From the sequence record LC788705.1: a stretch of 64,000 nucleotides of DNA; one strand, 5' to 3'. The stretch's first letter is position 1; the number at the start of each line of letters is the position of its first letter. The notes under the pieces are model-generated. The model worked only from the letters and a program-made list of their open reading frames with translations. It did no database searches and had not been told where the DNA came from. A program made the position numbers and the translations under genes. This DNA comes from Escherichia coli phage NG_A1. Shown here in pieces: positions 1-64,000 of this stretch.

Positions 1-1
1 A

Positions 2-1290
2 ACCTTTCGTGTTCCAGATAAGAATGGGGTGCAGGAGGGATCAATACGCGCTCTTTATGGCCGTGGAGATGGTGGGAATAGTGGTGCAAATGGGCAACTG
101 TTCGAATCCGCTGCGCCTAATATTACAGGTTTTTCACCACATATGCCTCTCAAACCTATGCCCAGGCATTAGGACATACAGGTGGTTGCTTTAGTGCAAA
201 CAATAATGCGTTTCCTGACGGAAGAGGTGACGGAATCGCTCCAGGGTCTACAGCTCTTGCTGGACGTTATAATACCTGCGACTTCAATGCCTCAATATCA
301 AGTCCGATTTACGGGGCATCAACAGATGAGATTCTTACACGAAACTTTGTCGGCGTCTGGGTAATCCGTGCTTCTGGTGGGTTCGTGGCAGCAAATACAT
401 CATGGAGTGTTATTAACGCTGATAAAACAACCCCCGATTCAGGTGTTGTTGTTTCTGGTGGTAGTGTTAAATCTGAATATAAATCTCCCAGTGCAAGTGT
501 AACAGCGGAACTAAAATCAAGTAAAGTAATTAATGGTGCATGGGGTGTTAGCTTAACTATAACAGATGATAGAGGGATCCCTGTAAGCATTAAGTATGAC
601 AGTAATGGTCAGTTTTCAACATCTCATAGGCCATCTGGAGTCGGTACTGGGAGTTCCTATACTCATTGCGCTTATCGCGCGCCAGACTGGTGGAATAACA
701 CAGCATATAGTGCCTTCGTACCAATTCTTGGAGGTGGTAGCGGTAATTCACTAAAGAACTATAGATCTTTTGCTTGTTTTGGACAAATATCTTATCCTGA
801 TTCTAGTAATAGTTATCCTAGAGCTGCAATTGCTCAAGTAAGGGATTGGGCACTACCAGATGGTGAACAAGGTAACGGCAAGAGTATTACCGTGTTTACG
901 TTTATTGATAATTCATTTGACCTTCAATATGGGTACAACGATGGTTCGCTAAACTATATTTTTTCAAAATCTCCAATTTGTGATGAAAGATTAAAGAAAA
1001 ATATTGAATCCATTGATACTAATATTGCAATAAGTAATATTAAGCAGATGTCATATAAATCATACATCTATAAAAATGACGAGAATGAACAGGTGCGCCG
1101 TGGTTTTATAGCTCAGGATTTACAGAAAATAGATCCCCAATATGTACGGGAATATGGAGATCCTGGAAGAGAGAAAACGTTGGCCATTGATGAAAACGTT
1201 ATGTTGCTTGATTCAGTTGCTGCGGTTAAGTGGCTTATTAATAAAGTTGAGGAGTTGCAAGAAGAAATAAATGTATTGAAAGCTAAGTAA
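2..1290 (+). CDS. Tail fibre protein, C-terminal part with intramolecular chaperone (peptidase S74-like) domain; 5' partial and frame-broken near 130-134
   Basis: Frame 1 is open 121..1290; the last ~120 aa (ERLKKNIESID...GFIAQDLQKIDPQYV...LINKVEELQEEINVLKAK) look like the self-cleaving chaperone domain of phage fibres. Upstream Gly/Asn/Ser-rich fibre-like sequence is in frame 2 (2..169). Confidence 0.55.
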
Positions 1291-1294
1291 AAGA

Positions 1295-1328
1295 AAACCC
1301 CAGAGGGATATCCCTCTGGGGTTTATTA
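1295..1328. terminator. Bidirectional rho-independent terminator between convergent tail-fibre and dUTPase genes
   Basis: Perfect hairpin ccccagaggga/tccctctgggg flanked by A-run and T-run. Confidence 0.75.
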
Positions 1329-1351
1329 TTATTATTTATTTGATACGTAGA

Positions 1352-1798
1352 TTATTTACTTCCTGAGCTTCCAAAGCCGCCTTCTCCACGATTAGTCTCC
1401 CCTAGTTCGTCAACGATTTCAAAATTATGGGTTGAATAGTGGGGTAGTACCACTAGCTGACAAAGTCTTTCAAAATTTTCCAAAGTTTGAATTTCAGAAC
1501 CATAGTTGAACAGGTTCATCTTAATAGTTCCACGATAGTCTGAGTCGATCACTCCTGCAGTATTTGCAATCATCAGATGGCGTTTACCTAAAGAGCTGCG
1601 TGGAACTACCAAACCGAACCAACCTCGCGGAATTTCCACCGCGACACCGGTGTCAATCATTAAGGATTTGCCTGGTGCAATAGCGCGTAAGTCTGCGGCA
1701 GGGTTAGTACCAAAGAATGCTCGCAGATCCATACCTGCGGCATCTTCGGAACCAATCTTAGGCATACAATCTGGATGAGTTAATTTAATTTTAATCAT
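1352..1798 (-). CDS. dut: dUTPase
   Basis: 148 aa; dUTPase-like motifs (AAGMDLRA, RSSLGKRH, GVIDSDYRG). Confidence 0.9.
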   Translation of the reverse strand: MIKIKLTHPDCMPKIGSEDAAGMDLRAFFGTNPAADLRAIAPGKSLMIDTGVAVEIPRGWFGLVVPRSSLGKRHLMIANTAGVIDSDYRGTIKMNLFNYGSEIQTLENFERLCQLVVLPHYSTHNFEIVDELGETNRGEGGFGSSGSK

Positions 1799-2670
1799 TG
1801 TTCTGCAATCTCCAAAATATCTTTTGTAAACTTATCTAATACATCTTGACCTACAGCAGCAATAGCATCCACACAGTAGGTAGGTAAATCAACCAGAATT
1901 AGGTTTCGATAAAGCAATTCTTCCGAAGCATTTAAATTCTGTATATATTTCTGTTTTCCAGGCAGTGGAAGCTGCTCAATAATATCCAGAACGTTACCAA
2001 ATTCACGAATAATGTTATACCCGCGTTTTGCCCCAATACCTTCAACACCACGGATATTATCCCCTAAATCACCCATAATTGCTTTTAGAGAGATAAACTG
2101 CTCTACATCATCAACATTATGATGCTCATACATATCACGAAGATGGTATTCACGACGTGTTGTGAAAGAGAAACGAGAAACTTTATCTGTTAATAAAGTA
2201 TCCCAGTCACCGTCTGTAGAGATTAACCAAACATGATCATATAGATGCCCGATCAGCTTAACAATATAAGCCGCCATATCATCTGCTTCTACACCACGAA
2301 TAGTGAAAGTTGGGAATGTAGTTTCACACAATTCGAAAGCATCTTTCAAATACTCGAAGAACTGCTCATCTAGTGCTTTCTCCTCTTCCGTACGCTGCGA
2401 GTATTTCTCATCTCGATTCCCCTTATACTCAGGGAGATGCTCTAAGCGGAATGCAGACTTCCCTTTATCCCCTAAAACTATTGTAGTTCTAGCAGAATAA
2501 GATTTTGCTAGAGACTGAATAGTGGAAACATAACTTGAGGCAAATGGTTTTTTACTGTTGTTATGTTTGAAGCGAAAGCCTAAGTTAGTTCCATCGACAA
2601 TCATTAGATTACGACGGGAAGCCATTTCAGCTTCCTCTTCTTCAATAAATTTTCCCCAGGATTTACTCAT
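1795..2670 (-). CDS. Flap endonuclease / 5'-3' exonuclease (T5 D15-like)
   Basis: 291 aa; FEN/PIN-like N-terminus (LMIVDGTNLGFR), H3TH-like region; stop overlaps dut start. Confidence 0.85.
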   Translation of the reverse strand: MSKSWGKFIEEEEAEMASRRNLMIVDGTNLGFRFKHNNSKKPFASSYVSTIQSLAKSYSARTTIVLGDKGKSAFRLEHLPEYKGNRDEKYSQRTEEEKALDEQFFEYLKDAFELCETTFPTFTIRGVEADDMAAYIVKLIGHLYDHVWLISTDGDWDTLLTDKVSRFSFTTRREYHLRDMYEHHNVDDVEQFISLKAIMGDLGDNIRGVEGIGAKRGYNIIREFGNVLDIIEQLPLPGKQKYIQNLNASEELLYRNLILVDLPTYCVDAIAAVGQDVLDKFTKDILEIAEQ

Positions 2671-3152
2671 TATTTAATTAAGTCCTCAACAGATGCATGA
2701 TGTAGCCACGGCTCAAATAAACCAATTACGATTTCCATGTCTTTCTTATTTAACACCATATGGGTACGACTCATTAAGTTGTCAACCATCTGGTCTGAGC
2801 TATCCAAAGCTATTAACCACTGTCCTCTGTCTTTCTTGAATATTAATGCAGGTTTGGAGTTCATCTGCTCACCTTCACGTGAGCACTGCTGCCACCACTT
2901 CTCTAGAGTGGATTCACCAACATTAAATAAATTACTTGATAATGCGTCATCTTTATACCACTTAACTTCGAAGCAGTATTTACTAATGTGTCCACTTTGT
3001 GGTGGAAGGTAGATGTCACCCTTCAATCCGTGGCTCTGGCCAAAAGCACCAGAACCAGGAACACGTTCCCACTCAAGACCCGTACGTTCACGTAAAATAT
3101 CTCTTACCTGATATTCACCACGTTTACCTTTCTCTCTACTATCTACAGCCAT
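2670..3152 (-). CDS. Putative Holliday junction resolvase-like nuclease (Hjc/PD-(D/E)xK type)
   Basis: 160 aa; N-terminal REKGKRGEYQVRDIL...GSGAFG...KGDIYL...FEVKWYK pattern. Confidence 0.45.
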   Translation of the reverse strand: MAVDSREKGKRGEYQVRDILRERTGLEWERVPGSGAFGQSHGLKGDIYLPPQSGHISKYCFEVKWYKDDALSSNLFNVGESTLEKWWQQCSREGEQMNSKPALIFKKDRGQWLIALDSSDQMVDNLMSRTHMVLNKKDMEIVIGLFEPWLHHASVEDLIK

Positions 3153-3155
3153 GTT

Positions 3156-4994
3156 TTATTCTAAGTAGGAAAATCCTTCTGCATCTTTTTTGACAGTAAT
3201 CTTATGAGCTAATGGATGCGTATGCCCATGAGAAACAATGATAGAATTTAGACTTTCTTCCTCATTTAATAGCTCAACGAGAGTATCAAGTCCTTTCGTA
3301 TCAATAAAGCTAATTACTTCATCAAGGAATAGAAGATTAATATTAACTTTACTAATAGATGTTAACAGCATCCGAATAGCTAACAGGGTTGCTAGATTAA
3401 TTCGACTTTGCTGACCAGTAGAGCAGTTTTCCATACTGGTACGGTTTCCATCATTGAAGATTACTACTTGTAATTTAGTTTCATCTAGTTCAAATCCAAG
3501 TGCGAATTTACCGCCAGTCATAATAGAAAGATATTTATTAATTAGCTCTTCAAATACTTTCACACTATGCTCTAGTTTATATCCAACCAGATTTTTCAAT
3601 GCAGCAATTAGAATATCGAGATCAGCAACAGCTTCTGATACTCCATCCAGTTTGGAAGTAATCTCAGACATTTCTGCCTCAGCTTTCTCAATCTGTTCTA
3701 GTTTCGCCTTATATTTTGCATTGGCTAACTCAATATTTGCATTATGTTCTTTAGCAATTGCAACCTTAGAACGTCCATCAGCTATTTCCTGTTCTAATTG
3801 TCGGATTTGCACCTGTAGGATTTGCACATTGAGTTCTTCAAAAGAAGCATCACTCATTGAATTTTTGAACTCGTCTCTAGCTACCACTGCCTTATCCAAA
3901 GCATCCTTTGCTCTAGTATACGCAACGTACTCAAGTTGTTCCTTCTTCAACTGTTCTAGCTTAGCTTCAAGAGATTGCTTCTCTTTGAACAGAGGATCAT
4001 ATTCTACTCTAGCCATATCCATTGCTTTTTGAGCAGTAGTTGTATCCAGGTGAGTACCACAAGTAGGGCATTCAGTATTTGAAGCCTCTTGCTTGAACTT
4101 CTGATAACGTTTCTTAACTTCGCTCGCACGTGAGGTCACAATCGTTAGGTCACGCGTAACACTCGAGATCTCTTCATTTTGGTCGGTGGGCGCGGGCAAA
4201 TTTTTGAAAGGTTCGAAAGATTGTTCGGCAACTTGTACAGCTTTGTCCAAATTACGCAACTTAGTAATATTAGCCTCTTGAGACTTGGCTAATGCCGCCT
4301 TAATTTTCGATTCAGTAAGTTCTTGTGCTAATGGCTCTTCATCAAACTCCGGTACTTCTACAGGTTCCTGCAAAGTTCCTAGATTATTTTTCCCATTAAG
4401 GATTTTCGTAATTACAGCCATCTGGCCCTGCAAATTATTTAAGGTATTTGCTATTTCTTTACGGTCGGCCTTAATAGTTTCCGACATTTCTTTGTATTGC
4501 TCTTGATTGAACAAGTTAACAAGAAACGCTTTACGTGTTGCATCCGTTGCTTTTAGAAAGTCTAGGTTGGAACCCACTGATTGATAAATCAGTTTGGTGA
4601 ATGTTTGAAAGTCACCACCCATAATCTCTTCAATCATCTTGTATGTTTGGGTTGCAGTATGCCCGCTAATATCTTCCCCATTCTTAATCAACGTTACTTT
4701 AGCAGTTGACTTGACAACTTTATGCAGCTCATACTCATCATCATCTTTTGAAAAGTAAGCGTGCATATCGTATTCTTTCTTGGGGGCATTCCAAGAGAAT
4801 AATGCATCTTTCTTAATACCACGTGAGTTCTTGTTATAAAACAATTCCTCGATAACCGTAGCGATGGTGGATTTCCCTAGCCCATTGCCACCAATTAGTT
4901 GAGTAACGGGATTCTTATCGAAATGAATTACGATGTCCTTACCGTAAGACATAACGTTACTAAATTTTAGTGTCTTAATTGTAATCTTTGACAT
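3156..4994 (-). CDS. SbcC/Rad50-like ATPase
   Basis: Walker A GGNGLGKST near N-terminus, long coiled coil, CPTCG zinc hook, C-terminal ABC signature; start moved to MSKITIK (track start 5075 would overlap SbcD by 100 nt). Confidence 0.8.
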   Translation of the reverse strand: MSKITIKTLKFSNVMSYGKDIVIHFDKNPVTQLIGGNGLGKSTIATVIEELFYNKNSRGIKKDALFSWNAPKKEYDMHAYFSKDDDEYELHKVVKSTAKVTLIKNGEDISGHTATQTYKMIEEIMGGDFQTFTKLIYQSVGSNLDFLKATDATRKAFLVNLFNQEQYKEMSETIKADRKEIANTLNNLQGQMAVITKILNGKNNLGTLQEPVEVPEFDEEPLAQELTESKIKAALAKSQEANITKLRNLDKAVQVAEQSFEPFKNLPAPTDQNEEISSVTRDLTIVTSRASEVKKRYQKFKQEASNTECPTCGTHLDTTTAQKAMDMARVEYDPLFKEKQSLEAKLEQLKKEQLEYVAYTRAKDALDKAVVARDEFKNSMSDASFEELNVQILQVQIRQLEQEIADGRSKVAIAKEHNANIELANAKYKAKLEQIEKAEAEMSEITSKLDGVSEAVADLDILIAALKNLVGYKLEHSVKVFEELINKYLSIMTGGKFALGFELDETKLQVVIFNDGNRTSMENCSTGQQSRINLATLLAIRMLLTSISKVNINLLFLDEVISFIDTKGLDTLVELLNEEESLNSIIVSHGHTHPLAHKITVKKDAEGFSYLE

Positions 4995-5952
4995 ATTTCG
5001 CAGCTCTAGCCAAGATTCTATCAATGTCGCCTTGAGATAGCTTCTCGACTTCACGGAAGTAAAGTTCAAGTTCACCTAACATATCAAGATCAACAAGATT
5101 TAACTTAGCGTCTTTAGTAACTCGATGGTTAATCTTCTTATCTAATAAATCAGAGTCTTTGATAGACTTTAATTGAACAACGTCACCAGTAACTTCGTAG
5201 ACTACACGATCATAATCACTAGGTTCCATCTCTTCACCAGCTCCGATTGTTTTACGAATCAGTTGTGGTAAATCACCTAGTTCAATCCATTCTACTTTTA
5301 ATGTGTCGGTATCAATGATAAAGCAACCATTTGTACCTTTTGTGCGTTCTCTATGGAACGATGTAGTTAATGGAGATCCTGGGTAGAGAAGTCTAGTAGA
5401 TCCGATAGTCTGGCTATTAGTATAAGAATGTAAATCGCCAGCAATTACAGTATCATAACAGTTGTACTTAGTTAGATCAATTTCTGGTTTTACATGTGGA
5501 GGGATTTCACCACGAACATGCGTGAAACATAGTTTTGATTCAGCAGGTTTCCACTTGGGTTTATGAATCTCATCATATGGGACAATATCAAATTCAGGGG
5601 AACGATATGGTTTGGTAATTACTTCCCATTTCCCACTAGTTACTTTATTAATAACCCCCGCATAATGATATAGACATGAAATGGTTTTAGTTAACATTTC
5701 ATGATTTCCAGTAAAGATTTTACCTGGATGGTCAAGTCTTGACATGAACTGTTCAAGCAGTTCTATTTCTTCTGACGACGGGTCGGCAACATCAAGTATA
5801 TCACCACCAGCAATATGAAGATCACAGTTATGATTATGGAATATATCATTTAACCGTTCTCCTAGCATCAGGAAGCGACGCTTCTGCCATTCCTTTGGAA
5901 CTTTATCTTGTCCTAGTTTGATATGATGATCAGCACTAAATAATATTCTCAT
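4975..5952 (-). CDS. SbcD/Mre11-like nuclease (metallophosphoesterase)
   Basis: 325 aa; MRILFSADHH...GGDILD...GNHE phosphoesterase motifs. Confidence 0.8.
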   Translation of the reverse strand: MRILFSADHHIKLGQDKVPKEWQKRRFLMLGERLNDIFHNHNCDLHIAGGDILDVADPSSEEIELLEQFMSRLDHPGKIFTGNHEMLTKTISCLYHYAGVINKVTSGKWEVITKPYRSPEFDIVPYDEIHKPKWKPAESKLCFTHVRGEIPPHVKPEIDLTKYNCYDTVIAGDLHSYTNSQTIGSTRLLYPGSPLTTSFHRERTKGTNGCFIIDTDTLKVEWIELGDLPQLIRKTIGAGEEMEPSDYDRVVYEVTGDVVQLKSIKDSDLLDKKINHRVTKDAKLNLVDLDMLGELELYFREVEKLSQGDIDRILARAAKYVKDYN

Positions 5953-5975
5953 ATGTTAAAAAGAAAGGGGCCGAA
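5950..5975 (-). terminator. Rho-independent terminator (minus strand)
   Basis: Hairpin aggggc-cgaa-gcccct with T-run on minus strand. Confidence 0.6.
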
Positions 5976-5988
5976 GCCCCTCTATTTA

Positions 5989-6762
5989 TTAGTCGTCCAG
6001 ATCACTTGCAGCTTCTTGGTCAATACCTTTCTGGGAGCCAGCATTGCTGTTACCAGATTTGGCATCATCATCTTTATTCTCACGACCTTCCATGAAGGCT
6101 TGAATTGCTTCTTTCTGCTCTTCATAGGTAGGAACCGGATAGGTTTGTTCCAGAGAAGGGACTTTCTCAAACTTAATGATGTCGCCATCTTCATCACACA
6201 TAGCTTCACCAATCAGATCTACATCTGCAGCATATTGCTTAGATTCTGCACTGTTAGGATCTTGCAGCTTAATCTGGAACTGCATAGCAGCAATCTGCTG
6301 TACATCATACTCAGTATCGAAACCTTTGCCTTTTTTCTCGATAGAAATATCAATATCAAACGGAGTTGCCAGATTCAGCTGCTTCATGATAGACTGGATG
6401 CCTTTCAGAATAGTAGCTTTGACTTCCATTACTTTCAGTTTGTTATCAGAACGGTCGATAACAAAAGCGATATAGTTTTTCTTCGGTTTCAGCGGAACGC
6501 GATTGCCATCTTTATCCAGCTCTTTCTCAAAGAAGCCCATCTCATGAACCGGATCAGCTTTACCACGAACAAAGCTCTCTTTGTCGCGGTTAAAACGGAG
6601 ACATTCGAAAGGAGCTACGCTACCTTCTTTATTAGTCAGCCAATAGACATAACGTGGAAGAACACCAGAAACGATACGAACACGAGTGATACCGTTGTTG
6701 AACTTCAGGAATTCGATTTTATCGTTAGAACCGCCAGTAGTTTCGCCCCAAGACTTAGCCAT
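5989..6762 (-). CDS. Putative ssDNA-binding protein (acidic C-terminal tail)
   Basis: 257 aa; C-terminus QEAASDLDD; position inside replication module. Confidence 0.4.
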   Translation of the reverse strand: MAKSWGETTGGSNDKIEFLKFNNGITRVRIVSGVLPRYVYWLTNKEGSVAPFECLRFNRDKESFVRGKADPVHEMGFFEKELDKDGNRVPLKPKKNYIAFVIDRSDNKLKVMEVKATILKGIQSIMKQLNLATPFDIDISIEKKGKGFDTEYDVQQIAAMQFQIKLQDPNSAESKQYAADVDLIGEAMCDEDGDIIKFEKVPSLEQTYPVPTYEEQKEAIQAFMEGRENKDDDAKSGNSNAGSQKGIDQEAASDLDD

Positions 6763-7039
6763 ATTTTATTTCCTCTTTAAAGATTAATTTCGATTTGTTA
6801 ATTGCGATTAGTGGGTTAGTGTCGATTACTAAACGTGGTATCCATACTGGAACATATTGTATGTCCAAACTAGGATCGTTTGTAAACTTGTATTCGGCAT
6901 AATTTCGTAGACTTAAAATTCCTAGATATTCTGCCAGTTGTCTATTAGACAATTTATTTGGATTATCAATTATTGTTGATTCATTCAAAATGAATGAGGA
7001 ACCGACCAATAATTGGTGAGCATCAGGCTCTGTAAGCAT
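6755..7039 (-). CDS. Hypothetical protein
   Basis: 94-aa ORF, weak RBS. Confidence 0.3.
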   Translation of the reverse strand: MLTEPDAHQLLVGSSFILNESTIIDNPNKLSNRQLAEYLGILSLRNYAEYKFTNDPSLDIQYVPVWIPRLVIDTNPLIAINKSKLIFKEEIKYG

Positions 7040-7146
7040 TCTTTTGAATAGCTTAATAATTAGGTCGGAATTTCCTCTAGCTAGTAAGTATAGCTTTTCA
7101 TAATCGAAGAATTTAATTTTTGTTTTCTCCTCGAATTTATGTATAT

Positions 7147-7176
7147 ATTATACTAGATTTCGAGAGAATTTAGCAA
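7147..7176 (-). promoter_or_regulatory. Early-type sigma70 promoter (TTGCTA-18-TATAAT)
   Basis: rc reads aaaattttagTTGCTAaattctctcgaaatctagTATAATatatacataaattcgaggag. Confidence 0.6.
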
Positions 7177-7247
7177 CTAAAATTTTTATTTTTCTGCTTC
7201 GGACTTTCTTATCAATCCGAAACTTTCTCTCTCAAATTTATGTATAT

Positions 7248-7276
7248 ATTATACATCATTTATGAGCTGTTGCCAA
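7248..7276 (-). promoter_or_regulatory. Early-type promoter (TTGGCA-17-TATAAT), tandem with the 7147 promoter
   Basis: rc reads TTGGCAacagctcataaatgatgTATAATatatacataaatttgagagag; -35 lies in the 3' end of the helicase gene. Confidence 0.55.
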
Positions 7277-8612
7277 ATGCAATTTTAGCTAATTGAACTG
7301 CTTTCTCCGGAGTCATAGTAATAGTTTTCCACCCGTTGTTACGATACACTGCCATACGTCCAGAAGCCTGTCTTAGTCCAGTGCCACCTTTCATAATTAG
7401 ATCTACAACAATAGGGTCGAGTTTGCCCTCGACAATACGTTGAACACGGCCTGCAAGCTGTTCAATGAGAGATTCATTATTAATGAGGCTTCCCATTATT
7501 AAACAAGACAGCTCATTAAGGGAAATGCCTTCAGAGAAGATACTTTGAGCTGCTGCAAGTACACAAGGCCCACCTTTTGCTATATCTTCCTGAATTTTTA
7601 ATCGATCATCAAGTGGGGTTGCGCCAATAATCTCATAGATTATGACTCCTCGCTGAGATAATGCTTCTAGTACTGTTTGGATTAACTCTGTTCTATCACT
7701 TACAATGAGTACTTTATGTCCCATATTCACATATAAATGTGCTAGGTTTATAATAGTCTCTCGATATTCGGGATGGTTATACACATCATTAGCACGTAAT
7801 GCCCACGGTACGTTTTGGTTTCCTGATAGCTCAACAGGCACGGAGTACCTATGGATTGTAGGTGCAACAGTATTATTAACCGGTGGGCTAAATATCTTAT
7901 ATCCAAAGAAATCTTTGAACATAACTTGTAAACCATCTTTTCGTTTTAGCGTACCGGATAGTCCAATTTTATAGCGAGCACATGATATTTCTAGGAAGTT
8001 AGTGAAAGTTGTAGCCACACAATGGTGAACTTCATCAACTATAACAGTACCGAATACTTTAGAAAGATTATTCGCATGTTTATTCACTGTTTGAATATTA
8101 CTGACCACAATTGGTGGATCAATATTGTATTTTCCAGAACCTATGATACCTGGTTCAAACCCAAACCATTTACGAACTTCTGCCGCCCACATTTCACGAA
8201 TAGATGTGTTGGTACAAATTACCAAAGTTTTCTGGCCAAATTTATACGCAAGTGCCAGGGCTAGGATAGTTTTGCCAAATCCAGGCTTACCATTAATAAT
8301 ACAGGTATCATCGCACTCTTCATATATTGGGAGCTGGTCTTCTTCACGCAGCTTGAACTTAGGTCTTGGTATATCTACTGGAGCTAATGTGCGTTTATCG
8401 ACTAATTCGTATTTTACTCCTTTAGCATCTAGTAAATCCAGACGCGTGATAGGAATCCACTTAATCTCTTTGGCAACAACACCACTATTCTTATACATAA
8501 TAGGGTATTTACTAGTCATTGTCTCAATGTGATAAGTGGTTTGTTTACTACAATAATCCCAAAGTTCATCATCGGGCTTGAAATAGGCTTTATTAGATAT
8601 AACAACCTTCAT
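7260..8612 (-). CDS. SF2 DEAD/DEAH-box helicase (T5 D10-like)
   Basis: 450 aa; Walker A GKPGFGKT, DEVHH box, helicase C motifs. Confidence 0.8.
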   Translation of the reverse strand: MKVVISNKAYFKPDDELWDYCSKQTTYHIETMTSKYPIMYKNSGVVAKEIKWIPITRLDLLDAKGVKYELVDKRTLAPVDIPRPKFKLREEDQLPIYEECDDTCIINGKPGFGKTILALALAYKFGQKTLVICTNTSIREMWAAEVRKWFGFEPGIIGSGKYNIDPPIVVSNIQTVNKHANNLSKVFGTVIVDEVHHCVATTFTNFLEISCARYKIGLSGTLKRKDGLQVMFKDFFGYKIFSPPVNNTVAPTIHRYSVPVELSGNQNVPWALRANDVYNHPEYRETIINLAHLYVNMGHKVLIVSDRTELIQTVLEALSQRGVIIYEIIGATPLDDRLKIQEDIAKGGPCVLAAAQSIFSEGISLNELSCLIMGSLINNESLIEQLAGRVQRIVEGKLDPIVVDLIMKGGTGLRQASGRMAVYRNNGWKTITMTPEKAVQLAKIAFGNSS

Positions 8613-9106
8613 AATTTTATTCTAAGTCTAGGAATTTCAGGCTCCTCTTGATGGACTTGGTAAATAACAGGGCTATTATTTACCAGAATATAGCTTATAT
8701 AAGCTGGAACATAGGATAATACAAATGGATATGGAACTTTAGCTACATAGCATTGGTATTTTCCGTTGTAAATTCTAGCTGAATGCAAAACTTTAGAGGT
8801 GACAACATCATAAAACGTAGTTTTCTTCCAGTTAATAAGATTTCCATCAGAATCTATAAATTGGCTACGCTTTGACCCAACTAATTGAGACAACATGGAT
8901 ATTCTGCCCCTAATAGGATAGAGCTTATATGGTAATTCTTTCCGTTTCTCAAATAGAATAAGCCTACGTTGAGAAAAAGTGCCAGGCAACTTCCTGTTAT
9001 CTAGTACATATTTATTATATCTTGTTGTAATTACGGAATAATCACCTTCTTGCTCAATTGATACAAAAGCCCGTAAAGCATATACGGGCAATTTGAAATC
9101 AAGCAC
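8609..9106 (-). CDS. Hypothetical protein
   Basis: 165-aa ORF translationally coupled between polymerase and helicase. Confidence 0.5.
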   Translation of the reverse strand: MLDFKLPVYALRAFVSIEQEGDYSVITTRYNKYVLDNRKLPGTFSQRRLILFEKRKELPYKLYPIRGRISMLSQLVGSKRSQFIDSDGNLINWKKTTFYDVVTSKVLHSARIYNGKYQCYVAKVPYPFVLSYVPAYISYILVNNSPVIYQVHQEEPEIPRLRIKL

Positions 9107-11666
9107 CGAGAATCCTTCTCACGTTATCCAAATCTTTACATACAGCAATAAACTTATCATCCTTGTATTTGCTATGATCTGGATGCTCTTTATCCATTGC
9201 AGCTAGTTTCTTATACTCGAATTCTGCATCAAGTAATACACCCTTGACATAACGAGTATATTCATCATCATCAATACAAGCGATTGATGGGTGCTGTTTC
9301 TTCATCTTACCACAAGAGTAGTCGCGAGAACCTCCAGCTTCAGAATCTGAATCAATACCAATCGGACAGCCAGGAATACTAATACCGCGGTCTTTCTGAA
9401 TATTACGAATCAGGATTTCATTGTATTGGTCGATCAAATCCTCACGAACAATAGCAACTACGGAGTCGTGAACCAGCATAACAATCTTCATCTCTTGTTC
9501 TAGGCCAAGAGAAATGATCTCATTATCTGCATCTACAGCACCTAAAAGGAGACTATCAGAAGAAGCAGACTGAATGATTGCGTTAAATCCAGAACGGATT
9601 TCTTCACCTTGAACACCACGGTCTTCGGAGTGGATATTATGCAGACGACGTTTACGACCAAAGTGACTATAGATAAATCCATGATTCTTGATCTGATCAT
9701 GGCACTTATCAATCCAACGCTTAAGCTGCGGGAACTGACCGAAGTAAGTTTCTATATACTCTTTAGCATCTGCAACCGTACACTCTACAAACGGTTCGCC
9801 TGTCTTAGCAGCCTGTTCCAGAAGAGCTTCGTTAACAGAATGAGCTACTTTAGCTGGGCCAGAACCATACAGAATACCAAAGGTGATTGCTTTAGCTGCT
9901 TGACGCAGAGCTGGGAATAACTTTTTAACATCACGAGGCTCGCATTGGAGCTTAAATACCATGTGTGCGATGTTAGAGTGGAAGTCGGGGTATTTATCTG
10001 GTTCATTTCTCATGTTGATAAATACTTGTTGCATATTTCTATCACCAGATAGAACAGCAGCATAATAAACTTCCGCAGTTGTTAAGTCCCATGCAATTAC
10101 ACGATACCCGGGAGGAGCTACTACACAACCCTTGATAATAGATTCATCACGAGGTAACTGTTGCAGGTTCAGTTTACCAGAAGAACTCAGACGACCAGAA
10201 GTAGTCATATGTTCATGGAAACCAGTACGAATGCAACCATCTGCATCAATACTCAGAAGAATCTTCTCAACATAAGTAGAGATCAGCTTAGTCAGCTTAC
10301 GAATCTCTAGTAGAGTCTTAGCAATTGGATGCTGCGTAGACAATTCGTTCAGAGCTTCTGCATCTGTAGAGTCTGCTCCAGTATCCGTCAATTTACCTGT
10401 TGGAGTTAAGCCAACATAATCAAATAGAAGAACACGGAGTTGTTTAACAGAGTTTGGGTTAAACGCTTCGTTCTGATCTTTCTCTAGCTGAACGACTTCT
10501 GGATAAGTATACAGTTTTTCACGAGCTTTATTCAGATTATGGGTTAACTGGTACTGAGCTTCTTTTAAACGATCAATAGAAATAGGTACACCACGATCCT
10601 CAACACGCTGGAGAAATACACAACCAGGCATTAGGACATCATAATACAGACTACAAAGTTTTTCATTCTTCTCAATTTTTGGTAAGAAGAAGTTGTGCAA
10701 ACGTATGGTAGCATCGGTATCTTTCGCAGCGTAAGGCCACATAATATCAAACGGAATTAAATCATAGGTGAAATCTTCTTTCTTGATTTTATGTGCTTTG
10801 CAGTAATCCTCTTTGAACTTATCTAGTTCGAAGTCATAGTCACCCATATCGGTATACTTCATTGCTAGAGATTTCAAGCCATGAGTACCACGACGTTCAT
10901 CTAGAACATAATGCTGCAACATAGTATCATGGAGCCTGCGTTCTTTATGCGCTTTATCAAAAGTAAGTCCCAGATGGTACTTATAAAAGTGCATATCAAA
11001 CTTCAGGTTGTGAAAAACAATAGTGTGGTTTTCACTATCCAGAATTTTCTGGAGATAATATACTGCAACCTCTGTGAGACAATCAGAATCGATATATACA
11101 CCCTGATACTCTTGGTGAGACATAGAAACACCAAGCAGATAACCATCTCGACAGTATAGTGCTGAGGTTTCGGAGTCGAATGCGACAGGTCCGATAACCA
11201 TATTATACACCATCTTGATATATTCTTCCGCCTCGTCAGGGTCAGTAATAGGACGGTAATCACCAGCTTTTGCAACCTTCTCACGACCATTGATAATATC
11301 GTGGATATTTTCTACTGTTGCATCGAAAACTGGTTTCATTTCAGGTTTAAAGTGTAACTGGGCTGGGCTGATACTCGCAATCCAGTTAGCATATCCATTA
11401 TACTCTACACGTTTACCAGTATAGTCACCAATGCCTTTCTTACCTGCGAAATACAGGAAAGGTTCAGCACCTACTAGTATAACAAAATCGTAATCATTCG
11501 GATCAAATGGGTTTTCTGGTGTTCCAATAGTAATGTGCTTTTTAAGCAAACGACCAGATAACTTCTCATTACACATATGGAATACATCAACTTCCTCGCC
11601 GTATAGCTGGAAATGTTTATCGTAACGAGTGTTGTTTAGGGCTTTATCAACTACTGCGATTTTCAA
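9099..11666 (-). CDS. DNA polymerase, family A (T5 polymerase-like) with 3'-5' exonuclease domain
   Basis: 855 aa; exo motif FDSETSAL, Pol A motifs (RxxAKxITFGILYG, HDS...). Confidence 0.95.
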   Translation of the reverse strand: MKIAVVDKALNNTRYDKHFQLYGEEVDVFHMCNEKLSGRLLKKHITIGTPENPFDPNDYDFVILVGAEPFLYFAGKKGIGDYTGKRVEYNGYANWIASISPAQLHFKPEMKPVFDATVENIHDIINGREKVAKAGDYRPITDPDEAEEYIKMVYNMVIGPVAFDSETSALYCRDGYLLGVSMSHQEYQGVYIDSDCLTEVAVYYLQKILDSENHTIVFHNLKFDMHFYKYHLGLTFDKAHKERRLHDTMLQHYVLDERRGTHGLKSLAMKYTDMGDYDFELDKFKEDYCKAHKIKKEDFTYDLIPFDIMWPYAAKDTDATIRLHNFFLPKIEKNEKLCSLYYDVLMPGCVFLQRVEDRGVPISIDRLKEAQYQLTHNLNKAREKLYTYPEVVQLEKDQNEAFNPNSVKQLRVLLFDYVGLTPTGKLTDTGADSTDAEALNELSTQHPIAKTLLEIRKLTKLISTYVEKILLSIDADGCIRTGFHEHMTTSGRLSSSGKLNLQQLPRDESIIKGCVVAPPGYRVIAWDLTTAEVYYAAVLSGDRNMQQVFINMRNEPDKYPDFHSNIAHMVFKLQCEPRDVKKLFPALRQAAKAITFGILYGSGPAKVAHSVNEALLEQAAKTGEPFVECTVADAKEYIETYFGQFPQLKRWIDKCHDQIKNHGFIYSHFGRKRRLHNIHSEDRGVQGEEIRSGFNAIIQSASSDSLLLGAVDADNEIISLGLEQEMKIVMLVHDSVVAIVREDLIDQYNEILIRNIQKDRGISIPGCPIGIDSDSEAGGSRDYSCGKMKKQHPSIACIDDDEYTRYVKGVLLDAEFEYKKLAAMDKEHPDHSKYKDDKFIAVCKDLDNVRRILGA

Positions 11667-11727
11667 ATTTAATCTCCTCTTGGTAAGTAAGTATAACTTC
11701 AGTGTTTCTTCTCTAACTTACCAATAT

Positions 11728-11757
11728 ATTATACCAAATCTTTAAGCGATTCAGCAA
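11728..11757 (-). promoter_or_regulatory. Early-type promoter upstream of DNA polymerase
   Basis: rc reads TTGCTGaatcgcttaaagatttggTATAATatattgg. Confidence 0.5.
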
Positions 11758-12619
11758 CTAAAATTTCAATACGTTTTGCTAACATATCAATTTCTTCTTT
11801 ATTTAAGTCACCGGGGTCTTTACCTTCGGGTAGAAGAAAGTTAGCAACTACAGGTGTTAAACGCGTTTTTGTACGAATTAACTTGGCCAATGCTTGTGCA
11901 GCCTTATTACCAGAAGCATCATTATCTAGTAAGATAACAACAACTTTTACACCAGCAATAATATAAGGGCTGAACTTATCTGCAATATTATCCGAGGTAA
12001 ACTGATGTGTACCAAAGCAACAAGAAGCATAGTCTATACCATTATCCTCTAGGTTCAGCATATCAAAGATACCTTCAACTAGAATAAGAACTGGAGTATT
12101 ATATCGTACAGGGAAAATCGGTGGTGAAACTTGTTTTGGTTTTACTAAGTATTTAGGAGGGGCAGAACTGTTTATAGAACGACCCAAAAATAGGATATTG
12201 CGTCCAACAGCATCTGTGATTGGGAATACAATTCTGCCTTCCCAGTCTGCTTGGTGTTGGAAAGCAAAATATTTCTTCAAGGTCTTAGAACTTATACCTC
12301 GGAAATCACCTTCGAAAAGGTAAGCAGATTCAGGAATTGCAAGATTTGTAGATCCATTCCTAATCTCTGAAATCTTTTTACGTACCTGCGATAGTCTTGG
12401 AGACTGTCGGTACTGAGTCTCATTAAAATAATGGTAAATGCTCGGTATACCTTTACCGAAGCCACAACTCAAGCAGTGCATAATACCTGTTTCAGGATCA
12501 ATACGCAAACTTGGATGTTTATCGTCATGATCTGGATTTAAGCAACAGATTAAAATATCTCCACCAGTATCTTTATACTCAATTCCCTTAAGATCAAGTA
12601 ATTCTGTTATTCGACTCAT
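11729..12619 (-). CDS. DnaG-like DNA primase (zinc finger + TOPRIM)
   Basis: 296 aa; CLNPDHDDKHPS...CLSCG zinc ribbon, TOPRIM-like LVEGIFDMLNL. Confidence 0.75.
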   Translation of the reverse strand: MSRITELLDLKGIEYKDTGGDILICCLNPDHDDKHPSLRIDPETGIMHCLSCGFGKGIPSIYHYFNETQYRQSPRLSQVRKKISEIRNGSTNLAIPESAYLFEGDFRGISSKTLKKYFAFQHQADWEGRIVFPITDAVGRNILFLGRSINSSAPPKYLVKPKQVSPPIFPVRYNTPVLILVEGIFDMLNLEDNGIDYASCCFGTHQFTSDNIADKFSPYIIAGVKVVVILLDNDASGNKAAQALAKLIRTKTRLTPVVANFLLPEGKDPGDLNKEEIDMLAKRIEILVAESLKDLV

Positions 12620-13137
12620 GAATTTAACTCCTCCAGTGAAGGATACTTAGTTGGATCAAAAATCTCTTGAACAGCATTTTCTCCATGTAATTGTAGACGT
12701 AGTTCATTGGCTTTAGTGACTGCAAGCTTTAGATCTGCATAATTAAAGAGCCCACCGTGAACTTTTTCTCCCATAGAATTTACTACTCTTACATGCCATT
12801 TGTGATCCCGCTTAAACCAGAAAACTCCCAAGTACCCAGATTTACTTCTAGCTGTTTTATTTCTGCTATTTTCTTGCCGGGTGGATGGCCTAATATTAAT
12901 CCATCTATTATCCCAAGTAATTCGATTAATATGGTCTACTTCCCCTGGCATATATCCTTCCATATATAGGAAGGCTAGTTGGTGTGCAAAGTATAATTTT
13001 CTATCTACCTTTATCCGTATGTATCCACTATCTAGAGTACCCGCAATACTACCAGCTTTCTGATTGCCTCTAGATACTTTTCTAGTAAACTCCCCAGTCT
13101 CTGGGGAGTAGTCAAATAGTTCTGTTATTCTACTCAT
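12616..13137 (-). CDS. HNH homing endonuclease (HNH + AP2-like domain)
   Basis: 173 aa; HQLAFLY...VDHINRITWDNRWINIR, SGYLGVFW; paralog of 36627..37175. Confidence 0.8.
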   Translation of the reverse strand: MSRITELFDYSPETGEFTRKVSRGNQKAGSIAGTLDSGYIRIKVDRKLYFAHQLAFLYMEGYMPGEVDHINRITWDNRWINIRPSTRQENSRNKTARSKSGYLGVFWFKRDHKWHVRVVNSMGEKVHGGLFNYADLKLAVTKANELRLQLHGENAVQEIFDPTKYPSLEELNS

Positions 13138-14657
13138 ATATCGCTGGCCTGTTCACCTGTTGAATTTTCAGCTTTGTCTTTCTTAGCACGTTTAGATTGA
13201 GCCGGCTTATCCTTCTCAATAGGGATAACGAACTCAGCTTCCATTTGAGATATATCTTCCATTGCTAGATTGGTAGTGTTATCCATCCGCAGGGTTTCCC
13301 AGTTCATTTTAGGCATAAACTTCACGCTATCAGAAGAACGAGTCTTAACGAAGTCAAACATAATAGCACCTTGACCATTATCAGCTTTTGCAGCATTAAG
13401 ATTAGCAGCCATGTCTGCGGAATCAAGAATCCCCTTTGACATACGTGTTCTACCATCTTGATCGATCTGGTAAGGAGCTACGCCAGCCACGTTATGTTTC
13501 TGGCAGATGGATTTGAAAGACGAGCTAACAACCATCTGTTCTTTCCAGTCATACATATCAATGGTTTTAGAATCTGGAAGTCGGGTTTGGTTAATATAGT
13601 CCAGTAAAGCTACTGTAACTTTATCACCATATCTAGCAACTAATTTATTTAATTCTACGTCAACTGTTGTAATGGACAGTTCAGGGTCATAAACGATAAT
13701 CATAGGAGTATGTAGTTCATACCCTTCTATTAGCTTACTCTCCATATCGTAGAAATCACTCATCTTAGCCATTGTATACTGTTTAACGAAGTTATCGAAA
13801 AGCTCTTCACCACCGTTGAACATTCTAGCTCTAGTTCTGGCTAATCTCAATAGAGCTGCACCTTCTAGAGTATTATTACGCATTGCTAGTGCTGATACCC
13901 CGGCTAACATGGCTAGATTACGTCTAAATACTTCATGTTCTTTCATCTCAATTGAGAAGTATGGAGCAATATCTCCATTCAAATATTGCTGAACCTGTAT
14001 GTTTGAACAGATAATGGATTTACCAGTACCACGCCAACCACCAAGCAGTAACGTTTCTGTGCGAGCTAAACCAATTTGAGCGTCGAACTCATTACAAATA
14101 CCAAGAGCGATTAAGTTCAGTTTGGTATCTTCTTCTCTCTGGAAAATACGCATGTTATCTGCGTTGAATACTTTTCCAGTATTCGTTACTTTCTCTTCTA
14201 ATTTTAAGTGAAGGGAGGCAACTCGGTTGAGAATTTCTCCCTGATCCAGCATTGTTAAATCTTGAAGCACGTCTGTTTCTAGAAGCTTCAGGAATAAATC
14301 CTGTGTATATTCAGCCTCTAGGACTTCAAGTGCCTGTTCCATGCTCACTTCTGGAATTTGAGTGTTAGCTAAGACGACTAGAGCTTGAGAAAGGCGGGCG
14401 TTCCTATTAGCTTCAAGCATAAGTGCGTCAATGGACGGCATTGTGTTATATTTTTTATAATAATTCTGGACGGCTTGGTAAATTGAGGAGAAAGCGTCAT
14501 TAAAATGATCTTTATGCAGTTTTGAGAATGTTTCCAATGCTATTTGCTTCTGTTCGGAAGCTAGAAGCATCTTCAACACTACAGCTTGCACGTTAAACAA
14601 GGTCATTCTCCTTTGCACGCTTTCGTGCCTTCTAAATGCAAAAAGGGGAAGGAGCAT
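13134..14657 (-). CDS. DnaB-like replicative helicase (RecA-fold ATPase)
   Basis: 507 aa; Walker A GGWRGTGKS; start uncertain (alternative 14606). Confidence 0.65.
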   Translation of the reverse strand: MLLPLFAFRRHESVQRRMTLFNVQAVVLKMLLASEQKQIALETFSKLHKDHFNDAFSSIYQAVQNYYKKYNTMPSIDALMLEANRNARLSQALVVLANTQIPEVSMEQALEVLEAEYTQDLFLKLLETDVLQDLTMLDQGEILNRVASLHLKLEEKVTNTGKVFNADNMRIFQREEDTKLNLIALGICNEFDAQIGLARTETLLLGGWRGTGKSIICSNIQVQQYLNGDIAPYFSIEMKEHEVFRRNLAMLAGVSALAMRNNTLEGAALLRLARTRARMFNGGEELFDNFVKQYTMAKMSDFYDMESKLIEGYELHTPMIIVYDPELSITTVDVELNKLVARYGDKVTVALLDYINQTRLPDSKTIDMYDWKEQMVVSSSFKSICQKHNVAGVAPYQIDQDGRTRMSKGILDSADMAANLNAAKADNGQGAIMFDFVKTRSSDSVKFMPKMNWETLRMDNTTNLAMEDISQMEAEFVIPIEKDKPAQSKRAKKDKAENSTGEQASDI

Positions 14658-14672
14658 AGCCCCCTCCCCTTA
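14640..14672 (-). terminator. Putative hairpin terminator
   Basis: GC-rich imperfect hairpin aggggaagg...ccctcccct followed by T-run on minus strand. Confidence 0.4.
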
Positions 14673-14688
14673 GGTTTAATTTACCAGA

Positions 14689-15456
14689 TTATTCAGCAGC
14701 CGCAGCTTTTGCATCCAGTTTAGCACGCTTAGCGGCACCATCATAGTCCTTAGCAACCAGACCACGACGAGACAGCATAGATTTAACACCGCGCTCAGAC
14801 TTACCAGTTTTCTCAGCGATCTCAGCAACAGTCATGTTAACCAGATCCAGACCTTCTAACAGATCTTCACGAGTTTTAGCACTTGAGGTTTCCTGTACCG
14901 GCATAGCAGCGATACGACCTTCACGAAGCAGGCTCAGAGCTTTACCGCGGATCTGCTTAATATTACGACCGAAGTGAGCAGCGATAGCTTCAATAGTAGC
15001 ACCAGCAACAACCTGATTAACAAAATCAGTTTCTTCATCTGGAGTGAAGGAACGAACAGCAGCAGCTTTTTCGGTTGGCTTAACAGAAGCGGTCATTTCC
15101 AGACTCAGAATCTTACCCTGTACCTGCTTAGCACCGAACTGACCACCAGCCACAGCAGCAGCGATTTCAGCATAGGTATACTGACCAGCATGAGCGTTCA
15201 GGAAATCAACCAGTTCAGCTTCCTGCTCAGGAGTCCACGGGGATTTCTGTACTTCGTTAGCTTTCTGTACTTCAAAACCTTCTTTACGCAGTTTAGAGCC
15301 AACAGAGCGAGCGGTAACATCTTTGCCAGTTTCAGCGGCCAGTTCAGCAGCGATAGCAGCTACTTGTTCTTGAGAGATTACAGCAACACCCAGAGCAGTG
15401 GCTTTTGCTTTCAGAGACTCGGTTACACCTTCTACGTTCCAGTTCAGTTTAGACAT
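14689..15456 (-). CDS. Ala-rich putative DNA-binding protein (possibly T5 D5-like)
   Basis: 255 aa, low complexity, E. coli-like high-expression codon usage. Confidence 0.4.
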   Translation of the reverse strand: MSKLNWNVEGVTESLKAKATALGVAVISQEQVAAIAAELAAETGKDVTARSVGSKLRKEGFEVQKANEVQKSPWTPEQEAELVDFLNAHAGQYTYAEIAAAVAGGQFGAKQVQGKILSLEMTASVKPTEKAAAVRSFTPDEETDFVNQVVAGATIEAIAAHFGRNIKQIRGKALSLLREGRIAAMPVQETSSAKTREDLLEGLDLVNMTVAEIAEKTGKSERGVKSMLSRRGLVAKDYDGAAKRAKLDAKAAAAE

Positions 15457-16222
15457 TATTATTTTTCTCCAATAGTTCTTTAATCGACAGGATTTCTATC
15501 CCATTCGTTTCGGCTTTCTTATAAGATGAGGAAGAACGTTTTGATTCATCCTCACAGATTAGGTATTTGACGTCTTTGGTAACGGATTTCTTAACCGTGT
15601 ATCCTAGACCTTCTAAGTAGTTTGTTGCATCCGTTCGATTTGCAAAATCTTGCAAAGATCCGGTAATACATACCGCGATTCCATTTGGCTGGGCAACTAA
15701 ATCATCAGTAACGACGGTTTTAGCTTTAGCACCAGTTGAGAATTTCCACGGTAATTCGATAACATCCTTGCCTTGTGGGGAATTTAGCCAGGCTTTATAA
15801 TTTTCTCCAGCCTTGCCGTCAGCCTTCACATCATGGAAGCTAGTGCAATTTTGGGATAATTTCTTTGCTGCAACCTCTCCAATTAGAGGGATTCCTAAAG
15901 AACCGAGAACTGAACCAAAGTCAATGTCTCCGCGAACTTTAGTATTTAATTCGCTAATTAACTTAGCGGCAACCTTGCTACCCACGGCTCTAACCAAATC
16001 TTCTTCGGTTAGGTAAAAGAGTTCTGAAATCTTCGTCAGCTCCAGCTTCTCAATAGTTTTCGGGCCAAAGCCCTTTAACTTCATTTTTGAACAGAAGTTC
16101 TCAATTAACTTACTTGATTGCGCTGGACAGTTGGACTTATTCCGACAGAATAATTGTCCGTTGACAAGATCTAGCTTAGAACCACAAGAGGGACATTGTG
16201 TTGGAATTTCGATTTTCATCAA
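15449..16222 (-). CDS. NAD-dependent DNA ligase, C-terminal half (Zn finger, HhH, BRCT)
   Basis: 257 aa; CPSCGSKLDLVNGQLFCRNKSNCPAQ zinc finger, HhH region, BRCT-like tail. Confidence 0.85.
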   Translation of the reverse strand: MMKIEIPTQCPSCGSKLDLVNGQLFCRNKSNCPAQSSKLIENFCSKMKLKGFGPKTIEKLELTKISELFYLTEEDLVRAVGSKVAAKLISELNTKVRGDIDFGSVLGSLGIPLIGEVAAKKLSQNCTSFHDVKADGKAGENYKAWLNSPQGKDVIELPWKFSTGAKAKTVVTDDLVAQPNGIAVCITGSLQDFANRTDATNYLEGLGYTVKKSVTKDVKYLICEDESKRSSSSYKKAETNGIEILSIKELLEKNNNV

Positions 16223-16249
16223 ATTTCTTCCTTATCAATTTATATAAAT

Positions 16250-16278
16250 ATTATAGCAAGTATTTAAGCATTTAGCAA
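16250..16278 (-). promoter_or_regulatory. Early-type promoter inside the ligase spacer, driving the C-terminal ligase ORF
   Basis: rc reads TTGCTAaatgcttaaatacttgcTATAATatttatataaattgataagg. Confidence 0.65.
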
Positions 16279-16421
16279 CTACAATTTTAACTAACTTTGC
16301 TTACCCTCGCCATAACTTTCTATCCCTCAACTGAATGATAATAGTATATACCTAAGCGGCGAAAATGTCAATAACCACTTTATAATTCCGATATGGTAGA
16401 TGGGTAGCAAAGGGTTATGTA

Positions 16422-17393
16422 TTAATCGTATACTCGCTCTACTATGCACGGGATTACACCACCAGCACGAATCACTCGAATTTGGCAACCGATCTCTAGA
16501 TCAAGAGAGTTAATATAATCAACGTTATTAAGAGTCGCTTTAACAATTGTAGCATCATCAATAATTACCGGTTCGAAATAACCAACTGGAGTTACTTTAC
16601 CAGAAGCCCCTACCTGCCATTCAACTTTAGTAAGAGTTGTAATCTCACCTTCTTCATCCTCTTTAATAGCGAATGCTCCACGAGGGAATTTATTAGTCCA
16701 GCCTTCTCGGAAGAACTTGTTGTTGTCGTTAATACGAACAACTTTACCGTCCGTCGGAATCCATTTAAAGAAGGAACGCACATTAACAACTGTTAAGAAG
16801 TTCTCATTCTCTAGCCAAAGCATATCTTTTAAATACGCTTCTGTAATACCTACAGATTCAGCAGAACACTGGATACCATATGCAACGAAGATTAAACCAC
16901 CTTCCCCGATACGTTGTACAAAATCATCACTATCTTTGAGGTTAATAGCACCAGAGGCAAAGTTACGTTTATTTTCTACTTCTTTTGTAATTAGAACTTC
17001 ACCAGTGATTTGAGTAGGTACTTTTTGGGAAATCTTTTTAGGGATGTTCAGCAATCTTACGTTGCTTGTGACATCATTCCCTAGAATACCATTACCACGA
17101 GTTAGTGCTTGAACAAATTCGCCATTAATATATAACAGAGAAATCGCACAACCATCTAACTTATCAGTTTCTACTTGACCTAACGGGTTAAATGGGGGTT
17201 TATCTCCACGATTATAATAAACTTTCTGTAAAGAATACATACGATACAGATGTGGAATATCACCCTTAGGTCCGATCTCTTCTTCTAACGGGAAGCGTTT
17301 TACCAGGCAATCATACTCCTCATCTGAGATTAAAGACATACCTTGATAATATGCTTCTTGGCAACGTTTAATAAAGTCTTTTACATTGGTCAT
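16422..17393 (-). CDS. NAD-dependent DNA ligase, N-terminal adenylation/OB half
   Basis: 323 aa; KxDG adenylation motif (TDKLDGCAISL), LigA Ia-like N-terminus. Confidence 0.85.
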   Translation of the reverse strand: MTNVKDFIKRCQEAYYQGMSLISDEEYDCLVKRFPLEEEIGPKGDIPHLYRMYSLQKVYYNRGDKPPFNPLGQVETDKLDGCAISLLYINGEFVQALTRGNGILGNDVTSNVRLLNIPKKISQKVPTQITGEVLITKEVENKRNFASGAINLKDSDDFVQRIGEGGLIFVAYGIQCSAESVGITEAYLKDMLWLENENFLTVVNVRSFFKWIPTDGKVVRINDNNKFFREGWTNKFPRGAFAIKEDEEGEITTLTKVEWQVGASGKVTPVGYFEPVIIDDATIVKATLNNVDYINSLDLEIGCQIRVIRAGGVIPCIVERVYD

Positions 17394-17666
17394 TTATTCT
17401 GCCTCATAGTATGTGGGTTGTCTAGTGGATCCGTGCCATGTATAATTTTTGCAAAGATGCAAATATGTAGTTTTTACTAGCCTATCTGACAACGGAGAGT
17501 ATATTTCAGCTACTAATACTTCTTTTTCGTAATGAAGTGAAATCAGCTTATACCCACTTCTAGTTTTAGTATACTTTTCTCCATTAATCTTCTCCTCCCA
17601 CATAAGTATAAGAGGCTGTCCGATGTACGGGAAAGGTTTAAGTGTACTTATACTTATCTTTTTCAC
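17394..17666 (-). CDS. Hypothetical protein
   Basis: 90-aa ORF directly downstream of a minus-strand early promoter. Confidence 0.5.
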   Translation of the reverse strand: MKKISISTLKPFPYIGQPLILMWEEKINGEKYTKTRSGYKLISLHYEKEVLVAEIYSPLSDRLVKTTYLHLCKNYTWHGSTRQPTYYEAE

Positions 17667-17696
17667 TTTGCAACCCTCTCATTAATTTATATAAAT

Positions 17697-17725
17697 ATTA
17701 TATAACAAAACTGAGTTGAAAGCAA
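17697..17725 (-). promoter_or_regulatory. Early-type promoter
   Basis: rc reads TTGCTTtcaactcagttttgttaTATAATatttatataaattaatgagagg. Confidence 0.65.
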
Positions 17726-17752
17726 GTACATTTATAAAGAAAAAGCCAAGAA

Positions 17753-18061
17753 CTAGGCATTCTTGGCTTTGAGTTCTTCAGCTCGTTTCTGTACTTCATG
17801 TAAAACCTCAGATTCGCTAAGAATCTGTGTAAACGCATAGAAAAGCTGTGATGTTGTTTCTAGGGTGTAAGGAAAAGAGAAGCCAGATTTCGTTGGAAAC
17901 CATTCATCATTAATATCAAGAAGCCAGTAACGAATACCCATGTATAGATTCCCACGAAATTCAGATACTGTTAATCTTACTTGTTCCCCCTCCTTCTCCC
18001 AAAGTATGATGGACTGGTCATCAACGTGTCCTTCATAGTTTTGATTTACCTGTTCGCTCAT
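17753..18061 (-). CDS. Hypothetical protein
   Basis: 102-aa ORF. Confidence 0.5.
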   Translation of the reverse strand: MSEQVNQNYEGHVDDQSIILWEKEGEQVRLTVSEFRGNLYMGIRYWLLDINDEWFPTKSGFSFPYTLETTSQLFYAFTQILSESEVLHEVQKRAEELKAKNA

Positions 18062-18079
18062 TTACATATCCCAAATACA

Positions 18080-18102
18080 CAAAAAGCCCCATATAGGGGC
18101 TA
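18080..18102 (-). terminator. Rho-independent terminator (minus strand)
   Basis: Hairpin agcccc-atat-aggggct with T-run on minus strand. Confidence 0.6.
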
Positions 18103-18111
18103 ATTGGTTTC

Positions 18112-18408
18112 TTATCGGCCTACTGGAGAAGCACGATCTAACTCTGATTGGAGGCTAGTCACACGACGGACTTTCTCGACAGGAATAAAACGGAAGCTAT
18201 CATTAGTACGAGAGAAGACAAGGATCTCATCATCTTTCGCTTTACGAATACGTTCACGTTTAATACGCTCAGCCAGATATTTATCTTGGGCTGGATCAAA
18301 TTCCATCGTACCCTGAAGGTACGTGGTTCCTTTCTGACGAAGTTTCTCGTAATGAAGATAAAACTCACCAAATTTTTCACATTGTGCGATAATTTCAGCT
18401 TTGGTCAT
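18112..18408 (-). CDS. Hypothetical protein
   Basis: 98-aa ORF. Confidence 0.5.
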   Translation of the reverse strand: MTKAEIIAQCEKFGEFYLHYEKLRQKGTTYLQGTMEFDPAQDKYLAERIKRERIRKAKDDEILVFSRTNDSFRFIPVEKVRRVTSLQSELDRASPVGR

Positions 18409-18444
18409 AACTGTGTTCCTTTTGTTGGTGGATTTATCTAAAAA

Positions 18445-18855
18445 TTACTTAGTGATAGCTCGGATTGCTTCTGCCAGATGAGCAGCCGCTTTACCGGTCA
18501 GTTTGTCGATAATTGCATCATCCAGAAAATCTGGTGCTAGGCCAGCATCAGAGAATGCTGAACGAAGATCGGCATGAGCTTGGGCTTTGGAAGTGCGAGA
18601 ACCACCAGAAGCTTTTTCTCCAGTAGATGCACTAGATTTAGAAGCAGAGCCAGCAGCTTTCTTGATATATACACCTGCTTTGGTCAACTTCATACGAAAA
18701 CCGTTCGGAGTTACACCATTTTCCTGAGCAATTTCGCTAACAATTTCCATGCTAACACCCGGACGTTCATCCTCTGGGAATTGCTCCATACGAGCAACGT
18801 ATTCGGAAGACATTTTTTCGAACAGTTCATCAGTCCACTGAGTTGGAGTAGTCAT
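18445..18855 (-). CDS. Hypothetical protein (Ala/Ser-rich)
   Basis: 136-aa ORF after promoter 18913..18941. Confidence 0.5.
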   Translation of the reverse strand: MTTPTQWTDELFEKMSSEYVARMEQFPEDERPGVSMEIVSEIAQENGVTPNGFRMKLTKAGVYIKKAAGSASKSSASTGEKASGGSRTSKAQAHADLRSAFSDAGLAPDFLDDAIIDKLTGKAAAHLAEAIRAITK

Positions 18856-18912
18856 ATTTTATATTTCCTTAATTAAGAATTAAACAGAATAGTTCTTTCA
18901 AACTATGAGAAT

Positions 18913-18941
18913 ATTATATCAAGAATTATAGGATTAAGCAA
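18913..18941 (-). promoter_or_regulatory. Early-type promoter
   Basis: rc reads TTGCTTaatcctataattcttgaTATAAT. Confidence 0.6.
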
Positions 18942-18958
18942 CTGAAATTTTTCTGTAG

Positions 18959-19234
18959 TTACTCCACCAGGCCAACAGCAAGCATATCATCAATGCTGGC
19001 AATCTCCCAATCGTCAGCAATAGCTTCGCATACTGTTAACGTAACAACCTCACTATAGGGATAATTACCAGCTACCCAGGTATGTTGGGTAACTACATCT
19101 GAGTCAGCGTCTAAAGTTAGTAACACTAAGCCATTATTGTCATTATCCCAGCTTCTACGATATAGAGTTTTTACTTCCCCATCTTTAAGCAAATCTGTTA
19201 GCTTACTCACGGCGTTTTCCTTTTTCTTTATCAA
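18959..19234 (-). CDS. Hypothetical protein
   Basis: 91-aa ORF. Confidence 0.4.
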   Translation of the reverse strand: MIKKKENAVSKLTDLLKDGEVKTLYRRSWDNDNNGLVLLTLDADSDVVTQHTWVAGNYPYSEVVTLTVCEAIADDWEIASIDDMLAVGLVE

Positions 19235-19907
19235 GTTTCAGGGCAGCCTTAGCAGCTTCGTTAATCAACGTAATAATTTCTTCACGAGTCCACTTATATC
19301 CTAGAGATTTTACGTCTACCCCTAACTTTTCCAGATGTTTAACAGAAGCCAGCTCGTAATTCATATAATGAACGTTCTGTTGTTTGCCTTCTGATAGAAG
19401 CCATACACGGTAACAACCAACAGGGTTATCCATTGCTTTTTTGATTTCACCGATACACTGGTATCCAGGAACCCAAACAAGCTCACCAACTGCAAATTCT
19501 TCTGCTACAGCATCATCAGGAATAATTGGAGGATTCAATGGATCTACAATATCATTCAAACGAAGCAGAGCACCATATCGTTCCAGAACAGATTTAACCA
19601 TTGCTACAGAGCGGTAATTACGATCGGCAATCTCTTCGAAAGAATCACCAGATAAATACTGCTCAATAACGTTAGCTAACTCAATGCCTTCAATGAGTGT
19701 GCCACGTTTCTTTTTCTTCATTTCGGCAACTTGAATCTGGCGGTCTTGCCATTCTTCAATCATCCTTTCCATAGTTGTGTTGGATGATACGCCAAGCATT
19801 TCACATGCTGCTTTCTTAGTACCACCGTTCTCTAGATGCTCTATAACTTTTTTAAAGACTTCATCAGGGATTTCATGGATATGTTTCTTTCTGCGAGAAC
19901 CAGCCAT
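19203..19907 (-). CDS. Helix-turn-helix DNA-binding protein
   Basis: 234 aa; N-terminal HTH-like GGTKKAACEMLGVSSNTTMERMIEEW. Confidence 0.55.
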   Translation of the reverse strand: MAGSRRKKHIHEIPDEVFKKVIEHLENGGTKKAACEMLGVSSNTTMERMIEEWQDRQIQVAEMKKKKRGTLIEGIELANVIEQYLSGDSFEEIADRNYRSVAMVKSVLERYGALLRLNDIVDPLNPPIIPDDAVAEEFAVGELVWVPGYQCIGEIKKAMDNPVGCYRVWLLSEGKQQNVHYMNYELASVKHLEKLGVDVKSLGYKWTREEIITLINEAAKAALKLDKEKGKRRE

Positions 19908-19938
19908 ATTTAAACTCCTCTCTCAAATTTATGAATCT

Positions 19939-19967
19939 ATTATACAGAAAAATTTTCCTGAAAGCAA
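19939..19967 (-). promoter_or_regulatory. Early-type promoter
   Basis: rc reads TTGCTTtcaggaaaatttttctgTATAATagattcataaatttgagagag. Confidence 0.65.
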
Positions 19968-19975
19968 ATAAATTT

Positions 19976-20434
19976 TTAATTTGGATAGAGTTCGGACTTA
20001 AAATTAGCCCTAACTTTTTTAGCCTCTTCTATAGTATTGCACTGCTGGTACTTACGAATAGACCCTTTCTGCATTAGCACACAGTATTTATCGCCCCTCA
20101 TGTAGATATTAGGCTCGCCCAACTTATTGTCTTTACGTACATTAATATTGTGCATTTGCTTAGATCTATTGGAGTCTTCTAAATTCTCTATAAAGTTGCA
20201 ATCTTTAATCCTGTTTTTGTGGTCTATCTCTTCTGGTATATACCCCTTATGATATAAGAATACCAGCTGATGCTCTCCCCAGTGCCTACGCTTAAACCCT
20301 ATTCTTATATACCCTTTATGTTTACCCCCGGCAAACTTACCTACTAGACTCTTCTGTCTTGTTTTCTTCCATTTAAGATGGCCTGTTTCAGGATCATACT
20401 CAAAAGCCTCCCTAACCTCTTCCTGTGTTATCAT
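19976..20434 (-). CDS. HNH homing endonuclease
   Basis: 152 aa; HQLVFLYHKGYIPEEIDHKNRIKDCNFIENL. Confidence 0.7.
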   Translation of the reverse strand: MITQEEVREAFEYDPETGHLKWKKTRQKSLVGKFAGGKHKGYIRIGFKRRHWGEHQLVFLYHKGYIPEEIDHKNRIKDCNFIENLEDSNRSKQMHNINVRKDNKLGEPNIYMRGDKYCVLMQKGSIRKYQQCNTIEEAKKVRANFKSELYPN

Positions 20435-20672
20435 TTTCTTTAATCAATTCTCCCAATTCTCTATAGATTTGATCTAACTCAAAAGATATACGTAATGATA
20501 TACTTTGCTTTCTCTGCTTTAGCAACCATGCGCCTATACCATTTATGGATGCTAGTCTAGCAGGAACCACCCTACATAGCTTTTCCGAAGTATCATAAAC
20601 AGGAACTTTACGTTCTTTTACTGGAAACTTCCTTGTTTCCCATTTTTTATTCTTCACTGTCATTTCTAGCAC
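20412..20672 (-). CDS. Hypothetical protein
   Basis: 86-aa ORF. Confidence 0.4.
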   Translation of the reverse strand: MLEMTVKNKKWETRKFPVKERKVPVYDTSEKLCRVVPARLASINGIGAWLLKQRKQSISLRISFELDQIYRELGELIKENDNTGRG

Positions 20673-23436
20673 CTAGCTCTGACATTGCTTCATCGTGCAT
20701 ATGTTTTTCCTCGTCAGTCATGAACTTATAAGGAATCGGCATACATTCGATTTTACAATAGGTTCTGTACCAGTCTACTATATTTTCAGTGTTCATATCC
20801 TTACCAATACCCATCATACCAAGATACATTCTTGCATATTTTGGATTAGCACTCTGACCTGTTTTAAGGAAGAAGTCCTTCTTCTTACCTTTCAGAGCTT
20901 CTATGAATGGTTTAATGGTCACATTTGAACACTTCTTAATATCTTCCCAGAACATCTCGTGCATCTTATGAAAGAATGCAGCTCGATCATTTGGTTTATC
21001 TTTGATATATTGTTCAACATGCTCAACTGTTACATCTTTAATAGACTCAAGATGATAATAGCGAACAAGAAGTAGTTTAGCTTCATACGCATCTGCATGA
21101 CGTGGGGCACAGTAATCCGGAGTTGAATGTAGGATAGCTTTGATTCGCTCTTCTGTATATTCTTTGCCTGCACCTTCGATAGTTCCCCAGCTTTCACTGA
21201 AAATATCAATAGTTGCACCCTGATCAAGCAAGTAATAACGTAAGGTACTAGTATAGTTCCTAGATTCCAGCTCCCTACGACGTGCGTATAATTGCTGTGC
21301 TAACTCCAGCCAACCCTCATCAATATTATATTGTTCAGAACCTGCGGAGAATCCACTCGTAGATTTATCAATAAAGTAATAAATGTTCTGAGCACCACGG
21401 TCGCGCCTGATTGCTTGGAAACGCATGTTTGGCGCTTGGTTGCTGGTTCTAGTAATAACGAATACGTTATCAAAATAGTTGAAGTCAACGCCACTTGTTA
21501 CGGATGGACTACATAATAAGCAATCAATTTGTTGGTCAATTAGCTCATTAGTTGTGTAATCCAGAATACGTCGAATATCTACATCGGATGTAGAATTTGA
21601 GTGGATTTCCTTAACTAACGCACCCGTATTACGACGCAATGCCATGCCCTTCTCATTCAGTTCATCCGGTCCACAGTCAGATACTAGGATAGATTTCTCA
21701 CCCATCTCTAGAGAAGTCTGAAGTGCAACCCAAATACTGGATTCATCAGGGAACTCATAAGCATGAGCTTTTGACAGCATTTTACGGTGATGATTATAAA
21801 ATGCAACTGGTTTATCAAACTCAATCAAAGAACCATATGCTTCAATTGTTTCTGCACTAATATCCCCATCAGATAATATAATGATTTTTGCAGTTGCAAG
21901 AATATCCCGAAGAACCTGAATACATTCACGACGTTGTTTAACAACCGGGGCGAATAATAGGTCGTTCATTACTGCATCACATTCATCGATAAAGATTGCA
22001 TCAATTTGACCAATAAAACTCTTGAACTTATGCAAAGAGTGAATAGTTGTGGACATACGGTCAATAGCACCACGCTTAAAATTAAGCATATCTACAGACT
22101 TATCGTATTGTCCTGCACTAAATTTCTTAGCATTTGAAGATACCAGTGCTCTAGTATTGGTAATTGCTAAAAAATTACCTTTAATAACTCCTGAATCTAA
22201 CCAACGCACAACCGCCGTGGTTTTACCTGTGCCTAAACTCGCTTTTACAAAAGTCATATAACCTTCTGGTGGCACAGTATTTAGTTTCAAGAAATTATCA
22301 GTTTCTAGAGAATTAGTTTCTAGCTTTTTAAGTGGAATACCTTTTAAAATATCGGGTATATCGCGTTTAGAATTATTAACAAACGCTTTCAGAGCCTGCT
22401 TACGACCGTTATTAAAATAATCTTGAATATTACGACTGTTATCTTTAGTTGCGATATATTCTGATAAGGCTGGACGGATTTCTTTTTCTAGCCATGCAAA
22501 ATCAACACCATCCTCTAATGCTCTATGGTATAGTTTGGGGATAATACGCAAGTACACCCCATCCTCAGCTTCTTCTAGTTCGCTGATAGTTTCCTCTACT
22601 TTATCAGAGGCAGCTTTTTTACCTTTAATTTGATCGAGTAAAGAGTAAAACTCCTCCTTAAACTCACCTCTAGTTGTTTCATAGTCAACCAGATTATTTG
22701 GTAAATTTACTTTAGAACCTTTAACAAATACCAGACGTGAAGCACCCTCCGCTTTAAACGGATCTACTATACCATCGGTAAATAACGGATCTGCAAAATA
22801 ATGGAGCTGTACGGAAGAGTAATAAGCTAAGTCGGCAATATCAAAGCCGTACTTTTGTCTACTACTTTCATTGATAGATGTAAATAAGAATTTGATTTGA
22901 CCCTGAGTTACTTTAACATTAGATTCTAGTATTAAGTGCATTCGGATACCTGGTTTTAGCCCAGCCGAAGACGATGCATGAGCGATAAACCCTGCATCAA
23001 GAGGAAACATATCCTCACTAATACTATTTAACATCCTAATAATATGTCGAGCCATGCCAACAAGATCAAACTTGTTACAACCACCTGTATCTACAATACC
23101 ATCCACGTCCATTGCAATTATATGACTTGGGTTAGATACATTAAAGTTGCCCTTCTTACGTCGCACATTATTTTTAGGTGCAAGACATCGACCTCGTACC
23201 GCAACGATATGAGGGTCAGACGTTAAACGTCTCATAAGAGGAAGCATTTCTACTAGGGTTTGAGGATCAACTTCATCAATTACATCAAACTTGAAGGGCA
23301 TTGAGGCTGGTTTACCTTCAGGATGCTTTGAGGAAAATCTTTTAGCAAAAAGATAGTCTTCTGCTTTAACTTCTCGCCAATTGCCTGTGGCTAAATCGCG
23401 ATGAAATCCTGCATGACCTTGTAGGATTGAGAACAT
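20647..23436 (-). CDS. Large P-loop NTPase, putative replication initiation / origin-binding (primase-helicase-like) protein
   Basis: Walker A SLGTGKTTAV mid-protein; start moved to MFSILQGH preceded by AGGAG (track start 23514 has no RBS). Confidence 0.65.
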   Translation of the reverse strand: MFSILQGHAGFHRDLATGNWREVKAEDYLFAKRFSSKHPEGKPASMPFKFDVIDEVDPQTLVEMLPLMRRLTSDPHIVAVRGRCLAPKNNVRRKKGNFNVSNPSHIIAMDVDGIVDTGGCNKFDLVGMARHIIRMLNSISEDMFPLDAGFIAHASSSAGLKPGIRMHLILESNVKVTQGQIKFLFTSINESSRQKYGFDIADLAYYSSVQLHYFADPLFTDGIVDPFKAEGASRLVFVKGSKVNLPNNLVDYETTRGEFKEEFYSLLDQIKGKKAASDKVEETISELEEAEDGVYLRIIPKLYHRALEDGVDFAWLEKEIRPALSEYIATKDNSRNIQDYFNNGRKQALKAFVNNSKRDIPDILKGIPLKKLETNSLETDNFLKLNTVPPEGYMTFVKASLGTGKTTAVVRWLDSGVIKGNFLAITNTRALVSSNAKKFSAGQYDKSVDMLNFKRGAIDRMSTTIHSLHKFKSFIGQIDAIFIDECDAVMNDLLFAPVVKQRRECIQVLRDILATAKIIILSDGDISAETIEAYGSLIEFDKPVAFYNHHRKMLSKAHAYEFPDESSIWVALQTSLEMGEKSILVSDCGPDELNEKGMALRRNTGALVKEIHSNSTSDVDIRRILDYTTNELIDQQIDCLLCSPSVTSGVDFNYFDNVFVITRTSNQAPNMRFQAIRRDRGAQNIYYFIDKSTSGFSAGSEQYNIDEGWLELAQQLYARRRELESRNYTSTLRYYLLDQGATIDIFSESWGTIEGAGKEYTEERIKAILHSTPDYCAPRHADAYEAKLLLVRYYHLESIKDVTVEHVEQYIKDKPNDRAAFFHKMHEMFWEDIKKCSNVTIKPFIEALKGKKKDFFLKTGQSANPKYARMYLGMMGIGKDMNTENIVDWYRTYCKIECMPIPYKFMTDEEKHMHDEAMSELGARNDSEE

Positions 23437-23935
23437 AACAATACTCCTGTGTTGGAAATAAAATAAGTTTTCTTTAGGACTATTCAGAAAGAATAGAACA
23501 ACTGTTACTGTCAATTTCTCAACAAATTAATCGCAAATACTGAAGTGGGGTGGCAACTTCCACTTTCACGCTGCGCTGCTGCTTTGCTATATCGCACAAA
23601 TCCTTGAGGATGGCCGCTAAGCCAGATTTGCTCACCTAATGCTTCATATACTAGCTCATACTAGATGCAATATAACTTACAGAATCACGTCTCGGAGTTT
23701 TTCACTCCTCCCATCTCACTTCACAACCACCTCATACTAGGTTGCTTCGAGGCCTTACCAGGGTTCCTATGGGACGCAGATCGCTAAGTATTCTATTAAC
23801 TATTTGTTTAAAAACTAACACGTAACAGTTAAAACAACCCTTAATGGGGCAGCCTAACTGTTCCGTATCGCGGATTGTAAACAAGAAAAATTAGCAAAAT
23901 CAATTTTTACTAATGTCTCTCAATTCAATATAAAT

Positions 23936-23964
23936 ATTATATCAAGATTTTGGGCATCCTGCAA
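23936..23964 (-). promoter_or_regulatory. Early-type promoter about 480 nt upstream of the NTPase gene
   Basis: rc reads TTGCAGgatgcccaaaatcttgaTATAATatttatattgaattgagagac. Confidence 0.55.
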
Positions 23965-24055
23965 GTAAAATTTTCCGGATGGTGCTATCATTGGTCTTGA
24001 GTACGGATAAAACCGAGCCAAAATGACTCGGTAATCAGAGTTCAGCTAATAAAAA

Positions 24056-24448
24056 TCATTCATCATTTAAGCCTGGAACATAAATCCCAACACGGTTTAA
24101 TTGTTCTTTAGCTTCTTTGAGAATATCTGGAGTGTACTCCCAAATATCATCTTCCACCTGTAAAAGATGGGGCGAACAACCATCATCCGACACACGACAT
24201 ATGGCCAAACCACGTGGGTGGAACAAAGAGAAATTTAGGGCAACAATTAAACCCATAGCAGACAACTCATTCCAATCCAACTCCCATTCCCCCGCGTAGC
24301 CGGATAGGAAAACACCAACACAGGGATCATCTATTTGCTGCTCCGGAAAAGTGAAGGAGGCTTGTCTTACCCCCAACCAACGTTGCAGCAGCTTCTCCCC
24401 ACGTTTCACCAAACTAGGATCAATCTGACGCCAATATACTTGTTCCAT
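24056..24448 (-). CDS. Hypothetical protein, paralog of 24458..24886
   Basis: 130 aa; shares ...GW.ELD.MGL..ALN..LF.P...PG... with its neighbour. Confidence 0.5.
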   Translation of the reverse strand: MEQVYWRQIDPSLVKRGEKLLQRWLGVRQASFTFPEQQIDDPCVGVFLSGYAGEWELDWNELSAMGLIVALNFSLFHPRGLAICRVSDDGCSPHLLQVEDDIWEYTPDILKEAKEQLNRVGIYVPGLNDE

Positions 24449-24457
24449 TCTGCCTCC

Positions 24458-24886
24458 TTAAGCAGTTAAACCTGGGATCATATACCCGAAACGTCGAAGT
24501 TTCTGAATCCCCTCATTTACTTCTTCCGGTGAGTAAGACCAACCATAACGTTCATTAACCTGAAAACCAGGAGATTCACTAGTTTTATAGTTAACAACAA
24601 GGCGATGCTTAGCAGGCATAAACAGCTTATAATTTAACGCAAAAACTAAGCCCATTTCGTCTAACTCTTTCCAGCCCACAATCTCTTCAAGACCCTCCTC
24701 TACCTGCACAATTAAACCAATACAGGGAGCCTCATCAATATCATCTTTAAAAGCAAAGGAGATTTCGTTATTCTCACACCATATTTTCAAAGAGTTAATA
24801 GCCTCATTATACAGGCTAGCTGGGAGAGTACGCCAAAAGTTAGCCAAAATTGGGTTAGCTTTTTTAGAGAATACATTATTGAACAT
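24458..24886 (-). CDS. Hypothetical protein, paralog of 24056..24448
   Basis: 142 aa. Confidence 0.5.
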   Translation of the reverse strand: MFNNVFSKKANPILANFWRTLPASLYNEAINSLKIWCENNEISFAFKDDIDEAPCIGLIVQVEEGLEEIVGWKELDEMGLVFALNYKLFMPAKHRLVVNYKTSESPGFQVNERYGWSYSPEEVNEGIQKLRRFGYMIPGLTA

Positions 24887-24888
24887 AT

Positions 24889-25395
24889 TTACACCTTAAA
24901 TTGTTGCAAGGATTTACACATTTCAAGATCTGGGCTAAATTCTAGCATATAGCTAACAGCTTTTAAATCTTGAAGATTTATCCCAGTCCTACCATTGACT
25001 ATAACCGTTGGATACTGGTACATCATAGCACCAGCGTCATCCAGAACACACCAATGTTTGAGCTTATGCTTTTCAACGAAGCGAAGAACAGAATTACCCC
25101 TAGATAATCCACCCCCAGTAAAATCCGTTGTACCAAGAAAACGATCGATAAGACCTAATCCGGTCATAATCTGAACGTTCTCCATCTCATTCCTGACAGA
25201 GAACCATGAGGATACTCCAACAATCATTATCGGAGAAGGACGAATAAAGTCCTGAAAAGCCTTGAGAAGCGGTTTGAAAACCCAATCACTTCCAAAGAAA
25301 ATCTTTTCGTCATCAGGTGCATGATGGTGGGAGATGCTCGAATTGAGCACCCCATCAATATCTAGAAAAATAATTGGAGTATTACTTATTTCCAT
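24889..25395 (-). CDS. HAD-superfamily phosphatase-like protein
   Basis: 168 aa; motif I IIFLDIDGVLNS. Confidence 0.55.
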   Translation of the reverse strand: MEISNTPIIFLDIDGVLNSSISHHHAPDDEKIFFGSDWVFKPLLKAFQDFIRPSPIMIVGVSSWFSVRNEMENVQIMTGLGLIDRFLGTTDFTGGGLSRGNSVLRFVEKHKLKHWCVLDDAGAMMYQYPTVIVNGRTGINLQDLKAVSYMLEFSPDLEMCKSLQQFKV

Positions 25396-25591
25396 TTTTG
25401 TTCCTTTCTAAGAACCTATCATACTCAACCGTATCAACATATATAACACCATAGTCATCGGATTTATAGTCCATCTCCCACAGCTCACAGCGATAGCACC
25501 AACTACCATCCGCCCATACAAATATATCATCGGGGTGTGTATACACAGATTTAACTATGGACATACCTGTTTCCCTTGCTTCTCGACACAT
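25382..25591 (-). CDS. Hypothetical small protein
   Basis: 69-aa ORF. Confidence 0.35.
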   Translation of the reverse strand: MCREARETGMSIVKSVYTHPDDIFVWADGSWCYRCELWEMDYKSDDYGVIYVDTVEYDRFLERNKNGNK

Positions 25592-26387
25592 AAGGTCTAC
25601 CCTCTAAATGAGCTTCTACACGAGCAATAAAATCAGGATCACTAAAAGCATCTACCGCACCTTTACTCCAGTAAGGGACACCACGTTCTTCCAGCTGGTA
25701 CATCTCACTACGAGTCATACCTTGATAGCCCGGTTCCGCCGCGAGGGCACTATCATAGTAGTTAACTACCATAAATTTCGCAGCAGTCCTATTAAGAACA
25801 GGAAATAATTCCCAGTAGAAGTTAATTACTTGGTTAGAGCAACCAACCACAATGATCATATCTTGACTGGTAATACCATCAAAAACATTATACATTTCTG
25901 CGTATGCAGGAGCATGCTCTCCAAAGAAGATTACATTAGGTTTAACCCATTTATAATCATCTGGATCAATAGAATTGTATCCTACATCAATAATCCGTTT
26001 ATTGCTACTATTGTAGCTATCAGCTACAACAACCTCTTTTAAATATCCGTGAATATGCAGAATGTCACTATGTGGAACGCCAGCACGCTCAATAAGGTCA
26101 TCAACGTTGGTAGTCAAGTTTACTACTTGACCTGGATATTGTTTATACCATTCACCAATACGCAAATGCGCAAGATTGGGTTCAACAGTTTTTAGCTCTT
26201 CACGACGCTTGTTGTAAAACATATGGGTTTTATGATAAAAATTACCACGAAAGGCATGAATATTACATACTTCTTCTAGATCATAGTCATCCCACAATGC
26301 TTTACCACTAGCAGTATCAGTACGGAAGGCTCGTACACCACTTTCAACACTCAAACCCGCACCACTAATAATAATTAATCTACGCAT
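25551..26387 (-). CDS. Sir2 (sirtuin)-like NAD-dependent protein, no obvious Zn module
   Basis: 278 aa; GAGLSVESGVRAFR, TTNVDDLIERAG, HIHG, NVIFFGE motifs. Confidence 0.65.
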   Translation of the reverse strand: MRRLIIISGAGLSVESGVRAFRTDTASGKALWDDYDLEEVCNIHAFRGNFYHKTHMFYNKRREELKTVEPNLAHLRIGEWYKQYPGQVVNLTTNVDDLIERAGVPHSDILHIHGYLKEVVVADSYNSSNKRIIDVGYNSIDPDDYKWVKPNVIFFGEHAPAYAEMYNVFDGITSQDMIIVVGCSNQVINFYWELFPVLNRTAAKFMVVNYYDSALAAEPGYQGMTRSEMYQLEERGVPYWSKGAVDAFSDPDFIARVEAHLEGRPYVSRSKGNRYVHS

Positions 26388-26601
26388 TTTTCACCTGTTC
26401 TCTGAAGTTTTGCCCAATACTGTCTAATAGCTCAGCTAATTCTTTATTGCCTTTCTCCATTAAGGTATTAGCAATAACTTCTAGCATAGTAGCGCAGGAT
26501 TCAACACCATCCTTATAGCCAGTTTCCCAGTGCTGCATTAATGCGTTTTCCAAAGCGGCGTTTAAACCCTTATCTGGTAGCATCGGCTTCGAGAATGCCA
26601 T
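26380..26601 (-). CDS. Hypothetical protein
   Basis: 73-aa ORF. Confidence 0.4.
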   Translation of the reverse strand: MAFSKPMLPDKGLNAALENALMQHWETGYKDGVESCATMLEVIANTLMEKGNKELAELLDSIGQNFREQVKNA

Positions 26602-26794
26602 AAAGTTTCTCCTCTAGTTCCATAACACGATTTTCATAAGAGGCACGCAACTTTTCAATTGCCAGCGCACGCACTGTAACCTCATTAGAATTAATAGCTA
26701 ACTGGGCCAGATCTTCTGTTTCCATACGTCCATTGTAAATTAAGCGATATTTAAGATGTTTTACATTCTTAGTCATTATTAAACTCCACTGCAA
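26570..26794 (-). CDS. Hypothetical protein
   Basis: 74-aa ORF, start uncertain. Confidence 0.35.
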   Translation of the reverse strand: MQWSLIMTKNVKHLKYRLIYNGRMETEDLAQLAINSNEVTVRALAIEKLRASYENRVMELEEKLYGILEADATR

Positions 26795-27149
26795 CTGTTT
26801 CTAGGTCTTCATCAGAAAAATTAGAGTATACATCTTTAAGATATTGTTTAATGCCTTCAGTAATATCTTCGTATCCCTCAGGACTACGTTGGTATACTTT
26901 TAGTACTCTATTATAAACAAATTCAATATCATACTTTATTTCACCCTCATCCTCTTCAAACAAGCAATCTGAGTTATACGGTGATACATCTAGATTTGTT
27001 TCTACCCAATCACCAATAATTGATGAATATCCAATACCCTCTAGATGGGAATAATCTCCAGTAGATGCAAAAATAGCTTCTCTAAGATCGTCTACGCCAA
27101 GATGGAAACCACCACATGTAGACTCAACTATATAGGGCTTTAATTCCAT
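26769..27149 (-). CDS. Highly acidic hypothetical protein (first gene after an early promoter)
   Basis: 126 aa, rich in D/E and aromatics. Confidence 0.5.
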   Translation of the reverse strand: MELKPYIVESTCGGFHLGVDDLREAIFASTGDYSHLEGIGYSSIIGDWVETNLDVSPYNSDCLFEEDEGEIKYDIEFVYNRVLKVYQRSPEGYEDITEGIKQYLKDVYSNFSDEDLETVAVEFNND

Positions 27150-27177
27150 ATCTTTCTCCTCTCAAATTTATAAATCT

Positions 27178-27206
27178 ATTATATATAAATTTTTGGCTGA
27201 AAGCAA
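27178..27206 (-). promoter_or_regulatory. Early-type promoter
   Basis: rc reads TTGCTTtcagccaaaaatttataTATAATagatttataaatttgagaggag. Confidence 0.65.
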
Positions 27207-27248
27207 ATAAAATAAAAGCCAGGTCGACTAGCAACCCGGCTGATTAGC

Positions 27249-29096
27249 TTATTTAGCTCGAATATCCTGATGTTTCACCCTGCCCATCACCTCGTGCTGT
27301 TTGCCAGGGTTAAATGGACGAGCACCCGGATTTCCAAGATACCCACAAACTCGACGAGTTACTTCAAGAGTTTCGGGGTCATGATTACCACAGATAGGGC
27401 ACTTAAATCCATCTTCGGATGCTATTGTTTCACCTAAGAATCCACATTTACCACAAGAATCCACTGGAGTATTAATACCGAAGTAATGAACTTTACTAGC
27501 AGCATAATTAATAACCCATTCCAGTGCATCTGGGAATCGTTTCATATCTGGTAGTTCTACATAGGAAATGCACCCACCAGAAGCAATCGGAGTAAAATTA
27601 GATTCATAATCAAATTTCACATTGGGAGCAACTTTGCGTTCTACATCAAGGTGGTGCGAGTTAGTGTAGTATCCTTTAGACAGAATATCTTCATGCTCCG
27701 GGAAATATTCACGGTCTAGACGACAAAAACGATCACATAGGGATTCTGATGGTGTAGCATACAGGCTATAACCTAACTTAGTTTCTTCCTTCTTCTGATC
27801 GACTCTATCCCGCATGTACTGCAATACACGCTGAACAAATTTGATGCAGGTCTCGGACATTGTGTCCACATCTTTGCCAAACATGAACTGTAGCATTTCA
27901 TGGCAACCAATATACCCTAGAGATACAGAAGCACGGTTATAGAAATGATCAAATACATATTCATCAGGCTCCAAGCGTAACCCAAAGGCTCCTGACATAT
28001 AGAGGATGGGTGCAGCTTTAGCTTGGATGTATTTTAAGCGATCAACTCTCCACTCCAATGCTTTTAACGCTGTATCCACACGTAGCTCAAGCAAATCAAA
28101 GAATAGATCAATATTTCCTTCAGCTTCGATAGCAATTCTAGGCAAGTTTACAGAAACAACACCTAAGTTATTACGACCGGCAGTTTCACCATCTTCTGTA
28201 GCAGCTAGGAATGAACGGCAACCCATAGAAACTTTATAGTCTCCAGTAACTTCCACAACCTTATCATAGCTGATATAATCTGGATACATACGTTCAGACG
28301 TACATTTCATAGCTAACTTCTTGATGTCATAATTAACATCTCCTGGTTTCATATTTACGCCATCACGAAGTACAAATACCAGTTTCGGGAAGATAGCTGT
28401 ACGTTTATTGATACCTAAACCATCCATGCGTACTTTCAGTATTGCTTTCTGTACTAGACGTGCTTCCCAAGAAGTTCCTAGACCAAAACCAAAGGTAATA
28501 AATGGACTCTGACCGTTAGAGTTGAACATCGTATTGATTTCATACTCTAGACCCTGACAGGCATCATAGACTTCCTTTTCAGTCATCTCCGTAGCCATTA
28601 CGGATGCTTTGGCTTCATCCTTAGTCCAACGTTTTGCAAACGCATGATTTTTGTCATATGATTTACGAACATAAGGGGCTAATACTTCATCAAGGCGGTC
28701 TACAGAAGTACCACCATACTGATGGGAGCTAACCTGAGTGATAATCTGAGCAGTAATAGCCGCCGCAGTAGTGATAGAGTTTGGAGTGCTAATTTCAGCA
28801 TTACCAACCTTCATACCATTCTTCAACATATCTTCCAAAGCTACCAGACAACAGTTAGTCATGCCTAATGCAGCATAATCAGCATCATGGAAATGAATAT
28901 CCCCAATCATATGAGCATTTCGAATCTGGATTGGCATTTCTTCTAGAATTAGATACTTACTCAATTCACCTGCAAGCATATCCCTTTGTGTAGGGAAACG
29001 TTCTGAGGGTTTATTAGCATTATTAAACAGCAGCTCTTCATCTGCTGACCCTTCGATAATCTCTTTGCAGTTTCTAATCAATTCATCTTTGTTCAT
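27249..29096 (-). CDS. nrdD: Anaerobic ribonucleoside-triphosphate reductase (class III, NrdD)
   Basis: 615 aa; C-terminal glycyl-radical motif TRRVCGYLG, Cys-rich zinc site CGKCGF...CPICG. Confidence 0.9.
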   Translation of the reverse strand: MNKDELIRNCKEIIEGSADEELLFNNANKPSERFPTQRDMLAGELSKYLILEEMPIQIRNAHMIGDIHFHDADYAALGMTNCCLVALEDMLKNGMKVGNAEISTPNSITTAAAITAQIITQVSSHQYGGTSVDRLDEVLAPYVRKSYDKNHAFAKRWTKDEAKASVMATEMTEKEVYDACQGLEYEINTMFNSNGQSPFITFGFGLGTSWEARLVQKAILKVRMDGLGINKRTAIFPKLVFVLRDGVNMKPGDVNYDIKKLAMKCTSERMYPDYISYDKVVEVTGDYKVSMGCRSFLAATEDGETAGRNNLGVVSVNLPRIAIEAEGNIDLFFDLLELRVDTALKALEWRVDRLKYIQAKAAPILYMSGAFGLRLEPDEYVFDHFYNRASVSLGYIGCHEMLQFMFGKDVDTMSETCIKFVQRVLQYMRDRVDQKKEETKLGYSLYATPSESLCDRFCRLDREYFPEHEDILSKGYYTNSHHLDVERKVAPNVKFDYESNFTPIASGGCISYVELPDMKRFPDALEWVINYAASKVHYFGINTPVDSCGKCGFLGETIASEDGFKCPICGNHDPETLEVTRRVCGYLGNPGARPFNPGKQHEVMGRVKHQDIRAK

Positions 29097-29754
29097 TAAT
29101 TATTTCCTCAATAAACCTTGCTACTACTTCTGGCTCAATACTAAAAAATTCTGTAGCACCATCAAAATCTTTATATTGACAATTATATTCCTTAAACTGT
29201 AAATGGGTTTCTCTCTCAATATGCATAGCTTTTGATCTATCTGAAAAGCTATACTCCTTAAATATTTTTAAATCATGTATGTTAGAGGAAGTTTTAATAT
29301 CTCTGAGTCTATCTTTAGTTCTGCTAGACACACCTATTTTGGTTCCCACATTACTTACTAAAATATATACGTTAGTAGGATAATTATCCTTCTCTAATAA
29401 ACATATAGGACAACCAGAATTATGATTTCTAACACTATCAAGTGTAGACTCCCATTTATGATCATTCTCACAGCTGAACATGATTTTACTCTTGGAATTG
29501 ATGTATTTACCTTCCATCTTTATTCCACGGGCAGCTAAAGATTCATTTACTTCTTTAAGATCTAAAGTACGGCTAGCACAATAAGGGCAACCTCTACCAC
29601 CTTTTACGTTATCTACTCTAGCTTCCCAACTATGCCCATTAGAGCACTTAAATATAGCCTTGGATTTAGCTGATATATACGTGCTTAGCATAACTATCCC
29701 TCTAGGAGCAAGTGCTAAGTTCACATCTTCTGTAGTTATTTTCTTTCTTACCAT
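29083..29754 (-). CDS. Zinc-ribbon repeat protein with GIY-YIG/T5orf172-like domain (putative homing endonuclease)
   Basis: 223 aa; two C-x4-H...CPxC ribbons then NVYILVSNVGTKIGVSSR. Confidence 0.45.
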   Translation of the reverse strand: MVRKKITTEDVNLALAPRGIVMLSTYISAKSKAIFKCSNGHSWEARVDNVKGGRGCPYCASRTLDLKEVNESLAARGIKMEGKYINSKSKIMFSCENDHKWESTLDSVRNHNSGCPICLLEKDNYPTNVYILVSNVGTKIGVSSRTKDRLRDIKTSSNIHDLKIFKEYSFSDRSKAMHIERETHLQFKEYNCQYKDFDGATEFFSIEPEVVARFIEEIINEQR

Positions 29755-29775
29755 TAAATTCTCCTTAATTCACAT

Positions 29776-29804
29776 ATTATACATAATTCCACCCCATACG
29801 TCAA
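29776..29804 (-). promoter_or_regulatory. Promoter (TTGACG-17-TATAAT) for the minus-strand early block
   Basis: rc reads TTGACGtatggggtggaattatgTATAATatgtg. Confidence 0.5.
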
Positions 29805-29976
29805 CTACATTTTTCTAATACTATTTGACTTTTGATTTTTATCAATTTTTATTGATGCTATACAGCATAATATCTTTACATATAAATAAATGATTATCTA
29901 GTATCATATTTCTACCTTTATAAGCAAGTAAATTTTTTATTTAAAAGCAATATCATAGGTTTATTTAAAATTATAC

Positions 29977-30005
29977 TTGCTTTTTGCTGTAAACCTTGTT
30001 ATAAT
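29977..30005 (+). promoter_or_regulatory. Early-type promoter for the plus-strand block
   Basis: TTGCTTtttgctgtaaaccttgtTATAAT. Confidence 0.6.
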
Positions 30006-30081
30006 ATATTTGTAAGTTGATAAACAAGATCTCTTTGTTGATCCTCTGTTAGAAGCGAAGTACACTATAGGAGTGTTATTT

Positions 30082-30834
30082 ATGGGAAAAGCACGTCAAA
30101 AAAGAGAGAACCGTAATGGTTCAAGAAAGCGTGGCAACAAATATGAGAATAACGTAATTCAGGCTGATTTTTCTAATGATTACGCTAACCCAGTTGCTAA
30201 ATCCCTAGTAGGTAAAAACCGCGAGCAAAAATCATATATCAATATGATCAAGAACAACACAGTGACTGTGGGTATTGGTGAGCCGGGTACTGGTAAAACC
30301 TTTATCCCGTCTGTTCTTGCAGCTCAGGAACTCGTAGACATTCACTCAGATATTGAGCAAGTGATTCTCGTACGTCCTAATGAACCTCTAGGTAAGTCTC
30401 TTGGTATGCTTCCTGGTGATCTAGCAGAAAAGCTAGAGCCTTGGTTGGAGCCAATAGCTGATGGTATGAAATGGGCCATCGGTGATCATGCCTATAAGGG
30501 ATATGTCGAACGCCAGAAAATTAAATTTTTGGCTATAGAACATGCTCGTGGCAGAACTTTCAACAACTCCTATGTAATTGTCGATGAAGCTCAGAATATT
30601 TCCGTTGAGGCAATGGTTTGTCTCCTAACTCGTGTAGGACAAGACTGCCGTTTAATTATCTGCGGAGATATAGCTCAGAAAGACATTAAAGGTGACTCAG
30701 GTCTAGCACTTCTTATGGAAGTTTATGAGAAATATGAAAATGCTCCATTCTCAATGATCGAATTGATTGATAACGTTCGTTCTGCTGAGTCTAAAGCATT
30801 CTACGATATTTTTAAAGACATGGGGAAGGTGTAA
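30082..30834 (+). CDS. phoH: PhoH-like ATPase
   Basis: P-loop GIGEPGTGKTF, DEAQN; start at ATG 30082 after AGGAG (track GTG start 30073). Confidence 0.85.
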   Translation: MGKARQKRENRNGSRKRGNKYENNVIQADFSNDYANPVAKSLVGKNREQKSYINMIKNNTVTVGIGEPGTGKTFIPSVLAAQELVDIHSDIEQVILVRPNEPLGKSLGMLPGDLAEKLEPWLEPIADGMKWAIGDHAYKGYVERQKIKFLAIEHARGRTFNNSYVIVDEAQNISVEAMVCLLTRVGQDCRLIICGDIAQKDIKGDSGLALLMEVYEKYENAPFSMIELIDNVRSAESKAFYDIFKDMGKV

Positions 30835-30835
30835 T

Positions 30836-31078
30836 ATGGGAAACGTCGTACATCTACACCGTAAAACTAAAATACATCGTACTTCACTGAGTGCTGCTAA
30901 TATGATTACACGTAAGGAAGGGGAAGAAAGTCCTAAGACTACCCTAGCGTGGAAAATTGTAACCTCAAATCCAAATCGGCCCTTCAATTATAACGAGCTG
31001 AGCACCTCCATAGATATTCTATTAAAAGAAGTAGCTAGAGCTAAAGTAATTGAACAAGCTAAAAAGCTAGACTGGTAA
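30836..31078 (+). CDS. Hypothetical protein
   Basis: 80-aa ORF from ATG 30836. Confidence 0.4.
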   Translation: MGNVVHLHRKTKIHRTSLSAANMITRKEGEESPKTTLAWKIVTSNPNRPFNYNELSTSIDILLKEVARAKVIEQAKKLDW

Positions 31079-31199
31079 TATACAGGGCCTGGGTATGAAA
31101 ATACTCGGGCCTTTTCTATCAGAAAATTTTATTTGCCTAATGACCAATAATAAAGTAGAATATTCCTTAAATCCTGATAACTATAAAAAGGAAAGCCAA

Positions 31200-33530
31200 A
31201 TGAGCCATCGCATTGAAAAAGTAATTAAACGTGACGGTACTGTAGAAGACTTTGCTCCTGAAAAACTCAATGGTTGGGCGGAGTATGGTTGCAAAACAGT
31301 TGATGTAAGTTGGTCAGCCATTACTATGGCTGCCCAAAAAACTCTGCCTAAAGGGGTTGTAGATTCCGACACTCTGATGGATGCATTAATTAAAGCTGCT
31401 GAAAGTCTTATCAAAGATAATCCAGCATACGATGTGCCAGCAAAGGAGTTACGTCTTGCGCAAATGCGTAAACGCCTTTATGATTCTTTCGAACCACCTT
31501 CTCTACGATTCTTCCATGACCATATGGTTAGCGTAGGTGCATGGGAAGACATGAGTGCATGGATTACCGATGAGCAATTTGAAGCTCTGAATCAGGTTAT
31601 CGACCATGATCGTGATCGTCTTTTTACTAGTGGTGGGCTGAAGCAGTTCTTTGATAAGTATTCCCGTCGTAACATAGCCACTGGTGAAATTTATGAAACT
31701 CCGCAGTTTGCCTACATGGGTATGGCAATGGCGATGTTATCTCAACCTAACTGGACAATTCTAGATGCAATCGACCTCTACAACGCAATGTCACTCCACA
31801 AAATCAACGTCCCTACGCCGCCACTGGTTGGTCTGCGCTCTAGTGACCGTGGATTCGCTAGTTGCTGCCTCGTGGATTCCACTGACACGTTGGATTCAAT
31901 CGATACCGCCGAGCACATCGTCTTCAAAATGGTCGCAGCCAGAGCGGGAATCGGGTATCATCTTGAAAGCCGATCAATTGCTGATCCGGTGCGAAATGGG
32001 GCATTCCCGCATTCCGGAAAACTGCCATATTATCGACACATTGACCGCTCAGTAAAGGCCAATACTCAGCAAACTCGTGGTGGTTCTGCTACAGTGTCTT
32101 ATCCATACTTCGACCCTGAAATCATTCAATTGATGCAGGTTAAGCAACAACGTGCTACAGATGAGAATAAAATCGATAAGATGGATTATTCTCTGAGCTT
32201 TAACAATCTTTTGTTAAAACGTTATCTTAAAAACGAAGATATTACGCTAATGTCATACTTCTATGCTCCAGAAGTTCATGAAGCGTTTTATAGTGATGAC
32301 GAGGCTAAATTTGAAGAAAACTACGTGGCAGCGGAGAAACGTGTGGCATCTCTTACAAAGATCGACCACGAAGGAAAAACAGTTCCAGCAGCTCCTAAAG
32401 TCTCTGCAAAAGAAATCCTAGATACTTGGCTACGTATCCGAATGGAAACAGGACGTATGTATGCGCATCACATCGGGGAATCTAATCGTCACGGTAATTT
32501 CCTTGATCCGATCCGTATGACAAACCTTTGTGTTGAGATTACTCAGCCTACACGCCCGTTCCACCATATCACGGAACTGTATAAAACAAAAGAACAACTT
32601 GATCAAACGAAGCCGGAGGATATTGGTGAAGTATCTCTGTGTAACTTAGGTGGTGTTGTACTTGGACGCATGGAATCTCTGGCCGAGTGGGAAAAAACTT
32701 GCTACATCCTCCTGAAATTCGTTGATACAATTATTGAAATTCAGGATTATCCGTTCCCAACTATGGAATATACGGCTAAGAAACGTCGTAATGTTGGTAT
32801 TGGCCTGATGAACGCAGCGGGTGCAATGGCAGCAGAAGGTCTGGCTTACGAAGGTATTGAAGCCCGTAACTGGATTCATCGTGAGGCTGAAAAACTGTCT
32901 TACTTCCTGCATAAAGCCTCCGTACGCCTAGCTAAAGAACAGGGTGCATGTGAGTGGTTTGATCGTACTAAACCATCTAAAGGAATTCTGGTAATCGACA
33001 CGTACAAGAAAACTGTTGATGAACTGGTATCCGTAGGTCTAGAAATGGATTGGGAGTCTCTGCGTGCAGATATCCTGAAATACGGTATGCGTAACTCTGT
33101 TCTGACTGCTCAGATGCCTGGAGAAAGTTCTTCTGTTCTGTTAGGTGTTACTAACTCTATCGAACCACCTCGTAAGATTGTATCTATCAAGGGTAGTGCA
33201 GTAAATAAAGTAATTGCAATTGCTCCAGGTGCAACCGATTGGGAAACGTTAATGAGCTATAAACTGGCTTATGATGTAGATCGTATCGAGTGGATCAAAT
33301 GGGTAGCAACTATGCAGAAATTCTTCAGTCAGTCTATCAGTACGAATATGTATTATGACTACACCAAGTTTGAGAATGAAATCATTCCTGGCCCAGTAGT
33401 AGTTCGTGATTTCATGACTGCTGTTAAGTATGGGTGGAAAACTTGGTATTATGCTAACTTCAATACCGCAAATGGTGGAGGTGCTGGAGAAGAAGCAGCC
33501 GGTTGTGCATCCGGTGGTTGTACTATTTAA
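31200..33530 (+). CDS. nrdA: Ribonucleotide reductase large subunit (class Ia NrdA)
   Basis: ATP-cone MSHRIEKVIKRDGTVEDF preceded by AAGGAAA; active-site NLCVEI; C-terminal CxxGGC. Confidence 0.9.
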   Translation: MSHRIEKVIKRDGTVEDFAPEKLNGWAEYGCKTVDVSWSAITMAAQKTLPKGVVDSDTLMDALIKAAESLIKDNPAYDVPAKELRLAQMRKRLYDSFEPPSLRFFHDHMVSVGAWEDMSAWITDEQFEALNQVIDHDRDRLFTSGGLKQFFDKYSRRNIATGEIYETPQFAYMGMAMAMLSQPNWTILDAIDLYNAMSLHKINVPTPPLVGLRSSDRGFASCCLVDSTDTLDSIDTAEHIVFKMVAARAGIGYHLESRSIADPVRNGAFPHSGKLPYYRHIDRSVKANTQQTRGGSATVSYPYFDPEIIQLMQVKQQRATDENKIDKMDYSLSFNNLLLKRYLKNEDITLMSYFYAPEVHEAFYSDDEAKFEENYVAAEKRVASLTKIDHEGKTVPAAPKVSAKEILDTWLRIRMETGRMYAHHIGESNRHGNFLDPIRMTNLCVEITQPTRPFHHITELYKTKEQLDQTKPEDIGEVSLCNLGGVVLGRMESLAEWEKTCYILLKFVDTIIEIQDYPFPTMEYTAKKRRNVGIGLMNAAGAMAAEGLAYEGIEARNWIHREAEKLSYFLHKASVRLAKEQGACEWFDRTKPSKGILVIDTYKKTVDELVSVGLEMDWESLRADILKYGMRNSVLTAQMPGESSSVLLGVTNSIEPPRKIVSIKGSAVNKVIAIAPGATDWETLMSYKLAYDVDRIEWIKWVATMQKFFSQSISTNMYYDYTKFENEIIPGPVVVRDFMTAVKYGWKTWYYANFNTANGGGAGEEAAGCASGGCTI

Positions 33531-33536
33531 TAAAAA

Positions 33537-33565
33537 CAAGGAGATCTTCGGGTCTCCTTTTTCTT
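33537..33565 (+). terminator. Rho-independent terminator after nrdA
   Basis: Hairpin ggagatc-ttcg-ggtctcc then TTTTTCTTT. Confidence 0.7.
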
Positions 33566-33576
33566 TGAAATTTTAC

Positions 33577-33605
33577 TTGCTAATCGCTACCAGATTTGCT
33601 ATAAT
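33577..33605 (+). promoter_or_regulatory. Early-type promoter
   Basis: TTGCTAatcgctaccagatttgcTATAAT. Confidence 0.6.
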
Positions 33606-33636
33606 ATTCCTGAAATAGTGAGAAAGAGGAAAATCA

Positions 33637-34782
33637 ATGACTACTTTACTAAACCTGAATTGGGATCATACTAACGCTGACCTTTTCCTGGGAGATTCTC
33701 TCGGTATCGCAGATTATGTACGTGTAGCACATCCAGAACTAGAACGTCTGGCACTTCTGCAACGCTCTCAATTTTGGACTGAAACTGAAATCAGTCTGGA
33801 AGCAGATAAGAAACAATGGCCTAATCTCCCACGTGAAATTCAGGAAATTACACTCCTGAACTTAGCATGGCAGACTCAAACAGATTCCTTTATCAGTCGT
33901 GCTCCTGAAGCAGCTATTATGCCGCTTGTAAGTCGTCCAGAATTGGAAGGTATGCTCAAACAGTGGAGCTATTTTGAAGACTTGCATAGTCGTGCTTATA
34001 GCAATATTATTCGTAATGTGCTGACTGATCCAGCAGAATTTATTGATTCTGTAACCAAAAACCAAGAAGCATTCGCACGCATCGCTGATTCTGTTGAACT
34101 ATTCGATGAACTGTACCAGTTAGGTCAGTATTTCATCGCAGTACGCGATCATCGTGGCGACAATACATATCCAGAAACTGAGTTCCCTGAAGTTAAACGT
34201 GAAACTCAGGCTAAACTATTAGACGCTTACTTTGCGATCTATGGTCTGGAAGCAATGCAGTTTTACGCATCCTTTGCATGTACCTTTGCATTAGCAGAGA
34301 ACGATATTCTGCAAGGTATTGCTAAAAATCTGCAATTAATCGCTAAAGATGAAGCTCTGCACACTCAGATGTCCAAAGCAATCATCCAGATTATGTTTCA
34401 GCAATTTGACAAAGATCTGGTAGATGAAGCAGTGGCTAAAGCACCAGCACAGCTCCTGAAAACTCTGAAAACTGAAATTGAATGGGGTCATTTCATTTTC
34501 AAAGGTCGTAGTCTGATTGGCTTGAATGCAGAACTTCTAGAAGAATATCTGTACTTTGTGGGGCGCAATGCATTTATGCACATCGGTGTAGAATGGCCAA
34601 GTAATCTGCCGGTAATCACCAAAAACCCTATTCCGTGGATCATGAACTGGTTGGATACCACTTCTTTACAGCCTGCTCCACAAGAAATCCAGATTGGTGC
34701 AGCATATCGTGTAGGTCAGGTAACTGAGACCTCTACTGATACTCTGAAAGATCTGGGTAATGAATTTGGAGATTTCTTATGA
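33637..34782 (+). CDS. nrdB: Ribonucleotide reductase small subunit (NrdB)
   Basis: 381 aa; di-iron ligand pattern (E..H, FACTF tyrosyl region). Confidence 0.9.
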   Translation: MTTLLNLNWDHTNADLFLGDSLGIADYVRVAHPELERLALLQRSQFWTETEISLEADKKQWPNLPREIQEITLLNLAWQTQTDSFISRAPEAAIMPLVSRPELEGMLKQWSYFEDLHSRAYSNIIRNVLTDPAEFIDSVTKNQEAFARIADSVELFDELYQLGQYFIAVRDHRGDNTYPETEFPEVKRETQAKLLDAYFAIYGLEAMQFYASFACTFALAENDILQGIAKNLQLIAKDEALHTQMSKAIIQIMFQQFDKDLVDEAVAKAPAQLLKTLKTEIEWGHFIFKGRSLIGLNAELLEEYLYFVGRNAFMHIGVEWPSNLPVITKNPIPWIMNWLDTTSLQPAPQEIQIGAAYRVGQVTETSTDTLKDLGNEFGDFL

Positions 34783-35312
34783 TTACAGCAATGTATGCAG
34801 TTGGGCCGAATGGGGAGTTCGGCCTCCGCGGTAAACTTCCATGGGGTTCCTTCAAAGAAGAACTAGATGCTTTCTATTCTCAACTGGACGTGTTGAATCC
34901 AGATAACATCATCATTGGTGCGGGTACTTATTTAGCTCTTCCATATGCCGTTAGGGAACGTATGATTGGAGCTTCTGACCTATTTATTCGTGCTGATCGT
35001 CCATTGCCAGACGATATTACACATGATATTTACACTCCCATATCAATGATAGGTGATACATTACCTACCTTTCTAAAAGATCAACAAACAGTAGTTCTAG
35101 GCGGAGCTAATCTTCTTCTAGAAATGTACCAACATGGGCATATAGAAAGTGCTTTTGTATCTACAATCTTTAGCGAACAGAAGCTAGAGGCAGATATACA
35201 CCTAGATAGTATGATACTGGATTATAACTATGAATCCACCCGATTAGTCTATGCAGTTGGCGCAAACAGTGATAACAGCCTGCGATTTGTACAGGAATTG
35301 GTTACTTATTAA
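34779..35312 (+). CDS. frd: Dihydrofolate reductase
   Basis: 177 aa; DHFR N-terminus MITAMYAVGPNGEFGLRGKLPW. Confidence 0.8.
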   Translation: MITAMYAVGPNGEFGLRGKLPWGSFKEELDAFYSQLDVLNPDNIIIGAGTYLALPYAVRERMIGASDLFIRADRPLPDDITHDIYTPISMIGDTLPTFLKDQQTVVLGGANLLLEMYQHGHIESAFVSTIFSEQKLEADIHLDSMILDYNYESTRLVYAVGANSDNSLRFVQELVTY

Positions 35313-36151
35313 TGCAACAATACTTAAAAATTTTGACAGATGTAATTTTACTAGGTGAACCCCGTAATGACCGTACAGGAACAGGCACAGTTTCAATTTT
35401 TGATTCCTATGCTAAGTTCGACCTACGTGAAGGGTTCCCGGCTGTAACTACTAAACGCCTGGCCTGGAAATCAGTAGTAGGAGAACTTTTATGGTTCTTG
35501 TCTGGTTCCACAAATCTTCATGATCTACGTGTATTCACATTTGGTCGTGACGAAGGACAGTGGACTATCTGGACTCCAAATTATGAAGACCAAGCTATAA
35601 GTATGGGTTATGATAAGGGTAATCTAGGACCAGTATATGGTAAACAGTGGCGCAACTTTGGTGGGCGAGATCAGATTCTAGAACTTATTGAAGGACTCAA
35701 GAATAATCCTCATGGCCGCAGACATCTAGTTTCTGCATGGAACGTAGCTGAACTTGATAAAATGGCATTACCACCCTGTCACTACGGCTTCCAGTGCTAT
35801 GTAAGTAACGATGGATACTTAGATCTTAAATGGACACAACGCTCTGTGGATTGTTTCCTCGGTTTACCTTTCAATATTGCTAGTTATGCTTTATTAACAC
35901 ATATATTAGCAAAACTGACAGGATTAAAACCTCGTTATCTTATCTTTAGTGGCGGTGATACTCATATCTATAATGACCACATGGAACAGGTAGAAGAACA
36001 GGTAAAACGCAAGCCACGCCCTCTGCCAACTCTAGTAATGCCAGAGTTTGTAGATCTCTACGATTTACTGGAGAATAATACTGTAGCTTGGTCATTCCAT
36101 TTAGAGGGGTACGATCCTCACCCAGCTCTTAAAGCTAAGATGTCTTCTTAA
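35312..36151 (+). CDS. thyA: Thymidylate synthase
   Basis: 279 aa; active-site PPCHYGFQCYV, R.L..W. Confidence 0.9.
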   Translation: MQQYLKILTDVILLGEPRNDRTGTGTVSIFDSYAKFDLREGFPAVTTKRLAWKSVVGELLWFLSGSTNLHDLRVFTFGRDEGQWTIWTPNYEDQAISMGYDKGNLGPVYGKQWRNFGGRDQILELIEGLKNNPHGRRHLVSAWNVAELDKMALPPCHYGFQCYVSNDGYLDLKWTQRSVDCFLGLPFNIASYALLTHILAKLTGLKPRYLIFSGGDTHIYNDHMEQVEEQVKRKPRPLPTLVMPEFVDLYDLLENNTVAWSFHLEGYDPHPALKAKMSS

Positions 36152-36156
36152 TTTAA

Positions 36157-36180
36157 ATAGCCCTTCGGGGCTATTATATT
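36157..36180 (+). terminator. Rho-independent terminator after thyA
   Basis: Hairpin atagccc-ttcg-gggctat then T-rich tail. Confidence 0.65.
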
Positions 36181-36222
36181 TGAAATTGTACTTGCTTATT
36201 AAGTACAATTTCAAATATAATA
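36172..36222. repeat. 51-bp near-perfect palindrome (22-bp arms, 7-bp centre) overlapping promoter 36192..36221
   Basis: Hand-aligned: 36172-36193 is the exact reverse complement of 36201-36222. Confidence 0.8.
36192..36221 (+). promoter_or_regulatory. Early-type promoter embedded in the palindrome
   Basis: TTGCTT-18-TATAAT. Confidence 0.55.
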
Positions 36223-36250
36223 TACTCAATAAGTACAAAAGGATAATAAA

Positions 36251-36634
36251 ATGAGTAAAGAAATTGAATTAGAACAAGCCCTTCTGAATTACTCCAATTA
36301 CTTGCAGGGTGATAAAGAAACTATTACTAAGGAACAGGTATTACTAATACTAGACTCTATCACTTCTAAATTCAGGACTTTAGAAGACTACTACTCTGTA
36401 GGCAATGGAGATGAGAAGATAGAGTTATGTCTAAATCTCCTAGAAGATATGGGCTGGAATGTGGAAGATCAAGTAGGATATTTAGGTATATCTACAGAAA
36501 TTCTAGAAAATACAGAGCATGAAAATATACTTGAAGTAAAGAGCAGAAGTGCTATTCGGTATAATACTTATGGTACAGGTATTACAGGAATAAAAGCATT
36601 ACTTAGTATAGATATAGGATGGTTAGATGAATAA
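36251..36634 (+). CDS. Hypothetical protein
   Basis: 127-aa ORF. Confidence 0.5.
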   Translation: MSKEIELEQALLNYSNYLQGDKETITKEQVLLILDSITSKFRTLEDYYSVGNGDEKIELCLNLLEDMGWNVEDQVGYLGISTEILENTEHENILEVKSRSAIRYNTYGTGITGIKALLSIDIGWLDE

Positions 36635-37175
36635 AAAGTTACCTAGCCAAGAAAGATTAAAAGAATTATTAATCTATGATCCAGATACCGGTATATTTAC
36701 TAATAAGGTAAGTCGTGGTAGGGGAGGAAAAGCAGGTTCACCCGCTGGATACCTAAGAAAAGATGGCTATATAACTATTAAGATAGATAAAATAGATTAT
36801 TTAGCACATAGACTAGCCTTTCTATACATGACAGGATCAATACCAGATTTAATAGACCACAAAAATAGGATTAGGTCAGATAATAGGTGGATAAACCTAA
36901 GAGAAGCTACAAGCCAGTCTAATAATAGAAACTGTACCGCATCGAGTAAATCTGGATATCTAGGTGTACACTGGAACAAACAACTACAGAAATGGCAAGT
37001 ACAGGTGATTGATAATAAGGGTAAAAATATTTATGGGGGTGTTTTTGACTACTTAGACCTAGAAAGTGCGGTCATAAAGGCTAATGAACTGAGAAAAACA
37101 CTTCATGGTAGCGAAGCAGTTATAGAAGATTTCTATACTAACTATTACCCACCAGTAGAGGAACTTAATAAGTGA
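36627..37175 (+). CDS. HNH homing endonuclease (HNH + AP2-like domain)
   Basis: 182 aa; HRLAFLYM...IDHKNRIRSDNRWINLR, SGYLGVHW; paralog of 12616..13137. Confidence 0.75.
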   Translation: MNKKLPSQERLKELLIYDPDTGIFTNKVSRGRGGKAGSPAGYLRKDGYITIKIDKIDYLAHRLAFLYMTGSIPDLIDHKNRIRSDNRWINLREATSQSNNRNCTASSKSGYLGVHWNKQLQKWQVQVIDNKGKNIYGGVFDYLDLESAVIKANELRKTLHGSEAVIEDFYTNYYPPVEELNK

Positions 37176-37648
37176 GCGTTTTCCACATTTACACAGATGG
37201 TGCTTGTAAGTCTAACCCAGGTCCAGGTGCTTGGGGATTTATTGTCTATGATGATAACGATGATCGTTTAGGTTCTAAATCTGGATATAGTCCTAAAACT
37301 ACAAATAATGAGATGGAACTCACGGCTATTGTAGAGGCTCTACGTTGGTCAGTTAAAAAAGATAATAGACCAATTGTTATCTATACTGATTCTGCTTATT
37401 GCAAAAATGGTATGGAAAGTTGGATGTTTTCTTGGCAAAGGAAAGGCTGGAAGAAAGCAGATGGTGAAGTTCCTCTTAATCTAGAACTTTGGCAGGAAGC
37501 ATTTAAATTAACACAACAGTATATCAACTTTCATAATACTAATCCTACCTTTATTAAGGTTAAAGGACATTCTGGTATTAGTGGTAATGAAGCTGTAGAC
37601 GCCTTATGTAACACAGTTATTACTGAAGCTGAAATGGCTGAGATGTGA
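37172..37648 (+). CDS. rnh: Ribonuclease H
   Basis: 158 aa; YTDGACKSNPGPGAWGF, NNEMELTA, TDS motifs. Confidence 0.85.
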   Translation: MSVFHIYTDGACKSNPGPGAWGFIVYDDNDDRLGSKSGYSPKTTNNEMELTAIVEALRWSVKKDNRPIVIYTDSAYCKNGMESWMFSWQRKGWKKADGEVPLNLELWQEAFKLTQQYINFHNTNPTFIKVKGHSGISGNEAVDALCNTVITEAEMAEM

Positions 37649-37669
37649 TAAATAAATTAAAAAATTTTC

Positions 37670-37698
37670 TTGCTTAAAGCCCTCTAATTTAGTATAAT
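37670..37698 (+). promoter_or_regulatory. Early-type promoter; spacer complementary to the downstream RBS
   Basis: TTGCTTaaagccctctaatttagTATAAT; aaagccctc (37676-84) is rc of gagggcttt (37717-25). Confidence 0.6.
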
Positions 37699-37725
37699 AT
37701 TCGTATTGAAAGTGAGGAGGGCTTT

Positions 37726-38004
37726 ATGAGAATTTATAACTCAAATTCATTAGGATTTAAACCGTTGAGAAAACGTGCACAATCACCTCGTCAAATAAGA
37801 AAGGCTAATATTGGTGAGCCAGAAACACGTCTTCCACCTCCTCCGGAACAGCGTTTAGTTTATCTGGATGAAGAATTAGCTGAACGCGAAAGAAAAGCTC
37901 AAGAAGAGATTGAGCGTAAGAAAATGTGTACTGCTCCAGCGTATAATAAAGGAGCATATCAATATGTTTCCGATGCAGAACAAGCCAAGATGGTTGGTAG
38001 ATAA
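37726..38004 (+). CDS. Hypothetical protein
   Basis: 92-aa ORF. Confidence 0.4.
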   Translation: MRIYNSNSLGFKPLRKRAQSPRQIRKANIGEPETRLPPPPEQRLVYLDEELAERERKAQEEIERKKMCTAPAYNKGAYQYVSDAEQAKMVGR

Positions 38005-38020
38005 TTTTTAAAAAATTCAT

Positions 38021-38049
38021 TTGCTAAACGCTTCAAATTCTCGTATAAT
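38021..38049 (+). promoter_or_regulatory. Early-type promoter
   Basis: TTGCTAaacgcttcaaattctcgTATAAT. Confidence 0.65.
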
Positions 38050-38087
38050 ATACTTCATAAATTGATAAACAAAAAGGAAAATAAATA

Positions 38088-38603
38088 ATGGCTAAGCAGA
38101 AAAACGCAAAAACTCAAGCAGCCCCGGCAGTTAAAACTTTCCCTCAGACTGAGGCTAACCGCAAAGCTCGTCTGGAACGCCACCTGCGCAAGCACCCTAC
38201 TGATGCTCAAGCTGCACAGGCACTGAATCGTCCGGCTCCGATTCGTCAAAAGCCGAAGGCTAAGAATGCCACTCGTTCTGTAGCCCGCCTTGTGACCTAT
38301 GTACAGGGTTATGGTCACAAATCTGTTCCAGTAGCACTGAGTTTCAATGCTGGAGCAGAATTGTTCCCTCGTAATGGCATGTCCATGAAAGATTACGAGA
38401 AAGCAGTTAACCAGAAACGCAAACCAACGGCAGATGTATTGCGTGATACTCGTGGACAGTTTGGTTCTGTTAAGCCAAATATCTTTGGCGTAGAGTATAG
38501 TAAAGATAATGTTCGTGCTCTGTGTTACGGTGTAGGTATTAAGTTCACGGGTGATTCTGCTCGTAAATCTGCTAAACCAGCTCATAAGCGTAAAGCGAAG
38601 TAA
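38088..38603 (+). CDS. Highly basic hypothetical protein (putative nucleic-acid-binding)
   Basis: 171 aa, K/R-rich at both termini; E. coli-like high-expression codon usage. Confidence 0.5.
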   Translation: MAKQKNAKTQAAPAVKTFPQTEANRKARLERHLRKHPTDAQAAQALNRPAPIRQKPKAKNATRSVARLVTYVQGYGHKSVPVALSFNAGAELFPRNGMSMKDYEKAVNQKRKPTADVLRDTRGQFGSVKPNIFGVEYSKDNVRALCYGVGIKFTGDSARKSAKPAHKRKAK

Positions 38604-38610
38604 TAGATAA

Positions 38611-38635
38611 ATAGGGGCGAGAGCCCCTACAATCT
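38611..38635 (+). terminator. GC-rich hairpin (weak terminator or RNA-stability element)
   Basis: aggggc-gaga-gcccct, no clear U-tract. Confidence 0.35.
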
Positions 38636-38667
38636 ACTGATTCTCTAACTAATCAAGGATATTTTTT

Positions 38668-38883
38668 ATGTTCTCTAAGAAACCACGTTCCGTTACTGAA
38701 ATCGTTGCTTCCTTTACCACTATCACTGATGAGCTTCAAGCTCGTATTGAGGCTGATCAAAAAATTGCTGCGGATATTCAGAAACAGCAGGAAGAGCTCG
38801 CTTTAAAGTTGGCTGAAACCAACAAGAGTGAAAAATCTGCCCAAACTATTATGGAAAATATCCTTAAACTGCTGGGCAAGTAA
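38668..38883 (+). CDS. Hypothetical protein
   Basis: 71-aa ORF. Confidence 0.4.
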   Translation: MFSKKPRSVTEIVASFTTITDELQARIEADQKIAADIQKQQEELALKLAETNKSEKSAQTIMENILKLLGK

Positions 38884-38924
38884 TTTAAATTAGGGGGCGA
38901 AAGCTCCTCTTATTTGGAGAAACT

Positions 38925-39161
38925 ATGCGTAATTTTGTAGCAAAGAATGATTTTAACCGTGCTAGCACCCATAAGTCAGTTAGGGATTATACACGACTTT
39001 CTAGTCATGAGGTAATGGATACCTGTTATGAAGAGCTGGAAGGTAGCTGGGATGAATGGCCCGACTTCTCTATGGAAGAGAACTGGGATGTCAGTGAGGA
39101 TATGCTTCCTGGTTTTAAAGACCCCAAGAAGTGGGAGTCTATTAAAGAGCTGTCTCTTTAA
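38925..39161 (+). CDS. Acidic Trp-rich hypothetical protein
   Basis: 78-aa ORF. Confidence 0.4.
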   Translation: MRNFVAKNDFNRASTHKSVRDYTRLSSHEVMDTCYEELEGSWDEWPDFSMEENWDVSEDMLPGFKDPKKWESIKELSL

Positions 39162-39189
39162 TAGTTTTCTACACAATAAAGGATAAGTT

Positions 39190-39891
39190 ATGAAAGTAAA
39201 ACCATTTGGTATGCTAGATATTGAATCTCTGGGAACTCCAGGAGATTGTGGTACTACTCATATCGCAATGCCTTCTTTCGCTTTTGTGGCTATGCATGGA
39301 ATTGATAAAGACCCTGATCTAATATTTGTTACTTTGGATGTACAAGATCAGCTTAATTCTGGTGCCAAAGTTACAGCATCTACTCTAGCATTCTGGATGG
39401 ATCAAGCTAAAAATAGCCCGTCTGCTATCCACATTATGGAAGCTATGAAGGAACGTAATCCAAAACTGATTGCCTTCCAAAATGGTAAACATCATTGCAC
39501 TAATAAATTAGGCTCAAACTATGCTGCCTTCTCTATGGCTCAAAATATTATGGAGTTGGCTCTAGGCGAAAATGCTTTGTATTACGGCAATGGCCCAGAG
39601 TTTGATATGACTATCTACTCTGCAAACACGTTCCATGCTGGAACCAATGAAGAGGTAGTTCCGTGGAAATTCTGGAATTTAGGCAATGTTCGATCTCTTC
39701 GTAATCTCTGGATGCAAGCTGGTTATAGTTACAAAGATCTAGAGGCTGAAGGTATTAGCTGGGCAATAGCTAAAATGGAGAAGATGGACACTATTCGTTA
39801 TGGGATCTATCCGGCTAAGCACGACCCAGCATTTGATGCCTTAGTTGAGAGCTATTGTGTTGCAGCTATGATCGAAAAAATGAAAATTTGA
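39190..39891 (+). CDS. DEDD-family (DnaQ-like) 3'-5' exonuclease-like protein
   Basis: 233 aa; Exo I-like LDIESLG and Exo III-like HDPAFDA. Confidence 0.45.
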   Translation: MKVKPFGMLDIESLGTPGDCGTTHIAMPSFAFVAMHGIDKDPDLIFVTLDVQDQLNSGAKVTASTLAFWMDQAKNSPSAIHIMEAMKERNPKLIAFQNGKHHCTNKLGSNYAAFSMAQNIMELALGENALYYGNGPEFDMTIYSANTFHAGTNEEVVPWKFWNLGNVRSLRNLWMQAGYSYKDLEAEGISWAIAKMEKMDTIRYGIYPAKHDPAFDALVESYCVAAMIEKMKI

Positions 39892-39892
39892 T

Positions 39893-39921
39893 TTGCTTCC
39901 GGCTCCAAAATTCTGTATAAT
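39893..39921 (+). promoter_or_regulatory. Early-type promoter
   Basis: TTGCTTccggctccaaaattctgTATAAT. Confidence 0.6.
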
Positions 39922-39961
39922 ATATTCATAAATTTGAGAAAACAATAAAAGGAAAACAAAT

Positions 39962-40144
39962 ATGCCAGTATCTAAAAATATTCGTAAAAATGGTAAGAAA
40001 GCTACTCGTAATCTGGGTATCCGTCGTATGGCTGAACGTCAATCAGGTATCCAGAAAATCTTTGATCTGTTAAATCGTGCTAATCCTAAAATTGATAACA
40101 GTAATGATACTGTTCTGCGCACTCTGCTGGCAATTGGTCTGTAA
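39962..40144 (+). CDS. Small basic hypothetical protein
   Basis: 60-aa ORF. Confidence 0.4.
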   Translation: MPVSKNIRKNGKKATRNLGIRRMAERQSGIQKIFDLLNRANPKIDNSNDTVLRTLLAIGL

Positions 40145-40197
40145 TAGATCAAATTTAAACAAATTCAAATCTCAAACTTCATATAAGGAAGCAAATA

Positions 40198-40836
40198 ATG
40201 ACTACTCGTATTTCTAAAACTCGCGCTCTGGCAACTATCAAATCTCTGGAAGCTAAAATCCGTAAAGCTACTGAACAACAGCTTCTGATCGCTGTTGGTG
40301 AAGGTAAGGATAAAAATAAGGTTGTAGTTGGCGCTGCAATCGAAGTAGACGATCTATCTGCTCGTATTAAGGCAGATTTCCAATCTCTCCTAGATATGAT
40401 GTCCCAGCGTGATCGTATCAAAGCTGCTCTGATTAAGAGCAATGCGGAAACAATCGTTGAGATTGGCTCTTGTAAGATGACTGTTGCGGAAGCAATTGAA
40501 GCTAAGCGTTCTATGGAGCTTAAAGCTCAGCTGCTGGCTAACATGCGTAAGCAGTTCCATGCCGCTACGGTTAAGTTTAATACGCAGAAAGCACAGTTTG
40601 ATGCTAAATATGAGCGTTTGCAGGATAGCATGGCTACTCGCGATAAGAAAACTTCCGAAGATGAAGTTAAAATGCAGCTCAACCTGCTGGAACTCAAGAA
40701 TACTCCATTCTTGATTGATCCGCTGGAACTGGAGAAGCTGATTAAGCAGCATGACGAGGAATACCAGGACTTTGCAACAAATGTTGACTTTGTTCTGTCC
40801 GAGTCTAACGCCTCTACCTTCATTGAAGTAGAGTAA
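40198..40836 (+). CDS. Hypothetical coiled-coil protein
   Basis: 212-aa ORF. Confidence 0.5.
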   Translation: MTTRISKTRALATIKSLEAKIRKATEQQLLIAVGEGKDKNKVVVGAAIEVDDLSARIKADFQSLLDMMSQRDRIKAALIKSNAETIVEIGSCKMTVAEAIEAKRSMELKAQLLANMRKQFHAATVKFNTQKAQFDAKYERLQDSMATRDKKTSEDEVKMQLNLLELKNTPFLIDPLELEKLIKQHDEEYQDFATNVDFVLSESNASTFIEVE

Positions 40837-41219
40837 TAATTTAAAAGCTAGTAAATCGGTAGACGAAAGCCCAAGCATCTTACCTCGCAGCAGCGGTTGA
40901 AATACGAGGTTAAATAAGACCGCTGACCATACTATAAAGTATAATCTATTGGAGATTATGTTTATTACACCAGCCTTTTAAGCTGACACGTAAGAACAAA
41001 GCGTCGTTGATATTACCGACACAACTTCAAAGATCAACATTTAAGTATGAAAGCTGAAAAGTTTAAAGAACTCAAACTTCTAAACTTCTAAAGCTAAAAG
41101 ATGCAAAGTATTCGTTGATGATTCAAACCCTAGATCAAAGGTACATGGCTCGTAAGATATGGCCTGTGGCGCCTCTAGGCTGTTTATCGGTTTACTAGTT
41201 TCACAATTTAAAAATGTAT

Positions 41220-41248
41220 TTGCTAATTTATTAAGTTTTCTGTATAAT
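41220..41248 (+). promoter_or_regulatory. Early-type promoter
   Basis: TTGCTAatttattaagttttctgTATAAT. Confidence 0.65.
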
Positions 41249-41278
41249 ATATTTTTAAATTGATGAAACGAGGCTATT

Positions 41279-41596
41279 ATGACTTTTCATATTTTGATTG
41301 ATGATGTGCGTAATCTTCATGGAATGGACATTATCATTCGAACCCCAGAAGCCGCTGTCGAGTTTCTGAATAAAACTGATACCACAGGCCACTTTGTTTA
41401 TATGGATAATGACTTGGCTGTAGATGGTATGGAAGGTTATCAAATTCTTCGTTTACTCTTAGAATTTGGGCAGAGACCAAAGAAAGTGGTACTAGTAACC
41501 TCGAATCCCGTAGCTAAGCAAACTATGCGTAATGATTTGCTTGACTTAGGGTATAAAGAAAATCCCAATCGTGTCGAATATGATTGGCAGGAGTAA
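41279..41596 (+). CDS. Small protein with receiver (CheY-like REC) domain-like pattern
   Basis: 105 aa; HILIDD...VYMDNDL.VDGMEGYQILRLL...VVLVTSN. Confidence 0.35.
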   Translation: MTFHILIDDVRNLHGMDIIIRTPEAAVEFLNKTDTTGHFVYMDNDLAVDGMEGYQILRLLLEFGQRPKKVVLVTSNPVAKQTMRNDLLDLGYKENPNRVEYDWQE

Positions 41597-41601
41597 AAAG
41601 A

Positions 41602-42051
41602 ATGAAGACAGCTTTGCTTTTAGTAGCTGCCCTTACCTTCAGCTTTAGTAGTCAGGCATCGCACGATGCAAAAGAAATAGATTGCATTGCTAAAAATATC
41701 TATTTCGAAAGTCGTGGTGAGGGCATAAAGGGAATGACGGCGATTGCACATGTTACTAAAAACCGTGTAAACTCCGGTAAATTCCCAGATTCCTACTGTA
41801 AAGTAGTATATCAGTCTAACCAGTTCTCTTGGGTATCTAAGAGACCAAAAGTTGATAAAACTGATGAGGCTTGGCAAACCGCCAAGAATTTAGCTAGAGT
41901 GATATACTACGTTGATTTACCACAAGATCCTACACATGGAGCTTTATACTTCCATAGTGGTAAAGATAAACCATACTGGACAAAGAAGTTTAAGAAAACA
42001 ACTAAGATTAAGGGACATACATTTTATAAGCCTGTTGTCACTAAAACTTAA
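41602..42051 (+). CDS. SleB-like cell-wall hydrolase with signal peptide
   Basis: Signal peptide MKTALLLVAALTFSFSSQA; IAKNIYFESRGE...AIAHVTKNRV...NQFSW; start at ATG 41602 after GGCAGGAG. Confidence 0.65.
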   Translation: MKTALLLVAALTFSFSSQASHDAKEIDCIAKNIYFESRGEGIKGMTAIAHVTKNRVNSGKFPDSYCKVVYQSNQFSWVSKRPKVDKTDEAWQTAKNLARVIYYVDLPQDPTHGALYFHSGKDKPYWTKKFKKTTKIKGHTFYKPVVTKT

Positions 42052-42059
42052 AAATTTAT

Positions 42060-42088
42060 TTGCTTAAATACTTAAACTTCTGTATAAT
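42060..42088 (+). promoter_or_regulatory. Early-type promoter
   Basis: TTGCTTaaatacttaaacttctgTATAAT. Confidence 0.65.
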
Positions 42089-42119
42089 ACTTTCATAAAT
42101 TAATGAGGGGAAGCGAAAT

Positions 42120-42290
42120 ATGAAATCAGTTGTAATTATTGGTGTTAATACTCGCGGTATTCGTACTACGAAAACTGTTAAAACTTCCAACGTTGCTGAG
42201 ATCACTACGAACCCTAAAAAGTTTGATTTCGCCAAAGTCTCAGCAGTTATGACAGAACAATCTTTTAACCAAGCGTTAGGAATGAAATAA
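42120..42290 (+). CDS. Small hypothetical protein (56 aa)
   Basis: ATG 42120 after GAGGGGAAG; below track cut-off. Confidence 0.3.
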   Translation: MKSVVIIGVNTRGIRTTKTVKTSNVAEITTNPKKFDFAKVSAVMTEQSFNQALGMK

Positions 42291-42733
42291 TGGAAGAGGA
42301 TATTTTAGATGTTTTGCGTAGAGCTTTGCAGGATTCTAAGTTTAATGGTTCTGATAAAGAAGTCGCTAAAAGCTATCAGACCATAATCGGGGATCTTCAG
42401 CGTATTAATAAAGATTTCATCACTTCTGAACAATTTGTGTCTTATCTCAAAGCTCAACTAAAAAGCATTAACCAGATGAAAGCTAAACTTCATGGTCAAG
42501 ATCTTGATAGTTATAGCTTGCAGTCCGCTCAGTATGAATACATTCTAAATAAGTGGTTGCAGGAGTATCTGCCCTCTCAGTTATCTGATACTGAGATTCG
42601 TAAATACTTTGCAGAATTAGTTAAGCTAAACCCTGGAATTACAAAAGGTATGCTGATGAAAGCGATCAAGGAAGAATTTCCTGGGCGTTATGATGGTGGT
42701 ACTGCTGCTCAGATTGCTGGCGAATTTAATTAA
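42290..42733 (+). CDS. GatB/YqeY-domain protein
   Basis: 147 aa; LQEYLPSQLSDTEI...GMLMKAIKEEFPGRYDGGTAAQIAGEF matches YqeY/GatB C-terminal domain pattern. Confidence 0.65.
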   Translation: MEEDILDVLRRALQDSKFNGSDKEVAKSYQTIIGDLQRINKDFITSEQFVSYLKAQLKSINQMKAKLHGQDLDSYSLQSAQYEYILNKWLQEYLPSQLSDTEIRKYFAELVKLNPGITKGMLMKAIKEEFPGRYDGGTAAQIAGEFN

Positions 42734-42741
42734 AAATTTAT

Positions 42742-42770
42742 TTGCTAAATGCTTATAAATTCTGTATAAT
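42742..42770 (+). promoter_or_regulatory. Early-type promoter at the head of the tRNA region
   Basis: TTGCTAaatgcttataaattctgTATAAT. Confidence 0.65.
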
Positions 42771-43007
42771 ATATTCATAAATTAGAGAACAGCGAGCCGA
42801 TTACGCTGAACTTGTCTTAATGTAAGATGCGTCGAGCACTAAGATTCGTTGAATAGAGTCGGTGGGTTAGTTGTAAAACTAGTACACAGGGGGCGGCAAT
42901 CCCGGTTAGTGGCTAGAACGTGTAAAATGAGGCGTCTGAAACCTCTCCCCTAAACTCTTCTCTAATTTATAAATAGTGGGGTGTGGAAATCACTTATGTA
43001 GTAACAC

Positions 43008-43080
43008 TGCCGTCCTAGTATAATTGGTATTATCAAGCCGTAACTGGTGGAAGATGTAGGTTCGAATCCTACGGTCGGTA
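43008..43080 (+). ncRNA. tRNA-like element (canonical T-arm, imperfect acceptor pairing)
   Basis: T-arm gtagg-ttcgaat-cctac at 43056-43072, D-loop-like aattggta; no 7-bp acceptor helix found. Confidence 0.25.
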
Positions 43081-43589
43081 AGAACTGGATAACTGATGCT
43101 TTTAATGTAAAAGCTTCCGAGGTTAGTTGCGCACTGCCTAAACCACGCGGTAGTTGGTTCCAGACTAACCAACCAGTCTGCTGAATAGTTTTATTACGAT
43201 TTAACTATGTCCAGGCTAAAGAAGAACTTTAGAAGGTATTCTAGGATAGTGAAGTTCTTTCTCCATATCGGAGTAGTTTTTCAAGCTATCCACAAAGTGG
43301 GAAATGCTGACATGAGAGATGTCACTAATGGTGCACAATAGCACAGGTAATTCGCGATAACTCCTGTTGAGTAGCAGCAAAAGGTGGGAAGTCATGACCC
43401 CAAGCCTAACCGAGTCCTCAATATACCGCAGGACATAACTACTAAGTCACCCTGACTTAAACTGGAAAATAATAGACGTTACTGTATTTTGTCTTGAAAT
43501 ACTTAATGAGTGAGACTTATGACTCTCCCGGTATCGTCTGTATTTTTAAGAGTTTTTACGAGAGTTCTTAAAAATACTTAAACGGGGTG

Positions 43590-43657
43590 TAGTCTAAGGG
43601 AGAGGCAGGAGTCTTCTAAATTCCTTTATGCAGGTTCGAATCCCTTGTCACGCACCA
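43590..43657 (+). ncRNA. tRNA-like element ending in CCA
   Basis: ggttcgaatcc T-loop at 43633-43643 and ...cgcaCCA 3' end; stems imperfect. Confidence 0.25.
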
Positions 43658-43689
43658 AATTTGATGGTCAGAGTAAATTAAACCTACTA

Positions 43690-43733
43690 TCTCGGTTGAG
43701 CTGTTTTAATGGGTTCGAATCCCAGCGAGGCGT
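43690..43733 (+). ncRNA. tRNA-like minihelix (T-arm plus short acceptor-like stem)
   Basis: ctcg...tggg-ttcgaat-ccca-g-cgag. Confidence 0.2.
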
Positions 43734-43782
43734 AACTGCCTGGTGTGATAGAGGCATCATTCCACTAACATTGGAAAAACTA

Positions 43783-44013
43783 ATGAAACGAAAATTAAAA
43801 AAGTCTTATATAATTAAGATAAATAAGCTACGAAGTAGGGCAAAAGGATGGCCACTTCGAATATTAATTGCGGATAACCATACTAGATACCATGCGGAAC
43901 AACGTCATTACAAACAGTGGGAGTCATACTGCCGCTCAAAAGCAGGTCGTTTAGATGGATCTTATGAGTTTCTATTTGGTAAAAAGCCTACTAGAGTAGC
44001 TTTAGGTAATTAA
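43783..44013 (+). CDS. Small basic hypothetical protein in the tRNA region
   Basis: ORF from ATG 43783 (track ORF 43645..44013 begins inside tRNA-like sequence). Confidence 0.3.
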   Translation: MKRKLKKSYIIKINKLRSRAKGWPLRILIADNHTRYHAEQRHYKQWESYCRSKAGRLDGSYEFLFGKKPTRVALGN

Positions 44014-44018
44014 TACTT

Positions 44019-44109
44019 GGAAGAGCAAATCGAATTGGCGACGAAAACCGCTTGGAAAGTGGCTGACTGGTAAAACGGCTTGAGAGTTCAAATCTCTCCT
44101 CTTCCGCCA
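44019..44109 (+). tRNA. Type II tRNA, probably tRNA-Ser (anticodon GGA tentative)
   Basis: 7-bp acceptor ggaagag/ctcttcc, discriminator G, CCA; T-arm gagag-ttcaaat-ctctc; 91 nt with long variable arm. Confidence 0.5.
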
Positions 44110-44121
44110 AACAATTTATAT

Positions 44122-44216
44122 GGTAGGTCAATCCAACGGCTGGCGCTGGACTCCGACTTGAAATCGGTTGATCGTAGTGATACGGTGTAAGGGTTCGATC
44201 CCCTTACCTACCTCCA
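44122..44216 (+). tRNA. tRNA-Ser (UGA), type II
   Basis: Acceptor ggtaggt/acctacc, CCA; anticodon loop cTTGAaa on stem ccga/tcgg; T-arm aaggg-ttcgatc-ccctt. Confidence 0.55.
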
Positions 44217-44221
44217 AATCT

Positions 44222-44352
44222 TGGAATATGCCGGAATTGGTAGACGGGACTGCCGAATAGGTTTACTAGGAACATCCACTCCTAGAAATATACCTTAAAA
44301 GCGGTTGAGTTAAATGGTCTAACTCATGAAGGTTCAAGCCCTTCTATTCCTT
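44222..44352 (+). ncRNA. Atypical tRNA-like element, about 131 nt
   Basis: Leu/Tyr-type D-arm ccggaattggtagacgg, T-arm gaagg-ttcaagc-ccttc, acceptor-like tggaata/tattcct, but about 80 nt between D- and T-arms. Confidence 0.3.
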
Positions 44353-44581
44353 GATACATCAATGGCTCAAAGTGTAACGGTGCTATTTGATGCTCTTGGA
44401 AAGACTTTCCCGACATGCGTTCGGGGGTAAGCTTCTGAGGCTAGAATAGAAGAGTTTCTGAGAGCCGCCACAATTGAAAATTCGTACTCGTCTTGAGCTG
44501 CATGCAATAGGAGATAACTTGATTAGTATTCTAGAACATGCTAATTGAGGATGGTTTCGCTAACCCTGCGAGTTTTCAATT

Positions 44582-44659
44582 GTGGCTATATCATAATTGG
44601 TTAATGATCCTGATTGTGAATCAGGCCTATGTGGATTCGAATTCCACTAGCCACCCCCA
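44582..44659 (+). tRNA. tRNA-His (GUG)
   Basis: Acceptor gtggcta/tagccac, D-stem tcat/atga, anticodon loop ttGTGaa on stem cctga/tcagg, T-arm gtgga-ttcgaat-tccac, 3' CCCCA. Confidence 0.65.
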
Positions 44660-44684
44660 AATTAACTTAAATAGGAAATAAAAT

Positions 44685-44879
44685 ATGGCTGATTTCTGCA
44701 AACAATGCTCCATTGATATGTGGGGCAGAGATACTGGTGATCTTTCTGGGCTGATTACAGAAGCCGAAGTCAAAGAAGGTTATGGTGCAGTTGTGGTTTG
44801 TGAAGGATGCGGAGTCATTCGAGTAGATCATGAGGGTAAGCGCCTTGAAGAACCTGAGCCAGTTACCCTATTTCCCTAA
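44685..44879 (+). CDS. Small Cys-rich (zinc-ribbon-like) protein
   Basis: 64 aa; CKQC...CEGCG. Confidence 0.4.
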   Translation: MADFCKQCSIDMWGRDTGDLSGLITEAEVKEGYGAVVVCEGCGVIRVDHEGKRLEEPEPVTLFP

Positions 44880-44892
44880 AGTAAAGAATTAT

Positions 44893-44968
44893 TGGGATGT
44901 AGATCAATTGGCAGATCGTCGGCCTCTGACTCCGAAGGTTCCACGTTCGATCCGTGGCATCCCAGCCA
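44893..44968 (+). tRNA. tRNA-Gln (CUG)
   Basis: Acceptor tgggatg/catccca (U1:A72), D-stem gatc/gatc, anticodon loop ctCTGac, T-arm ccacg-ttcgatc-cgtgg, G+CCA. Confidence 0.7.
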
Positions 44969-44974
44969 AATACT

Positions 44975-45050
44975 TGGAGAGTAGTGTAACGGTTAGCACA
45001 ACGGCCTTTGACTCCGTTAATGGTAGGTTCGATTCCTCCTTCTCCAGCCA
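44975..45050 (+). tRNA. tRNA-Gln (UUG)
   Basis: Acceptor tggagag/ttctcca (U1:A72), anticodon loop ctTTGac, T-loop ttcgatt, G+CCA. Confidence 0.7.
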
Positions 45051-45057
45051 AATTAAT

Positions 45058-45132
45058 GCGTGATTAGTTCAGTGGCTAGAATAACTGGCTTCCAACCAGT
45101 AGACACGAGTTCGACTCTCGTATCCCGCACCA
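45058..45132 (+). tRNA. tRNA-Gly (UCC)
   Basis: Acceptor gcgtgat/atcccgc (one mismatch), anticodon stem actgg/ccagt with loop ctTCCaa, T-arm acgag-ttcgact-ctcgt, A+CCA. Confidence 0.7.
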
Positions 45133-45146
45133 AATAAGGAAACACT

Positions 45147-45398
45147 ATGCACGTTTTTGAGTTTCGTAATAAAAGTACTGATAAGCGAGTTATCATTATT
45201 GGAGAAACATATCGAGCATATGAACAAACTGATGGCTCTGTTATCTTGAATGATGAGAAAGGAGGTTTTAGCTTTTATCCAGAAGAACCTTATGAAGAGT
45301 TTCGAAAACAATTTAACCTAGACTGGAGAAAGCATTTAAACACTGTTGCTTCATCTGTAGTATTGCCAACTACCAGTACTGTACTCTCTAATGGCTGA
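45147..45398 (+). CDS. Hypothetical protein
   Basis: 83-aa ORF after AAGGAAA. Confidence 0.4.
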   Translation: MHVFEFRNKSTDKRVIIIGETYRAYEQTDGSVILNDEKGGFSFYPEEPYEEFRKQFNLDWRKHLNTVASSVVLPTTSTVLSNG

Positions 45399-45555
45399 CA
45401 ACCTAAAAGTAAAGATTGATAAACAAAAGAAACGTGTAGAAGTAGAGATTGGTGAAGAACGTGTTGCCTTTACTTTTGAATTTCTACAGCAAATGGCAAT
45501 GGCAGTTATGACTGATAAGTCTCCTGTTATTGAAAAAGAAATCCCGTTGAAATAA
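45391..45555 (+). CDS. Small hypothetical protein (54 aa)
   Basis: ATG 45391 overlapping previous ORF end; hairpin 45541-45565 follows. Confidence 0.3.
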   Translation: MADNLKVKIDKQKKRVEVEIGEERVAFTFEFLQQMAMAVMTDKSPVIEKEIPLK

Positions 45556-45565
45556 CGGGATCATC

Positions 45566-45640
45566 GCTCCTAAAGCATTGCTGGCGATGCAGTTGCCTTG
45601 TAAGCATCTGAACCGGGTTCGATTCCTGGTGGGAGCACCA
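45566..45640 (+). tRNA. tRNA-Thr (UGU)
   Basis: Acceptor gctccta/tgggagc, D-stem gcat/atgc, anticodon loop ctTGTaa, T-arm ccggg-ttcgatt-cctgg, A+CCA. Confidence 0.65.
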
Positions 45641-45655
45641 AATTTAAAAATTCAT

Positions 45656-45684
45656 TTGCCTTCTCTCTTATTTATTGTTATAAT
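45656..45684 (+). promoter_or_regulatory. Early-type promoter
   Basis: TTGCCTtctctcttatttattgtTATAAT. Confidence 0.6.
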
Positions 45685-45714
45685 ATTTATATAAATTAAT
45701 GAGAGGGAAACCAA

Positions 45715-46005
45715 ATGAAACGTTATCTTTCTATTGTATTCCAAACTGGTGGTCAAAGATATACCTATGAATTTCCATCTTCTTGGAAAATCAAAGAAGG
45801 TGATCAAGTAGTAGTGTTAACACCGCGTGAAGGGTATAAAGTAGTAATGGTTAAACAAGTATTCCCAAAAGATCATGAACCAGCTAAAGGCATTCGCTAT
45901 AAGATGATTCATGGTGTGGTCCGTCAAGTACCACGAACTGAGGTAGAAGTAGATAAGACTGGAGAAACTAAATTCCATTATACTTCTTACTTAGATAGTG
46001 TGTGA
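45715..46005 (+). CDS. Hypothetical protein
   Basis: 96-aa ORF with GAGAGGG RBS. Confidence 0.5.
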   Translation: MKRYLSIVFQTGGQRYTYEFPSSWKIKEGDQVVVLTPREGYKVVMVKQVFPKDHEPAKGIRYKMIHGVVRQVPRTEVEVDKTGETKFHYTSYLDSV

Positions 46006-46020
46006 TGTAAATATTCTAAT

Positions 46021-46097
46021 ACTTCGGTAGCTTAGCGATCTAAAGCACCCGGCTGATAACCGAGAGATCGGGGGTTTAAATCCCTCCCGGAGTACCA
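46021..46097 (+). tRNA. tRNA-Ile (GAU)
   Basis: Acceptor acttcgg/ccggagt, D-stem gctt/aagc, anticodon loop ctGATaa, T-arm ggggg-tttaaat-ccctc, A+CCA. Confidence 0.6.
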
Positions 46098-46193
46098 AAT
46101 TTAGGAATTAAGACTATGCGTCCAGGAAAGTTTAAAAAAGCTAATTGGTCTAAAGAGTATAAAGAATACTTACTTAGTCTAGTAAAACATAAC

Positions 46194-46269
46194 AGTTAGT
46201 TGGCAGAGTGGTTATGCACCTCCTTCATACGGAGCGACTACAGTGGTTCAAATCCACTACTAACTACCA
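46194..46269 (+). tRNA. tRNA-Met (CAU); could be initiator or a lysidine-modified Ile isoacceptor
   Basis: Exact acceptor agttagt/actaact, anticodon loop ttCATac, T-arm agtgg-ttcaaat-ccact, A+CCA. Confidence 0.6.
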
Positions 46270-46306
46270 TTAAAAGAGCTAGAGATAGCTAAATTTAGGA
46301 GCAGCT

Positions 46307-46501
46307 ATGTTAACAATTAAAATAATGTCAGCCAAGAATGGTGAACATATCCATACAGGCAAAAGTGTAAGCTTTAATCCTAGAAATAAAAGATTGGCTA
46401 TAGTTGGAGTAGACCAAGCCATCTTTTTAAAAGAAGATGAAGTAGCATATGTCATGAACCAAACTGGTAAGACAGTTTCCGTATACTATGGAAAAGTATA
46501 A
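46307..46501 (+). CDS. Hypothetical protein
   Basis: 64-aa ORF. Confidence 0.4.
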   Translation: MLTIKIMSAKNGEHIHTGKSVSFNPRNKRLAIVGVDQAIFLKEDEVAYVMNQTGKTVSVYYGKV

Positions 46502-46543
46502 AGAATAAATAGCTGAGCCAAATTCTAACATCGGGGAGATCTA

Positions 46544-46912
46544 ATGAAAGCATATCAAAGTCTTAAATCTGGCGTAATTAACCTTGTTCATGAAAATCAG
46601 ATTATTCAGCTATACTCCGACAACGGTGAACTTAAACAGAAAGTTCTAGTTGAAGATCTAGAAGGTATCACACCACAATTCGATCCCGAAGCCTTCCGTG
46701 AAGTCAAAGTGGAAGTCGCCCCTCAAATCGAAGGTGGTCAGCACCTAAATGTCAATGTGTTAAGCCGTGATCAGCTTTTGGATGTGCAGAAACATCCTGA
46801 AAAATATCCTCAGTTGACCATCCGTGTCTCTGGCTACGCTGTTCGATTTAACGCACTGACTCGTGAACAACAGAACGACGTTATTAGTCGTACATTTACT
46901 CAGGCGATGTAA
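46544..46912 (+). CDS. grcA: GrcA/YfiD-like autonomous glycyl-radical cofactor protein
   Basis: 122 aa; [11 protein letters not shown]...[31 protein letters not shown] matches the glycyl-radical domain of GrcA/PFL. Confidence 0.8.
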
Positions 46913-46993
46913 TGGGGTTTGGATACGATTTCTCCCAGCTACGCAAGGTAGTCGAGCAAACTCCGTTTATCTCCCAAGTTTTAGGAGAAATGG

Positions 46994-47308
46994 GTGGATC
47001 GAGCATTAAGACGCCATCACCGGCAACGTGTGAAGAACAACCGCAAGAAGTATTGGACAGTCTTTCCACATGAAGAAAGCCCTAAGCGGTTAGGTATTAT
47101 CACTACTACTCCTTGCATCTGTTCTTGCTGGATGTGTGGGAACCCTCGCAAATATTATAAGAATAGTAAAGCAGGTATGAAAACCTCGGAGATTAGGAAA
47201 ATGGAAGCAATGATTACGGATATTTCAAATGATGAATTTGATGGCTTTGTAGGATTCGGAGAAGGAATTAGCTCAGGCTGTTTCGAAGATGTACGCCCCG
47301 ATTTGTAA
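46994..47308 (+). CDS. Hypothetical Cys-containing protein
   Basis: 104-aa ORF, start uncertain. Confidence 0.35.
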   Translation: MDRALRRHHRQRVKNNRKKYWTVFPHEESPKRLGIITTTPCICSCWMCGNPRKYYKNSKAGMKTSEIRKMEAMITDISNDEFDGFVGFGEGISSGCFEDVRPDL

Positions 47309-47317
47309 TTAATAACA

Positions 47318-47355
47318 AACCCCAGCTATTGAATAGGTAGTCTGGGGTTTTTCTG
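47318..47355 (+). terminator. Rho-independent terminator
   Basis: ccccag...ctgggg hairpin then TTTTTC. Confidence 0.7.
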
Positions 47356-47429
47356 TATACAGGTAGATAATTTATGTATAATAAAATTCATCCACATTAG
47401 GTTAATTTAAAAAACTTAATGGAGGTAAT

Positions 47430-47777
47430 ATGAGCCGTACTTATCGTAAACAATCTGGTGATCAGTGGTGGAAGTCTAAAGAACAATTCTCTCAAGAATA
47501 TTCTTTCATCAAAGAAAATGGATACTGGATTCGTGTTATTTATGCCAAATCTTGGGACGACATCAAAAAAGAAATGAAGGAAGCAACCATTCGTAATGAG
47601 AAAAAGGATGGTTATAACTGGAATTCTATTAGCAAGAATGTTAAGTGGCATTCTAATAAAATGGTTCGTCAAGGAAATCGTCAAGAACTCCACCGCGTGA
47701 TGAAAGATCCAGAAAATTACGACTATAATCGCGATCATGACATGCGTAAGCGTGGATTATGGTGGTGCTATGACTAA
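47430..47777 (+). CDS. Hypothetical Trp-rich protein
   Basis: 115-aa ORF after GGAGG. Confidence 0.5.
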   Translation: MSRTYRKQSGDQWWKSKEQFSQEYSFIKENGYWIRVIYAKSWDDIKKEMKEATIRNEKKDGYNWNSISKNVKWHSNKMVRQGNRQELHRVMKDPENYDYNRDHDMRKRGLWWCYD

Positions 47778-47794
47778 TTTCTGAAATAATTCAT

Positions 47795-47823
47795 TTGCTA
47801 AACCTCTCTTTTCTTGTTATAAT
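47795..47823 (+). promoter_or_regulatory. Early-type promoter; spacer complementary to the downstream RBS
   Basis: TTGCTAaacctctcttttcttgtTATAAT; aaacctctct (47800-09) is rc of agagaggttt (47842-51). Confidence 0.65.
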
Positions 47824-47853
47824 ATTTATATAAATTGATGAGAGAGGTTTGAA

Positions 47854-48135
47854 ATGAAAACTCGTCTAGACTGTGCTATTCACGTTGTCGAGCATAGTGT
47901 TGTTGGAACCTGTATGTCTTACCATGAAGCAGGTCGTTTAATTAAAGAACGTGTGGCAGATGTGTGTGGATTGAAGATTACTGCTGAGGAATCTGATGAT
48001 CTTTTAGGTCAAGCACTGGAGAAAACCGAAATGTTCCTCTGCGATTCTTGTTCTTGGTGGTGTGAAGCTCACGAACGTTCTTTCAATGATTATGATGTAT
48101 GTCGTGATTGTAGTGGGGAGGATGAAGATGAATAA
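47854..48135 (+). CDS. Small Cys-rich acidic protein
   Basis: 93 aa; C-terminus CRDCSGEDEDE. Confidence 0.5.
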   Translation: MKTRLDCAIHVVEHSVVGTCMSYHEAGRLIKERVADVCGLKITAEESDDLLGQALEKTEMFLCDSCSWWCEAHERSFNDYDVCRDCSGEDEDE

Positions 48136-48427
48136 GTTTATTATTGCACTGATGATCTCCGCAGTTAGTTTCGGTTCTCTGGCATCTACCAAAGTTTCTA
48201 TGAAAAATGGTAATGTTAAAGTCCAACAGAACGGCATTATTACCGAGTATGGTAAAGTTCGTGATGTTAAGGAACGTAATGGTAAAGTAGAAATATATAC
48301 TAATAAAAACTTCACTACTCCAGCCGTTACTATTAGCAAACGTGGTGAGATAACTACTCAACGTACTAATAGCTCTAGTTCTTTTACTTGTCGTTATGAT
48401 TGCGACTTTGAAGGTGAAGATGAATAA
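48128..48427 (+). CDS. Small secreted protein (signal peptide)
   Basis: MNKFIIALMISAVSFGSLAS signal peptide; C-terminus CRYDCDFEGEDE; start after GGGGAGGA. Confidence 0.5.
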   Translation: MNKFIIALMISAVSFGSLASTKVSMKNGNVKVQQNGIITEYGKVRDVKERNGKVEIYTNKNFTTPAVTISKRGEITTQRTNSSSSFTCRYDCDFEGEDE

Positions 48428-48839
48428 TTTAGATCCTAGAATTAATTTTGCTATTACAGAAATCCAAGATCAAATTGATGAGGACTTCACTGTTTGGTCA
48501 AGGTCTGGCAATGGAGAGTATTGCCAGCTTTATAGCATGAAAATGGGTATCTCAATTGAGCTTAATATCAACTCTGAAGGTAGAGTAGAAGCCCAGCCCA
48601 TGTTCAGTGTTCCAGGCTTCTCTGGATTTGTTGCAGGTATAAAATTGTGTCTACCAAATAACCATCTTCATCGAGTTATTTGTCAGCTAGTGACTATTAA
48701 GCATTTCTTGCCAGAAGGTAATATTAATGACTACTACCACGAAGTTGTAGCAGCTCATATGATGAAAGAACGCAAACGTCGGAGAGAAGAACGTGAAAAG
48801 ACTAAACATCAACAGCACAGTGCAGATTCCAGCAACTAA
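48420..48839 (+). CDS. Hypothetical protein
   Basis: Start ATG overlaps upstream stop (GAAGATGAATAA). Confidence 0.45.
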   Translation: MNNLDPRINFAITEIQDQIDEDFTVWSRSGNGEYCQLYSMKMGISIELNINSEGRVEAQPMFSVPGFSGFVAGIKLCLPNNHLHRVICQLVTIKHFLPEGNINDYYHEVVAAHMMKERKRRREEREKTKHQQHSADSSN

Positions 48840-49089
48840 GGATGTTTTAATATTCCTACGTAGTGAGAATACCCAGTTTTGGCATGACTATATTCAGGAA
48901 AATAAAAATAATCCAGACATAGTTGCTTTTGCCAAGAAACGTATTGGTGAATATAAAGATCCAGAGATTAAAGATGGGATGATTACCATGCAGTTATGGA
49001 TAGCTATGAAAACCTTTGGACCCACTATGAGTCTAGGATTTACTCCGCTGTTTACTAATATTCTAATTAATGAAAAGGATCTGAAATGA
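48793..49089 (+). CDS. Hypothetical protein
   Basis: 98-aa ORF, start uncertain. Confidence 0.35.
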   Translation: MKRLNINSTVQIPATKDVLIFLRSENTQFWHDYIQENKNNPDIVAFAKKRIGEYKDPEIKDGMITMQLWIAMKTFGPTMSLGFTPLFTNILINEKDLK

Positions 49090-49337
49090 TTATCTCTCCA
49101 TTTGCTCTTTGGTTCATCATTGGATCTGTAGTTGCTATTTACAGCTTGGTTGATGATCTGTATATTTCTAAGAATAAAGATGTAATATTATACGTTATAC
49201 ATAAAACTCGACCGTTAGATCTGCCACCTCTTGATGATAAAACATTACTCAGATGTGCTAGATCTGTGATATTTATTGTGGATATTCTTCTAGGCCCAAC
49301 ATCTGTGTTTTTCTTTATAGAAAAACTCGTAATATGA
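49086..49337 (+). CDS. Small membrane protein
   Basis: 83 aa with N-terminal hydrophobic helix. Confidence 0.4.
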   Translation: MIISPFALWFIIGSVVAIYSLVDDLYISKNKDVILYVIHKTRPLDLPPLDDKTLLRCARSVIFIVDILLGPTSVFFFIEKLVI

Positions 49338-49443
49338 AAAAATTTAAAGCTGAAATGCAGAATACTTAAAGAACTCGCGTAGGACCGAGTTGCGTCACCT
49401 GCAACTGTTACGGATAAGGGAGTCGTGCCCCTTAGTGCGGTAA

Positions 49444-49824
49444 GTGGTGAGGTGGCTGCTAGCCCTAACTGGAGATAATATGACTATATTACTAATTCTT
49501 GTTACAACTTGGTTTTTAATCGGTGCTGGATATGCGATAGCTATTATTAGACATTTGGACGAACATTCTGCTGAATGGTTTGTTAAGTATCTACGTATTG
49601 ATGATCAAGAACAGAAGTTTAAAGATGAAAAGCAGAAAAAAGCAGTAAATAATATGACAGCCAAAGAATGCTTGTTCTACATGCGTATTGTAGGGTTCTT
49701 TGGACTATTAGTTGCTGGCCCAATTGGTTCTACCATTGCTCCATATAAAGAAACAGTTGCTGACATCAAATTGTGGAGAAATGCAGGGGTACTACGCAAA
49801 GCTAGAGAAACTAATATTACATAA
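49444..49824 (+). CDS. Small membrane protein
   Basis: 126 aa, two hydrophobic segments. Confidence 0.4.
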   Translation: MVRWLLALTGDNMTILLILVTTWFLIGAGYAIAIIRHLDEHSAEWFVKYLRIDDQEQKFKDEKQKKAVNNMTAKECLFYMRIVGFFGLLVAGPIGSTIAPYKETVADIKLWRNAGVLRKARETNIT

Positions 49825-49867
49825 GATTGACACTAAGTCAGCTTACTAGCAAAAGCAAATAATGACA

Positions 49868-49905
49868 AAGCCCAGCCTGCACTTTTGCGACTGGGCTATT
49901 TTTAT
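49868..49905 (+). terminator. Rho-independent terminator
   Basis: agcccag...ctgggct hairpin then ATTTTTAT. Confidence 0.65.
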
Positions 49906-49918
49906 AATAAAATTTTAG

Positions 49919-49947
49919 TTGCTTAGATGCCCAAACTTTTGTATAAT
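49919..49947 (+). promoter_or_regulatory. Early-type promoter
   Basis: TTGCTTagatgcccaaacttttgTATAAT. Confidence 0.65.
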
Positions 49948-49978
49948 ATGTTTATAGATTGAGGCAAGAGGATTAAAT

Positions 49979-50677
49979 ATGAGGATTATTTCTAAGTTCG
50001 CCGATGTGTATGATTTGCAGAACAGTTTGTTCGACCCAGATCGTGTGTGGGAACGTAAAACCGAGGAGTTGCTGGTTAAAGTAACCGATGATGCAGAAAA
50101 GAACATTGTGCATACTCGCCAGGTATTTCGTGATGGTTCGCTATCTTTCCGTGGTGATTTCGAATACTTTGTAAACCCACTATTTGTTGCGGGTGAAGTT
50201 TACTGGTTACACGAGCTGTACTGCTGGCATCCAACATTTAGCTTCAAAACGTTCGACCTCGACACTATGTTCGATAAAATGGAAGAGATGGGATTGCATG
50301 CTCGCTCTTACTTAATGGATAAGAGTCGTGGAGATGTTCGTGAAACAATGCGTGATCTGCTCGCTGAAGCAAAACCTAAAGCAGAACGTATCTTATCCGA
50401 ACTGCGTGTACCGATTGCATATGTGAAAGGTATTAAAAAGAACGATAACGATGATGTTCGTAACTTCGTAATTCAGACTAACATTCGTTTCCATCAGTCC
50501 GGTATTCCGTGGCAGGAAATTGAAAGTAACTTATACCGTTTACACCAAGTTCTCGAACAGTATATCTTCGGTGTACTAGGAACTGGTGAGCCTGATATGA
50601 TTAAAGTATCAGATAAAGACAGGTTAGCAGCGCATGGATTTGATACAAAAACTTCTTTCAGGAATATGGCACGGTAA
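49979..50677 (+). CDS. Hypothetical protein
   Basis: 232-aa ORF. Confidence 0.5.
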   Translation: MRIISKFADVYDLQNSLFDPDRVWERKTEELLVKVTDDAEKNIVHTRQVFRDGSLSFRGDFEYFVNPLFVAGEVYWLHELYCWHPTFSFKTFDLDTMFDKMEEMGLHARSYLMDKSRGDVRETMRDLLAEAKPKAERILSELRVPIAYVKGIKKNDNDDVRNFVIQTNIRFHQSGIPWQEIESNLYRLHQVLEQYIFGVLGTGEPDMIKVSDKDRLAAHGFDTKTSFRNMAR

Positions 50678-51083
50678 GTGGTATATCCTGGGAGCAGGTC
50701 TAGCGATAGGCATCGGGTTCGGTGCTTATCACTTAGTAGATAAAGTGGAGACTTTAGCAGGAGATCTTGCGGTAGCTACTAAAAAGATTTCTTCTCTAGA
50801 GACTTCCCTCAATAAGGTGAAAGGTGAAAGCGAACTTCGTGAGACTAGAATGAATCAGTATTTCACAATGAATAATATTTCGCAAGCAGATCTAGACAAA
50901 AAGATTAAGCAGTTAGACAAAGCTCTTAGTCGCCAAGATATTATAGCTGCAAAGCCTGGATTGGTAACATTAATTGCTAAAAAGCAGAGTAAAGAGTTCG
51001 AGGAAAGATTAGCATGTTTAACTGGAAACTTGGAATACTGCTCGCAGCCGCAATCACAATCACAGGCTGTGCAGAAGAAATAA
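50634..51083 (+). CDS. Putative i-spanin (Rz-like)
   Basis: N-terminal TM helix WYILGAGLAIGIGFGAY, coiled-coil periplasmic part, overlapped by lipoprotein gene. Confidence 0.5.
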   Translation: MDLIQKLLSGIWHGKWYILGAGLAIGIGFGAYHLVDKVETLAGDLAVATKKISSLETSLNKVKGESELRETRMNQYFTMNNISQADLDKKIKQLDKALSRQDIIAAKPGLVTLIAKKQSKEFEERLACLTGNLEYCSQPQSQSQAVQKK

Positions 51084-51367
51084 AACCAGAGCCATCTCAT
51101 GAGTTAAAGCAAGCTCATGTAGACTGGCCTAAAGGACTTCAACCTTGTAGCTTTGACTTTAAGTTTGAAAAGAAAGTAGCTACAAATGGAGAAGATGGCG
51201 TAGTAGTTGTTGTACCATATAAAGATTGGAATATGTTGGCAAAATGCCGTGAGGCAGAATATTCATATATTTCACGACTGACAAGTATGGTTTGCTTCTA
51301 TCGCCAAGATTTACAAGAAAAACGTTGCTTAGTTTACTATCCACCCATTACAAATAGGAAAGATTAA
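51014..51367 (+). CDS. Putative o-spanin (Rz1-like lipoprotein)
   Basis: Lipoprotein signal LAAAITITGC; starts inside the 3' end of the i-spanin gene. Confidence 0.5.
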   Translation: MFNWKLGILLAAAITITGCAEEIKPEPSHELKQAHVDWPKGLQPCSFDFKFEKKVATNGEDGVVVVVPYKDWNMLAKCREAEYSYISRLTSMVCFYRQDLQEKRCLVYYPPITNRKD

Positions 51368-52119
51368 TGTCAGTATTAGTCGGTTTACATGGTGAAGCTG
51401 GTTCGGGAAAAGATACCGTTGCAAAATTAATTATCGATTGGTGTAATGACACGTATCCAACGTGTTTACCCCGTCGTTATAGTTTTGCTAAGCCCGTTTA
51501 TGAACTTGCATCCGTAATCCTCGGTGTAACTCCGGAGTTTCTAGGAGAGCGCAGGGGAAAAGAGGTTGACCAATGGTTTACGGTCACACAATCTCAATTG
51601 GAGCGAGCCAGAGATGTGTGGTTTAAGTATGGTATCGATAAGTTTGAAGACTTCTCGTACGTTTGGCCTATTTTTGAGGAAAAATATCTTAATCCTCAAC
51701 AACTTATCTCAGAGAGTAAAAAAGACGGACTTTATAGTTTATTTATTTCTCCGAGAAAAATGTTACAGCTCGTAGGGACAGAGCTAGGAAGGCAGCTGGT
51801 GCATGAACGCATTTGGCTCATAATTCTGGAGCAATCCATCGCTAAAGACGACCCAGATGTCGCCGTAATAACAGATGTTAGATTCCCCAATGAAGGAGAG
51901 TTACTCAGAGAAACAAACCATTTAGATATGGATTCTTTGATAGTAAATGTAGTACCCGCTGAGCAGAAGTTCACTATTAAATCAGATCATCCATCTGAAA
52001 GTGGTATTCCTGCAAAATATATTACTCACGAATTAGTTAATAAATTCGATGGTATCAATAACCTTAAACTAGAAGTTTATAACTTCTGTGACTTAGAGCT
52101 AGAACCACTAGTTGGATAA
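51367..52119 (+). CDS. Deoxynucleoside monophosphate kinase-like P-loop kinase
   Basis: 250 aa; Walker A GLHGEAGSGKDT. Confidence 0.65.
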   Translation: MSVLVGLHGEAGSGKDTVAKLIIDWCNDTYPTCLPRRYSFAKPVYELASVILGVTPEFLGERRGKEVDQWFTVTQSQLERARDVWFKYGIDKFEDFSYVWPIFEEKYLNPQQLISESKKDGLYSLFISPRKMLQLVGTELGRQLVHERIWLIILEQSIAKDDPDVAVITDVRFPNEGELLRETNHLDMDSLIVNVVPAEQKFTIKSDHPSESGIPAKYITHELVNKFDGINNLKLEVYNFCDLELEPLVG

Positions 52120-52131
52120 TCAAGGATCACT

Positions 52132-52731
52132 ATGACTAATAAAAAAGAAGAAAAGACTAACCTGTTTCACTCCATTCGCCAATCTAATGAGTATACCTTT
52201 TTCTTTGATGAAGAATTAGGCCCGCCGGATGAATACCGTGATTTATCAATGGTACTTATGCAAGCAAATGAGGACGACGAAATTAATCTGATGATTAATG
52301 GCCCTGGTGGTTATGTTGATACTGCTGCACAGTTATCTAACTTAATTGCTAATTGCCGTGGAACAGTTATAGGACATCTGGTTGGTCCTAGTGCTTCTGC
52401 TTACTGCACAATTTTCCTATCCTGTCATGGGTGGGTAGTACATCCACATGCTACGCTAATGGGACACACGTTCTCTGGCGGATTCTGTGAGAAGGGTCAA
52501 GAAATCAAGAAAGCCTATGAATCTTACAACAAGTTCGTAGAAGATATGATGCTAGATGTCTACTATCCGTTTTTCTCAATAGACGAAATCGATGAGATGG
52601 TAAAAGACAACAAAAATATCTATCTAGATAGCAAAGAAATCCATAAGCGTATTGAAATCTTGGCAAAATATCGATCTGAGCAGTATAATAAAGCCCAGTT
52701 ACCTCAATCAGAGGAGCATAAAGAAGAGTAA
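52132..52731 (+). CDS. ClpP-like serine peptidase
   Basis: 199 aa; INGPGGYV...GPSASAYC...MGHTF resembles the ClpP Ser/His region. Confidence 0.55.
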   Translation: MTNKKEEKTNLFHSIRQSNEYTFFFDEELGPPDEYRDLSMVLMQANEDDEINLMINGPGGYVDTAAQLSNLIANCRGTVIGHLVGPSASAYCTIFLSCHGWVVHPHATLMGHTFSGGFCEKGQEIKKAYESYNKFVEDMMLDVYYPFFSIDEIDEMVKDNKNIYLDSKEIHKRIEILAKYRSEQYNKAQLPQSEEHKEE

Positions 52732-52740
52732 GTAGTTTTA

Positions 52741-52773
52741 AGCCAGGGTTTAACGACCCTGGCTTTTCTTTTA
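52741..52773 (+). terminator. Rho-independent terminator
   Basis: agccaggg...ccctggct hairpin then TTTTCTTTT. Confidence 0.7.
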
Positions 52774-52887
52774 TCTAAAATTCTTCTTGACAACGACAAA
52801 ATTTTGTGCTCCAAAGAAAATCTTTAAAAACACATTGTAATTTTCCTCCAAAATTAGTATAATGGTACTGGTTAGAGGAGGTTACAA

Positions 52888-53544
52888 TTGGAAAAGTTCT
52901 TACAATTATTAACGGTACTGCTCCAAGAAGCGAAAGATCCAGCATCGCTTCTTAAACGTCTGCTAACTATCTTAGTTGCTGTCATTATTTTCTTATTTGT
53001 TAGTAATACTAGCGAGGTGATGTCATTCTTAAAGACTTTCTCCACGTCTGCGGTTCTACAGGATGTTCAAACTCAAAGGATAGATAACTTTCCTAATGTA
53101 GCTAGAGAAAAGAGCATGGTACTCTTTTCTCAAACGGGTGCGGATGCTGTTTTTGTAGTCAAGTATAAACCCGATGCCATTAATGATTATTCTAACATTA
53201 TTGCATGGGAAAGCAATGCGCAATTAGATAGGGCTGACTTGGCCGATAAAGCAGTAAATAAAACGTCTGAGCTATACAGACGTCACTTAGAGGGCTTTAA
53301 CTACGCATCGGATTTAAGTGTAAGAGTAAATAAATATACGGGGTTAAATATACCTGCGTTTAAGAACGTTACTTTTAATTACATATACACTTGTCCATAT
53401 TTCAATCTAAACAATATCTATGCTGGATATATTGGTATTGCTTGGAAAGATAATCCTGTAGATGCAGCCGATTCTGAGAAATTTAAGGAATATTTAACAA
53501 AGCTCTGTTCCCCACAACAGAGATCTTTAGGTAGATCAATATGA
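52888..53544 (+). CDS. Putative holin (218 aa, TTG start)
   Basis: AGGAGG RBS, N-terminal TM segment, immediately upstream of and coupled to endolysin. Confidence 0.5.
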   Translation: MEKFLQLLTVLLQEAKDPASLLKRLLTILVAVIIFLFVSNTSEVMSFLKTFSTSAVLQDVQTQRIDNFPNVAREKSMVLFSQTGADAVFVVKYKPDAINDYSNIIAWESNAQLDRADLADKAVNKTSELYRRHLEGFNYASDLSVRVNKYTGLNIPAFKNVTFNYIYTCPYFNLNNIYAGYIGIAWKDNPVDAADSEKFKEYLTKLCSPQQRSLGRSI

Positions 53545-53954
53545 GTTTTAAATTTGGTAAAAATAGCGAAAAACAATTAGCTACCGTTAAGCCAGAGCTA
53601 CAAAAAGTAGCTCGTAGAGCTTTAGAATTATCTCCATATGATTTCACGATCGTACAGGGTATTCGTACAGTAGCACAAAGTGCCCAGAATATTGCTAATG
53701 GTACTTCATTTTTAAAAGATCCTAGTAAAAGCAAGCATATTACTGGGGATGCCCTTGATTTTGCTCCATACATTAATGGCAAAATTGATTGGAATGATTT
53801 AGAAGCATTTTGGGCAGTTAAAAAGGCTTTTGAACAAGCGGGTAAAGAACTAGGCATTAAACTTCGTTTTGGTGCTGATTGGAATGCTTCGGGAGATTAT
53901 CACGACGAAATAAAACGTGGTACCTATGATGGCGGTCATGTCGAACTAGTTTAA
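53541..53954 (+). CDS. Endolysin (putative zinc peptidase type, T5 Lys-like)
   Basis: 137 aa; size and position match the T5 endolysin as recalled; H/D-containing segments (HITGDALDF, GGHVE). Confidence 0.65.
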   Translation: MSFKFGKNSEKQLATVKPELQKVARRALELSPYDFTIVQGIRTVAQSAQNIANGTSFLKDPSKSKHITGDALDFAPYINGKIDWNDLEAFWAVKKAFEQAGKELGIKLRFGADWNASGDYHDEIKRGTYDGGHVELV

Positions 53955-53963
53955 TTAATAACT

Positions 53964-53989
53964 GAGGCGGGAATATTCCCGCCTTTTTA
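53964..53989 (+). terminator. Rho-independent terminator
   Basis: ggcggga-atat-tcccgcc then TTTTT. Confidence 0.75.
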
Positions 53990-54031
53990 GGCAAAGGGGG
54001 CTTTAATAATTTTTGAAGATAGGAGAAAGCC

Positions 54032-54448
54032 ATGTTTGCAGAACTATTCACTATGATGCTGCTAGGTATCTGGAAAATAAGTCTAGTAGTATTCGTTTTA
54101 ATGATAGTCTTTACTATCATTGCATTAACTACCCGAAATAGCTTATTAATAAAGGTTATTCACGGACTAGAGTATATAATTATGGGTTCATTCGGCGTTT
54201 GTAAATGCAATTGCCATAGAGATACGAAATATTGTTGGTTATGGATGGAACTAGAGAATCCTATATCCATAGCTTTGGCTGTTTCATTCGGTATGATTCT
54301 TATGGCCCTTACTCTAGCATTAATACCTTTGATGTTAGCTGGGGGAGTTACAGCGTATTTCACCCTTTTCTCCCCGATACTTATGTACTCAATTTACCCA
54401 ATAACTATGTATCTAGTTAGGAAAAAATTTATACATACAGTAGATTAA
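54032..54448 (+). CDS. Small membrane protein
   Basis: 138 aa, multiple hydrophobic helices. Confidence 0.4.
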   Translation: MFAELFTMMLLGIWKISLVVFVLMIVFTIIALTTRNSLLIKVIHGLEYIIMGSFGVCKCNCHRDTKYCWLWMELENPISIALAVSFGMILMALTLALIPLMLAGGVTAYFTLFSPILMYSIYPITMYLVRKKFIHTVD

Positions 54449-54461
54449 GATAAAAAAGTAG

Positions 54462-54490
54462 TTGACTTTTAGCCCTAGTTATTATATAAT
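54462..54490 (+). promoter_or_regulatory. Early-type promoter
   Basis: TTGACTtttagccctagttattaTATAAT. Confidence 0.65.
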
Positions 54491-54523
54491 ATATACATAA
54501 ATTAGTTAAGAGAGGTATATATT

Positions 54524-54955
54524 ATGTCTGATCGTTTCTATACTCAAATGGCGGAACATTTTCGTATACCACATTACGAGCTAAACATTGCACTCCGTGA
54601 TCATGACTCTCCTGAGTACAAAAAGCTCGAAAAGAAAGCGGAAAAATCTATTGATACAAAGGTAGGTGCATCTATGTCTAAGGGCAAAAAGTTAACTCGT
54701 CTTGATCTTAATAAAATTTTAACTGAACTTTTGGGTACTGATATTGAAGGTGCTAAATTACCGCTTCTTGTACTAGAGACTATGATTAAAAAGGTCAAAA
54801 ATAAAGAATATAAGAAGGTAGAAGTCCCGGAAGGCAGATTAAAAGCTCCTTATCAGGAAGCATTAACCGAGTGTTTGGGTGTAAATCTTGATCTAAGCAC
54901 CGCAACCGTAAAAACTATGAAAAACTTCTTAGAGGCCATTAATAACTATGAGTAA
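54524..54955 (+). CDS. Hypothetical protein
   Basis: 143-aa ORF with GAGAGG RBS. Confidence 0.5.
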   Translation: MSDRFYTQMAEHFRIPHYELNIALRDHDSPEYKKLEKKAEKSIDTKVGASMSKGKKLTRLDLNKILTELLGTDIEGAKLPLLVLETMIKKVKNKEYKKVEVPEGRLKAPYQEALTECLGVNLDLSTATVKTMKNFLEAINNYE

Positions 54956-55238
54956 ATTAGTATATCTATTGAAAGGTTCCACTTGCAATCCTTGCAAAAT
55001 GTTTGAGCCAGTATTTGATAAAGTAGTCAATGACTATAATTTGGAAATCCATAAAGAGACTGATAATACAGAATTAATGCAGAAATTTGGTGTGCGCCAA
55101 GTTCCTGTAGTAGTTCTGGCAGATCGCTTACCTAATGGTCGAGTAGAAGCTAATCATATTCTGATTGGACGTCAGCTTCGTAAAGAAACTATGCACGAAG
55201 CTATTAAAAATTTCCTGGATGATAATCCAGAGGACTAA
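54948..55238 (+). CDS. Thioredoxin/glutaredoxin-like protein
   Basis: 96 aa; CNPC redox motif near N-terminus. Confidence 0.55.
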   Translation: MSKLVYLLKGSTCNPCKMFEPVFDKVVNDYNLEIHKETDNTELMQKFGVRQVPVVVLADRLPNGRVEANHILIGRQLRKETMHEAIKNFLDDNPED

Positions 55239-55245
55239 TAAACAA

Positions 55246-55277
55246 AGCCTGATCTTAGCGGATCAGGCTTTTATTTT
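55246..55277 (+). terminator. Rho-independent terminator
   Basis: agcctgatc...gatcaggct hairpin then TTTTATTTT. Confidence 0.75.
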
Positions 55278-55279
55278 AC

Positions 55280-55308
55280 TTGCTTTTTGCTAAAAATTTT
55301 GGTATAAT
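55280..55308 (+). promoter_or_regulatory. Early-type promoter
   Basis: TTGCTTtttgctaaaaattttggTATAAT. Confidence 0.65.
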
Positions 55309-55335
55309 ATTTATATAAATTGATCGGAGGATTAA

Positions 55336-55581
55336 ATGTTAGCGGAACAGGCAAAACGTTTAGCCAGAATAAATAGAGCTGCACTTCTTAAAAGCAGAAA
55401 GAAACAATATAAGTATGTTAAAAAGAGAATAGTTTCTTCTGTGGGGATTGGAGGTTCTTTTGTACAGTTTAATCGTGATGAAATTGGTTATGAAGCTATA
55501 AAAGCCCTCTATAAAGAGGGTTATACCCTCCAACTATCTAATGATTATGGCACAACTATTTTAACTGTTATTTGGGAATAA
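55336..55581 (+). CDS. Hypothetical protein
   Basis: 81-aa ORF. Confidence 0.4.
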   Translation: MLAEQAKRLARINRAALLKSRKKQYKYVKKRIVSSVGIGGSFVQFNRDEIGYEAIKALYKEGYTLQLSNDYGTTILTVIWE

Positions 55582-56447
55582 TTATGAAAAAAGAATTTAA
55601 TGTACATAAAACTCTAGTAGTGCCGGATGATGCCAACTTGTTTTTCGTTGGTGATATTCATGGGTGCAACGATTTGCTAGAAGATGCGTTAAAATTAGCT
55701 GGGTATAATAGCAAAAAAGATTGCGTAGTATGTGTTGGTGACTTAATTGACCGAGGCACACAAAACTTACAAGTTTTAGCCAAATTCCTGTATAATCCAC
55801 GCTTTATCAGTGTCCGTGGCAATCATGACCAATTTATGATTGTGGGAGATTGGGCTAACTGGATGTATAATGGTGGTATGTGGGCCATGAATGAACTAGA
55901 TGCTGACACCATTAAAAATATTGCCGAAGATATGGCTGAAAAAATGCCAGTATTCCTAACTGTTAGACATCGTGGTAAGAAGTTTGGTGTTGTTCATGGT
56001 GGTATACCTTTTACATACAAAGAATGTGGTAATGAAGTAGAAACCCCAGTATGGGATAATCTTATTGCACAAGTAGAAGCAACTAAGGAAGACCCACATG
56101 ACCATCCGGGATACCATGTTGAACCATATTTATGGGATCGAGATGTAATCCAAGAAATAGGCTTCTACTTGTCCAAAAATGGTGAGGAACACCCATATTT
56201 CCAGCGTTATGCAGGATTTAAAGAAAAATACATGGTAGAAGTGCCTGAAGTTAAAGGGGTAGATTTCGTGTTTCACGGGCATACTGGGGTCCCTTACCCA
56301 CTTCTTTATAAAAACCGTGTTTATCTTGATACTGGCGGTGTTTTCAACGGGCAGTTGACGGTTGCGCAGGTTAATGATGAAACGGGCAAAATCACCACAT
56401 TTACTACACTCCGGGAAGATAGCTGTGGTGTACAGAGGATTCTTTAA
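55572..56447 (+). CDS. Ser/Thr protein phosphatase (calcineurin-like metallophosphoesterase)
   Basis: 291 aa; GDIHG, GDLIDRG, GNHD, HGG motifs. Confidence 0.8.
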   Translation: MGIIMKKEFNVHKTLVVPDDANLFFVGDIHGCNDLLEDALKLAGYNSKKDCVVCVGDLIDRGTQNLQVLAKFLYNPRFISVRGNHDQFMIVGDWANWMYNGGMWAMNELDADTIKNIAEDMAEKMPVFLTVRHRGKKFGVVHGGIPFTYKECGNEVETPVWDNLIAQVEATKEDPHDHPGYHVEPYLWDRDVIQEIGFYLSKNGEEHPYFQRYAGFKEKYMVEVPEVKGVDFVFHGHTGVPYPLLYKNRVYLDTGGVFNGQLTVAQVNDETGKITTFTTLREDSCGVQRIL

Positions 56448-56734
56448 TGAATGATAGAATGAAAGAAGTACGAGAAGAATTACGAGCAATGCGTATTGAT
56501 GCCCTTCGTTGGAGGGCATTAGTTAATGCTTTCGTCAAAGGAGATACTGGGGTAATATATTCTGGGATAGCAGTCAATTTTTGTTTTAATTCTCCTGCTG
56601 AAATAGAGATAGAAACAAGGCTTACTACCTACCTTAATGAGGTAGACCTTAAGGAAGGAGAGACTCCAGAGGAGTTTAAAACTAGAGTATTAACTACCTG
56701 GGTTGATAATTTAATACAAAAAAGGAGTAAGTGA
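56447..56734 (+). CDS. Hypothetical protein
   Basis: 95-aa ORF. Confidence 0.45.
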   Translation: MNDRMKEVREELRAMRIDALRWRALVNAFVKGDTGVIYSGIAVNFCFNSPAEIEIETRLTTYLNEVDLKEGETPEEFKTRVLTTWVDNLIQKRSK

Positions 56735-57324
56735 TGAAGGTTAAATTCTGGTCAGACTTGCACTTAGACCACCCTGGAGCACTACGTTTCCGTCCGTGGT
56801 TTAAGAACATGAAAGAGCACGATGAGTATATTCTAGATACTTTGTCCAAGCATATTGGTAAACGAACAAAACTTATTTTGCTAGGAGATATTGCAGTAGG
56901 TCGTGAAGGTCTGGCCAAGTTAAAGTCGGTTATCCACAATGTCCCTAATCAACTCATTATGGGTAATCATGATGCGGAGCGTCAAGGACTGAGTATTAGG
57001 GACTTAGCGGAAGTTTATGACGATATTCAAGCTCTAGGCAAACAGACTGGAGGTGGCAAAAAGTTTTGGCTATCTCACTGCCCTTTGCATCCCAATGAAC
57101 TTCGTGGCAAACTAAATATTCACGGACATGTACATACTACTTCTTTACGTGACCCACGTTATATTAATGTCTCATTTGAAATGAGTAGAACTCCAATTCC
57201 ACTAGAGGATATTGTGTCTGGTAAGTTTACTAGTTACGATAGAGTGGTTAATTGTACTACCGGCGAGGTATTACAAATAGGAGAAGACGTAGCTGCTGTA
57301 TTGCGTGGCGATATAAATGTCTAA
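56731..57324 (+). CDS. Metallophosphoesterase
   Basis: 197 aa; SDLHLDH, GDIAVG, GNHD, HGHVH motifs. Confidence 0.7.
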   Translation: MMKVKFWSDLHLDHPGALRFRPWFKNMKEHDEYILDTLSKHIGKRTKLILLGDIAVGREGLAKLKSVIHNVPNQLIMGNHDAERQGLSIRDLAEVYDDIQALGKQTGGGKKFWLSHCPLHPNELRGKLNIHGHVHTTSLRDPRYINVSFEMSRTPIPLEDIVSGKFTSYDRVVNCTTGEVLQIGEDVAAVLRGDINV

Positions 57325-57432
57325 GTATATAGCTGAGGTTATTATTAAACGAATCATACAGGCGATAGCAATACTTATAATCATTTGTATTGCTGTTGGC
57401 ACAGGATTAGGCATTTTAATTAAAAGTTTTAT

Positions 57433-57461
57433 TTGCTAAAATGCTTAAGTTTCTGTATAAT
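57433..57461 (+). promoter_or_regulatory. Early-type promoter
   Basis: TTGCTAaaatgcttaagtttctgTATAAT. Confidence 0.65.
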
Positions 57462-57491
57462 TACTGTATAAATTGATGAGAAGGAATCAAA

Positions 57492-57923
57492 ATGAACAAA
57501 GTTGATAAAGCTCTAGTTTTTGCAGCAGCAGATAAGTTTGAACAAGTTAAAGCTACTTTCAGAACCCTGTTTCAGTCCTACGTTCAGGATAAGTCTAATC
57601 CTATTTCTGAACGCTTGATGGTTTGGGAGTGTCATGCTTGTAATGCCCTGCTAATTGCTGATTACCGTAGTGATATAGATAAAGATCTTTGTGAAATCCT
57701 TATCCCCGAGGAAGCAGAACGTTATCAGTTAATCTCTTTTCAAGATTTAGCAGAACACATCATCCCAGATGATCTTTGGGACAAGTATTATGGTGATCCT
57801 GAAGACGAAGGAATGGCTCCAGAAGCATGTATTGAGTTAATCTGTAAAGATCATCCTGAAATTGCAGAAAAATTTGAAAAAGTTTTTGCTTCTGAGTTCT
57901 CAGGTTTCGTTAACGATTGGTAA
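57492..57923 (+). CDS. Hypothetical acidic protein
   Basis: 143-aa ORF. Confidence 0.5.
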   Translation: MNKVDKALVFAAADKFEQVKATFRTLFQSYVQDKSNPISERLMVWECHACNALLIADYRSDIDKDLCEILIPEEAERYQLISFQDLAEHIIPDDLWDKYYGDPEDEGMAPEACIELICKDHPEIAEKFEKVFASEFSGFVNDW

Positions 57924-57940
57924 GTAATTAAAAAATTCAG

Positions 57941-57969
57941 TTGCTTTAAGCCTTAAAATTCTGTATAAT
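57941..57969 (+). promoter_or_regulatory. Early-type promoter
   Basis: TTGCTTtaagccttaaaattctgTATAAT. Confidence 0.65.
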
Positions 57970-58001
57970 AAGTTCATAAATTAATGAGAGAGGAAATTCT
58001 A

Positions 58002-58253
58002 ATGGAAAACATGACTAAAAATGAAATGGCTAACGTTCTGGCAATTCTCCTCGACATGCAAGGATTTGAGGGGCAACTGATGAAAATGTCTATTCCGGCG
58101 ATGAAGAAGATGTATGATTCCCTGAATAAGAATGCTATGGCATTCAACCTTGCAAAACAAGAAGCACGTTTTGCTAAAGAGCATCAGGCAACTGCCGAAC
58201 GTCGTGCAGCATCTTTTGAGCGTGAAGTTAAGCAACTGAAAGGTAAGAAATAA
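58002..58253 (+). CDS. Hypothetical protein
   Basis: Start moved to ATG 58002 after GAGAGAGG (track start 57984 is too close to the -10). Confidence 0.4.
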   Translation: MENMTKNEMANVLAILLDMQGFEGQLMKMSIPAMKKMYDSLNKNAMAFNLAKQEARFAKEHQATAERRAASFEREVKQLKGKK

Positions 58254-58275
58254 GGACTAAGGGAGTATATAATTA

Positions 58276-58557
58276 ATGTTGATTGAAATTCTTATTGGGT
58301 TACTAGTTCTTACTACGCTAGTAGCGATTGGCGGAGTTATTGGGATTGTGAATGCACGAAAAAGCATGGAAAATATGCTTATTACTAATGATGGACTACA
58401 CCACCGTTTGCTAGAGCAAGAGCAGGATATTGAATTAGCACAAAGACGCTCGGATATTCTTAAGGAAAAATTAAATAATATAGAAGCAGTAGTTGGGAAT
58501 AATAAATTACCTGCTAAAGTAATGCGTACACAGATAATCACGGAGATTAAAAAATGA
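58276..58557 (+). CDS. Small membrane protein
   Basis: 93 aa, N-terminal TM helix. Confidence 0.4.
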   Translation: MLIEILIGLLVLTTLVAIGGVIGIVNARKSMENMLITNDGLHHRLLEQEQDIELAQRRSDILKEKLNNIEAVVGNNKLPAKVMRTQIITEIKK

Positions 58558-58725
58558 TGATGTTTATCCTAGCATTTTATTTGATTGTGGTAGGGGTTCT
58601 AGTTACTAAGTACCACATATAGGCACCAAATAATGTAGGTAAGGTAGCACTGTTTGTTATCCCAGTTCCACTTATTATACTTTCTATGTTACTGGTGATG
58701 TTAATAGGTAAAGTAACAAAAACAG

Positions 58726-59115
58726 ATGTTAAGCGCATTGCTGACGAATTGCAACAGTCCTGTGATATGGTTGAGGATATTCTTAAAGATGAAGTTTAAT
58801 TTTAATGAATTAAATACCTTACATGAGATATTACAGTTTGTGAATAATAATATTAGTATTCCAGATGATACACTAGAAGTTCTCATGTTAATCGAGAAAA
58901 AGGTAGGAATTGAAATTGAGGATTCTTGGAAACCACTTTCTGTATTAACACCTCTTAATATGAAAGTGATAGTTAAAAATATTGATACTGGTGAAGAGTG
59001 TGAAATGATTCGTAAAGAACTAGCTGATAGCTACTCACCAAAGTCTGTAGTAATGTACCATGATGATACCGCTAAGACTCTACAGACAGCTAATTACGTA
59101 TGGCGTCTCCCATGA
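58726..59115 (+). CDS. Hypothetical protein
   Basis: 129-aa ORF, start uncertain. Confidence 0.35.
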   Translation: MLSALLTNCNSPVIWLRIFLKMKFNFNELNTLHEILQFVNNNISIPDDTLEVLMLIEKKVGIEIEDSWKPLSVLTPLNMKVIVKNIDTGEECEMIRKELADSYSPKSVVMYHDDTAKTLQTANYVWRLP

Positions 59116-59214
59116 TTAATTTAGTACCAATTACTGCGTGGCTAATAGCACTATTAGTGCTCGCAGTTTTTATTATTGTGGAGCAGGCCAAAGTAATAAG
59201 GAGACTTAAAAACA

Positions 59215-59415
59215 ATGATAAAACGTCTTGTTTATCAGGCACCAAAGATTGTAACTGAGTATTTTGTATTACTGCCTCAGATTGTATTTCTAACAGCATT
59301 ATTTAATATACTTTTTCGACATCTAGGAATAACGGAAAATATCTTCTACACTTCTGGACTACTTCCTTTTATGTACGAAGGCATTATCGTGGCAATTAAC
59401 GGAGTTCGTAAATGA
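59215..59415 (+). CDS. Small hydrophobic protein
   Basis: 66-aa ORF. Confidence 0.35.
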   Translation: MIKRLVYQAPKIVTEYFVLLPQIVFLTALFNILFRHLGITENIFYTSGLLPFMYEGIIVAINGVRK

Positions 59416-59873
59416 CAGCACTACAACAACTACAGAATTACTGGTTTGATAACCAATTTAACGATCTTTTCATCCAGTTGTTTGTCGAAACGAACGGACG
59501 CTTCAACTACCGATTCTTTAACAAGTTTCACGAAACAAAATTCTCGCATACAGAAATTAATGCAGCGATCCAAGACCTAACTGGTTCTAAAGTAGTTCAA
59601 TATCGTGAAGTAGACTTTACACCAGATTGTTTTGGGTTTGAGTTGTTTAAGAAAGCATATAAATTTGGTAAGTTTGAGTATGCTCGTCAATGGGTTCATG
59701 ATTTCTGGTACAACACTGATATTGTTCCTAGTCGTGTACTGATTCTTAACTGGATTGCTAAACAACATCCGCCTAAAGCTCAATCATCCTTCTTACCAAC
59801 TGACACAGGAAACCTCTACCATGACAGAAAAGAAAAATCCATTATTGGAGCAGATGAAGGAGTGGGAGAGTAA
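59412..59873 (+). CDS. Hypothetical protein
   Basis: 153-aa ORF. Confidence 0.5.
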   Translation: MTALQQLQNYWFDNQFNDLFIQLFVETNGRFNYRFFNKFHETKFSHTEINAAIQDLTGSKVVQYREVDFTPDCFGFELFKKAYKFGKFEYARQWVHDFWYNTDIVPSRVLILNWIAKQHPPKAQSSFLPTDTGNLYHDRKEKSIIGADEGVGE

Positions 59874-60192
59874 TATTGAATCTGGTCTAGTAGACGGAGA
59901 AGATATTGTTAACTCCATGCTAGAAGTAACAGTAGATAATATTAATCCTATTTTGGCCAAAGAAACCTCCGATCTTATAGGACTCTCTAGCACATTTGAT
60001 TCTTTAGCTAAATTAGCCTTAGATGACGAAGAGATAACCAAAGAAGATCTCGCCTCAGCTATGAATATGGCTATTAACGCTTACATTGGTAAACGTACCG
60101 ATGAACTTGGTAAACAGATCAATAAGCGTGATGCTACGCTAGGTCTTATGGAAACGGCCACTATGTTAAGAAGTGGTAAACAACTTCATTAA
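59821..60192 (+). CDS. Hypothetical protein
   Basis: Start moved to internal Met (MTEKKNPL) to reduce overlap. Confidence 0.4.
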   Translation: MTEKKNPLLEQMKEWESNIESGLVDGEDIVNSMLEVTVDNINPILAKETSDLIGLSSTFDSLAKLALDDEEITKEDLASAMNMAINAYIGKRTDELGKQINKRDATLGLMETATMLRSGKQLH

Positions 60193-60197
60193 TTCTA

Positions 60198-60228
60198 GAG
60201 GCCAGGACTTAATTGTTCTGGCCTTTTG
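60198..60228 (+). terminator. Rho-independent terminator
   Basis: ggccag...ctggcc hairpin then TTTT. Confidence 0.65.
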
Positions 60229-60251
60229 AGTACATATAAAAGGAGACTATA

Positions 60252-60485
60252 GTGGAAATTGTATTAGTTATTCTTGCAATAGCACTATTATTCGCAATCA
60301 GCGTATCTATTAAAAAGACTCGTGATCTTAATAGGACTATAGATGATAACAGAAAACTACGTGGTGAAAAGGCTAGGCTTAACCTACAACATGAAGCTCT
60401 GAAGTTATTTGTAGTTCAGGGCAATAGAAACCATACTCCTGAAGACTTTATTAAACAGCTTAAAAAGCACTTAGGGCTCAAATAA
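60252..60485 (+). CDS. Small membrane protein
   Basis: 77 aa, N-terminal TM helix. Confidence 0.4.
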   Translation: MEIVLVILAIALLFAISVSIKKTRDLNRTIDDNRKLRGEKARLNLQHEALKLFVVQGNRNHTPEDFIKQLKKHLGLK

Positions 60486-60670
60486 TGGAAACTCTTTTTC
60501 TTTTAATGCTCGTAGGTTCTCTGTTACTAATACTAGCACTTCTACTAATCTGCAATATTCTTAATAATAAGAATCTAGAGCTAAAGTGTGAGAACCAAAT
60601 CCTTAACCGTGAACTTAAACAATATAATCTAGCAGCCTATAAACTGTTAGACAAACTGGAGAATAAATAA
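60485..60670 (+). CDS. Small membrane protein
   Basis: 61 aa, TM helix, coupled to previous. Confidence 0.4.
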   Translation: METLFLLMLVGSLLLILALLLICNILNNKNLELKCENQILNRELKQYNLAAYKLLDKLENK

Positions 60671-61272
60671 TGACTTTTAATGCGCAACAATCTATTCAAG
60701 TAGTGCCAGATCATGAACTGAACACATGGGATTATAGCTTTAAAGATTTAACCGCTACTGTACAATTTAAATCTATGAAGCTAACATTTGCACACACTGA
60801 CCTTAGAGCATGTAAAGGTCTTGAGGATAAGCTCGAAGATGCTCGCAAGATTTTTGGTAAGGCTCGCATCCCAGCTGATAATCTAATTAACGCATTAATC
60901 GATGCAGGGTACAAACTTGTGAAGACTGAGGTGAACCGCCCTAGTACTCCAGTGACTATTAGAGATCCGTGGCAGTCAGGGACAATCGCAATGCTGAATA
61001 AATCATCGGATTTGCACAATGTTCCTTGTGGGGGTGTGATAAGTAGTACGCAGTCATATAAGTTTGGGGAAGATTACGGCCCTTCTGTACAGTTGAAACA
61101 TACTCAAGAAGCTTTTGAATCTGATATGCGAAGCGTAGCACCTGCGGATGCTGAAGGTTTTAGAAGTCCCATCTATGTTACTCACTTTAATAATCTTAGG
61201 CCTGGGAGTATAAATGATGCTATCCTTGAAGCGTTGGGAGCTGCTATTAATGAAGATAAGAGGGGTAATTAA
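60670..61272 (+). CDS. Hypothetical protein
   Basis: 200-aa ORF. Confidence 0.5.
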   Translation: MTFNAQQSIQVVPDHELNTWDYSFKDLTATVQFKSMKLTFAHTDLRACKGLEDKLEDARKIFGKARIPADNLINALIDAGYKLVKTEVNRPSTPVTIRDPWQSGTIAMLNKSSDLHNVPCGGVISSTQSYKFGEDYGPSVQLKHTQEAFESDMRSVAPADAEGFRSPIYVTHFNNLRPGSINDAILEALGAAINEDKRGN

Positions 61273-61997
61273 TGAGTATAAAAAAGAATTTAGCAGAGAT
61301 TATTAAGTTAGCTAGAGCTTGTAATGGAAAATGTGTTTCTCAGCTTAATGAACTAGAAGCACATGCAGTAGCATTTTGTGCAGAGTTTTATCCTGCATAC
61401 CTTAATGCTAGTGGGCAACCTAAATATAATAAGGATGCCGAAGAAGTTACGTTAGCTCCTTCATATATTAGCTTGCGTCGTTTAATTCAAACCGTTGATC
61501 CTACTATTAAAGGATTCTCAGCAGATTCATTCCACGTCTTTGCAGATAAAGAACTCCCGTATTTTAAAGAAGGAAATGCAAAGTCATGTTTAGAATGTTA
61601 TCCTAATATACTGATGATTCCTCAAAAGCAATGTAAATACGATCATCTTCCTAGACTTACAAAGAAAGTAGCACCACCTTATTCTTCTCTATCTGAATTA
61701 AAGCTAGGAATTGTATCTACACTTGCGCAGATTCATCTAAGTATAGTTGACGACTCAACAACATCTAACCCTATTCTAGATGCTGCTCACTTTGAAATTT
61801 TACGTGATCCTGAACAAGCTAGAAAAGTTGCTAAGTCTGTTAAGTTTGATATATCAACAATTCTTGACACTAAACAAGAAACTAGACCTAGAGGAAGTGT
61901 AGATTATTCTGCGCTAAATTCCGAGTCATCTTACTTAGCAACATTCCTTTTCATGGCGTCAAAAGGGGTTATTCTAAAGGTTAATAAAGATGGATGA
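61272..61997 (+). CDS. Hypothetical protein
   Basis: 241-aa ORF. Confidence 0.5.
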   Translation: MSIKKNLAEIIKLARACNGKCVSQLNELEAHAVAFCAEFYPAYLNASGQPKYNKDAEEVTLAPSYISLRRLIQTVDPTIKGFSADSFHVFADKELPYFKEGNAKSCLECYPNILMIPQKQCKYDHLPRLTKKVAPPYSSLSELKLGIVSTLAQIHLSIVDDSTTSNPILDAAHFEILRDPEQARKVAKSVKFDISTILDTKQETRPRGSVDYSALNSESSYLATFLFMASKGVILKVNKDG

Positions 61998-62718
61998 TTT
62001 ACGTGCTGAAATTAATAAAAAGTTACGAGAGGAAGCCCGGAGGTTTCCTCTTAAAAACTTTTTGAAGTCAAATGGCTCTACTAATATAACGAAGATTAGG
62101 CAACTTCACCCTGACTTCCAACAAGAGGCCTTAAACCTTATCTTTATTAGGAAAGCTTTAAAAGTCCAGAAAGAAGAGTATGGGTATGAAAGAGTTAATT
62201 ATAAGACAGCCAATCAGTTAGTAGAGATATGGTGCTATAAACATAAAGGATACTTTATGCAAACTGCTAGATCTCACCTAGATGGGCACGGTTGTTTACA
62301 ATGTGCTAGGGAAAGCAACCTAAATACACCTATCGAGAAACCGGAGGTAGAAGAAGATGTTCAGTCCCCCACATATCTCTATATCTTCTCTAATAAAGAT
62401 CAGTCTAGGAAGAAATTAAAGACAAAGATTGGGGTTTCTAGAGAGCCACATCAAAGGTTTAAGAATCTAGAGTATGATAAATTGCGTGTGCCGGGTTTTG
62501 AAGATATGGAAGTATTTGGTATCTACCAGTATAAGAAAGGATCGAAAGAACTCGCTTACAAAATAGAACACCAAGCACATAAATTTTTCGAGAATAAATT
62601 TGCTAACCATTATAAATTCGATGGAGCAAAAGAGATATTCAACATTAAAGCTGTAGAGGCAGAAGAATATCTATTAAGTCAAGGTTGCATAAAAATTTAC
62701 CCAACTCCAAACTCATGA
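61990..62718 (+). CDS. Zinc-ribbon + GIY-YIG/T5orf172-like protein (putative homing endonuclease), paralog of 29083..29754
   Basis: 242 aa; GHGCLQC ribbon then YLYIFSNKD...KIGVSREPHQRFKNL. Confidence 0.45.
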   Translation: MDDLRAEINKKLREEARRFPLKNFLKSNGSTNITKIRQLHPDFQQEALNLIFIRKALKVQKEEYGYERVNYKTANQLVEIWCYKHKGYFMQTARSHLDGHGCLQCARESNLNTPIEKPEVEEDVQSPTYLYIFSNKDQSRKKLKTKIGVSREPHQRFKNLEYDKLRVPGFEDMEVFGIYQYKKGSKELAYKIEHQAHKFFENKFANHYKFDGAKEIFNIKAVEAEEYLLSQGCIKIYPTPNS

Positions 62719-62745
62719 CAAAAATTTAAAAGTAACGAAATCTGC

Positions 62746-62775
62746 TTGACATTCGTGAGAATAATGTGTTATAAT
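62746..62775 (+). promoter_or_regulatory. Consensus sigma70 promoter (TTGACA-18-TATAAT) reading into the terminal repeat region
   Basis: ctgcTTGACAttcgtgagaataatgtgtTATAATaatc; no ORF of 60 aa or more for about 700 bp downstream. Confidence 0.55.
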
Positions 62776-63116
62776 AATCTCATAGATTAAAAACATCAAC
62801 TTGTTTTTACCTCTAGGCCGTAGATTTACATCATTCCTCGTAGGAAAACACTTGATGACGGTTCTGCTCGCAGGTTCTCGTCAATTGTTCTTCCACACCG
62901 AGACTTAGGAGGATGTATCAAATCGCACGCGCCTAGAGGGGCTAACTCTCATGAAATGGGGGTATATTTACTTTTAAATAACTAAAAAATATTTAAAGGC
63001 AATATCTGTGTTCAAGATGATACACCTGTTGCCGCTCTCCATCTCTAGGATCACATACACTTTCCTAGAAACTCCAGAGTTCTCACTAAATACTCACGAA
63101 ATATCACACTTCTAGT

Positions 63117-63196
63117 GGGCGGTTCTCCTAAGTTTCTAGGAACATATACTAGGCGGTTTAATACAGGGCGGTTAATATAGGGCGGTTAATATAGGG
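63117..63196. repeat. Five copies of GGGCGGTT, four of them as exact 14-bp-period tandem repeats (unit GGGCGGTTAATATA)
   Basis: GGGCGGTT at 63117, 63142 (ggcggtt), 63156, 63170, 63184. Confidence 0.85.
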
Positions 63197-63236
63197 CGGT
63201 TATTTCTAGGAGACATTTTTCCAAAACACATTTCCA

Positions 63237-63836
63237 GAAATTACTATCGGATTTGCACATTGTGTTTCTAGAAATTTATGGTCGGATTTGCACAAACGCC
63301 TAAGTTTTTAGGAACTCTTACTCCCCTGAAAATGGCAGCATTATTTCGGGCCGAAGGCCCATAATTGCCTGAGTTTTTAGAGCCACAAGAATTTTCACTT
63401 GTCAAGCTATTTTGCCACCTTTAGCAAATAAAATTTTACTTTATCTCCACTAATCTCAAATTAACCCAAATCTTCTCAACTCTTCCCCAAAAACGCAGCA
63501 AATCAGGCGTTGCACGCCACCCATGCTGCTCCTCCAGTTTCTCCCCTTATTTTCTCTCGCTCTCTCAACTTCTCCCCAAACCTATACAATCACATACCCT
63601 CCAATCGAAGTCACAAAAATCTTGTCGGATTCGCACATCTTAATCCTAGAAAAACCGTGTCGGATTTGCACATACCCCACAGGATTCGAACGCAGTTCGT
63701 GATTGCTGGAGTTTTTAGGAAAATTCATTGTCGGATTTGCACACTATAAAAATTTTTCGGGTCGGATTTGCACACTACCAAAAATTGTCGGATTCGCACA
63801 TACACGCCCGCACGTAACACCCGTGGAGCAATGTCG
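63237..63836. repeat. Eight same-orientation copies of the 14-bp motif GTCGGATT(T/C)GCACA
   Basis: Copies at 63237, 63271, 63614, 63649, 63720, 63751, 63777, 63823; irregular spacing (26-343 bp). Confidence 0.85.
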
Positions 63837-63841
63837 GATTT

Positions 63842-63859
63842 GCACAAAAGCGCAGGGCA
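63842..63859. repeat. 18-bp perfect palindrome GCAGGGCAATTGCCCTGC
   Basis: gcagggcaa is the reverse complement of ttgccctgc. Confidence 0.85.
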
Positions 63860-63866
63860 ATTGCCC

Positions 63867-64000
63867 TGCTCGCCTGAATGCGAATGATAATGAGAATGAT
63901 TCTCATTTAAAAAGCGGAATGAGAATGATAATAATTCGCATTTAAGAATGGAAGTGAGAATTATTCAGGAAGTGAAACGATTCTCATTTAAAAAGCAGAA
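63867..64000. repeat. Cluster of palindromes and direct repeats at the window edge (GAGAATGATTCTC, ATTCTCATTTAAAAAGC x2, GCGAAT/ATTCGC)
   Basis: tgagaatgattctca palindrome at 63881-63895; attctcatttaaaaagc at about 63888 and 63969; array may continue beyond the window. Confidence 0.7.

What the first reader, a model, noticed from the sequence alone, without database searches (positions are those of the whole stretch)
46544..46912. Phage-encoded GrcA/YfiD-like glycyl-radical 'spare part' protein beside the tRNA cluster
There is strong motif identity to the glycyl-radical domain ([10 protein letters not shown]). GrcA-type proteins restore oxygen-cleaved glycyl-radical enzymes such as pyruvate formate-lyase. 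In a phage that also encodes NrdD this suggests investment in keeping glycyl-radical chemistry working under fluctuating oxygen.
Basis: partly seen in the sequence, partly recalled or inferred. Interest (0 to 1): 0.45.

Follow-up and report, generated by a model that had tools for sequence, protein, structure and literature searches.

The report
Phage copy of GrcA spare-part protein
This is a real, conserved 122-residue gene of a T5-like phage that encodes a small "spare part" carrying the radical-bearing tail of the host enzyme pyruvate formate-lyase, but it is ordinary: phage T5 and over 400 close relatives carry it, several records already name it GrcA, and its T4 counterpart was characterised biochemically in 2001.

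Summary
ORF 46544..46912 (+) encodes 122 aa with a good Shine-Dalgarno site. It carries TIRVSGYAV, a glycine-radical signature found only twice in the window (here and in NrdD; 0.015 expected by chance). Pfam Gly_radical matches at E 7e-17. The last 62 residues are 77% identical to the C-terminus of E. coli PflB and 76% to E. coli GrcA. The whole protein matches the phage family phrog_1209 and is 51% identical to T4 Vs.6 (taken to be Y06I), which has been shown to rescue oxygen-cleaved pyruvate formate-lyase. The window is a T5-like phage, and the gene is the orthologue of T5.056. About 435 phage records carry it, against about 443 close T5 relatives, under strong purifying selection (dN/dS 0.08). 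It scores below NCBI's cut-off for bacterial GrcA because its N-terminal half is of the phage type. NrdD is in the window, but the protein shows no similarity to NrdD's radical domain, so rescue of NrdD is unlikely. T5 encodes no activase, so host PflA must activate it. The likely role is to keep host PFL working after oxygen exposure. In some other phage lineages the gene sits inside nrdD/nrdG operons, which hints at formate supply for NrdD. Verdict: real and correctly interpreted, already known, low interest.

The parts
46544..46912 (+). CDS of the phage-type autonomous glycyl-radical protein (122 aa plus stop); orthologue of T5.056 and relative of T4 vs.6
   Evidence: dN/dS is 0.08 across 7 T5-like orthologues.
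46535..46538 (+). Shine-Dalgarno GGAG, 5 nt before the ATG. The string GGAGATCTAATG is also present in T5.
   Evidence: read from the sequence
46544..46723 (+). N-terminal half (aa 1-60), of the phage type (MKAYQ...). BLASTP does not align it to E. coli GrcA, but it aligns end to end with T4/T2 Vs.6. By analogy with YfiD residues 1-60 it probably helps bind cleaved PFL and aids activation.
   Evidence: dN/dS 0.11. AF2 predicts beta strands at pLDDT about 80, but it does so for bacterial GrcA too. The role of YfiD 1-60 is from PMC8683613.
46724..46909 (+). C-terminal glycyl-radical domain (aa 61-122): 48/62 identical to E. coli PflB 698-759 and 47/62 to GrcA 66-127
   Evidence: dN/dS 0.03. The top Foldseek hits are 6OWR YfiD and PFL 2PFL.
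46817..46843 (+). Glycine-radical signature TIRVSGYAV. Codon 46832-46834 encodes Gly97, which aligns with PflB Gly734 and GrcA Gly102, the residue that carries the radical.
   Evidence: Residue numbering of G734/G102 is from PMC12338860.
45656..45684 (+). Sigma-70-like promoter (TTGCCT-17-TATAAT with an upstream TG), at the position of T5 promoter P11. It is the probable start of the transcription unit that reads through tRNA-Ile and tRNA-Met into this gene (inferred).
   Evidence: T5 annotation.
47317..47352 (+). Intrinsic terminator hairpin (AAACCCCAG ... CTGGGGTTTTT), at the position of the annotated T5 terminator after T5.055. Probable end of the unit.
   Evidence: The consensus scan missed it because the loop is longer than 8 nt.
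46912..47073 (+). 53-aa ORF whose ATG overlaps the TAA of the GrcA-like gene (TAATG). Possibly translationally coupled. Function unknown (phrog_31464).
46994..47308 (+). 104-aa ORF (orthologue of T5.055) in the same unit, with a CICSCWMC cysteine cluster. Function unknown (phrog_4499), and too small to be a radical-SAM activase.
27249..29096 (-). Context only: phage NrdD (class III ribonucleotide reductase, close to T4 NrdD), 17.4 kb away on the other strand. It is a possible indirect beneficiary through PFL-made formate.
   Evidence: The formate link is from PMC4390871.

Best explanation
The gene encodes a phage-type autonomous glycyl-radical cofactor of the Y06I/Vs.6 family, the phage counterpart of bacterial GrcA/YfiD. 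The proposed mechanism is as follows. The protein is made early in infection from the tRNA-region transcription unit. Its C-terminal 62 residues copy the radical domain of host pyruvate formate-lyase (PflB). When oxygen has cleaved active PflB at Gly734, the small protein docks onto the cleaved enzyme. Host PflA (PFL-activating enzyme, radical SAM) then puts a radical on its Gly97, and that radical is passed to PflB Cys419. A 14-kDa part thereby restores pyruvate -> acetyl-CoA + formate without resynthesis of a 170-kDa dimer. A lytic phage that shuts off host gene expression cannot rely on the host to replace PflB or GrcA. The spare part therefore keeps fermentative ATP/acetyl-CoA production and formate supply running during infection of gut enterobacteria at fluctuating oxygen. 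Shown here: the ORF, the motif, family and fold similarity, conservation, purifying selection, and the absence of a phage activase. Taken from the literature on the T4 and E. coli homologues: activation by PflA and rescue of cleaved PFL. Inferred: that the T5-type protein does the same, and the physiological benefit.
For: Pfam Gly_radical E 7e-17. The GrcA, GrcA3 and GrcA2 models are the top NCBIfam hits, followed by PFL. PDB: GrcA 6OWR 5e-30 and PFL 2e-26, with 48/62 identities to the PflB C-terminus, including every residue around the radical glycine. 41 positions are invariant across phage proteins, bacterial GrcA and PflB. The AF2 model's best structural matches are YfiD and PFL. It matches phage family phrog_1209 over its full length at 1e-46 and is 51% identical to T4 Vs.6, which RefSeq names GrcA. 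Y06I of T4 and YfiD are the two biochemically validated spare parts (PMC8683613). dN/dS is 0.08 overall, 0.03 in the radical domain and 0.11 in the N-half. About 435 phage records carry it at >=80% aa identity, against about 443 records whose DNA polymerase is >=80% identical. The whole T5 genome has no NrdG/PflA homologue, and the positive control worked, so a host activase is needed. The best DNA-level match in every one of 5426 E. coli genomes listed is the 3' end of pflB, at 77-78%.
Against: No experiment exists for the T5-type protein; none was found in the paper library. It scores 118 bits against TIGR04365, below the curated 170-bit cut-off, because only residues 50-122 align. The N-terminal half, which in YfiD matters for binding cleaved PFL and for activation, is diverged from the bacterial one. 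This window's copy has Val at position 81, where at least 90% of relatives have Ala. Why a phage with a short infection cycle needs PFL repair has not been demonstrated.
Confidence: 0.8

Rival explanations
1. The protein is a spare radical domain for the phage's own NrdD, or for host NrdD, repairing oxygen-cleaved class III ribonucleotide reductase.
For: NrdD is in the same genome. In Aeromonas phages and jumbo Klebsiella phages the homologue lies directly next to nrdD/nrdG. All glycyl-radical enzymes suffer the same oxygen cleavage, and spare parts for enzymes other than PFL have been speculated about (PMC8683613).
Against: BLASTP against the window's NrdD gives E 4.4 and does not align the two glycine motifs. 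The motif context is TIRVSGYAV here but TRRVCGYLG in NrdD. The domain is 77% identical to PflB and stays that way under dN/dS 0.03, which points to PflB/PflA as the constraining partners. In the T5-like phages the gene is 17 kb from nrdD on the other strand.
Confidence: 0.03
2. The protein is a decoy or modulator rather than a repair part. It occupies host PflA or PflB in order to redirect or shut down host fermentative metabolism.
For: Phage early genes often inhibit host enzymes. The N-terminal half differs from the bacterial one. Free YfiD is a poor PflA substrate (PMC8683613), so binding without turnover is conceivable.
Against: The radical glycine and all 41 family-invariant positions are kept. 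A pure binder would not need them, nor dN/dS 0.03. The T4 homologue restores activity in vitro.
Confidence: 0.05
3. It works as in the best explanation, but what selection acts on is formate supply for the phage's formate-dependent NrdD (anaerobic dNTP synthesis) rather than energy metabolism.
For: Formate is the reductant of the studied class III RNRs, and PFL makes it (PMC4390871). The window's NrdD is very close to T4 NrdD (596 bits). The homologue sits inside nrdD-nrdG operons in Aeromonas phage Ah1 and two other Aeromonas-type contigs, in four jumbo Klebsiella-type phages, and next to nrdAB in Vibrio phage D479. T4 and T5 both carry NrdD together with this gene.
Against: There is no adjacency in the T5-like or classical T4-like genomes. 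Co-occurrence could simply reflect a shared anaerobic gut lifestyle. Hosts have other routes to formate. No experiment exists.
Confidence: 0.3
4. It is a decaying or neutral fragment of a captured host pflB/grcA gene with no function.
For: The 3' half is 77-78% identical in DNA to host pflB, so it is ultimately of cellular origin.
Against: The reading frame is intact and has a good SD site. Length is 122 aa in all seven orthologues compared. dN/dS is 0.08 at dS up to 0.66. About 98% of close T5 relatives carry it. Full-length relatives occur in T4-like and jumbo phages.
Confidence: 0.02

Closest known systems
Bacteriophage T4 Vs.6 (taken to be Y06I; RefSeq NP_049730, 'autonomous glycyl radical cofactor GrcA')
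   Same: Both are small stand-alone phage proteins (120 vs 122 aa). They share the MKAYQ N-terminus, align over the full length at 51% identity (E 3e-38), fall in the same PHROG and have the same C-terminal radical domain. According to the literature, Y06I is activated by PFL-AE and rescues oxygen-cleaved PFL.
   Different: The N-terminal halves differ by several indels. The radical domain of T2 Vs.6 is identical to E. coli GrcA from the EGGQ motif to the C-terminal end, with one difference in T4, whereas the T5-type domain is equally far from GrcA and PflB. T4 also encodes NrdG; T5 encodes no activase. The genomic neighbourhood differs: the vs-regB region in T4, the end of the tRNA cluster in T5-like phages. 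The identity Vs.6 = Y06I rests on my own knowledge plus the RefSeq product name; no tool output states it directly.
E. coli GrcA (YfiD), PDB 6OWR, TIGR04365
   Same: Similar size (127 aa). It is 73% identical over residues 51-122, with the same radical glycine context. The predicted topology matches, including a beta-rich N-half in AF2 models of both proteins.
   Different: BLASTP does not align residues 1-50. The score against TIGR04365 is 118 bits, below the 170-bit cut-off. The phage gene is expressed from a phage early transcription unit rather than under host FNR/ArcA-type control (the latter from general knowledge, not tested here).
C-terminal glycyl-radical domain of E. coli pyruvate formate-lyase PflB (residues 698-759) and TdcE
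   Same: 48/62 identical residues. DNA is 77-78% identical to the 3' end of pflB and about 75% to tdcE.
   Different: The phage protein lacks the about 700-residue catalytic barrel. GenBank names such as 'pyruvate formate-lyase', 'formate acetyltransferase' or 'acetyltransferase-related protein' are therefore misnomers.

Membership tests
Glycyl-radical domain superfamily (Pfam PF01228 Gly_radical) | Profile match above the gathering score | tested here: met
   62.3 bits against a cut-off of 22.2, E 7.2e-17, residues 62-103
Glycyl-radical domain superfamily (Pfam PF01228 Gly_radical) | Glycine-radical signature with the conserved Gly (R-V-[CS]-G-Y) | tested here: met
   TIRVSGYAV at aa 92-100. 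Gly97 aligns with PflB G734 and GrcA G102.
Phage autonomous glycyl-radical cofactor (T4 Y06I/Vs.6 family, phrog_1209) | Full-length similarity to the phage family, including the N-terminal half | tested here: met
   phrog_1209 E 9.9e-47, residues 1-122 on profile positions 1-121 of 121. 51% identity to T4 Vs.6 over the full length.
Phage autonomous glycyl-radical cofactor (T4 Y06I/Vs.6 family, phrog_1209) | Small stand-alone ORF (about 120 aa), not the end of a full-length PFL gene | tested here: met
   122-aa ORF. The stop-to-stop frame is only 127 codons.
Phage autonomous glycyl-radical cofactor (T4 Y06I/Vs.6 family, phrog_1209) | Radical installation by PFL-activating enzyme and restoration of activity to oxygen-cleaved PFL | not testable with these tools
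   Known only for T4 Y06I and E. coli YfiD (PMC8683613).
Bacterial GrcA equivalog (NCBIfam TIGR04365 spare_glycyl) | Whole-protein score above the curated cut-off (170 bits) | tested here: not met
   118.4 bits, and only residues 50-122 align. GrcA3 gives 114 bits against 158, and GrcA2 gives 88 against 145. I therefore file the protein under the phage family, not as a bacterial GrcA equivalog.
Bacterial GrcA equivalog (NCBIfam TIGR04365 spare_glycyl) | N-terminal about 60 residues homologous to YfiD 1-60 | tested here: inconclusive
   BLASTP finds no alignment. MAFFT aligns them weakly. AF2 predicts a similar five-strand N-half for both proteins, which suggests distant homology.
Pyruvate formate-lyase (TIGR01255), the name used in many GenBank records | About 750-aa catalytic barrel with the Cys418/Cys419 active site | tested here: not met
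   84 bits against a cut-off of 994. Only profile positions 683-744 are matched.
Class III RNR radical domain (possible NrdD spare part) | Sequence similarity to the NrdD C-terminal glycyl-radical region | tested here: not met
   BLASTP against the window's NrdD gives E 4.4, and the motifs are not aligned.

The most novel reading that the evidence does not exclude
The phage spare part may be functionally tied to the phage's anaerobic ribonucleotide reductase. By keeping host PFL alive after oxygen exposure it would secure formate, the reductant of T4/T5-type NrdD, and so anaerobic dNTP synthesis. That would explain why unrelated phage lineages place the gene inside nrdD-nrdG operons (Aeromonas phages, jumbo Klebsiella phages) or next to nrdAB (Vibrio phage D479). 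It would also explain why T5-like phages, which carry NrdD but no activase, keep the gene as a near-core gene. I found no paper in the searchable library that makes this link for phages.
Probability: 0.3. Interest if true: 0.45.

Novelty: already known. Interest (0 to 1): 0.15.

Why it matters
It matters little as a discovery. The gene has been annotated in T5 (T5.056) since the genome was published, several related phage records name it GrcA, and the T4 homologue is one of only two experimentally validated spare-part proteins. Three modest points remain. First, many database records mislabel it as 'pyruvate formate-lyase', 'formate acetyltransferase' or 'acetyltransferase-related', and that should be corrected. 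Second, the T5-type protein has never been tested. Its diverged N-terminal half offers a natural variant for probing how spare parts recognise cleaved PFL. Third, the recurrent placement of homologues in RNR operons suggests a testable PFL-formate-NrdD link in phage anaerobic nucleotide metabolism.

Tried and rejected
1. NrdD as the partner. BLASTP of the protein against the window's NrdD was not significant, so I rejected it.

2. A phage-encoded activase.
- The CxxxCxxC scan of the window found only the 104-aa ORF 46994..47308. That ORF has no Pfam hit and is too small to be an activase.

3. Literature specific to T5.056 or to T5-like GrcA. Searches with 'T5-like' plus 'pyruvate formate-lyase', Tequintavirus/Epseptimavirus plus glycyl-radical terms, 'T5.056', and GrcA plus bacteriophage found nothing relevant.

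4. A folded N-terminal beta domain as a phage-specific novelty. AF2 gives beta strands at pLDDT about 80. The control run on an enterobacterial GrcA gives the same result, although NMR reports that region as disordered (PMC8683613). The prediction is therefore not a distinguishing feature.

5. Function of the neighbouring small ORFs. PHROGs returned only unknown-function families, and Pfam returned nothing significant.

6. General adjacency to RNR genes. In 80 IMG/VR loci it holds only for the Aeromonas-type and jumbo Klebsiella-type phages, not for T5-like or classical T4-like phages. It therefore supports the novel reading only partly.

7. Recent capture from the host. No E. coli genome has a match covering more than half of the gene, and identity is only 75-78%.

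Full report
**What is there.**
The window carries an ATG-initiated ORF at 46544..46912 on the plus strand. It encodes 122 residues and ends in TAA. GGAG lies 5 nt upstream of the start codon. [10 protein letters not shown] is residues 94-103. A regular expression for the glycine-radical signature (written from my memory of the PROSITE pattern) matches the six-frame translation of the window twice. One match is TIRVSGYAV in this ORF and the other is TRRVCGYLG in NrdD. 200 shuffles gave a mean of 0.015 matches.

**What the window is.**
Megablast places the region in T5-like phages (Demerecviridae, Markadamsvirinae). It is 97% identical to Escherichia phage DaisyDussoix over 1.4 kb and 96% to phage Baret over 24 kb, and hundreds of Salmonella and Escherichia phages match. 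Phage T5 has the same gene, T5.056. It is 369 nt long and annotated 'putative acetyltransferase-related protein, match to IPR001150'. It sits at the end of the tRNA cluster next to tRNA-Met. DT57C annotates the orthologue as 'putative autonomous glycyl radical cofactor GrcA'. Other records call it pyruvate formate-lyase, formate acetyltransferase, glycyl radical cofactor or hypothetical protein.

**Family assignment.**
- Pfam Gly_radical matches at E 7.2e-17.
- The best NCBIfam hits are the GrcA models: TIGR04365 at 118 bits, GrcA3 at 114 and GrcA2 at 88. PFL follows.
- All of these fall below their curated cut-offs, because only residues 50-122 align.
- Among solved structures the best hits are E. 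coli GrcA/YfiD (6OWR, E 5e-30) and E. coli PFL (E 2e-26).
- The last 62 residues are 48/62 identical to PflB 698-759 and 47/62 to GrcA 66-127. PflB and GrcA are themselves 48/62 identical, so the three are equidistant.
- The whole protein matches the phage family phrog_1209 end to end (E 1e-46).
- It is 51% identical over its full length to T4 Vs.6, which RefSeq names 'autonomous glycyl radical cofactor GrcA'.
- An alignment of phage proteins, bacterial GrcA and the PflB C-terminus has 41 invariant positions, all in the C-terminal domain.
- An AlphaFold2 model (mean pLDDT 74.5) finds YfiD and PFL as its best PDB matches.

**Is it a working gene?**
Seven T5-like orthologues all have 122 codons. 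Nei-Gojobori dN/dS is 0.08 overall, 0.11 for residues 1-60 and 0.03 for residues 61-122, with pairwise dS up to 0.66. tblastn finds the protein at >=80% identity in 435 phage records. The window's DNA polymerase is found at >=80% identity in 443 records. The gene is therefore nearly universal among close T5 relatives. More distant full-length relatives (about 50-70% identity) occur in more than 1000 T4-like, Aeromonas, Klebsiella and jumbo phages.

**Expression context (inferred).**
A promoter-like site lies at 45656-45684 (TTGCCT-17-TATAAT with TG). It corresponds in position to T5 promoter P11. A hairpin with a T-run at 47317-47352 corresponds to the T5 terminator annotated after T5.055. The probable unit runs in this order:
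- the promoter;
- a 96-aa ORF;
- tRNA-Ile and tRNA-Met;
- a 64-aa ORF;
- the GrcA-like gene;
- one or two small ORFs;
- the terminator.

**Mechanism.**
According to the literature, YfiD of E. coli and Y06I of T4 are the only two validated spare-part proteins. PFL-activating enzyme installs a glycyl radical on them, and the activated protein complexes with oxygen-cleaved PFL and restores activity (PMC8683613, citing Wagner et al. 2001). The radical on GrcA G102 is passed to PflB C419 (PMC12338860). YfiD residues 1-60 promote binding to cleaved PFL and activation but are not needed for catalysis. The T5-type protein keeps the radical glycine and its full conserved context, so the same mechanism is the best-supported explanation. 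I equate T4 Vs.6 with Y06I from my own knowledge and from the RefSeq product name. No tool output states that identity explicitly.

The activator must be a host enzyme. The window has no radical-SAM activase. 118.9 kb of phage T5 (everything except the duplicated right terminal repeat) has no tblastn match to two phage NrdG proteins or to E. coli PflA at E below 0.08, while the positive control scored strongly. T5-like phages thus carry two glycyl-radical proteins, NrdD and this one, and rely on host NrdG and PflA. The T5 annotation lists no such enzyme either.

**The NrdD idea.**
NrdD is in the window at 27249..29096 on the minus strand (Pfam NRDD 3.9e-172), and it is close to T4 NrdD (596 bits). 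The small protein has no detectable similarity to it (E 4.4). Direct repair of NrdD is therefore unlikely.

An indirect link is plausible. Formate is the reductant of the studied class III reductases, and formate is the product of PFL (PMC4390871). Context in other phage lineages fits a link to nucleotide reduction:
- Aeromonas phage Ah1 has nrdD-nrdG-vs.6-nrdC-nrdH, with overlapping stop and start codons.
- K64-1-type jumbo Klebsiella phages have nrdD, then the GrcA-like gene, then DUF4326, then a radical-SAM activase.
- Vibrio phage D479 has nrdA-nrdB followed by the GrcA-like gene.
- In a survey of 80 IMG/VR loci, adjacency within 1.3 kb of nrdD or nrdG occurs in three jumbo Klebsiella-type loci and two large Aeromonas-type loci. 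It does not occur in T5-like or classical T4-like phages.

I treat this as the most novel reading that is still open, with probability about 0.3.

**Checks that removed apparent novelty.**
AlphaFold2 predicts a five-strand beta structure for the N-terminal half at pLDDT about 80. The same run on an enterobacterial GrcA gives the same picture at pLDDT 80-87, although NMR finds that region disordered in solution. The prediction therefore does not separate the phage protein from GrcA. If anything, it suggests that the two N-halves are distantly homologous. No E. coli genome has a match to more than the 3' half of the gene. The best match is pflB at 77-78% DNA identity, so this is an old acquisition and not a recent capture.

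**Verdict.**
It is an already known and already annotated gene family, with an experimentally characterised homologue in T4. Interest is low. What remains is the untested T5-type variant, the frequent mis-annotation as 'pyruvate formate-lyase', and the possible PFL-formate-NrdD connection.

Noticed in passing
L008 3022-3884; L009 4185-7163; L011 2656-6372; L041-L043, L071, L092: Homologues of this gene in other phage lineages are embedded in ribonucleotide-reductase operons. Ah1 has nrdD-nrdG-vs.6-nrdC-nrdH. K64-1-like jumbo phages have nrdD, GrcA-like, DUF4326, activase. Vibrio phage D479 has nrdA-nrdB-GrcA-like. I found no paper in the library that discusses this.
   Followed up: partly
window 27249-29096 (-) and the whole T5 genome (L093, L003, L094): T5-like phages encode NrdD but no NrdG or PflA-type activase (tblastn E >= 0.08). 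The phage class III reductase must therefore be activated by the host NrdG.
   Followed up: partly
window 46994-47308 (+) and 46912-47073 (+): Two overlapping small ORFs lie downstream in different frames. One is a 104-aa GTG-start ORF (orthologue of T5.055, AGGAGA Shine-Dalgarno site, cysteine cluster CICSCWMCGNPRK). The other is a 53-aa ORF whose ATG overlaps the GrcA-like stop codon (TAATG). Related genomes annotate one, the other, both, or only the C-terminal part of the 104-aa ORF. Which of them is translated is unresolved, and both have unknown function.
   Followed up: partly
window 46307-46501 (+): A 64-aa ORF (phrog_3909, unknown function) lies between tRNA-Met and the GrcA-like gene in this window. 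The same spacing is present in DaisyDussoix, where the ORF is not annotated. It is absent from T5, DT57C and SHSML-45, where the gene follows tRNA-Met by about 13 nt.
   Followed up: no
window 43582-46269: ARAGORN finds only 8 tRNA genes in the whole window (Arg, His, Gln x2, Gly, Thr, Ile, Met). DaisyDussoix and T5 have about 13 more tRNAs upstream of tRNA-His in the corresponding region. This phage seems to have a much reduced tRNA cluster.
   Followed up: no
L002 3001-3360 (T2 vs.6); L095 5561-5920 (T4 vs.6): The C-terminal domain of T2 Vs.6 is identical in protein sequence to E. coli GrcA from the EGGQ motif to the C-terminal end, with one difference in T4. The T5-type domain differs from GrcA at 15 of 62 positions. 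This suggests a much more recent exchange between T-even phages and host grcA.
   Followed up: no
window 46784-46786 (codon 81): This window's protein has Val81, where all six other T5-like orthologues, and at least 90% of 62 family members, have Ala. DaisyDussoix has its own P85L change at an otherwise invariant position.
   Followed up: no
window 29083-29754 (-): An ORF with DUF4379 zinc-finger, T5orf172 and MUG113 domains (likely a homing-endonuclease-like gene) lies immediately upstream of nrdD. Its end overlaps the nrdD start by 14 nt. T5 itself has a promoter there instead, and its annotated NrdD is shorter.
   Followed up: no
window 25551-26387 (-): A Sir2-family protein (Pfam SIR2, E 8e-25) is encoded downstream of nrdD, as in T5 (T5.102).
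   Followed up: no

What the first reader, a model, noticed from the sequence alone, without database searches (positions are those of the whole stretch)
47795..47856. Promoter spacers perfectly complementary to the downstream ribosome-binding site (two cases)
At promoter 47795 the spacer aaacctctct (47800-09) is the exact reverse complement of agagaggttt (47842-51), which contains the Shine-Dalgarno. At promoter 37670, aaagccctc (37676-84) is the exact reverse complement of gagggcttt (37717-25). Transcripts from the proximal promoter lack the upstream arm, while read-through transcripts from upstream could fold a hairpin that hides the RBS. That would tie translation to the proximal promoter.
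Basis: inference. Interest (0 to 1): 0.45.

Follow-up and report, generated by a model that had tools for sequence, protein, structure and literature searches.

The report
Promoter-embedded anti-RBS hairpins in T5-like phage

Summary
AAAGCCCTC (37676-84) matches GAGGGCTTT (37717-25).

The window is a T5-like phage (Tequintavirus). Both sites are annotated early promoters in T5, upstream of T5.053 and T5.090. At site A a 19-bp helix hides both the Shine-Dalgarno sequence and the AUG (-23.9 kcal/mol, z = -6.0).

Two more cases were missed: promoter P11 (45656) and the holin promoter (52835).

The pairing is specific to each promoter's own gene. In a promoter-swap test, 4 of 19 promoters in the window are reciprocal best partners of their own RBS (permutation p<5e-5). 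The same holds in Pantoea phage AAS21 and Serratia phage Slocum, more weakly in Klebsiella phage Sugarland. Pooled over the four genomes, 27% of own-gene pairings versus 4.8% of swapped pairings have at least 8 perfect complementary bases (p = 1e-8).

Orthologous promoters keep the pairing with different sequences, including changes on both arms.

Best explanation: read-through RNA silences its own RBS, as in T4 genes e, soc, 49 and I-TevI and in IS10. The translational effect is inferred, not shown. I rate this a new member of a known kind, of moderate interest.

The parts
47790..47796 (+). Site A, outer 5' arm TTCATTT. It overlaps the first two bases of the -35 hexamer and pairs with AAATGAA, which contains the start codon.
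   Evidence: MFE structure
47795..47800 (+). Site A -35 hexamer TTGCTA. This is the T5-type early promoter that T5 annotates upstream of T5.053.
47799..47810 (+). Site A, inner 5' arm TAAACCTCTCTT (perfect core 47800-47809), in the promoter spacer. It lies upstream of the start site, so it is present only in read-through RNA.
47818..47823 (+). Site A -10 hexamer TATAAT. The predicted start site is about 47830; that position is inferred from the spacing usual in T5 promoters.
47840..47851 (+). Site A, inner 3' arm GAGAGAGGTTTG (perfect core 47841-47850), containing the Shine-Dalgarno sequence.
47852..47858 (+). Site A, outer 3' arm AAATGAA, including the start codon at 47854-47856.
47854..48135 (+). 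93-aa ORF driven by site A. It is the T5.053 homolog (phrog_2855, function unknown).
47430..47777 (+). Upstream gene (T5.054 homolog). Its transcripts come from the P10a-like promoter (-10 at 47377-82) behind the terminator near 47318-47350, and would read through site A. No terminator was detected between its stop codon and site A.
37667..37671 (+). Site B, outer 5' arm TTCTT. It pairs with GAGAA at 37728-32.
37670..37675 (+). Site B -35 hexamer TTGCTT. T5 annotates this promoter upstream of T5.090, downstream of rnh. The -10 hexamer is at 37693-98.
37675..37685 (+). Site B, inner 5' arm TAAAGCCCTCT, in the promoter spacer.
37716..37732 (+). Site B 3' arms: GGAGGGCTTTA (Shine-Dalgarno sequence up to the A of the ATG) and GAGAA. 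The start codon is at 37726-28; the ORF is 37726-38004 (92 aa, phrog_4593).
45651..45672 (+). The 5' arms are TTCATTTG and TTCTCTCTTATT; the -35 hexamer TTGCCT is at 45656-61.
45698..45719 (+). P11 3' arms AATGAGAGGGAA and CAAATGAA, covering the Shine-Dalgarno sequence and the ATG at 45715-17. The ORF is 45715-46005 (96 aa, T5.058 homolog). The read-through hairpin has MFE -25.2, z = -6.35.
52831..52848 (+). Fourth case: the holin promoter. The 5' arm runs from the -35 hexamer TTGTAA (52835-40) to the anti-SD stretch CCTC(C).
52875..52890 (+). Holin 3' arm GAGGAGGTTACAATTG, covering the Shine-Dalgarno sequence and the TTG start at 52888-90. The ORF is 52888-53544, a T-type holin (PF11031, E = 2.8e-112). 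A terminator lies upstream at 52740-52765.

Best explanation
These are promoter-embedded anti-RBS elements. The stretch from the -35 hexamer into the first half of the spacer of a strong sigma-70-type T5 early promoter is complementary to the Shine-Dalgarno sequence and start codon of the gene 20-25 nt downstream of the start site.

RNA polymerase that initiates at this promoter makes an mRNA beginning between the two arms. That mRNA lacks the 5' arm, so its RBS is open. Polymerase arriving from an upstream promoter transcribes both arms. The RNA then folds into a 17-28-bp interrupted hairpin, with the -10 region and the start-site region in the loop, and this hairpin buries the SD and AUG. 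Translation of the gene, and probably of the genes coupled to it, is thereby tied to its own promoter and insulated from read-through.

Shown: the complementarity, its specificity for each promoter's own gene, its position relative to the promoter elements, its predicted stability, and its conservation with co-varying arms across genera.

Inferred: the exact start sites, the existence of read-through RNA, and the translational outcome.
For: (1) Exact complementarity, extended helices and stability.
- Site A: -23.9 kcal/mol, z = -6.0.
- Site B: -22.0, z = -4.3.
- P11: -25.2, z = -6.35.
- Holin promoter: -21.0, z = -3.8.
- The transcript started at site A itself shows no significant structure (z = -0.5).
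- Sources.

(2) Predicted unpaired probability of the site A Shine-Dalgarno sequence falls from 0.39 in the promoter-started transcript to 0.02 in read-through RNA, whatever the length of upstream context.

(3) Specificity for each promoter's own gene.
- Window: 4 of 19 promoters are reciprocal best partners of their own RBS (p<5e-5).
- AAS21: 6 of 17 (p<5e-5).
- Slocum: 7 of 16 (p<5e-5).
- Sugarland: p = 0.004 on the mean only.

(4) Pooled over 66 promoters.
- At least 8 perfect complementary nt: 18 of 66 own-gene pairings versus 50 of 1036 swapped pairings (Fisher p = 1.3e-8).
- Duplexes of -16 kcal/mol or better: 18 of 66, versus 2 of 66 with the upstream segment shifted by 50 nt and 0 of 66 against coding sequence.

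(5) In all 18 strong cases the 5' arm lies at -41..-12 relative to the start site. In 17 of 18 the SD and/or start codon is paired.

(6) Orthologous promoters keep the pairing with changed sequences.
- The site A gene family shows five different arm pairs.
- Site B in Slocum differs from the window by two changes on both sides plus one lost pair.

(7) The property is stable within close relatives: 26 of 26 genomes at site A, 27 of 27 at site B, 28 of 29 at P11. Promoters without the pairing stay without it.

(8) No terminator was detected between the upstream genes and sites A, B or P11.

(9) The same logic is experimentally established for T4 genes e, soc, 49 and I-TevI (review PMC3014915). 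One of the four genes here is a lysis gene, the holin, which parallels T4 lysozyme.
Against: - There are no transcript or translation data for T5-like phages, and I found no T5 paper describing this.
- The upstream and the gene's own promoters are of the same sigma-70 early class. The benefit of discriminating between them is therefore less obvious than the early-versus-late switch in T4.
- Strong-pairing promoters are no more likely than others to lack an upstream terminator (3 of 18 versus 10 of 48). The holin promoter even has one 71 nt upstream.
- In AAS21 the site B ortholog pairs its spacer with +1..+10 of the transcript and covers the SD only partly.
- Single-base variants among close relatives are about half wobble-compatible and half disruptive, which is the neutral expectation.
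- Several lineages have lost the pairing: Sugarland at site A, Slocum at P11 and at the holin promoter.
- Loops of about 30 nt slow folding, so ribosomes might sometimes bind first.
Confidence: 0.6

Rival explanations
1. The hairpin is a real, selected RNA structure in read-through transcripts, but its main role is RNA processing, stability or insulation. It might be an RNase III or RNase E site that cuts polycistronic RNA at each promoter, a 3' protective hairpin for the upstream message, or a way to leave read-through RNA untranslated so that Rho terminates it. Under this view, hiding the RBS is a side effect, or even a step toward activation after cleavage.
For: - The whole promoter is a near-palindrome of the 5'UTR. 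At P11 the arms are 44 nt long, 73% complementary and 3 nt apart, and the predicted hairpin has about 28 pairs. Site A has arms of 22 nt at 77%. These lengths approach those of RNase III substrates.
- P11 directly follows a tRNA that must be processed.
- The AAS21 site B ortholog keeps a hairpin that only partly covers the SD.
Against: - In 17 of 18 strong cases the 3' arm covers the SD and/or start codon.
- The stretch between SD and AUG is sometimes the exact complement of the promoter's own -35 hexamer (5 of 66 versus 1.7% in swapped pairings, p = 0.006). This points at the initiation region itself.
- Most helices are 8-12 bp with bulges and loops of about 30 nt, which makes them poor RNase III substrates.
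- I know of no RNase III processing reported for T5 (own knowledge).
Confidence: 0.15
2. The inverted repeats are a non-adaptive by-product. AT-rich, near-symmetric promoter regions are prone to template switching during replication, which 'corrects' near-palindromes into better ones. The complementarity would arise and persist without any function.
For: - One metagenomic relative (L014/L066) has turned site A into a perfect palindrome of about 51 bp, in which the whole spacer is the reverse complement of the whole 5'UTR. This is the signature of such an event.
- The excess of G.U over A.C mismatches is also expected if only the upstream arm is free to drift, because the SD is constrained (reasoning).
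Against: - The property stays fixed at particular orthologous promoters across four genera while the arm sequences change.
- Neighbouring promoters of the same architecture never acquire it.
- Unselected 10-bp repeats would decay over the divergence seen here (35-70% protein identity).
- The arms sit exactly on either side of the start site, and the 3' arm on the RBS.
Confidence: 0.1
3. The two arms form a DNA-level operator: a palindromic binding site for a phage or host dimeric regulator that straddles the -10 region and represses or activates the promoter.
For: The inverted repeats flank the -10 hexamer and the start site, which is a classical operator position.
Against: - The arm sequences differ completely between promoters: CCTCTCT, GCCCTC, CTAACTTTCTG, CTCCTTCAA, TTGCAAATCTTCTT. 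Each tracks its own RBS, so no common recognition motif exists.
- Arm spacing varies.
- Several helices contain G.U pairs, which would be mismatches between the DNA half-sites (AAS21 39575, Slocum 22954).
Confidence: 0.03
4. It is chance: CT-rich spacers happen to match purine-rich ribosome-binding sites in an AT-rich genome.
For: - Shine-Dalgarno regions here are low-complexity GA repeats, so any CT run in a spacer will match many of them.
- Some swapped pairings reach 9-10 complementary nt (14 of 1036).
Against: - Permutation and Fisher tests.
- Replication in three other genera.
- Conservation with co-varying arms.
- Shuffle z-scores between -3.8 and -6.35.
Confidence: 0.02

Closest known systems
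T4 genes e (lysozyme), soc, 49 and I-TevI: RBS-sequestering hairpins with a late promoter inside
   Same: The SD and/or AUG lie in the 3' arm of a hairpin. A promoter sits in or next to the 5' arm, so its transcripts start inside the structure and are translated, while longer transcripts from upstream promoters fold and are silent (about 100-fold for gene e). Related phages conserve the arrangement (review PMC3014915, section 29). One of the genes here is also a lysis gene, the holin.
   Different: - In T4 the switch separates temporal classes: early/middle transcripts are silent and late gp55-dependent transcripts are active. Here both the upstream and the gene's own promoters are sigma-70-type T5 early promoters.
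- In T4 it concerns a handful of genes. Here about a quarter of early promoters in four Demerecviridae genera show it.
- Here the 5' arm is built from the -35 hexamer and the spacer of the promoter itself.
- No experimental proof exists for T5.
IS10/Tn10 protection from external promoters (Davis, Simons & Kleckner 1985, Cell 43:379), and the analogous IS50 read-through control
   Same: Transcripts entering from outside include a segment complementary to the transposase RBS and fold back on it. Transcripts from the element's own promoter start downstream of that segment and are translatable. The purpose is insulation from read-through within one promoter class, which is the closest functional analogy. 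This rests on my own knowledge; the reference is listed in PMC13181058.
   Different: IS10 is a mobile element guarding a single gene against unpredictable host transcription. Here a lytic phage applies the device repeatedly inside its own densely promoter-packed early region.
Leader hairpins that occlude the RBS in general (for example lambda N leader/RNase III, thermosensors, riboswitch expression platforms)
   Same: An anti-SD stretch pairs with the SD to block 30S binding.
   Different: Those switches respond to a ligand, temperature, a protein or a cleavage event acting on a single transcript. Here the switch is which promoter made the RNA. Rfam found no known family at these sites, only tRNAs.

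Membership tests
Promoter-in-hairpin, read-through-specific translational silencing (T4 e/soc/49/I-TevI type; IS10 type) | The SD and/or start codon lie in the 3' arm of a stable hairpin. | tested here: met
   Predicted MFE structures with z between -3.8 and -6.35 at four window promoters. The SD is fully paired at all four, and 2-3 of the 3 start-codon bases are paired. These are predictions, not structure probing.
Promoter-in-hairpin, read-through-specific translational silencing (T4 e/soc/49/I-TevI type; IS10 type) | A promoter whose start site lies between the two arms, so that its own transcript lacks the 5' arm. | tested here: met
   Consensus -35/-10 hexamers with 17-nt spacing. The same sites are annotated as promoters in T5. 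The 5' arms lie at -41..-12 and the 3' arms at +10 or later. The exact start site is inferred from T5 promoter spacing, but the conclusion tolerates an error of +/-10 nt.
Promoter-in-hairpin, read-through-specific translational silencing (T4 e/soc/49/I-TevI type; IS10 type) | Transcripts from an upstream promoter actually cross the element. | tested here: inconclusive
   No terminator-like site was found between the upstream gene (or tRNA) and sites A, B and P11, and an upstream promoter exists (P10a for site A). The holin promoter has a terminator 71 nt upstream. No RNA data are available.
Promoter-in-hairpin, read-through-specific translational silencing (T4 e/soc/49/I-TevI type; IS10 type) | Long transcripts are translationally silent and short ones active. 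| not testable with these tools
   Thermodynamic prediction only: the unpaired probability of the site A SD is 0.39 in the short transcript and 0.02 in the long one.
Promoter-in-hairpin, read-through-specific translational silencing (T4 e/soc/49/I-TevI type; IS10 type) | The pairing is conserved among relatives despite sequence change. | tested here: met
   26 of 26, 27 of 27 and 28 of 29 close relatives keep it. Epseptimavirus, AAS21 and Slocum carry different arm pairs at orthologous promoters. The formal pair count on a MAFFT alignment was unusable because the pairing register shifts.
Intrinsic (rho-independent) terminator | A GC-rich stem with a 3-8 nt loop, followed directly by a U tract. 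| tested here: not met
   The loops are about 30 nt. The 3' arms are followed by GAAAUGAAA (site A) and AUGAGAAUUU (site B), not a U run. The terminator scan does not call them.
Known cis-regulatory RNA families (Rfam) | A match to a curated covariance model at its gathering score. | tested here: not met
   Only tRNAs were found in 36000-56000.
Palindromic protein operator | A shared half-site motif across the regulated promoters. | tested here: not met
   The arms differ at every promoter and follow that promoter's own RBS.

The most novel reading that the evidence does not exclude
T5-like phages (Demerecviridae) may use promoter-embedded anti-RBS sequences as a genome-wide insulation system. 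In roughly one early promoter in four, including the one for the holin, the -35/spacer region doubles as a silencer of the downstream RBS in read-through RNA. Protein output of those genes would then be set by their own promoter alone, despite long terminator-poor arrays of very strong tandem promoters. A further possibility is that the untranslated read-through RNA is handed to Rho or to RNases. To my knowledge this would be an undescribed layer of T5 gene regulation, and a ready-made part for synthetic operon design.
Probability: 0.5. Interest if true: 0.6.

Novelty: new member of a known kind. Interest (0 to 1): 0.5.

Why it matters
T5 early promoters are textbook examples of very strong sigma-70 promoters and are workhorses of expression vectors. 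Their spacers are usually treated as neutral filler. If a quarter of them encode an anti-RBS, three things follow.

- The long tandem-promoter arrays of T5-like phages are not simple additive transcription units. Translation of selected genes, including the holin, would be gated by which promoter made the RNA.
- The T4 and IS10 principle would be shown to be a recurrent, independently evolved solution in another major phage family.
- Annotators and engineers would gain a simple sequence rule to predict which genes are insulated from read-through, and a compact natural part that couples translation to one promoter.

Tried and rejected
- **Sense versus antisense duplex energies, to prove RNA-level selection through G.U pairs.** The sense strand is favoured in 17 of 18 reciprocal-best cases. 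However, the background is also skewed (-8.75 versus -6.82 kcal/mol for swapped pairings). In addition, SD constraint together with AT-biased drift of the free arm predicts the same excess. The test is not decisive.
- **Enrichment of strong-pairing promoters among those lacking an upstream terminator.** No difference was found: 3 of 18 versus 10 of 48. My simple terminator detector also misses some sites.
- **Formal covariation count on a MAFFT alignment of site B orthologs.** MAFFT aligns by position while the helix register shifts by 1 nt in Slocum. The count of structure pairs would therefore have scored real pairs as broken, and I compared the arms by hand instead.
- **Anchoring on the conserved loop of site B to fish diverse relatives from IMG/VR and metagenomes.** Only close relatives were recovered, with single-base variants in the 5' arm and no new changes on both arms.
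- **Single-base variants among close relatives.** About half are wobble-compatible and half disruptive, which is uninformative.
- **Minus-strand reading.** The reverse complement of the 5' arm looks like an SD followed by ATG, but the ORFs are only 3-6 codons (read directly from the sequence). This is a mirror image of the repeat, not a gene.
- **Terminator, Rfam family and protein operator.** All rejected.
- **Literature searches for a T5 description.** They found nothing. The library lacks most older subscription papers, so prior mention cannot be excluded.

Full report
**What the window is.** A 2-kb stretch around the finding matches more than 450 T5-like phage genomes (Salmonella and Escherichia Tequintavirus) at 95-97% identity. 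The window holds some 30 stereotyped T5 early promoters: an A-rich block, TTGCTW, 17 nt, TATAAT, then ATAAATT around +1 and a strong GAGAGG-type Shine-Dalgarno sequence. In the T5 reference genome the finding's two promoters are annotated features.
- Site A is the promoter upstream of T5.053.
- Site B is the promoter between rnh (T5.091) and T5.090.
- The next promoter downstream of site B is the classical P-H207.

**Check of the observation.** Both exact complementarities exist. The only error is a one-base offset: AGAGAGGTTT lies at 47841-47850.
- At site A, RNA spanning 47785-47865 folds into a 7-bp helix (UUCAUUU/AAAUGAA, containing the AUG) stacked on a 12-bp helix (UAAACCUCUCUU/GAGAGAGGUUUG, containing the SD), with a 2-nt bulge between them. 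The energy is -23.9 kcal/mol, z = -6.0, and 0 of 200 shuffles fold as well.
- Site B gives 11 + 5 bp, -22.0 kcal/mol, z = -4.3.
- The transcript expected from site A's own promoter (47830 onward) has no significant structure (z = -0.5).
- The predicted unpaired probability of the site A SD falls from 0.39 to 0.02 once upstream sequence is included, and stays there for 60, 150 or 300 nt of context.

**Is it more than chance?** I paired every promoter segment (-50..-1 relative to the predicted start site) with every RBS segment (start codon -20..+6) and compared own-gene with swapped pairings.
- Their duplex energies are -17.6 to -23.4 kcal/mol, against a swapped-pairing mean of -8.8 (sd 3.2 to 3.3 in the two runs).
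- The permutation p on the mean is 0.0001-0.0005, and p for four reciprocal-best pairs is <5e-5.
- 45656 is T5 promoter P11, directly after tRNA-Thr. Its read-through RNA folds into a hairpin of about 28 pairs (-25.2, z = -6.35).
- 52835 drives a T-type holin (PF11031, E = 2.8e-112). There the -35 hexamer TTGTAA pairs with TTACAA just before the TTG start, and CCTC pairs with the SD (-21.0, z = -3.8).
- A fifth candidate, 41220, has its arm further upstream than -50.

**Independent replication.** The same unsupervised pipeline was run on the early regions of three other Demerecviridae.
- Pantoea phage AAS21: 6 of 17 promoters are reciprocal best (p<5e-5; p on the mean 0.0003).
- Serratia phage Slocum: 7 of 16 (p<5e-5).
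- Klebsiella phage Sugarland: p on the mean 0.004, four strong cases, only one reciprocal best.

Pooled over 66 promoters:
- 27% of own-gene pairings versus 4.8% of swapped pairings have at least 8 perfect complementary bases (Fisher p = 1.3e-8).
- Duplexes of -16 kcal/mol or better occur in 18 of 66 own-gene pairings.
- They occur in 2 of 66 when the promoter segment is shifted 50 nt upstream, and in 0 of 66 against the first coding bases.

Local base composition therefore does not explain the signal. In all 18 strong cases the 5' arm lies between -41 and -12, that is, upstream of any plausible start site. In 17 of 18 the SD and/or start codon is paired. In five promoters the short stretch between SD and AUG is the exact complement of the promoter's own -35 hexamer, for example TTGCAA...TTTGCAAATG (p = 0.006).

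**Evolution.** Within 24-29 Tequintavirus/Epseptimavirus genomes the strong pairing is kept at site A (26 of 26), site B (27 of 27) and P11 (28 of 29). Promoters without it stay without it. Between genera the arms change together.

| Promoter (by downstream gene) | Lineage | 5' arm / 3' arm |
|---|---|---|
| Site A family | window, T5 | AAACCTCTCT / AGAGAGGTTT |
| Site A family | Epseptimavirus | AAAACCCTCTC / GAGAGGGCTTT |
| Site A family | L026 | AAAG..CCTCT / AGAGG.CTTT |
| Site A family | AAS21 (homology confirmed) | AAAAGCCTCCG / CGGAGGCTTTT |
| Site A family | Slocum, promoter after the T5.054 homolog | AAACTCCTTCAA / TTGAAGGAGTTT |
| Site B | window | AAAGCCCTC / GAGGGCTTT |
| Site B | Slocum | AAACCTCC / GGAGGTTT |

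- The Slocum site B promoter is otherwise alignable with the window's. It differs by two substitutions on both arms plus one lost pair.
- In AAS21 the site B ortholog pairs CTAACTTTCTG with CAGAAAGTTAG at +1..+10.
- Some helices contain G.U pairs, for example Slocum TTGCAAATCTTCTT/AAGAGGATTTGCAA.
- Single-base variants among close relatives are uninformative.
- Some lineages have lost the feature: Sugarland at site A, Slocum at P11 and at the holin promoter.

**Mechanism.** The arrangement is the one established for T4 genes e, soc, 49 and I-TevI. There long early transcripts hide the RBS in a hairpin, and a promoter located in the 5' arm produces shorter, translatable transcripts (review PMC3014915). 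It also matches IS10, which protects itself against external promoters (Davis, Simons & Kleckner 1985; reference seen, details from my own knowledge).

For site A the source of read-through is clear on paper. A terminator lies near 47318-47350, followed by a P10a-like extended -10 promoter (47377-82) and the T5.054 homolog (47430-47777). The promoter follows directly, with no terminator detected in between. The stop codon of the upstream gene lies 13 nt before the outermost arm and 22 nt before the inner SD-pairing helix, so terminating ribosomes should not melt the inner helix (inference).

I therefore consider read-through-specific silencing of the RBS the most likely function (confidence about 0.6). 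What remains inferred is the start sites, the read-through itself and the translational effect. The benefit of discriminating between two promoters of the same class is a hypothesis: insulation of dosage or timing, notably for the holin.

**Rivals.**
- A selected RNA hairpin used for processing, stability or Rho insulation cannot be excluded. The long near-palindromes at P11 and site A and the AAS21 site B case speak for it. The consistent targeting of SD and AUG speaks against it.
- A purely mutational origin is suggested by one relative (L014/L066), in which site A has become a perfect palindrome of about 51 bp. It does not explain promoter-specific persistence with co-varying arms across genera.
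- A protein operator is contradicted by the lack of any shared arm motif.
- A terminator is contradicted by the 30-nt loops and missing U tracts.
- Chance is contradicted by the statistics above.
- Rfam has nothing at these sites but tRNAs.

**Novelty and score.** The mechanism is known. Its presence in T5-like phages, at sigma-70 early promoters, built from the -35/spacer itself and recurring in about a quarter of promoters in four genera, appears undescribed. Searches found nothing, but the library is incomplete for older literature. I rate it a new member of a known kind, interest 0.5. It is not very surprising to a specialist, but it is a clean, testable and general regulatory rule for a model phage family and its widely used promoters.

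Noticed in passing
L014 about 1430-1500 and the same contig in L066 (IMGVR_UViG_3300045988_054024), orthologous to window 47800-47850: In this metagenomic T5-like contig the promoter spacer reads AAACCTCTCTCATCAATTTATAA. That is the exact reverse complement of the whole 5'UTR (TTATAAATTGATGAGAGAGGTTT), giving a perfect palindrome of about 51 bp centred between the -10 hexamer and the start site (duplex -31.8 kcal/mol). It looks like a near-palindrome 'corrected' by template switching. The upstream gene also differs from the window's.
   Followed up: partly
window 41105-41318 (promoter at 41220): A fifth candidate. In read-through RNA the SD (GAGGC) pairs with GCCTC about 100 nt upstream (near 41170-41175, as read from the fold). 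The A-rich block upstream of the -35 hexamer pairs with +1..+20 of the transcript. The arm lies beyond the -50 limit of my test. T5 has a different promoter and gene at this position, with TTCCTCT upstream of the A-tract facing AGAGGAA.
   Followed up: partly
window 7100-7300, minus strand (promoter at 7176), and plus strand at 7120: A T5-type promoter whose spacer TTCTCTCGAA is near-complementary to TTCGAGGAGAA in its transcript (hairpin -14.2 kcal/mol). No canonical start codon follows the SD within 15 nt. A divergent promoter-like site overlaps on the other strand, and a second promoter sits at 7276.
   Followed up: no
L067, ortholog of the window 39893 promoter: Tandem duplication of the -10/+1 module (TCTGTATAATATATTCATAAAT, repeated twice) in one relative. 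This shows that these promoter modules are recombination-prone.
   Followed up: no
window 47318-47382: The promoter of the gene upstream of site A (T5 P10a) has an extended -10 (TGTATAAT) and no TTG -35 hexamer. It sits immediately after, and in T5 is annotated as overlapping, a rho-independent terminator.
   Followed up: partly
window 36627-37175: A 182-aa ORF between the 36251 gene and rnh. In T5, rnh is instead preceded by a promoter and thy. By eye its sequence (DHKNR...N...N) looks like an HNH-type homing endonuclease; I did not check this with a family search.
   Followed up: no
L092 10380-10470, minus strand (Slocum), and L091 promoter at 7366, minus strand (Sugarland): The holin promoter keeps an anti-SD stretch (CTTCCTCC) and an upstream terminator at the same 71-nt distance in Sugarland. 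In Slocum the spacer instead holds a small internal hairpin (CTGTGAGATACAG) and has no complement to the SD.
   Followed up: partly
window 47776-47812, minus strand; also 52831-52850, minus strand: Read on the minus strand, the 5' arms look like an SD followed 8-9 nt later by ATG, but the ORFs are only 3-6 codons. This is a mirror-image artefact of the inverted repeat that could mislead gene callers.
   Followed up: yes

What the first reader, a model, noticed from the sequence alone, without database searches (positions are those of the whole stretch)
62746..63860. ORF-poor terminal region with an array of GTCGGATT(T/C)GCACA motifs, GGGCGGTTAATATA tandem repeats and a consensus promoter reading into it
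After the last gene (ends 62718) there is over 1.2 kb with no convincing ORF. It holds a near-consensus sigma70 promoter (62746..62775), recurring TTCTAG(G/A)AA-like motifs, five GGGCGGTT copies (four in exact 14-bp tandem) and eight same-orientation copies of a 14-bp motif at irregular spacing, ending in an 18-bp perfect palindrome. This is the architecture of a protein-binding array such as an origin, a partition/packaging site or an injection-stop-like region. The motif does not match the DnaA box TTATCCACA. A transcribed non-coding RNA is also possible.
Basis: partly seen in the sequence, partly recalled or inferred. Interest (0 to 1): 0.6.

Follow-up and report, generated by a model that had tools for sequence, protein, structure and literature searches.

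The report
T5-type injection-stop and terminal-repeat junction
This gene-free stretch is the already described, repeat-filled inner boundary of the long terminal repeat of a T5-like phage (the "injection stop signal" region), so the array itself is not new, but just outside it sits a strongly predicted, apparently unannotated structured RNA gene.

Summary
The window is a T5-like phage (Tequintavirus, 92% identical to DaisyDussoix) in reverse orientation to T5. Region 62746-63860 is homologous (about 87%) to T5 9534-10608. That is T5 "Repeat Region 3": the annotated injection stop signal (iss), the inner end of the left terminal repeat, and its unique flank.

The 14-bp motif is Davison's "DRD" repeat. 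It has 8 copies here and 9 in T5, all on the nicked strand. It is conserved in Escherichia, Salmonella, Klebsiella and Serratia phages, and the two-copy array pattern I scanned for was not found in 185,579 bacterial and archaeal genomes.

- The terminal-repeat end maps to 63379|63380, inside the array.
- The homologue of the T5 7.9% nick maps to 63849|63850, directly after the last motif copy.

The region is already known. Its mechanism is still untested experimentally.

Two points go beyond the literature I could read. First, the consensus promoter drives a ~190-nt structured RNA (62782-62975). It occurs in at least 9 types whose sequences are unrelated but whose architecture is the same, with compensatory changes and no Rfam match. 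Second, the array straddles the physical genome end, so a packaging-start (terminase) role is at least as plausible as injection stop. An origin role is unlikely.

The parts
62746..62775 (+). Sigma-70 promoter: TTGACA, 18 nt, TG-n-TATAAT. It is conserved in position in all relatives examined, including T5, Klebsiella phage IME260 and probably Serratia phage Kamaji.
   Evidence: 12/12 matches plus TG. (conserved promoter upstream of every RNA type; the Kamaji promoter was read by eye).
62782..62975 (+). Candidate structured non-coding RNA of about 190 nt. Parts: hairpin H2 (62789-62808), a ~130-nt rod closed by ACCUCUAGGC/GCCUAGAGG (62809-62941), a 3' hairpin with the conserved CUCUCAUGAAAUGGGGG (62945-62963), and a U-rich tail (62964-62975). 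The start is predicted from the -10 box, not mapped.
   Evidence: MFE -64.6 kcal/mol, z -5.6, 0/200 shuffles. Nine sequence types share the architecture, z -4.2 to -6.7. Covariation: 16 pairs changed on both sides, against 10.5+/-1.9 in shuffles and 1-4 in slid controls. A covariance model built from other types hits exactly 62782-62975 at 54 bits, and it is the only hit in the window. No Rfam, tRNA or tmRNA match.
62960..63010 (.). AT-rich tract (22% GC) after the RNA.
63011..63037 (+). Block TTCAAGATGATACACCTGTTGCCGCTC. It is conserved downstream of RNA types A-F, T5 included. I used it as the right-hand anchor of the variable RNA cassette. I did not look for it in types G-I. Function unknown.
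63065..63077 (-). Copy of the CYKRAGTTTYTAG motif (the only inverted copy).
63117..63202 (+). GGCGGTT repeats: an isolated GGGCGGTT at 63117, then a 14-bp tandem array at 63152-63202 (3.6 copies). Relatives carry 2-5 same-orientation copies at this position.
63127..63139 (+). Copy of the CYKRAGTTTYTAG motif.
63246..63294 (+). Two DRD motif copies (63246-63259 ATCGGATTTGCACA; 63281-63294 GTCGGATTTGCACA). They lie OUTSIDE the terminal repeat, in unique DNA.
63299..63311 (+). Copy of the CYKRAGTTTYTAG motif.
63348..63360 (.). Conserved GC hairpin GGGCC-GAA-GGCCC, about 20 bp outside the repeat end.
63368..63389 (+). Terminal-repeat end. The homologue of the T5/BF23 right genome terminus lies between 63379 and 63380 (CCTGAGTTTTTA|GAGCCACAAG), inside a CYKRAGTTTYTAG copy. 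From 63380 onward the window is terminal repeat.
   Evidence: T5 LTR end 10219. The BF23 PhageTerm end (9743) and the Spc35 end fall at the same homologous base; the SIA3lw annotated boundary is within 1 bp. Several genome records end at query position 681 = window 63380.
63441..63623 (+). Strand-asymmetric tract (68 C against 13 G on the + strand, with TCTCAACT(C)TTCCCCAAA repeats) between the repeat end and the main motif cluster.
63624..63846 (+). Six DRD copies inside the terminal repeat (63624, 63659, 63730, 63761, 63787, 63833). Spacings are 35, 71, 31, 26 and 46 bp.
   Evidence: Equivalent copies in T5 at 9752-9974.
63706..63718 (+). Copy of the CYKRAGTTTYTAG motif, between DRD copies.
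63814..63856 (+). Signature of the T5 major 7.9% single-strand interruption: GTAAC, 27 nt (holding the last DRD copy), then A|GCGCAGG. The predicted nick lies between 63849 and 63850 on the + strand.
   Evidence: T5 feature 9748/9749(-). Alignment. Shared context of the four T5 nick sites. The pattern has 3 window hits against 0.05 expected.
63852..63869 (.). 18-bp perfect palindrome GCAGGGCAATTGCCCTGC overlapping the nick's GCGC. Identical in T5, BF23 and Spc35.
63877..64000 (+). AATGAGAATGAT-type repeats (by position Davison's DRE2, my assignment), cut by the window end. They contain Fur-box-like sites. The DnaA-box inverted repeat IRD'-spacer-IRC' lies beyond the window.

Best explanation
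IDENTITY (near certain). This is the window phage's copy of the T5-family 'Repeat Region 3'. That is the non-coding junction between the first early genes and the inner end of the ~10-kb terminal repeat, and in T5 it carries the annotation 'injection stop signal'.

It has three modules:

(a) A conserved early sigma-70 promoter. Rather than simply reading into the array, it first transcribes a ~190-nt, rod-shaped structured RNA (62782-62975) that ends in a hairpin plus U-tract.

(b) The terminal-repeat end (63379|63380), where the right genome terminus is cut. The cut lies inside one of five local copies of CYKRAGTTTYTAG. It is flanked outside by GGCGGTT tandem repeats and two DRD copies, and inside by a C-rich tract and six DRD copies.

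(c) The homologue of the 7.9% nick (63849|63850), immediately after the last DRD copy and overlapping an 18-bp palindrome.

MECHANISM (inferred). I take the 14-bp DRD copies to be sites for one sequence-specific DNA-binding protein that binds as a monomer or as subunits of a ring. The motif is asymmetric, and every copy points the same way relative to the direction in which DNA travels. The protein is probably phage-encoded.

My preferred role is to mark the right-hand repeat boundary on replicated concatemers for the terminase. The reasoning is:
- The left end of T5 enters the cell first, so the right end should be packaged first.
- Packaging must therefore start at this cut.
- The six-copy cluster lies on the side of the cut that is packaged first, like lambda cosB.

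The same sequence in the virion's left repeat lies where first-step transfer pauses. The stop itself needs no new protein synthesis. I assign it mainly to elements further left, namely the paired DnaA boxes and the DRE repeats, or to the nick-proximal edge of the array.

Shown here: homology, conservation, polarity, and position relative to the physical end and the nick. Inferred: protein binding, the identity of the binder, and the role.
For: Homology and synteny with T5 iss / LTR end.

DRD motif:
- 8 copies here, 9 in the T5 array and 3 elsewhere in T5, all on one strand.
- Sharp 14-bp core with uninformative flanks in 151 unique instances.
- Retained as a same-orientation array in Tequintavirus, Epseptimavirus, Sugarlandvirus (Klebsiella IME260, 11 copies) and Serratia phage Kamaji (6 copies listed by the repeat finder, plus one more by eye). 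The surrounding DNA no longer aligns in the distant ones.
- The two-copy pattern is absent from 185,579 bacterial and archaeal genomes.

Repeat end:
- It maps to the same homologous base in T5, BF23 (PhageTerm) and Spc35, and within 1 bp in SIA3lw. In T5 that leaves 6 DRD copies inside and 3 outside; BF23 and Spc35 split the array in the same way.
- The cut-site motif GTGGCTCTAAAAA is present even in IME260.

Literature:
- Injection starts from the left end, ejection is complete in vitro with FhuA alone, and the stop occurs without protein synthesis (Davison 2020).
- No role has yet been assigned to these repeats, and experiments are lacking.

From memory, not tested here: terminase small subunits commonly recognise arrays of repeats next to the cut, and T7 has short-repeat arrays flanking its terminal repeat.
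Against: - No binding data exist for any protein.
- The terminase genes are about 100 kb away in T5, not next to the site.
- The left-end cut site shows no DRD and no clear similarity to this junction.
- The nearest DRD copies are 86 bp (outside) and 245 bp (inside) from the cut, farther than lambda cosB is from cosN.
- Extra conserved DRD copies lie inside two genes, which a pure packaging site does not predict.
- The array begins exactly where first-step transfer is measured to stop (7.9%). The only published interpretation of the region is injection stop.
- That the right end is packaged first is inferred from the order of entry. I found no direct statement of it.
Confidence: 0.4

Rival explanations
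1. The DRD array is itself the working part of the injection stop / restart signal. In this reading a pre-existing host or virion protein, or later the pre-early A1/A2 proteins, binds the successive same-orientation sites on the first DNA of the second-step segment. That binding either holds the DNA at the envelope or ratchets it in once A1/A2 are made.
For: - T5 annotates 9140-10149 as iss, and this covers the six inner DRD copies.
- The array starts 3 nt from the 7.9% nick, where first-step DNA ends.
- The array spans 600-740 bp (window 63246-63846; T5 9752-10490). By my recollection of T5 tail dimensions, that is roughly the DNA length that would fill the tail and envelope channel during the pause.
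- The motif polarity is fixed relative to the direction of entry.
- The motif is invariant across phages of four host genera.
- Davison argues that the conservation of this region reflects iss function.
Against: - The stop needs no new protein synthesis, and ejection is complete in vitro. A phage pre-early protein therefore cannot cause the stop.
- If transfer halts at 7.9%, most of the array is still outside the cytoplasm and out of reach of cytoplasmic proteins.
- The first-step length may simply reflect breakage at the nick.
- Two to three copies lie beyond the repeat end, and others lie in genes 1.8 kb and about 69 kb away (T5 coordinates).
- No experiment exists.
Confidence: 0.3
2. The DRD copies are low-affinity DnaA boxes. 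They would extend the DnaA-box clusters of the neighbouring inverted repeats, so that membrane-associated host DnaA oligomerises along the incoming DNA. This extends Davison's DnaA model.
For: - The 3' nine bases ATTTGCACA match the relaxed box TTWTNCACA at 8/9.
- The variant GTCGGTTTTGCACA in Spc35, Seabear and Kamaji matches it 9/9.
- Perfect paired DnaA boxes lie about 250-350 bp further into the repeat in T5, Spc35 and Kamaji.
- All copies share one orientation, as low-affinity sites do within one half of oriC (my recollection).
Against: - The most conserved part of the motif includes GTCGG, which is not part of a DnaA box.
- The one tolerated variable position (T in 75% of instances, C in 21%) is box position 4, which is invariant T in the consensus.
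- Position 1 is A in 96% of instances.
- Spacings of 26-343 bp do not resemble the tightly spaced oriC arrays.
- No strict or relaxed DnaA box occurs in window 61501-64000.
Confidence: 0.1
3. The region is a replication origin, or a transcription/nick-primed initiation zone. Iteron-like repeats, an AT-rich tract, a strong promoter with a structured primer-like RNA, a site-specific nick and nearby DnaA boxes would cooperate to start DNA synthesis.
For: - Direct repeats in one orientation.
- A 51-bp tract of 22% GC right after the RNA.
- A consensus promoter transcribing toward it.
- A nick whose 3'-OH would prime leftward synthesis, given that the T5 polymerase annotation notes strand displacement from nicks.
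- DnaA boxes nearby in relatives.
Against: - T5 origins were mapped near the centre of the genome, and replication functions are not expressed at the first-step stage (Davison).
- Repeat spacing is irregular rather than iteron-like.
- No initiator gene is adjacent. The neighbours are a mobile T5orf172 nuclease-like gene and proteins of unknown function.
- The AT-rich tract is about 240 bp from the nearest DRD copy.
Confidence: 0.07
4. The long inverted repeat downstream of the promoter acts as DNA rather than as an RNA product. It could be a cruciform, or a hairpin formed in single-stranded DNA during replication or repeat duplication.
For: - Any inverted repeat gives the same covariation signal in DNA.
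- In two of the eight types tested for this (D and H), sense and antisense strands fold equally well.
- It sits about 400-600 bp from a site of DNA cutting.
Against: - A consensus promoter sits at a fixed distance upstream in every type I examined for one.
- Six of eight types fold better on the transcribed strand, by 2.8 to 12 kcal/mol, owing to G-U pairs.
- A conserved 3' hairpin plus U-tract follows, and in type F it is a good intrinsic terminator.
Confidence: 0.15

Closest known systems
Bacteriophage T5 'Repeat Region 3' / injection stop signal (iss): NC_005859 misc_feature 9140-10149 and LTR end 10219. Per Davison's 2020 preprint, described in a 1987 study (his ref. 6), in the complete-genome paper of Wang et al. 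(2005), and in his own earlier and 2020 work.
   Same: - Homologous sequence (86.6% identity over T5 9534-10608).
- Same order of elements: DRE repeats, palindrome and nick, six DRD copies, G/C-skewed tract, repeat end, GC hairpin, two or three DRD copies, AACCGCC tandem repeats.
- Same synteny with the pre-early genes on one side and T5.018/019 homologues on the other.
   Different: - 8 DRD copies instead of 9, with small indels.
- A T5orf172 nuclease-like gene is inserted next to the region.
- The RNA cassette downstream of the promoter is a different sequence type from T5's.
- The window ends before the DnaA-box inverted repeat.
Terminase recognition sites with repeated binding elements beside the cut: lambda cosB R-sites and cosQ; the T7 short-repeat arrays SRL/SRR flanking the terminal repeat at the concatemer junction. 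Recalled from memory, not tested here.
   Same: - An array of short same-orientation repeats next to, and on both sides of, the site where the genome end is cut.
- The larger cluster lies on the side expected to be packaged first.
- A promoter reads toward the junction. T7 packaging is also coupled to transcription at the concatemer junction (recollection).
   Different: - No sequence similarity.
- Distances from the cut are larger (86 and 245 bp).
- Terminase binding is untested.
- The repeat is 10 kb rather than 160 bp.
Iteron / DnaA-box replication origins (oriC, lambda ori, plasmid iteron origins).
   Same: Direct repeats, an AT-rich tract, DnaA boxes in the vicinity, and a promoter reading in.
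   Different: - Irregular spacing.
- No adjacent initiator gene.
- The motif is not a DnaA box.
- T5 origins were mapped elsewhere.
For the RNA: phi29 packaging RNA (pRNA) and 6S RNA. Both are ~170-200-nt RNAs whose structure is conserved while the sequence diverges. Recalled from memory.
   Same: - Size of about 150-215 nt.
- Architecture conserved while rod sequences are only ~50% identical between types (the level my global alignment gives for unrelated sequence).
- Like pRNA, it is encoded next to a genome terminus and packaging start.
   Different: - No Rfam hit to any family, 6S included.
- No large central bubble as in 6S.
- T5 has a conventional two-subunit terminase, and no RNA requirement for packaging is known.
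- Function untested.

Membership tests
T5-family iss / Repeat Region 3 | Lies at the inner end of the long terminal repeat, between the pre-early operon and the first early genes | tested here: met
   Synteny in SIA3lw, DaisyDussoix and T5. The repeat end maps to 63379|63380.
T5-family iss / Repeat Region 3 | Sequence homology to T5 ~9330-10409 | tested here: met
   86.6% identity to T5 9534-10608. Features under the match: LTR, iss, major interruption. Alignment.
T5-family iss / Repeat Region 3 | Series of about nine DRD direct repeats in one orientation | tested here: met
   8 copies here, 9 in T5. I matched them to Davison's 'nine DRD repeats' by count and position, because the figure is not held.
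T5-family iss / Repeat Region 3 | Major single-strand interruption with Pu|GCGC consensus beside a palindrome | tested here: met
   The sequence signature is conserved at 63814-63856. Whether the DNA is physically nicked cannot be tested here.
T5-family iss / Repeat Region 3 | IRD'-spacer-IRC' inverted repeat with paired DnaA boxes | not testable with these tools
   It lies beyond the window end (T5 ~9412-9520). It is present in T5, Spc35 and Kamaji.
T5-family iss / Repeat Region 3 | Actually halts DNA transfer at about 8% | not testable with these tools
   This needs infection experiments. Papers state that functional studies are lacking.
Terminase recognition (pac/cos-type) site | Directly adjoins the site where the genome end is cut | tested here: met
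   The BF23 PhageTerm end and the T5 and Spc35 ends fall at the same homologous base (SIA3lw within 1 bp), within the array.
Terminase recognition (pac/cos-type) site | Bound by the small terminase subunit and required for packaging | not testable with these tools
The terminase genes are not in the window.
Iteron-type replication origin | Regularly phased iterons with an adjacent unwinding element | tested here: not met
   Spacings are 35, 343, 35, 71, 31, 26 and 46 bp. The AT-rich tract is about 240 bp away.
Iteron-type replication origin | Cognate initiator gene adjacent, and origin mapped there | tested here: not met
   The neighbours are a T5orf172 nuclease-like gene and proteins of unknown function. 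T5 origins are reported near the genome centre.
DnaA box | Matches TT(A/T)TNCACA | tested here: not met
   No match in 61501-64000. The DRD 9-mer is 8/9 or 7/9. Position 1 is A in 96% of instances, and position 4 is C in 21%.
Any Rfam RNA family (including 6S, tmRNA, tRNA-like) | Covariance-model score at or above the family's gathering threshold | tested here: not met
   The best scores are 15.8-17.2 bits against thresholds of 39-57 bits. Nothing relevant at E<=1 over 62000-64000. ARAGORN finds nothing.
Fur box (for the flanking DRE repeats) | Match to GATAATGATAATCATTATC | tested here: inconclusive
   16/19 at 63886-63904 (0.01 expected) and 15/19 at 63921-63939. Similar sites lie at the same place in T5, BF23, Spc35, DaisyDussoix and IME260, but not in all relatives. 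Binding is untested.

The most novel reading that the evidence does not exclude
T5-like phages of Escherichia, Salmonella, Klebsiella and Serratia all encode a previously unannotated, abundantly transcribed ~150-215-nt RNA just outside the terminal repeat. Its promoter, 5' hairpin, rod architecture and 3' CUCUCAUGAAAUGGGGG hairpin are kept, while the rod sequence is swapped like a cassette between close relatives.

Such an RNA could act in cis or trans at the repeat junction. Options include marking or processing the packaging start, a pRNA-like or R-loop role, or insulating the repeat from early transcription. Alternatively it could be a hypervariable anti-defence decoy.

Separately, the DRD array may be the long-sought cis element that a terminase or transfer protein reads. 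That would make the 50-year-old two-step-transfer and end-formation problem directly testable.
Probability: 0.4. Interest if true: 0.65.

Novelty: already known. Interest (0 to 1): 0.4.

Why it matters
The two-step DNA transfer of T5 and the way its 10-kb terminal repeats are cut and duplicated have been unexplained since the 1960s. [quoted passage not shown]

This analysis supplies concrete handles for experiments:
- a 14-bp polar motif, with its exact copies on both sides of the physical genome end;
- the cut-site motif;
- the extended nick signature.

With the T5 engineering tools now available, these are defined targets for mutagenesis and protein pull-down.

If the structured RNA is confirmed, it would be a new family-wide phage non-coding RNA with an unusual pattern of cassette variation.

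Tried and rejected
- **Rfam, tRNA, tmRNA.** No credible match at relaxed thresholds on 62000-64000 and 62760-63000, or with ARAGORN.
- **Small ORFs.** The 30-80-aa ORFs overlap the repeats. A 1-nt deletion in Spc35 falls inside the 35-aa ORF in the RNA region, and the tiny ATG-AAA-TGG-GGG ORF is absent from types B and C.
- **DnaA boxes.** None in the window part.
- **Motif arrays in cellular genomes.** The two-copy DRD pattern gave no hit in 185,579 species genomes.
- **Literature search for the motif.** No paper in the library holds the full 14-mer in either orientation.
- **Similarity between the two repeat boundaries of T5.** No meaningful similarity. AACCGCC lies ~36 bp from the left end in T5 and BF23 but not in IME260, so I dropped this lead.
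- **Antisense targets of the RNA in the window.** Only chance-level short matches. A 14-nt match at 7629 lies inside what reads as coding sequence with no promoter, not at a second promoter.
- **The small palindrome AATCT-CAT-AGATT right after the -10 box ('H1').** It probably spans the transcription start, and it is absent from types G and H. I do not count it as RNA structure.
- **MAFFT/RNAalifold across all types at once.** This failed because the loops shift register. Analysis within groups of types worked.
- **Reach of the covariance model.** The model built from types D-F finds types A, B and F. It does not find T5's type C or the Klebsiella types (G in IME260, H in L080) at E<=1. Those are linked only by synteny, promoter and architecture.
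Full report
**1. What the window is**

Megablast of 62700-64000 finds 447 phage records, all T5-like. The best is Escherichia phage DaisyDussoix (92.2% over the whole query).

A more sensitive search places the reverse complement of the region on T5 at 9534-10608 (86.6% identity). The T5 features under the match are 'left terminal repeat', 'injection stop signal (iss)' and 'major DNA single-chain interruption'.

The T5 RefSeq record annotates the left terminal repeat as 1-10219, iss as 9140-10149, and the nick at 9748/9749 on the minus strand. No gene lies between 9157 and 10936.

The genes beyond the region in relatives are the T5.011-T5.015 pre-early genes on the opposite strand. The window therefore runs in the opposite direction to T5. 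It ends about 620 bp inside the terminal repeat.

**2. The observation**

- **The 14-bp motif.** GTCGGATTYGCACA has 7 exact copies plus one with A at position 1, all on the + strand. The whole window holds 11 matches at <=2 mismatches against 0.48 expected.
- **The promoter.** It is a perfect TTGACA/TATAAT pair with an extended -10.
- **Corrections.** Only two units of the tandem array are exact GGGCGGTTAATATA. There are four exact GGGCGGTT copies, not five. The palindrome lies at 63852-63869, beyond the stated end.

**3. It is a described region**

Davison's 2020 preprint defines 'Repeat Region 3' as T5 9194-10409, overrunning the repeat end by 270 bp. [quoted passage not shown]

T5 has exactly nine copies of the motif at 9752-10490, all on the minus strand. 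I therefore equate the motif with DRD. This rests on count and position, because the figure itself is not held.

Davison's model rests on eight DnaA boxes in two inverted repeats, and it 'assigns no role' to the other repeats. The 2023 BF23 paper says experimental studies of these sites are lacking. [quoted passage not shown] No paper in the library contains the full 14-mer.

**4. Anatomy relative to physical landmarks**

*Terminal-repeat end.* The T5 repeat end (10219), the PhageTerm-determined BF23 end (9743) and the Spc35 end all fall at the same homologous base...GTGG(C/A)TC|TAAAAAC.... The SIA3lw annotated boundary is within 1 bp. Several complete-genome records also stop at this position. 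In the window this is 63379|63380.

The array is therefore split. Two DRD copies (63246, 63281), the GGCGGTT repeats and the promoter/RNA lie in unique DNA. Six DRD copies (63624-63846) lie inside the repeat.

The cut lies inside one copy of a second motif, CYKRAGTTTYTAG. This motif has 6 hits in the window against 0.06 expected. Five are in this region, and the sixth sits immediately upstream of the homologue of the T5 18.5% nick.

*The nick.* The T5 7.9% nick maps to 63849|63850 on the + strand, 3 nt after the last DRD copy and overlapping the palindrome.

The four annotated T5 nick sites share more than the published Pu|GCGC. Each has GTAAY about 33-36 nt upstream of the nick and GCGC(A)GG at it. 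The pattern GTAAY-N24-32-R|GCGCRGG finds exactly three sites in the window, against 0.05 expected. All three are on the + strand and at the homologues of the 64.8%, 18.5% and 7.9% nicks.

Seabear's PhageTerm 'repeat end' coincides with the nick site rather than the true end.

**5. Conservation of the motif array**

Same-orientation DRD arrays, followed by GGCGGTT repeats, occur in:
- Tequintavirus (T5, Spc35, BF23);
- Epseptimavirus (saus176N, Seabear);
- Sugarlandvirus (Klebsiella phage IME260, 11 copies);
- a divergent 122-kb contig;
- Serratia phage Kamaji.

In the distant members the flanking DNA no longer aligns.

From 151 unique instances the motif has a sharp 14-bp core (1.1-2.0 bits per position), flanks below 0.9 bit, and a weak A-run at -8 to -6. 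The instances were selected by similarity, so the information content of the core is inflated.

A two-copy pattern is absent from 185,579 bacterial and archaeal species genomes.

T5 and the window share three further copies, all in the same orientation. One is in the T5.019 homologue (window 61005). The other two form a pair 15 bp apart in the D13/SbcC-like gene (window 3800 and 3815), about 370 nt from the 64.8% nick.

**6. The promoter drives a structured RNA**

The promoter is conserved in all relatives examined (in Kamaji it was read by eye). It is followed by a 150-215-nt segment that exists in at least nine sequence types: A = this window, B, C = T5, D, E, F = BF23, G = Klebsiella IME260, H, and I = Serratia Kamaji. 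In types A-F the segment lies between the promoter and the conserved block TTCAAGATGATACAC.

*Shared architecture.* All types fold the same way: a short hairpin about 8-13 nt into the transcript, a 70-135-nt imperfect rod, then a 3' hairpin and a U-rich tail. In types A, D, E and F the 3' hairpin carries the conserved CUC(U/A)CAUGAAAU(U)GGGGG. MFE z-scores are -4.2 to -6.7, and no shuffle in 200 reaches the native energy. Rods of different types are only ~50% identical, which is about what my global alignment gives for unrelated sequence.

*The first hairpin.* It keeps its stem through changes on both strands: AAAAACA/UGUUUUU, AAAACAA/UUGUUUU, ACAAUAA/UUAUUGU, UCAACUA/UAGUUGA and AAACAACAU/AUGUUGUUU.

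*Covariation.*
- In the D/E/F alignment, 16 of 54 pairs change on both sides. Shuffles give 10.5+/-1.9 (0/500 reach 16), and slid controls give 1-4. The covariation score is 0.250, against 0.124 in shuffles and <=0.058 in slid controls.
- Within T5-type sequences every stem substitution preserves pairing (99.8% of cells paired). However, the three double changes are shared by the same three sequences, so they may represent a single lineage.

*Strand.* The transcribed strand folds better than its complement in 6 of 8 types, by 2.8-12 kcal/mol.

*Covariance model.* A model built only from types D-F finds this window's RNA at exactly 62782-62975 (54 bits, E ~1e-11 with rough calibration). This is the only hit in 64 kb. 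It also finds types B and F, but not types C, G or H.

*No known family.* Rfam 15, ARAGORN and the literature searches give nothing.

*Caveats.* The transcription start is predicted, no expression data were found, and a DNA-level role for the inverted repeat is not excluded.

Downstream, a tract with 68 C against 13 G (63441-63623) would make any read-through RNA C-rich and G-poor.

**7. What it does**

Established facts, taken from Davison's review of the literature:
- injection starts at the left end;
- the stop at 7.9% occurs without protein synthesis;
- ejection is complete in vitro with FhuA alone;
- restart needs A1 and A2;
- origins map near the genome centre.

From the order of entry I infer that the right end is packaged first. 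Terminase would then have to start at the repeat's right boundary, which is inside this array, with the six-copy cluster on the first-packaged side.

My preferred reading (0.4) is that DRD is the polar recognition array for the end-forming machinery, probably the small terminase subunit.

The main rival (0.3) is that DRD is the working part of the stop/restart signal. In favour: the array begins at the 7.9% point, its 600-740-bp span is about the length of DNA in the tail and envelope channel, and this is the published attribution. Against: most of the array would not yet be in the cytoplasm, and the measured 7.9% may reflect breakage at the nick.

The DnaA-box reading (0.1) fails on the conserved GTCGG, and on the T/C variation at an invariant box position.

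The origin reading (0.07) fails on spacing, neighbouring genes and mapped origins.

None of these can be settled without binding and mutant experiments.

**8. Verdict**

The feature is already known, so novelty is low. Interest is moderate, for two reasons: the mechanism is a long-standing open question, and the analysis yields precise, testable elements together with a well-supported candidate for a new phage RNA family.

Noticed in passing
window 63886-63939 (also T5 9653-9718; BF23 L134:888-947; Spc35 L005:1609-1662): The DRE-type repeats just inside the nick carry strong Fur-box-like sites. One is 16/19 to GATAATGATAATCATTATC at 63886-63904 (0.01 expected in the window), and one is 15/19 at 63921-63939. 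Similar sites lie at the same place in T5, BF23, Spc35, DaisyDussoix and IME260, but not in all relatives. Neither Davison's preprint nor the one paper my 'Fur box' plus 'phage T5' search returned links Fur boxes to T5. T5's receptor FhuA belongs to the Fur regulon (my recollection), although BF23 uses BtuB.
   Followed up: partly
window 4156-4196, 51514-51555, 63814-63856 (+ strand); T5 9748, 22336, 39746, 78573: The T5 major nick sites share an extended bipartite context: GTAAY about 27-30 nt upstream, then Pu|GCGC(A)GG. This is longer than the annotated 'NPu|GCGCN' consensus. The pattern finds exactly three sites in the window (0.05 expected), all on one strand and at the homologues of the 64.8%, 18.5% and 7.9% nicks. 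No homologue of the 32.6% nick matched the pattern.
   Followed up: partly
window 3800-3828 (inside ORF 3156-5075, minus strand, D13/SbcC-like) and 61005-61018 (inside ORF 60670-61272): DRD-like copies lie inside coding sequence, in the same orientation as the array. They are conserved in T5 (78935/78950 and 12153) and partly in Spc35, saus176N and Seabear. The D13 pair is 15 bp apart, encodes VQI(L/R)Q repeats on the other strand, and lies about 370 nt from the 64.8% nick. This could be functional sites or a coding coincidence.
   Followed up: partly
window 61990-62718 (+): The last gene before the region has a T5orf172 / GIY-YIG-like nuclease domain (Pfam PF10544, E 4e-6; PHROG 'endonuclease'). 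It is absent from Spc35 and saus176N, where the phrog_8993 gene abuts the non-coding region directly. It is therefore a mobile, homing-endonuclease-like insertion next to the RNA promoter.
   Followed up: partly
L007 (Salmonella phage Seabear MK728824) 8522: The PhageTerm-predicted terminal-repeat end in this record falls exactly at the conserved nick site (GCCCTGCGC|TTTTGTGC), not at the T5/BF23-type end. The nick was probably read as a terminus. Repeat annotations in some T5-like records may be about 470 bp short for this reason.
   Followed up: no
window 63441-63623: Strongly strand-asymmetric tract (68 C against 13 G on the + strand) with TCTCAACT(C)TTCCCCAAA repeats, just inside the repeat end. 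A similar GGGAG-rich tract is visible at the same place in the divergent 122-kb contig L080. RNA read from the upstream promoter would be C-rich and G-poor (Rho-loading-like). The opposite strand has several G-runs.
   Followed up: no
window 63011-63037: The 27-bp block TTCAAGATGATACACCTGTTGCCGCTC is conserved downstream of RNA types A-F, T5 included, although the RNA cassette upstream of it is replaced. I did not look for it in types G-I. Function unknown.
   Followed up: no
window 63368-63380 and 51532-51544: The same 13-bp motif class, CYKRAGTTTYTAG, holds the terminal-repeat cut (GAGTTTTTA|G). It also sits directly upstream of the 18.5% nick (GGAGTTTCTAGGAGA|GCGC). This hints at a shared recognition element for the end-cutting and nicking activities.
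   Followed up: partly
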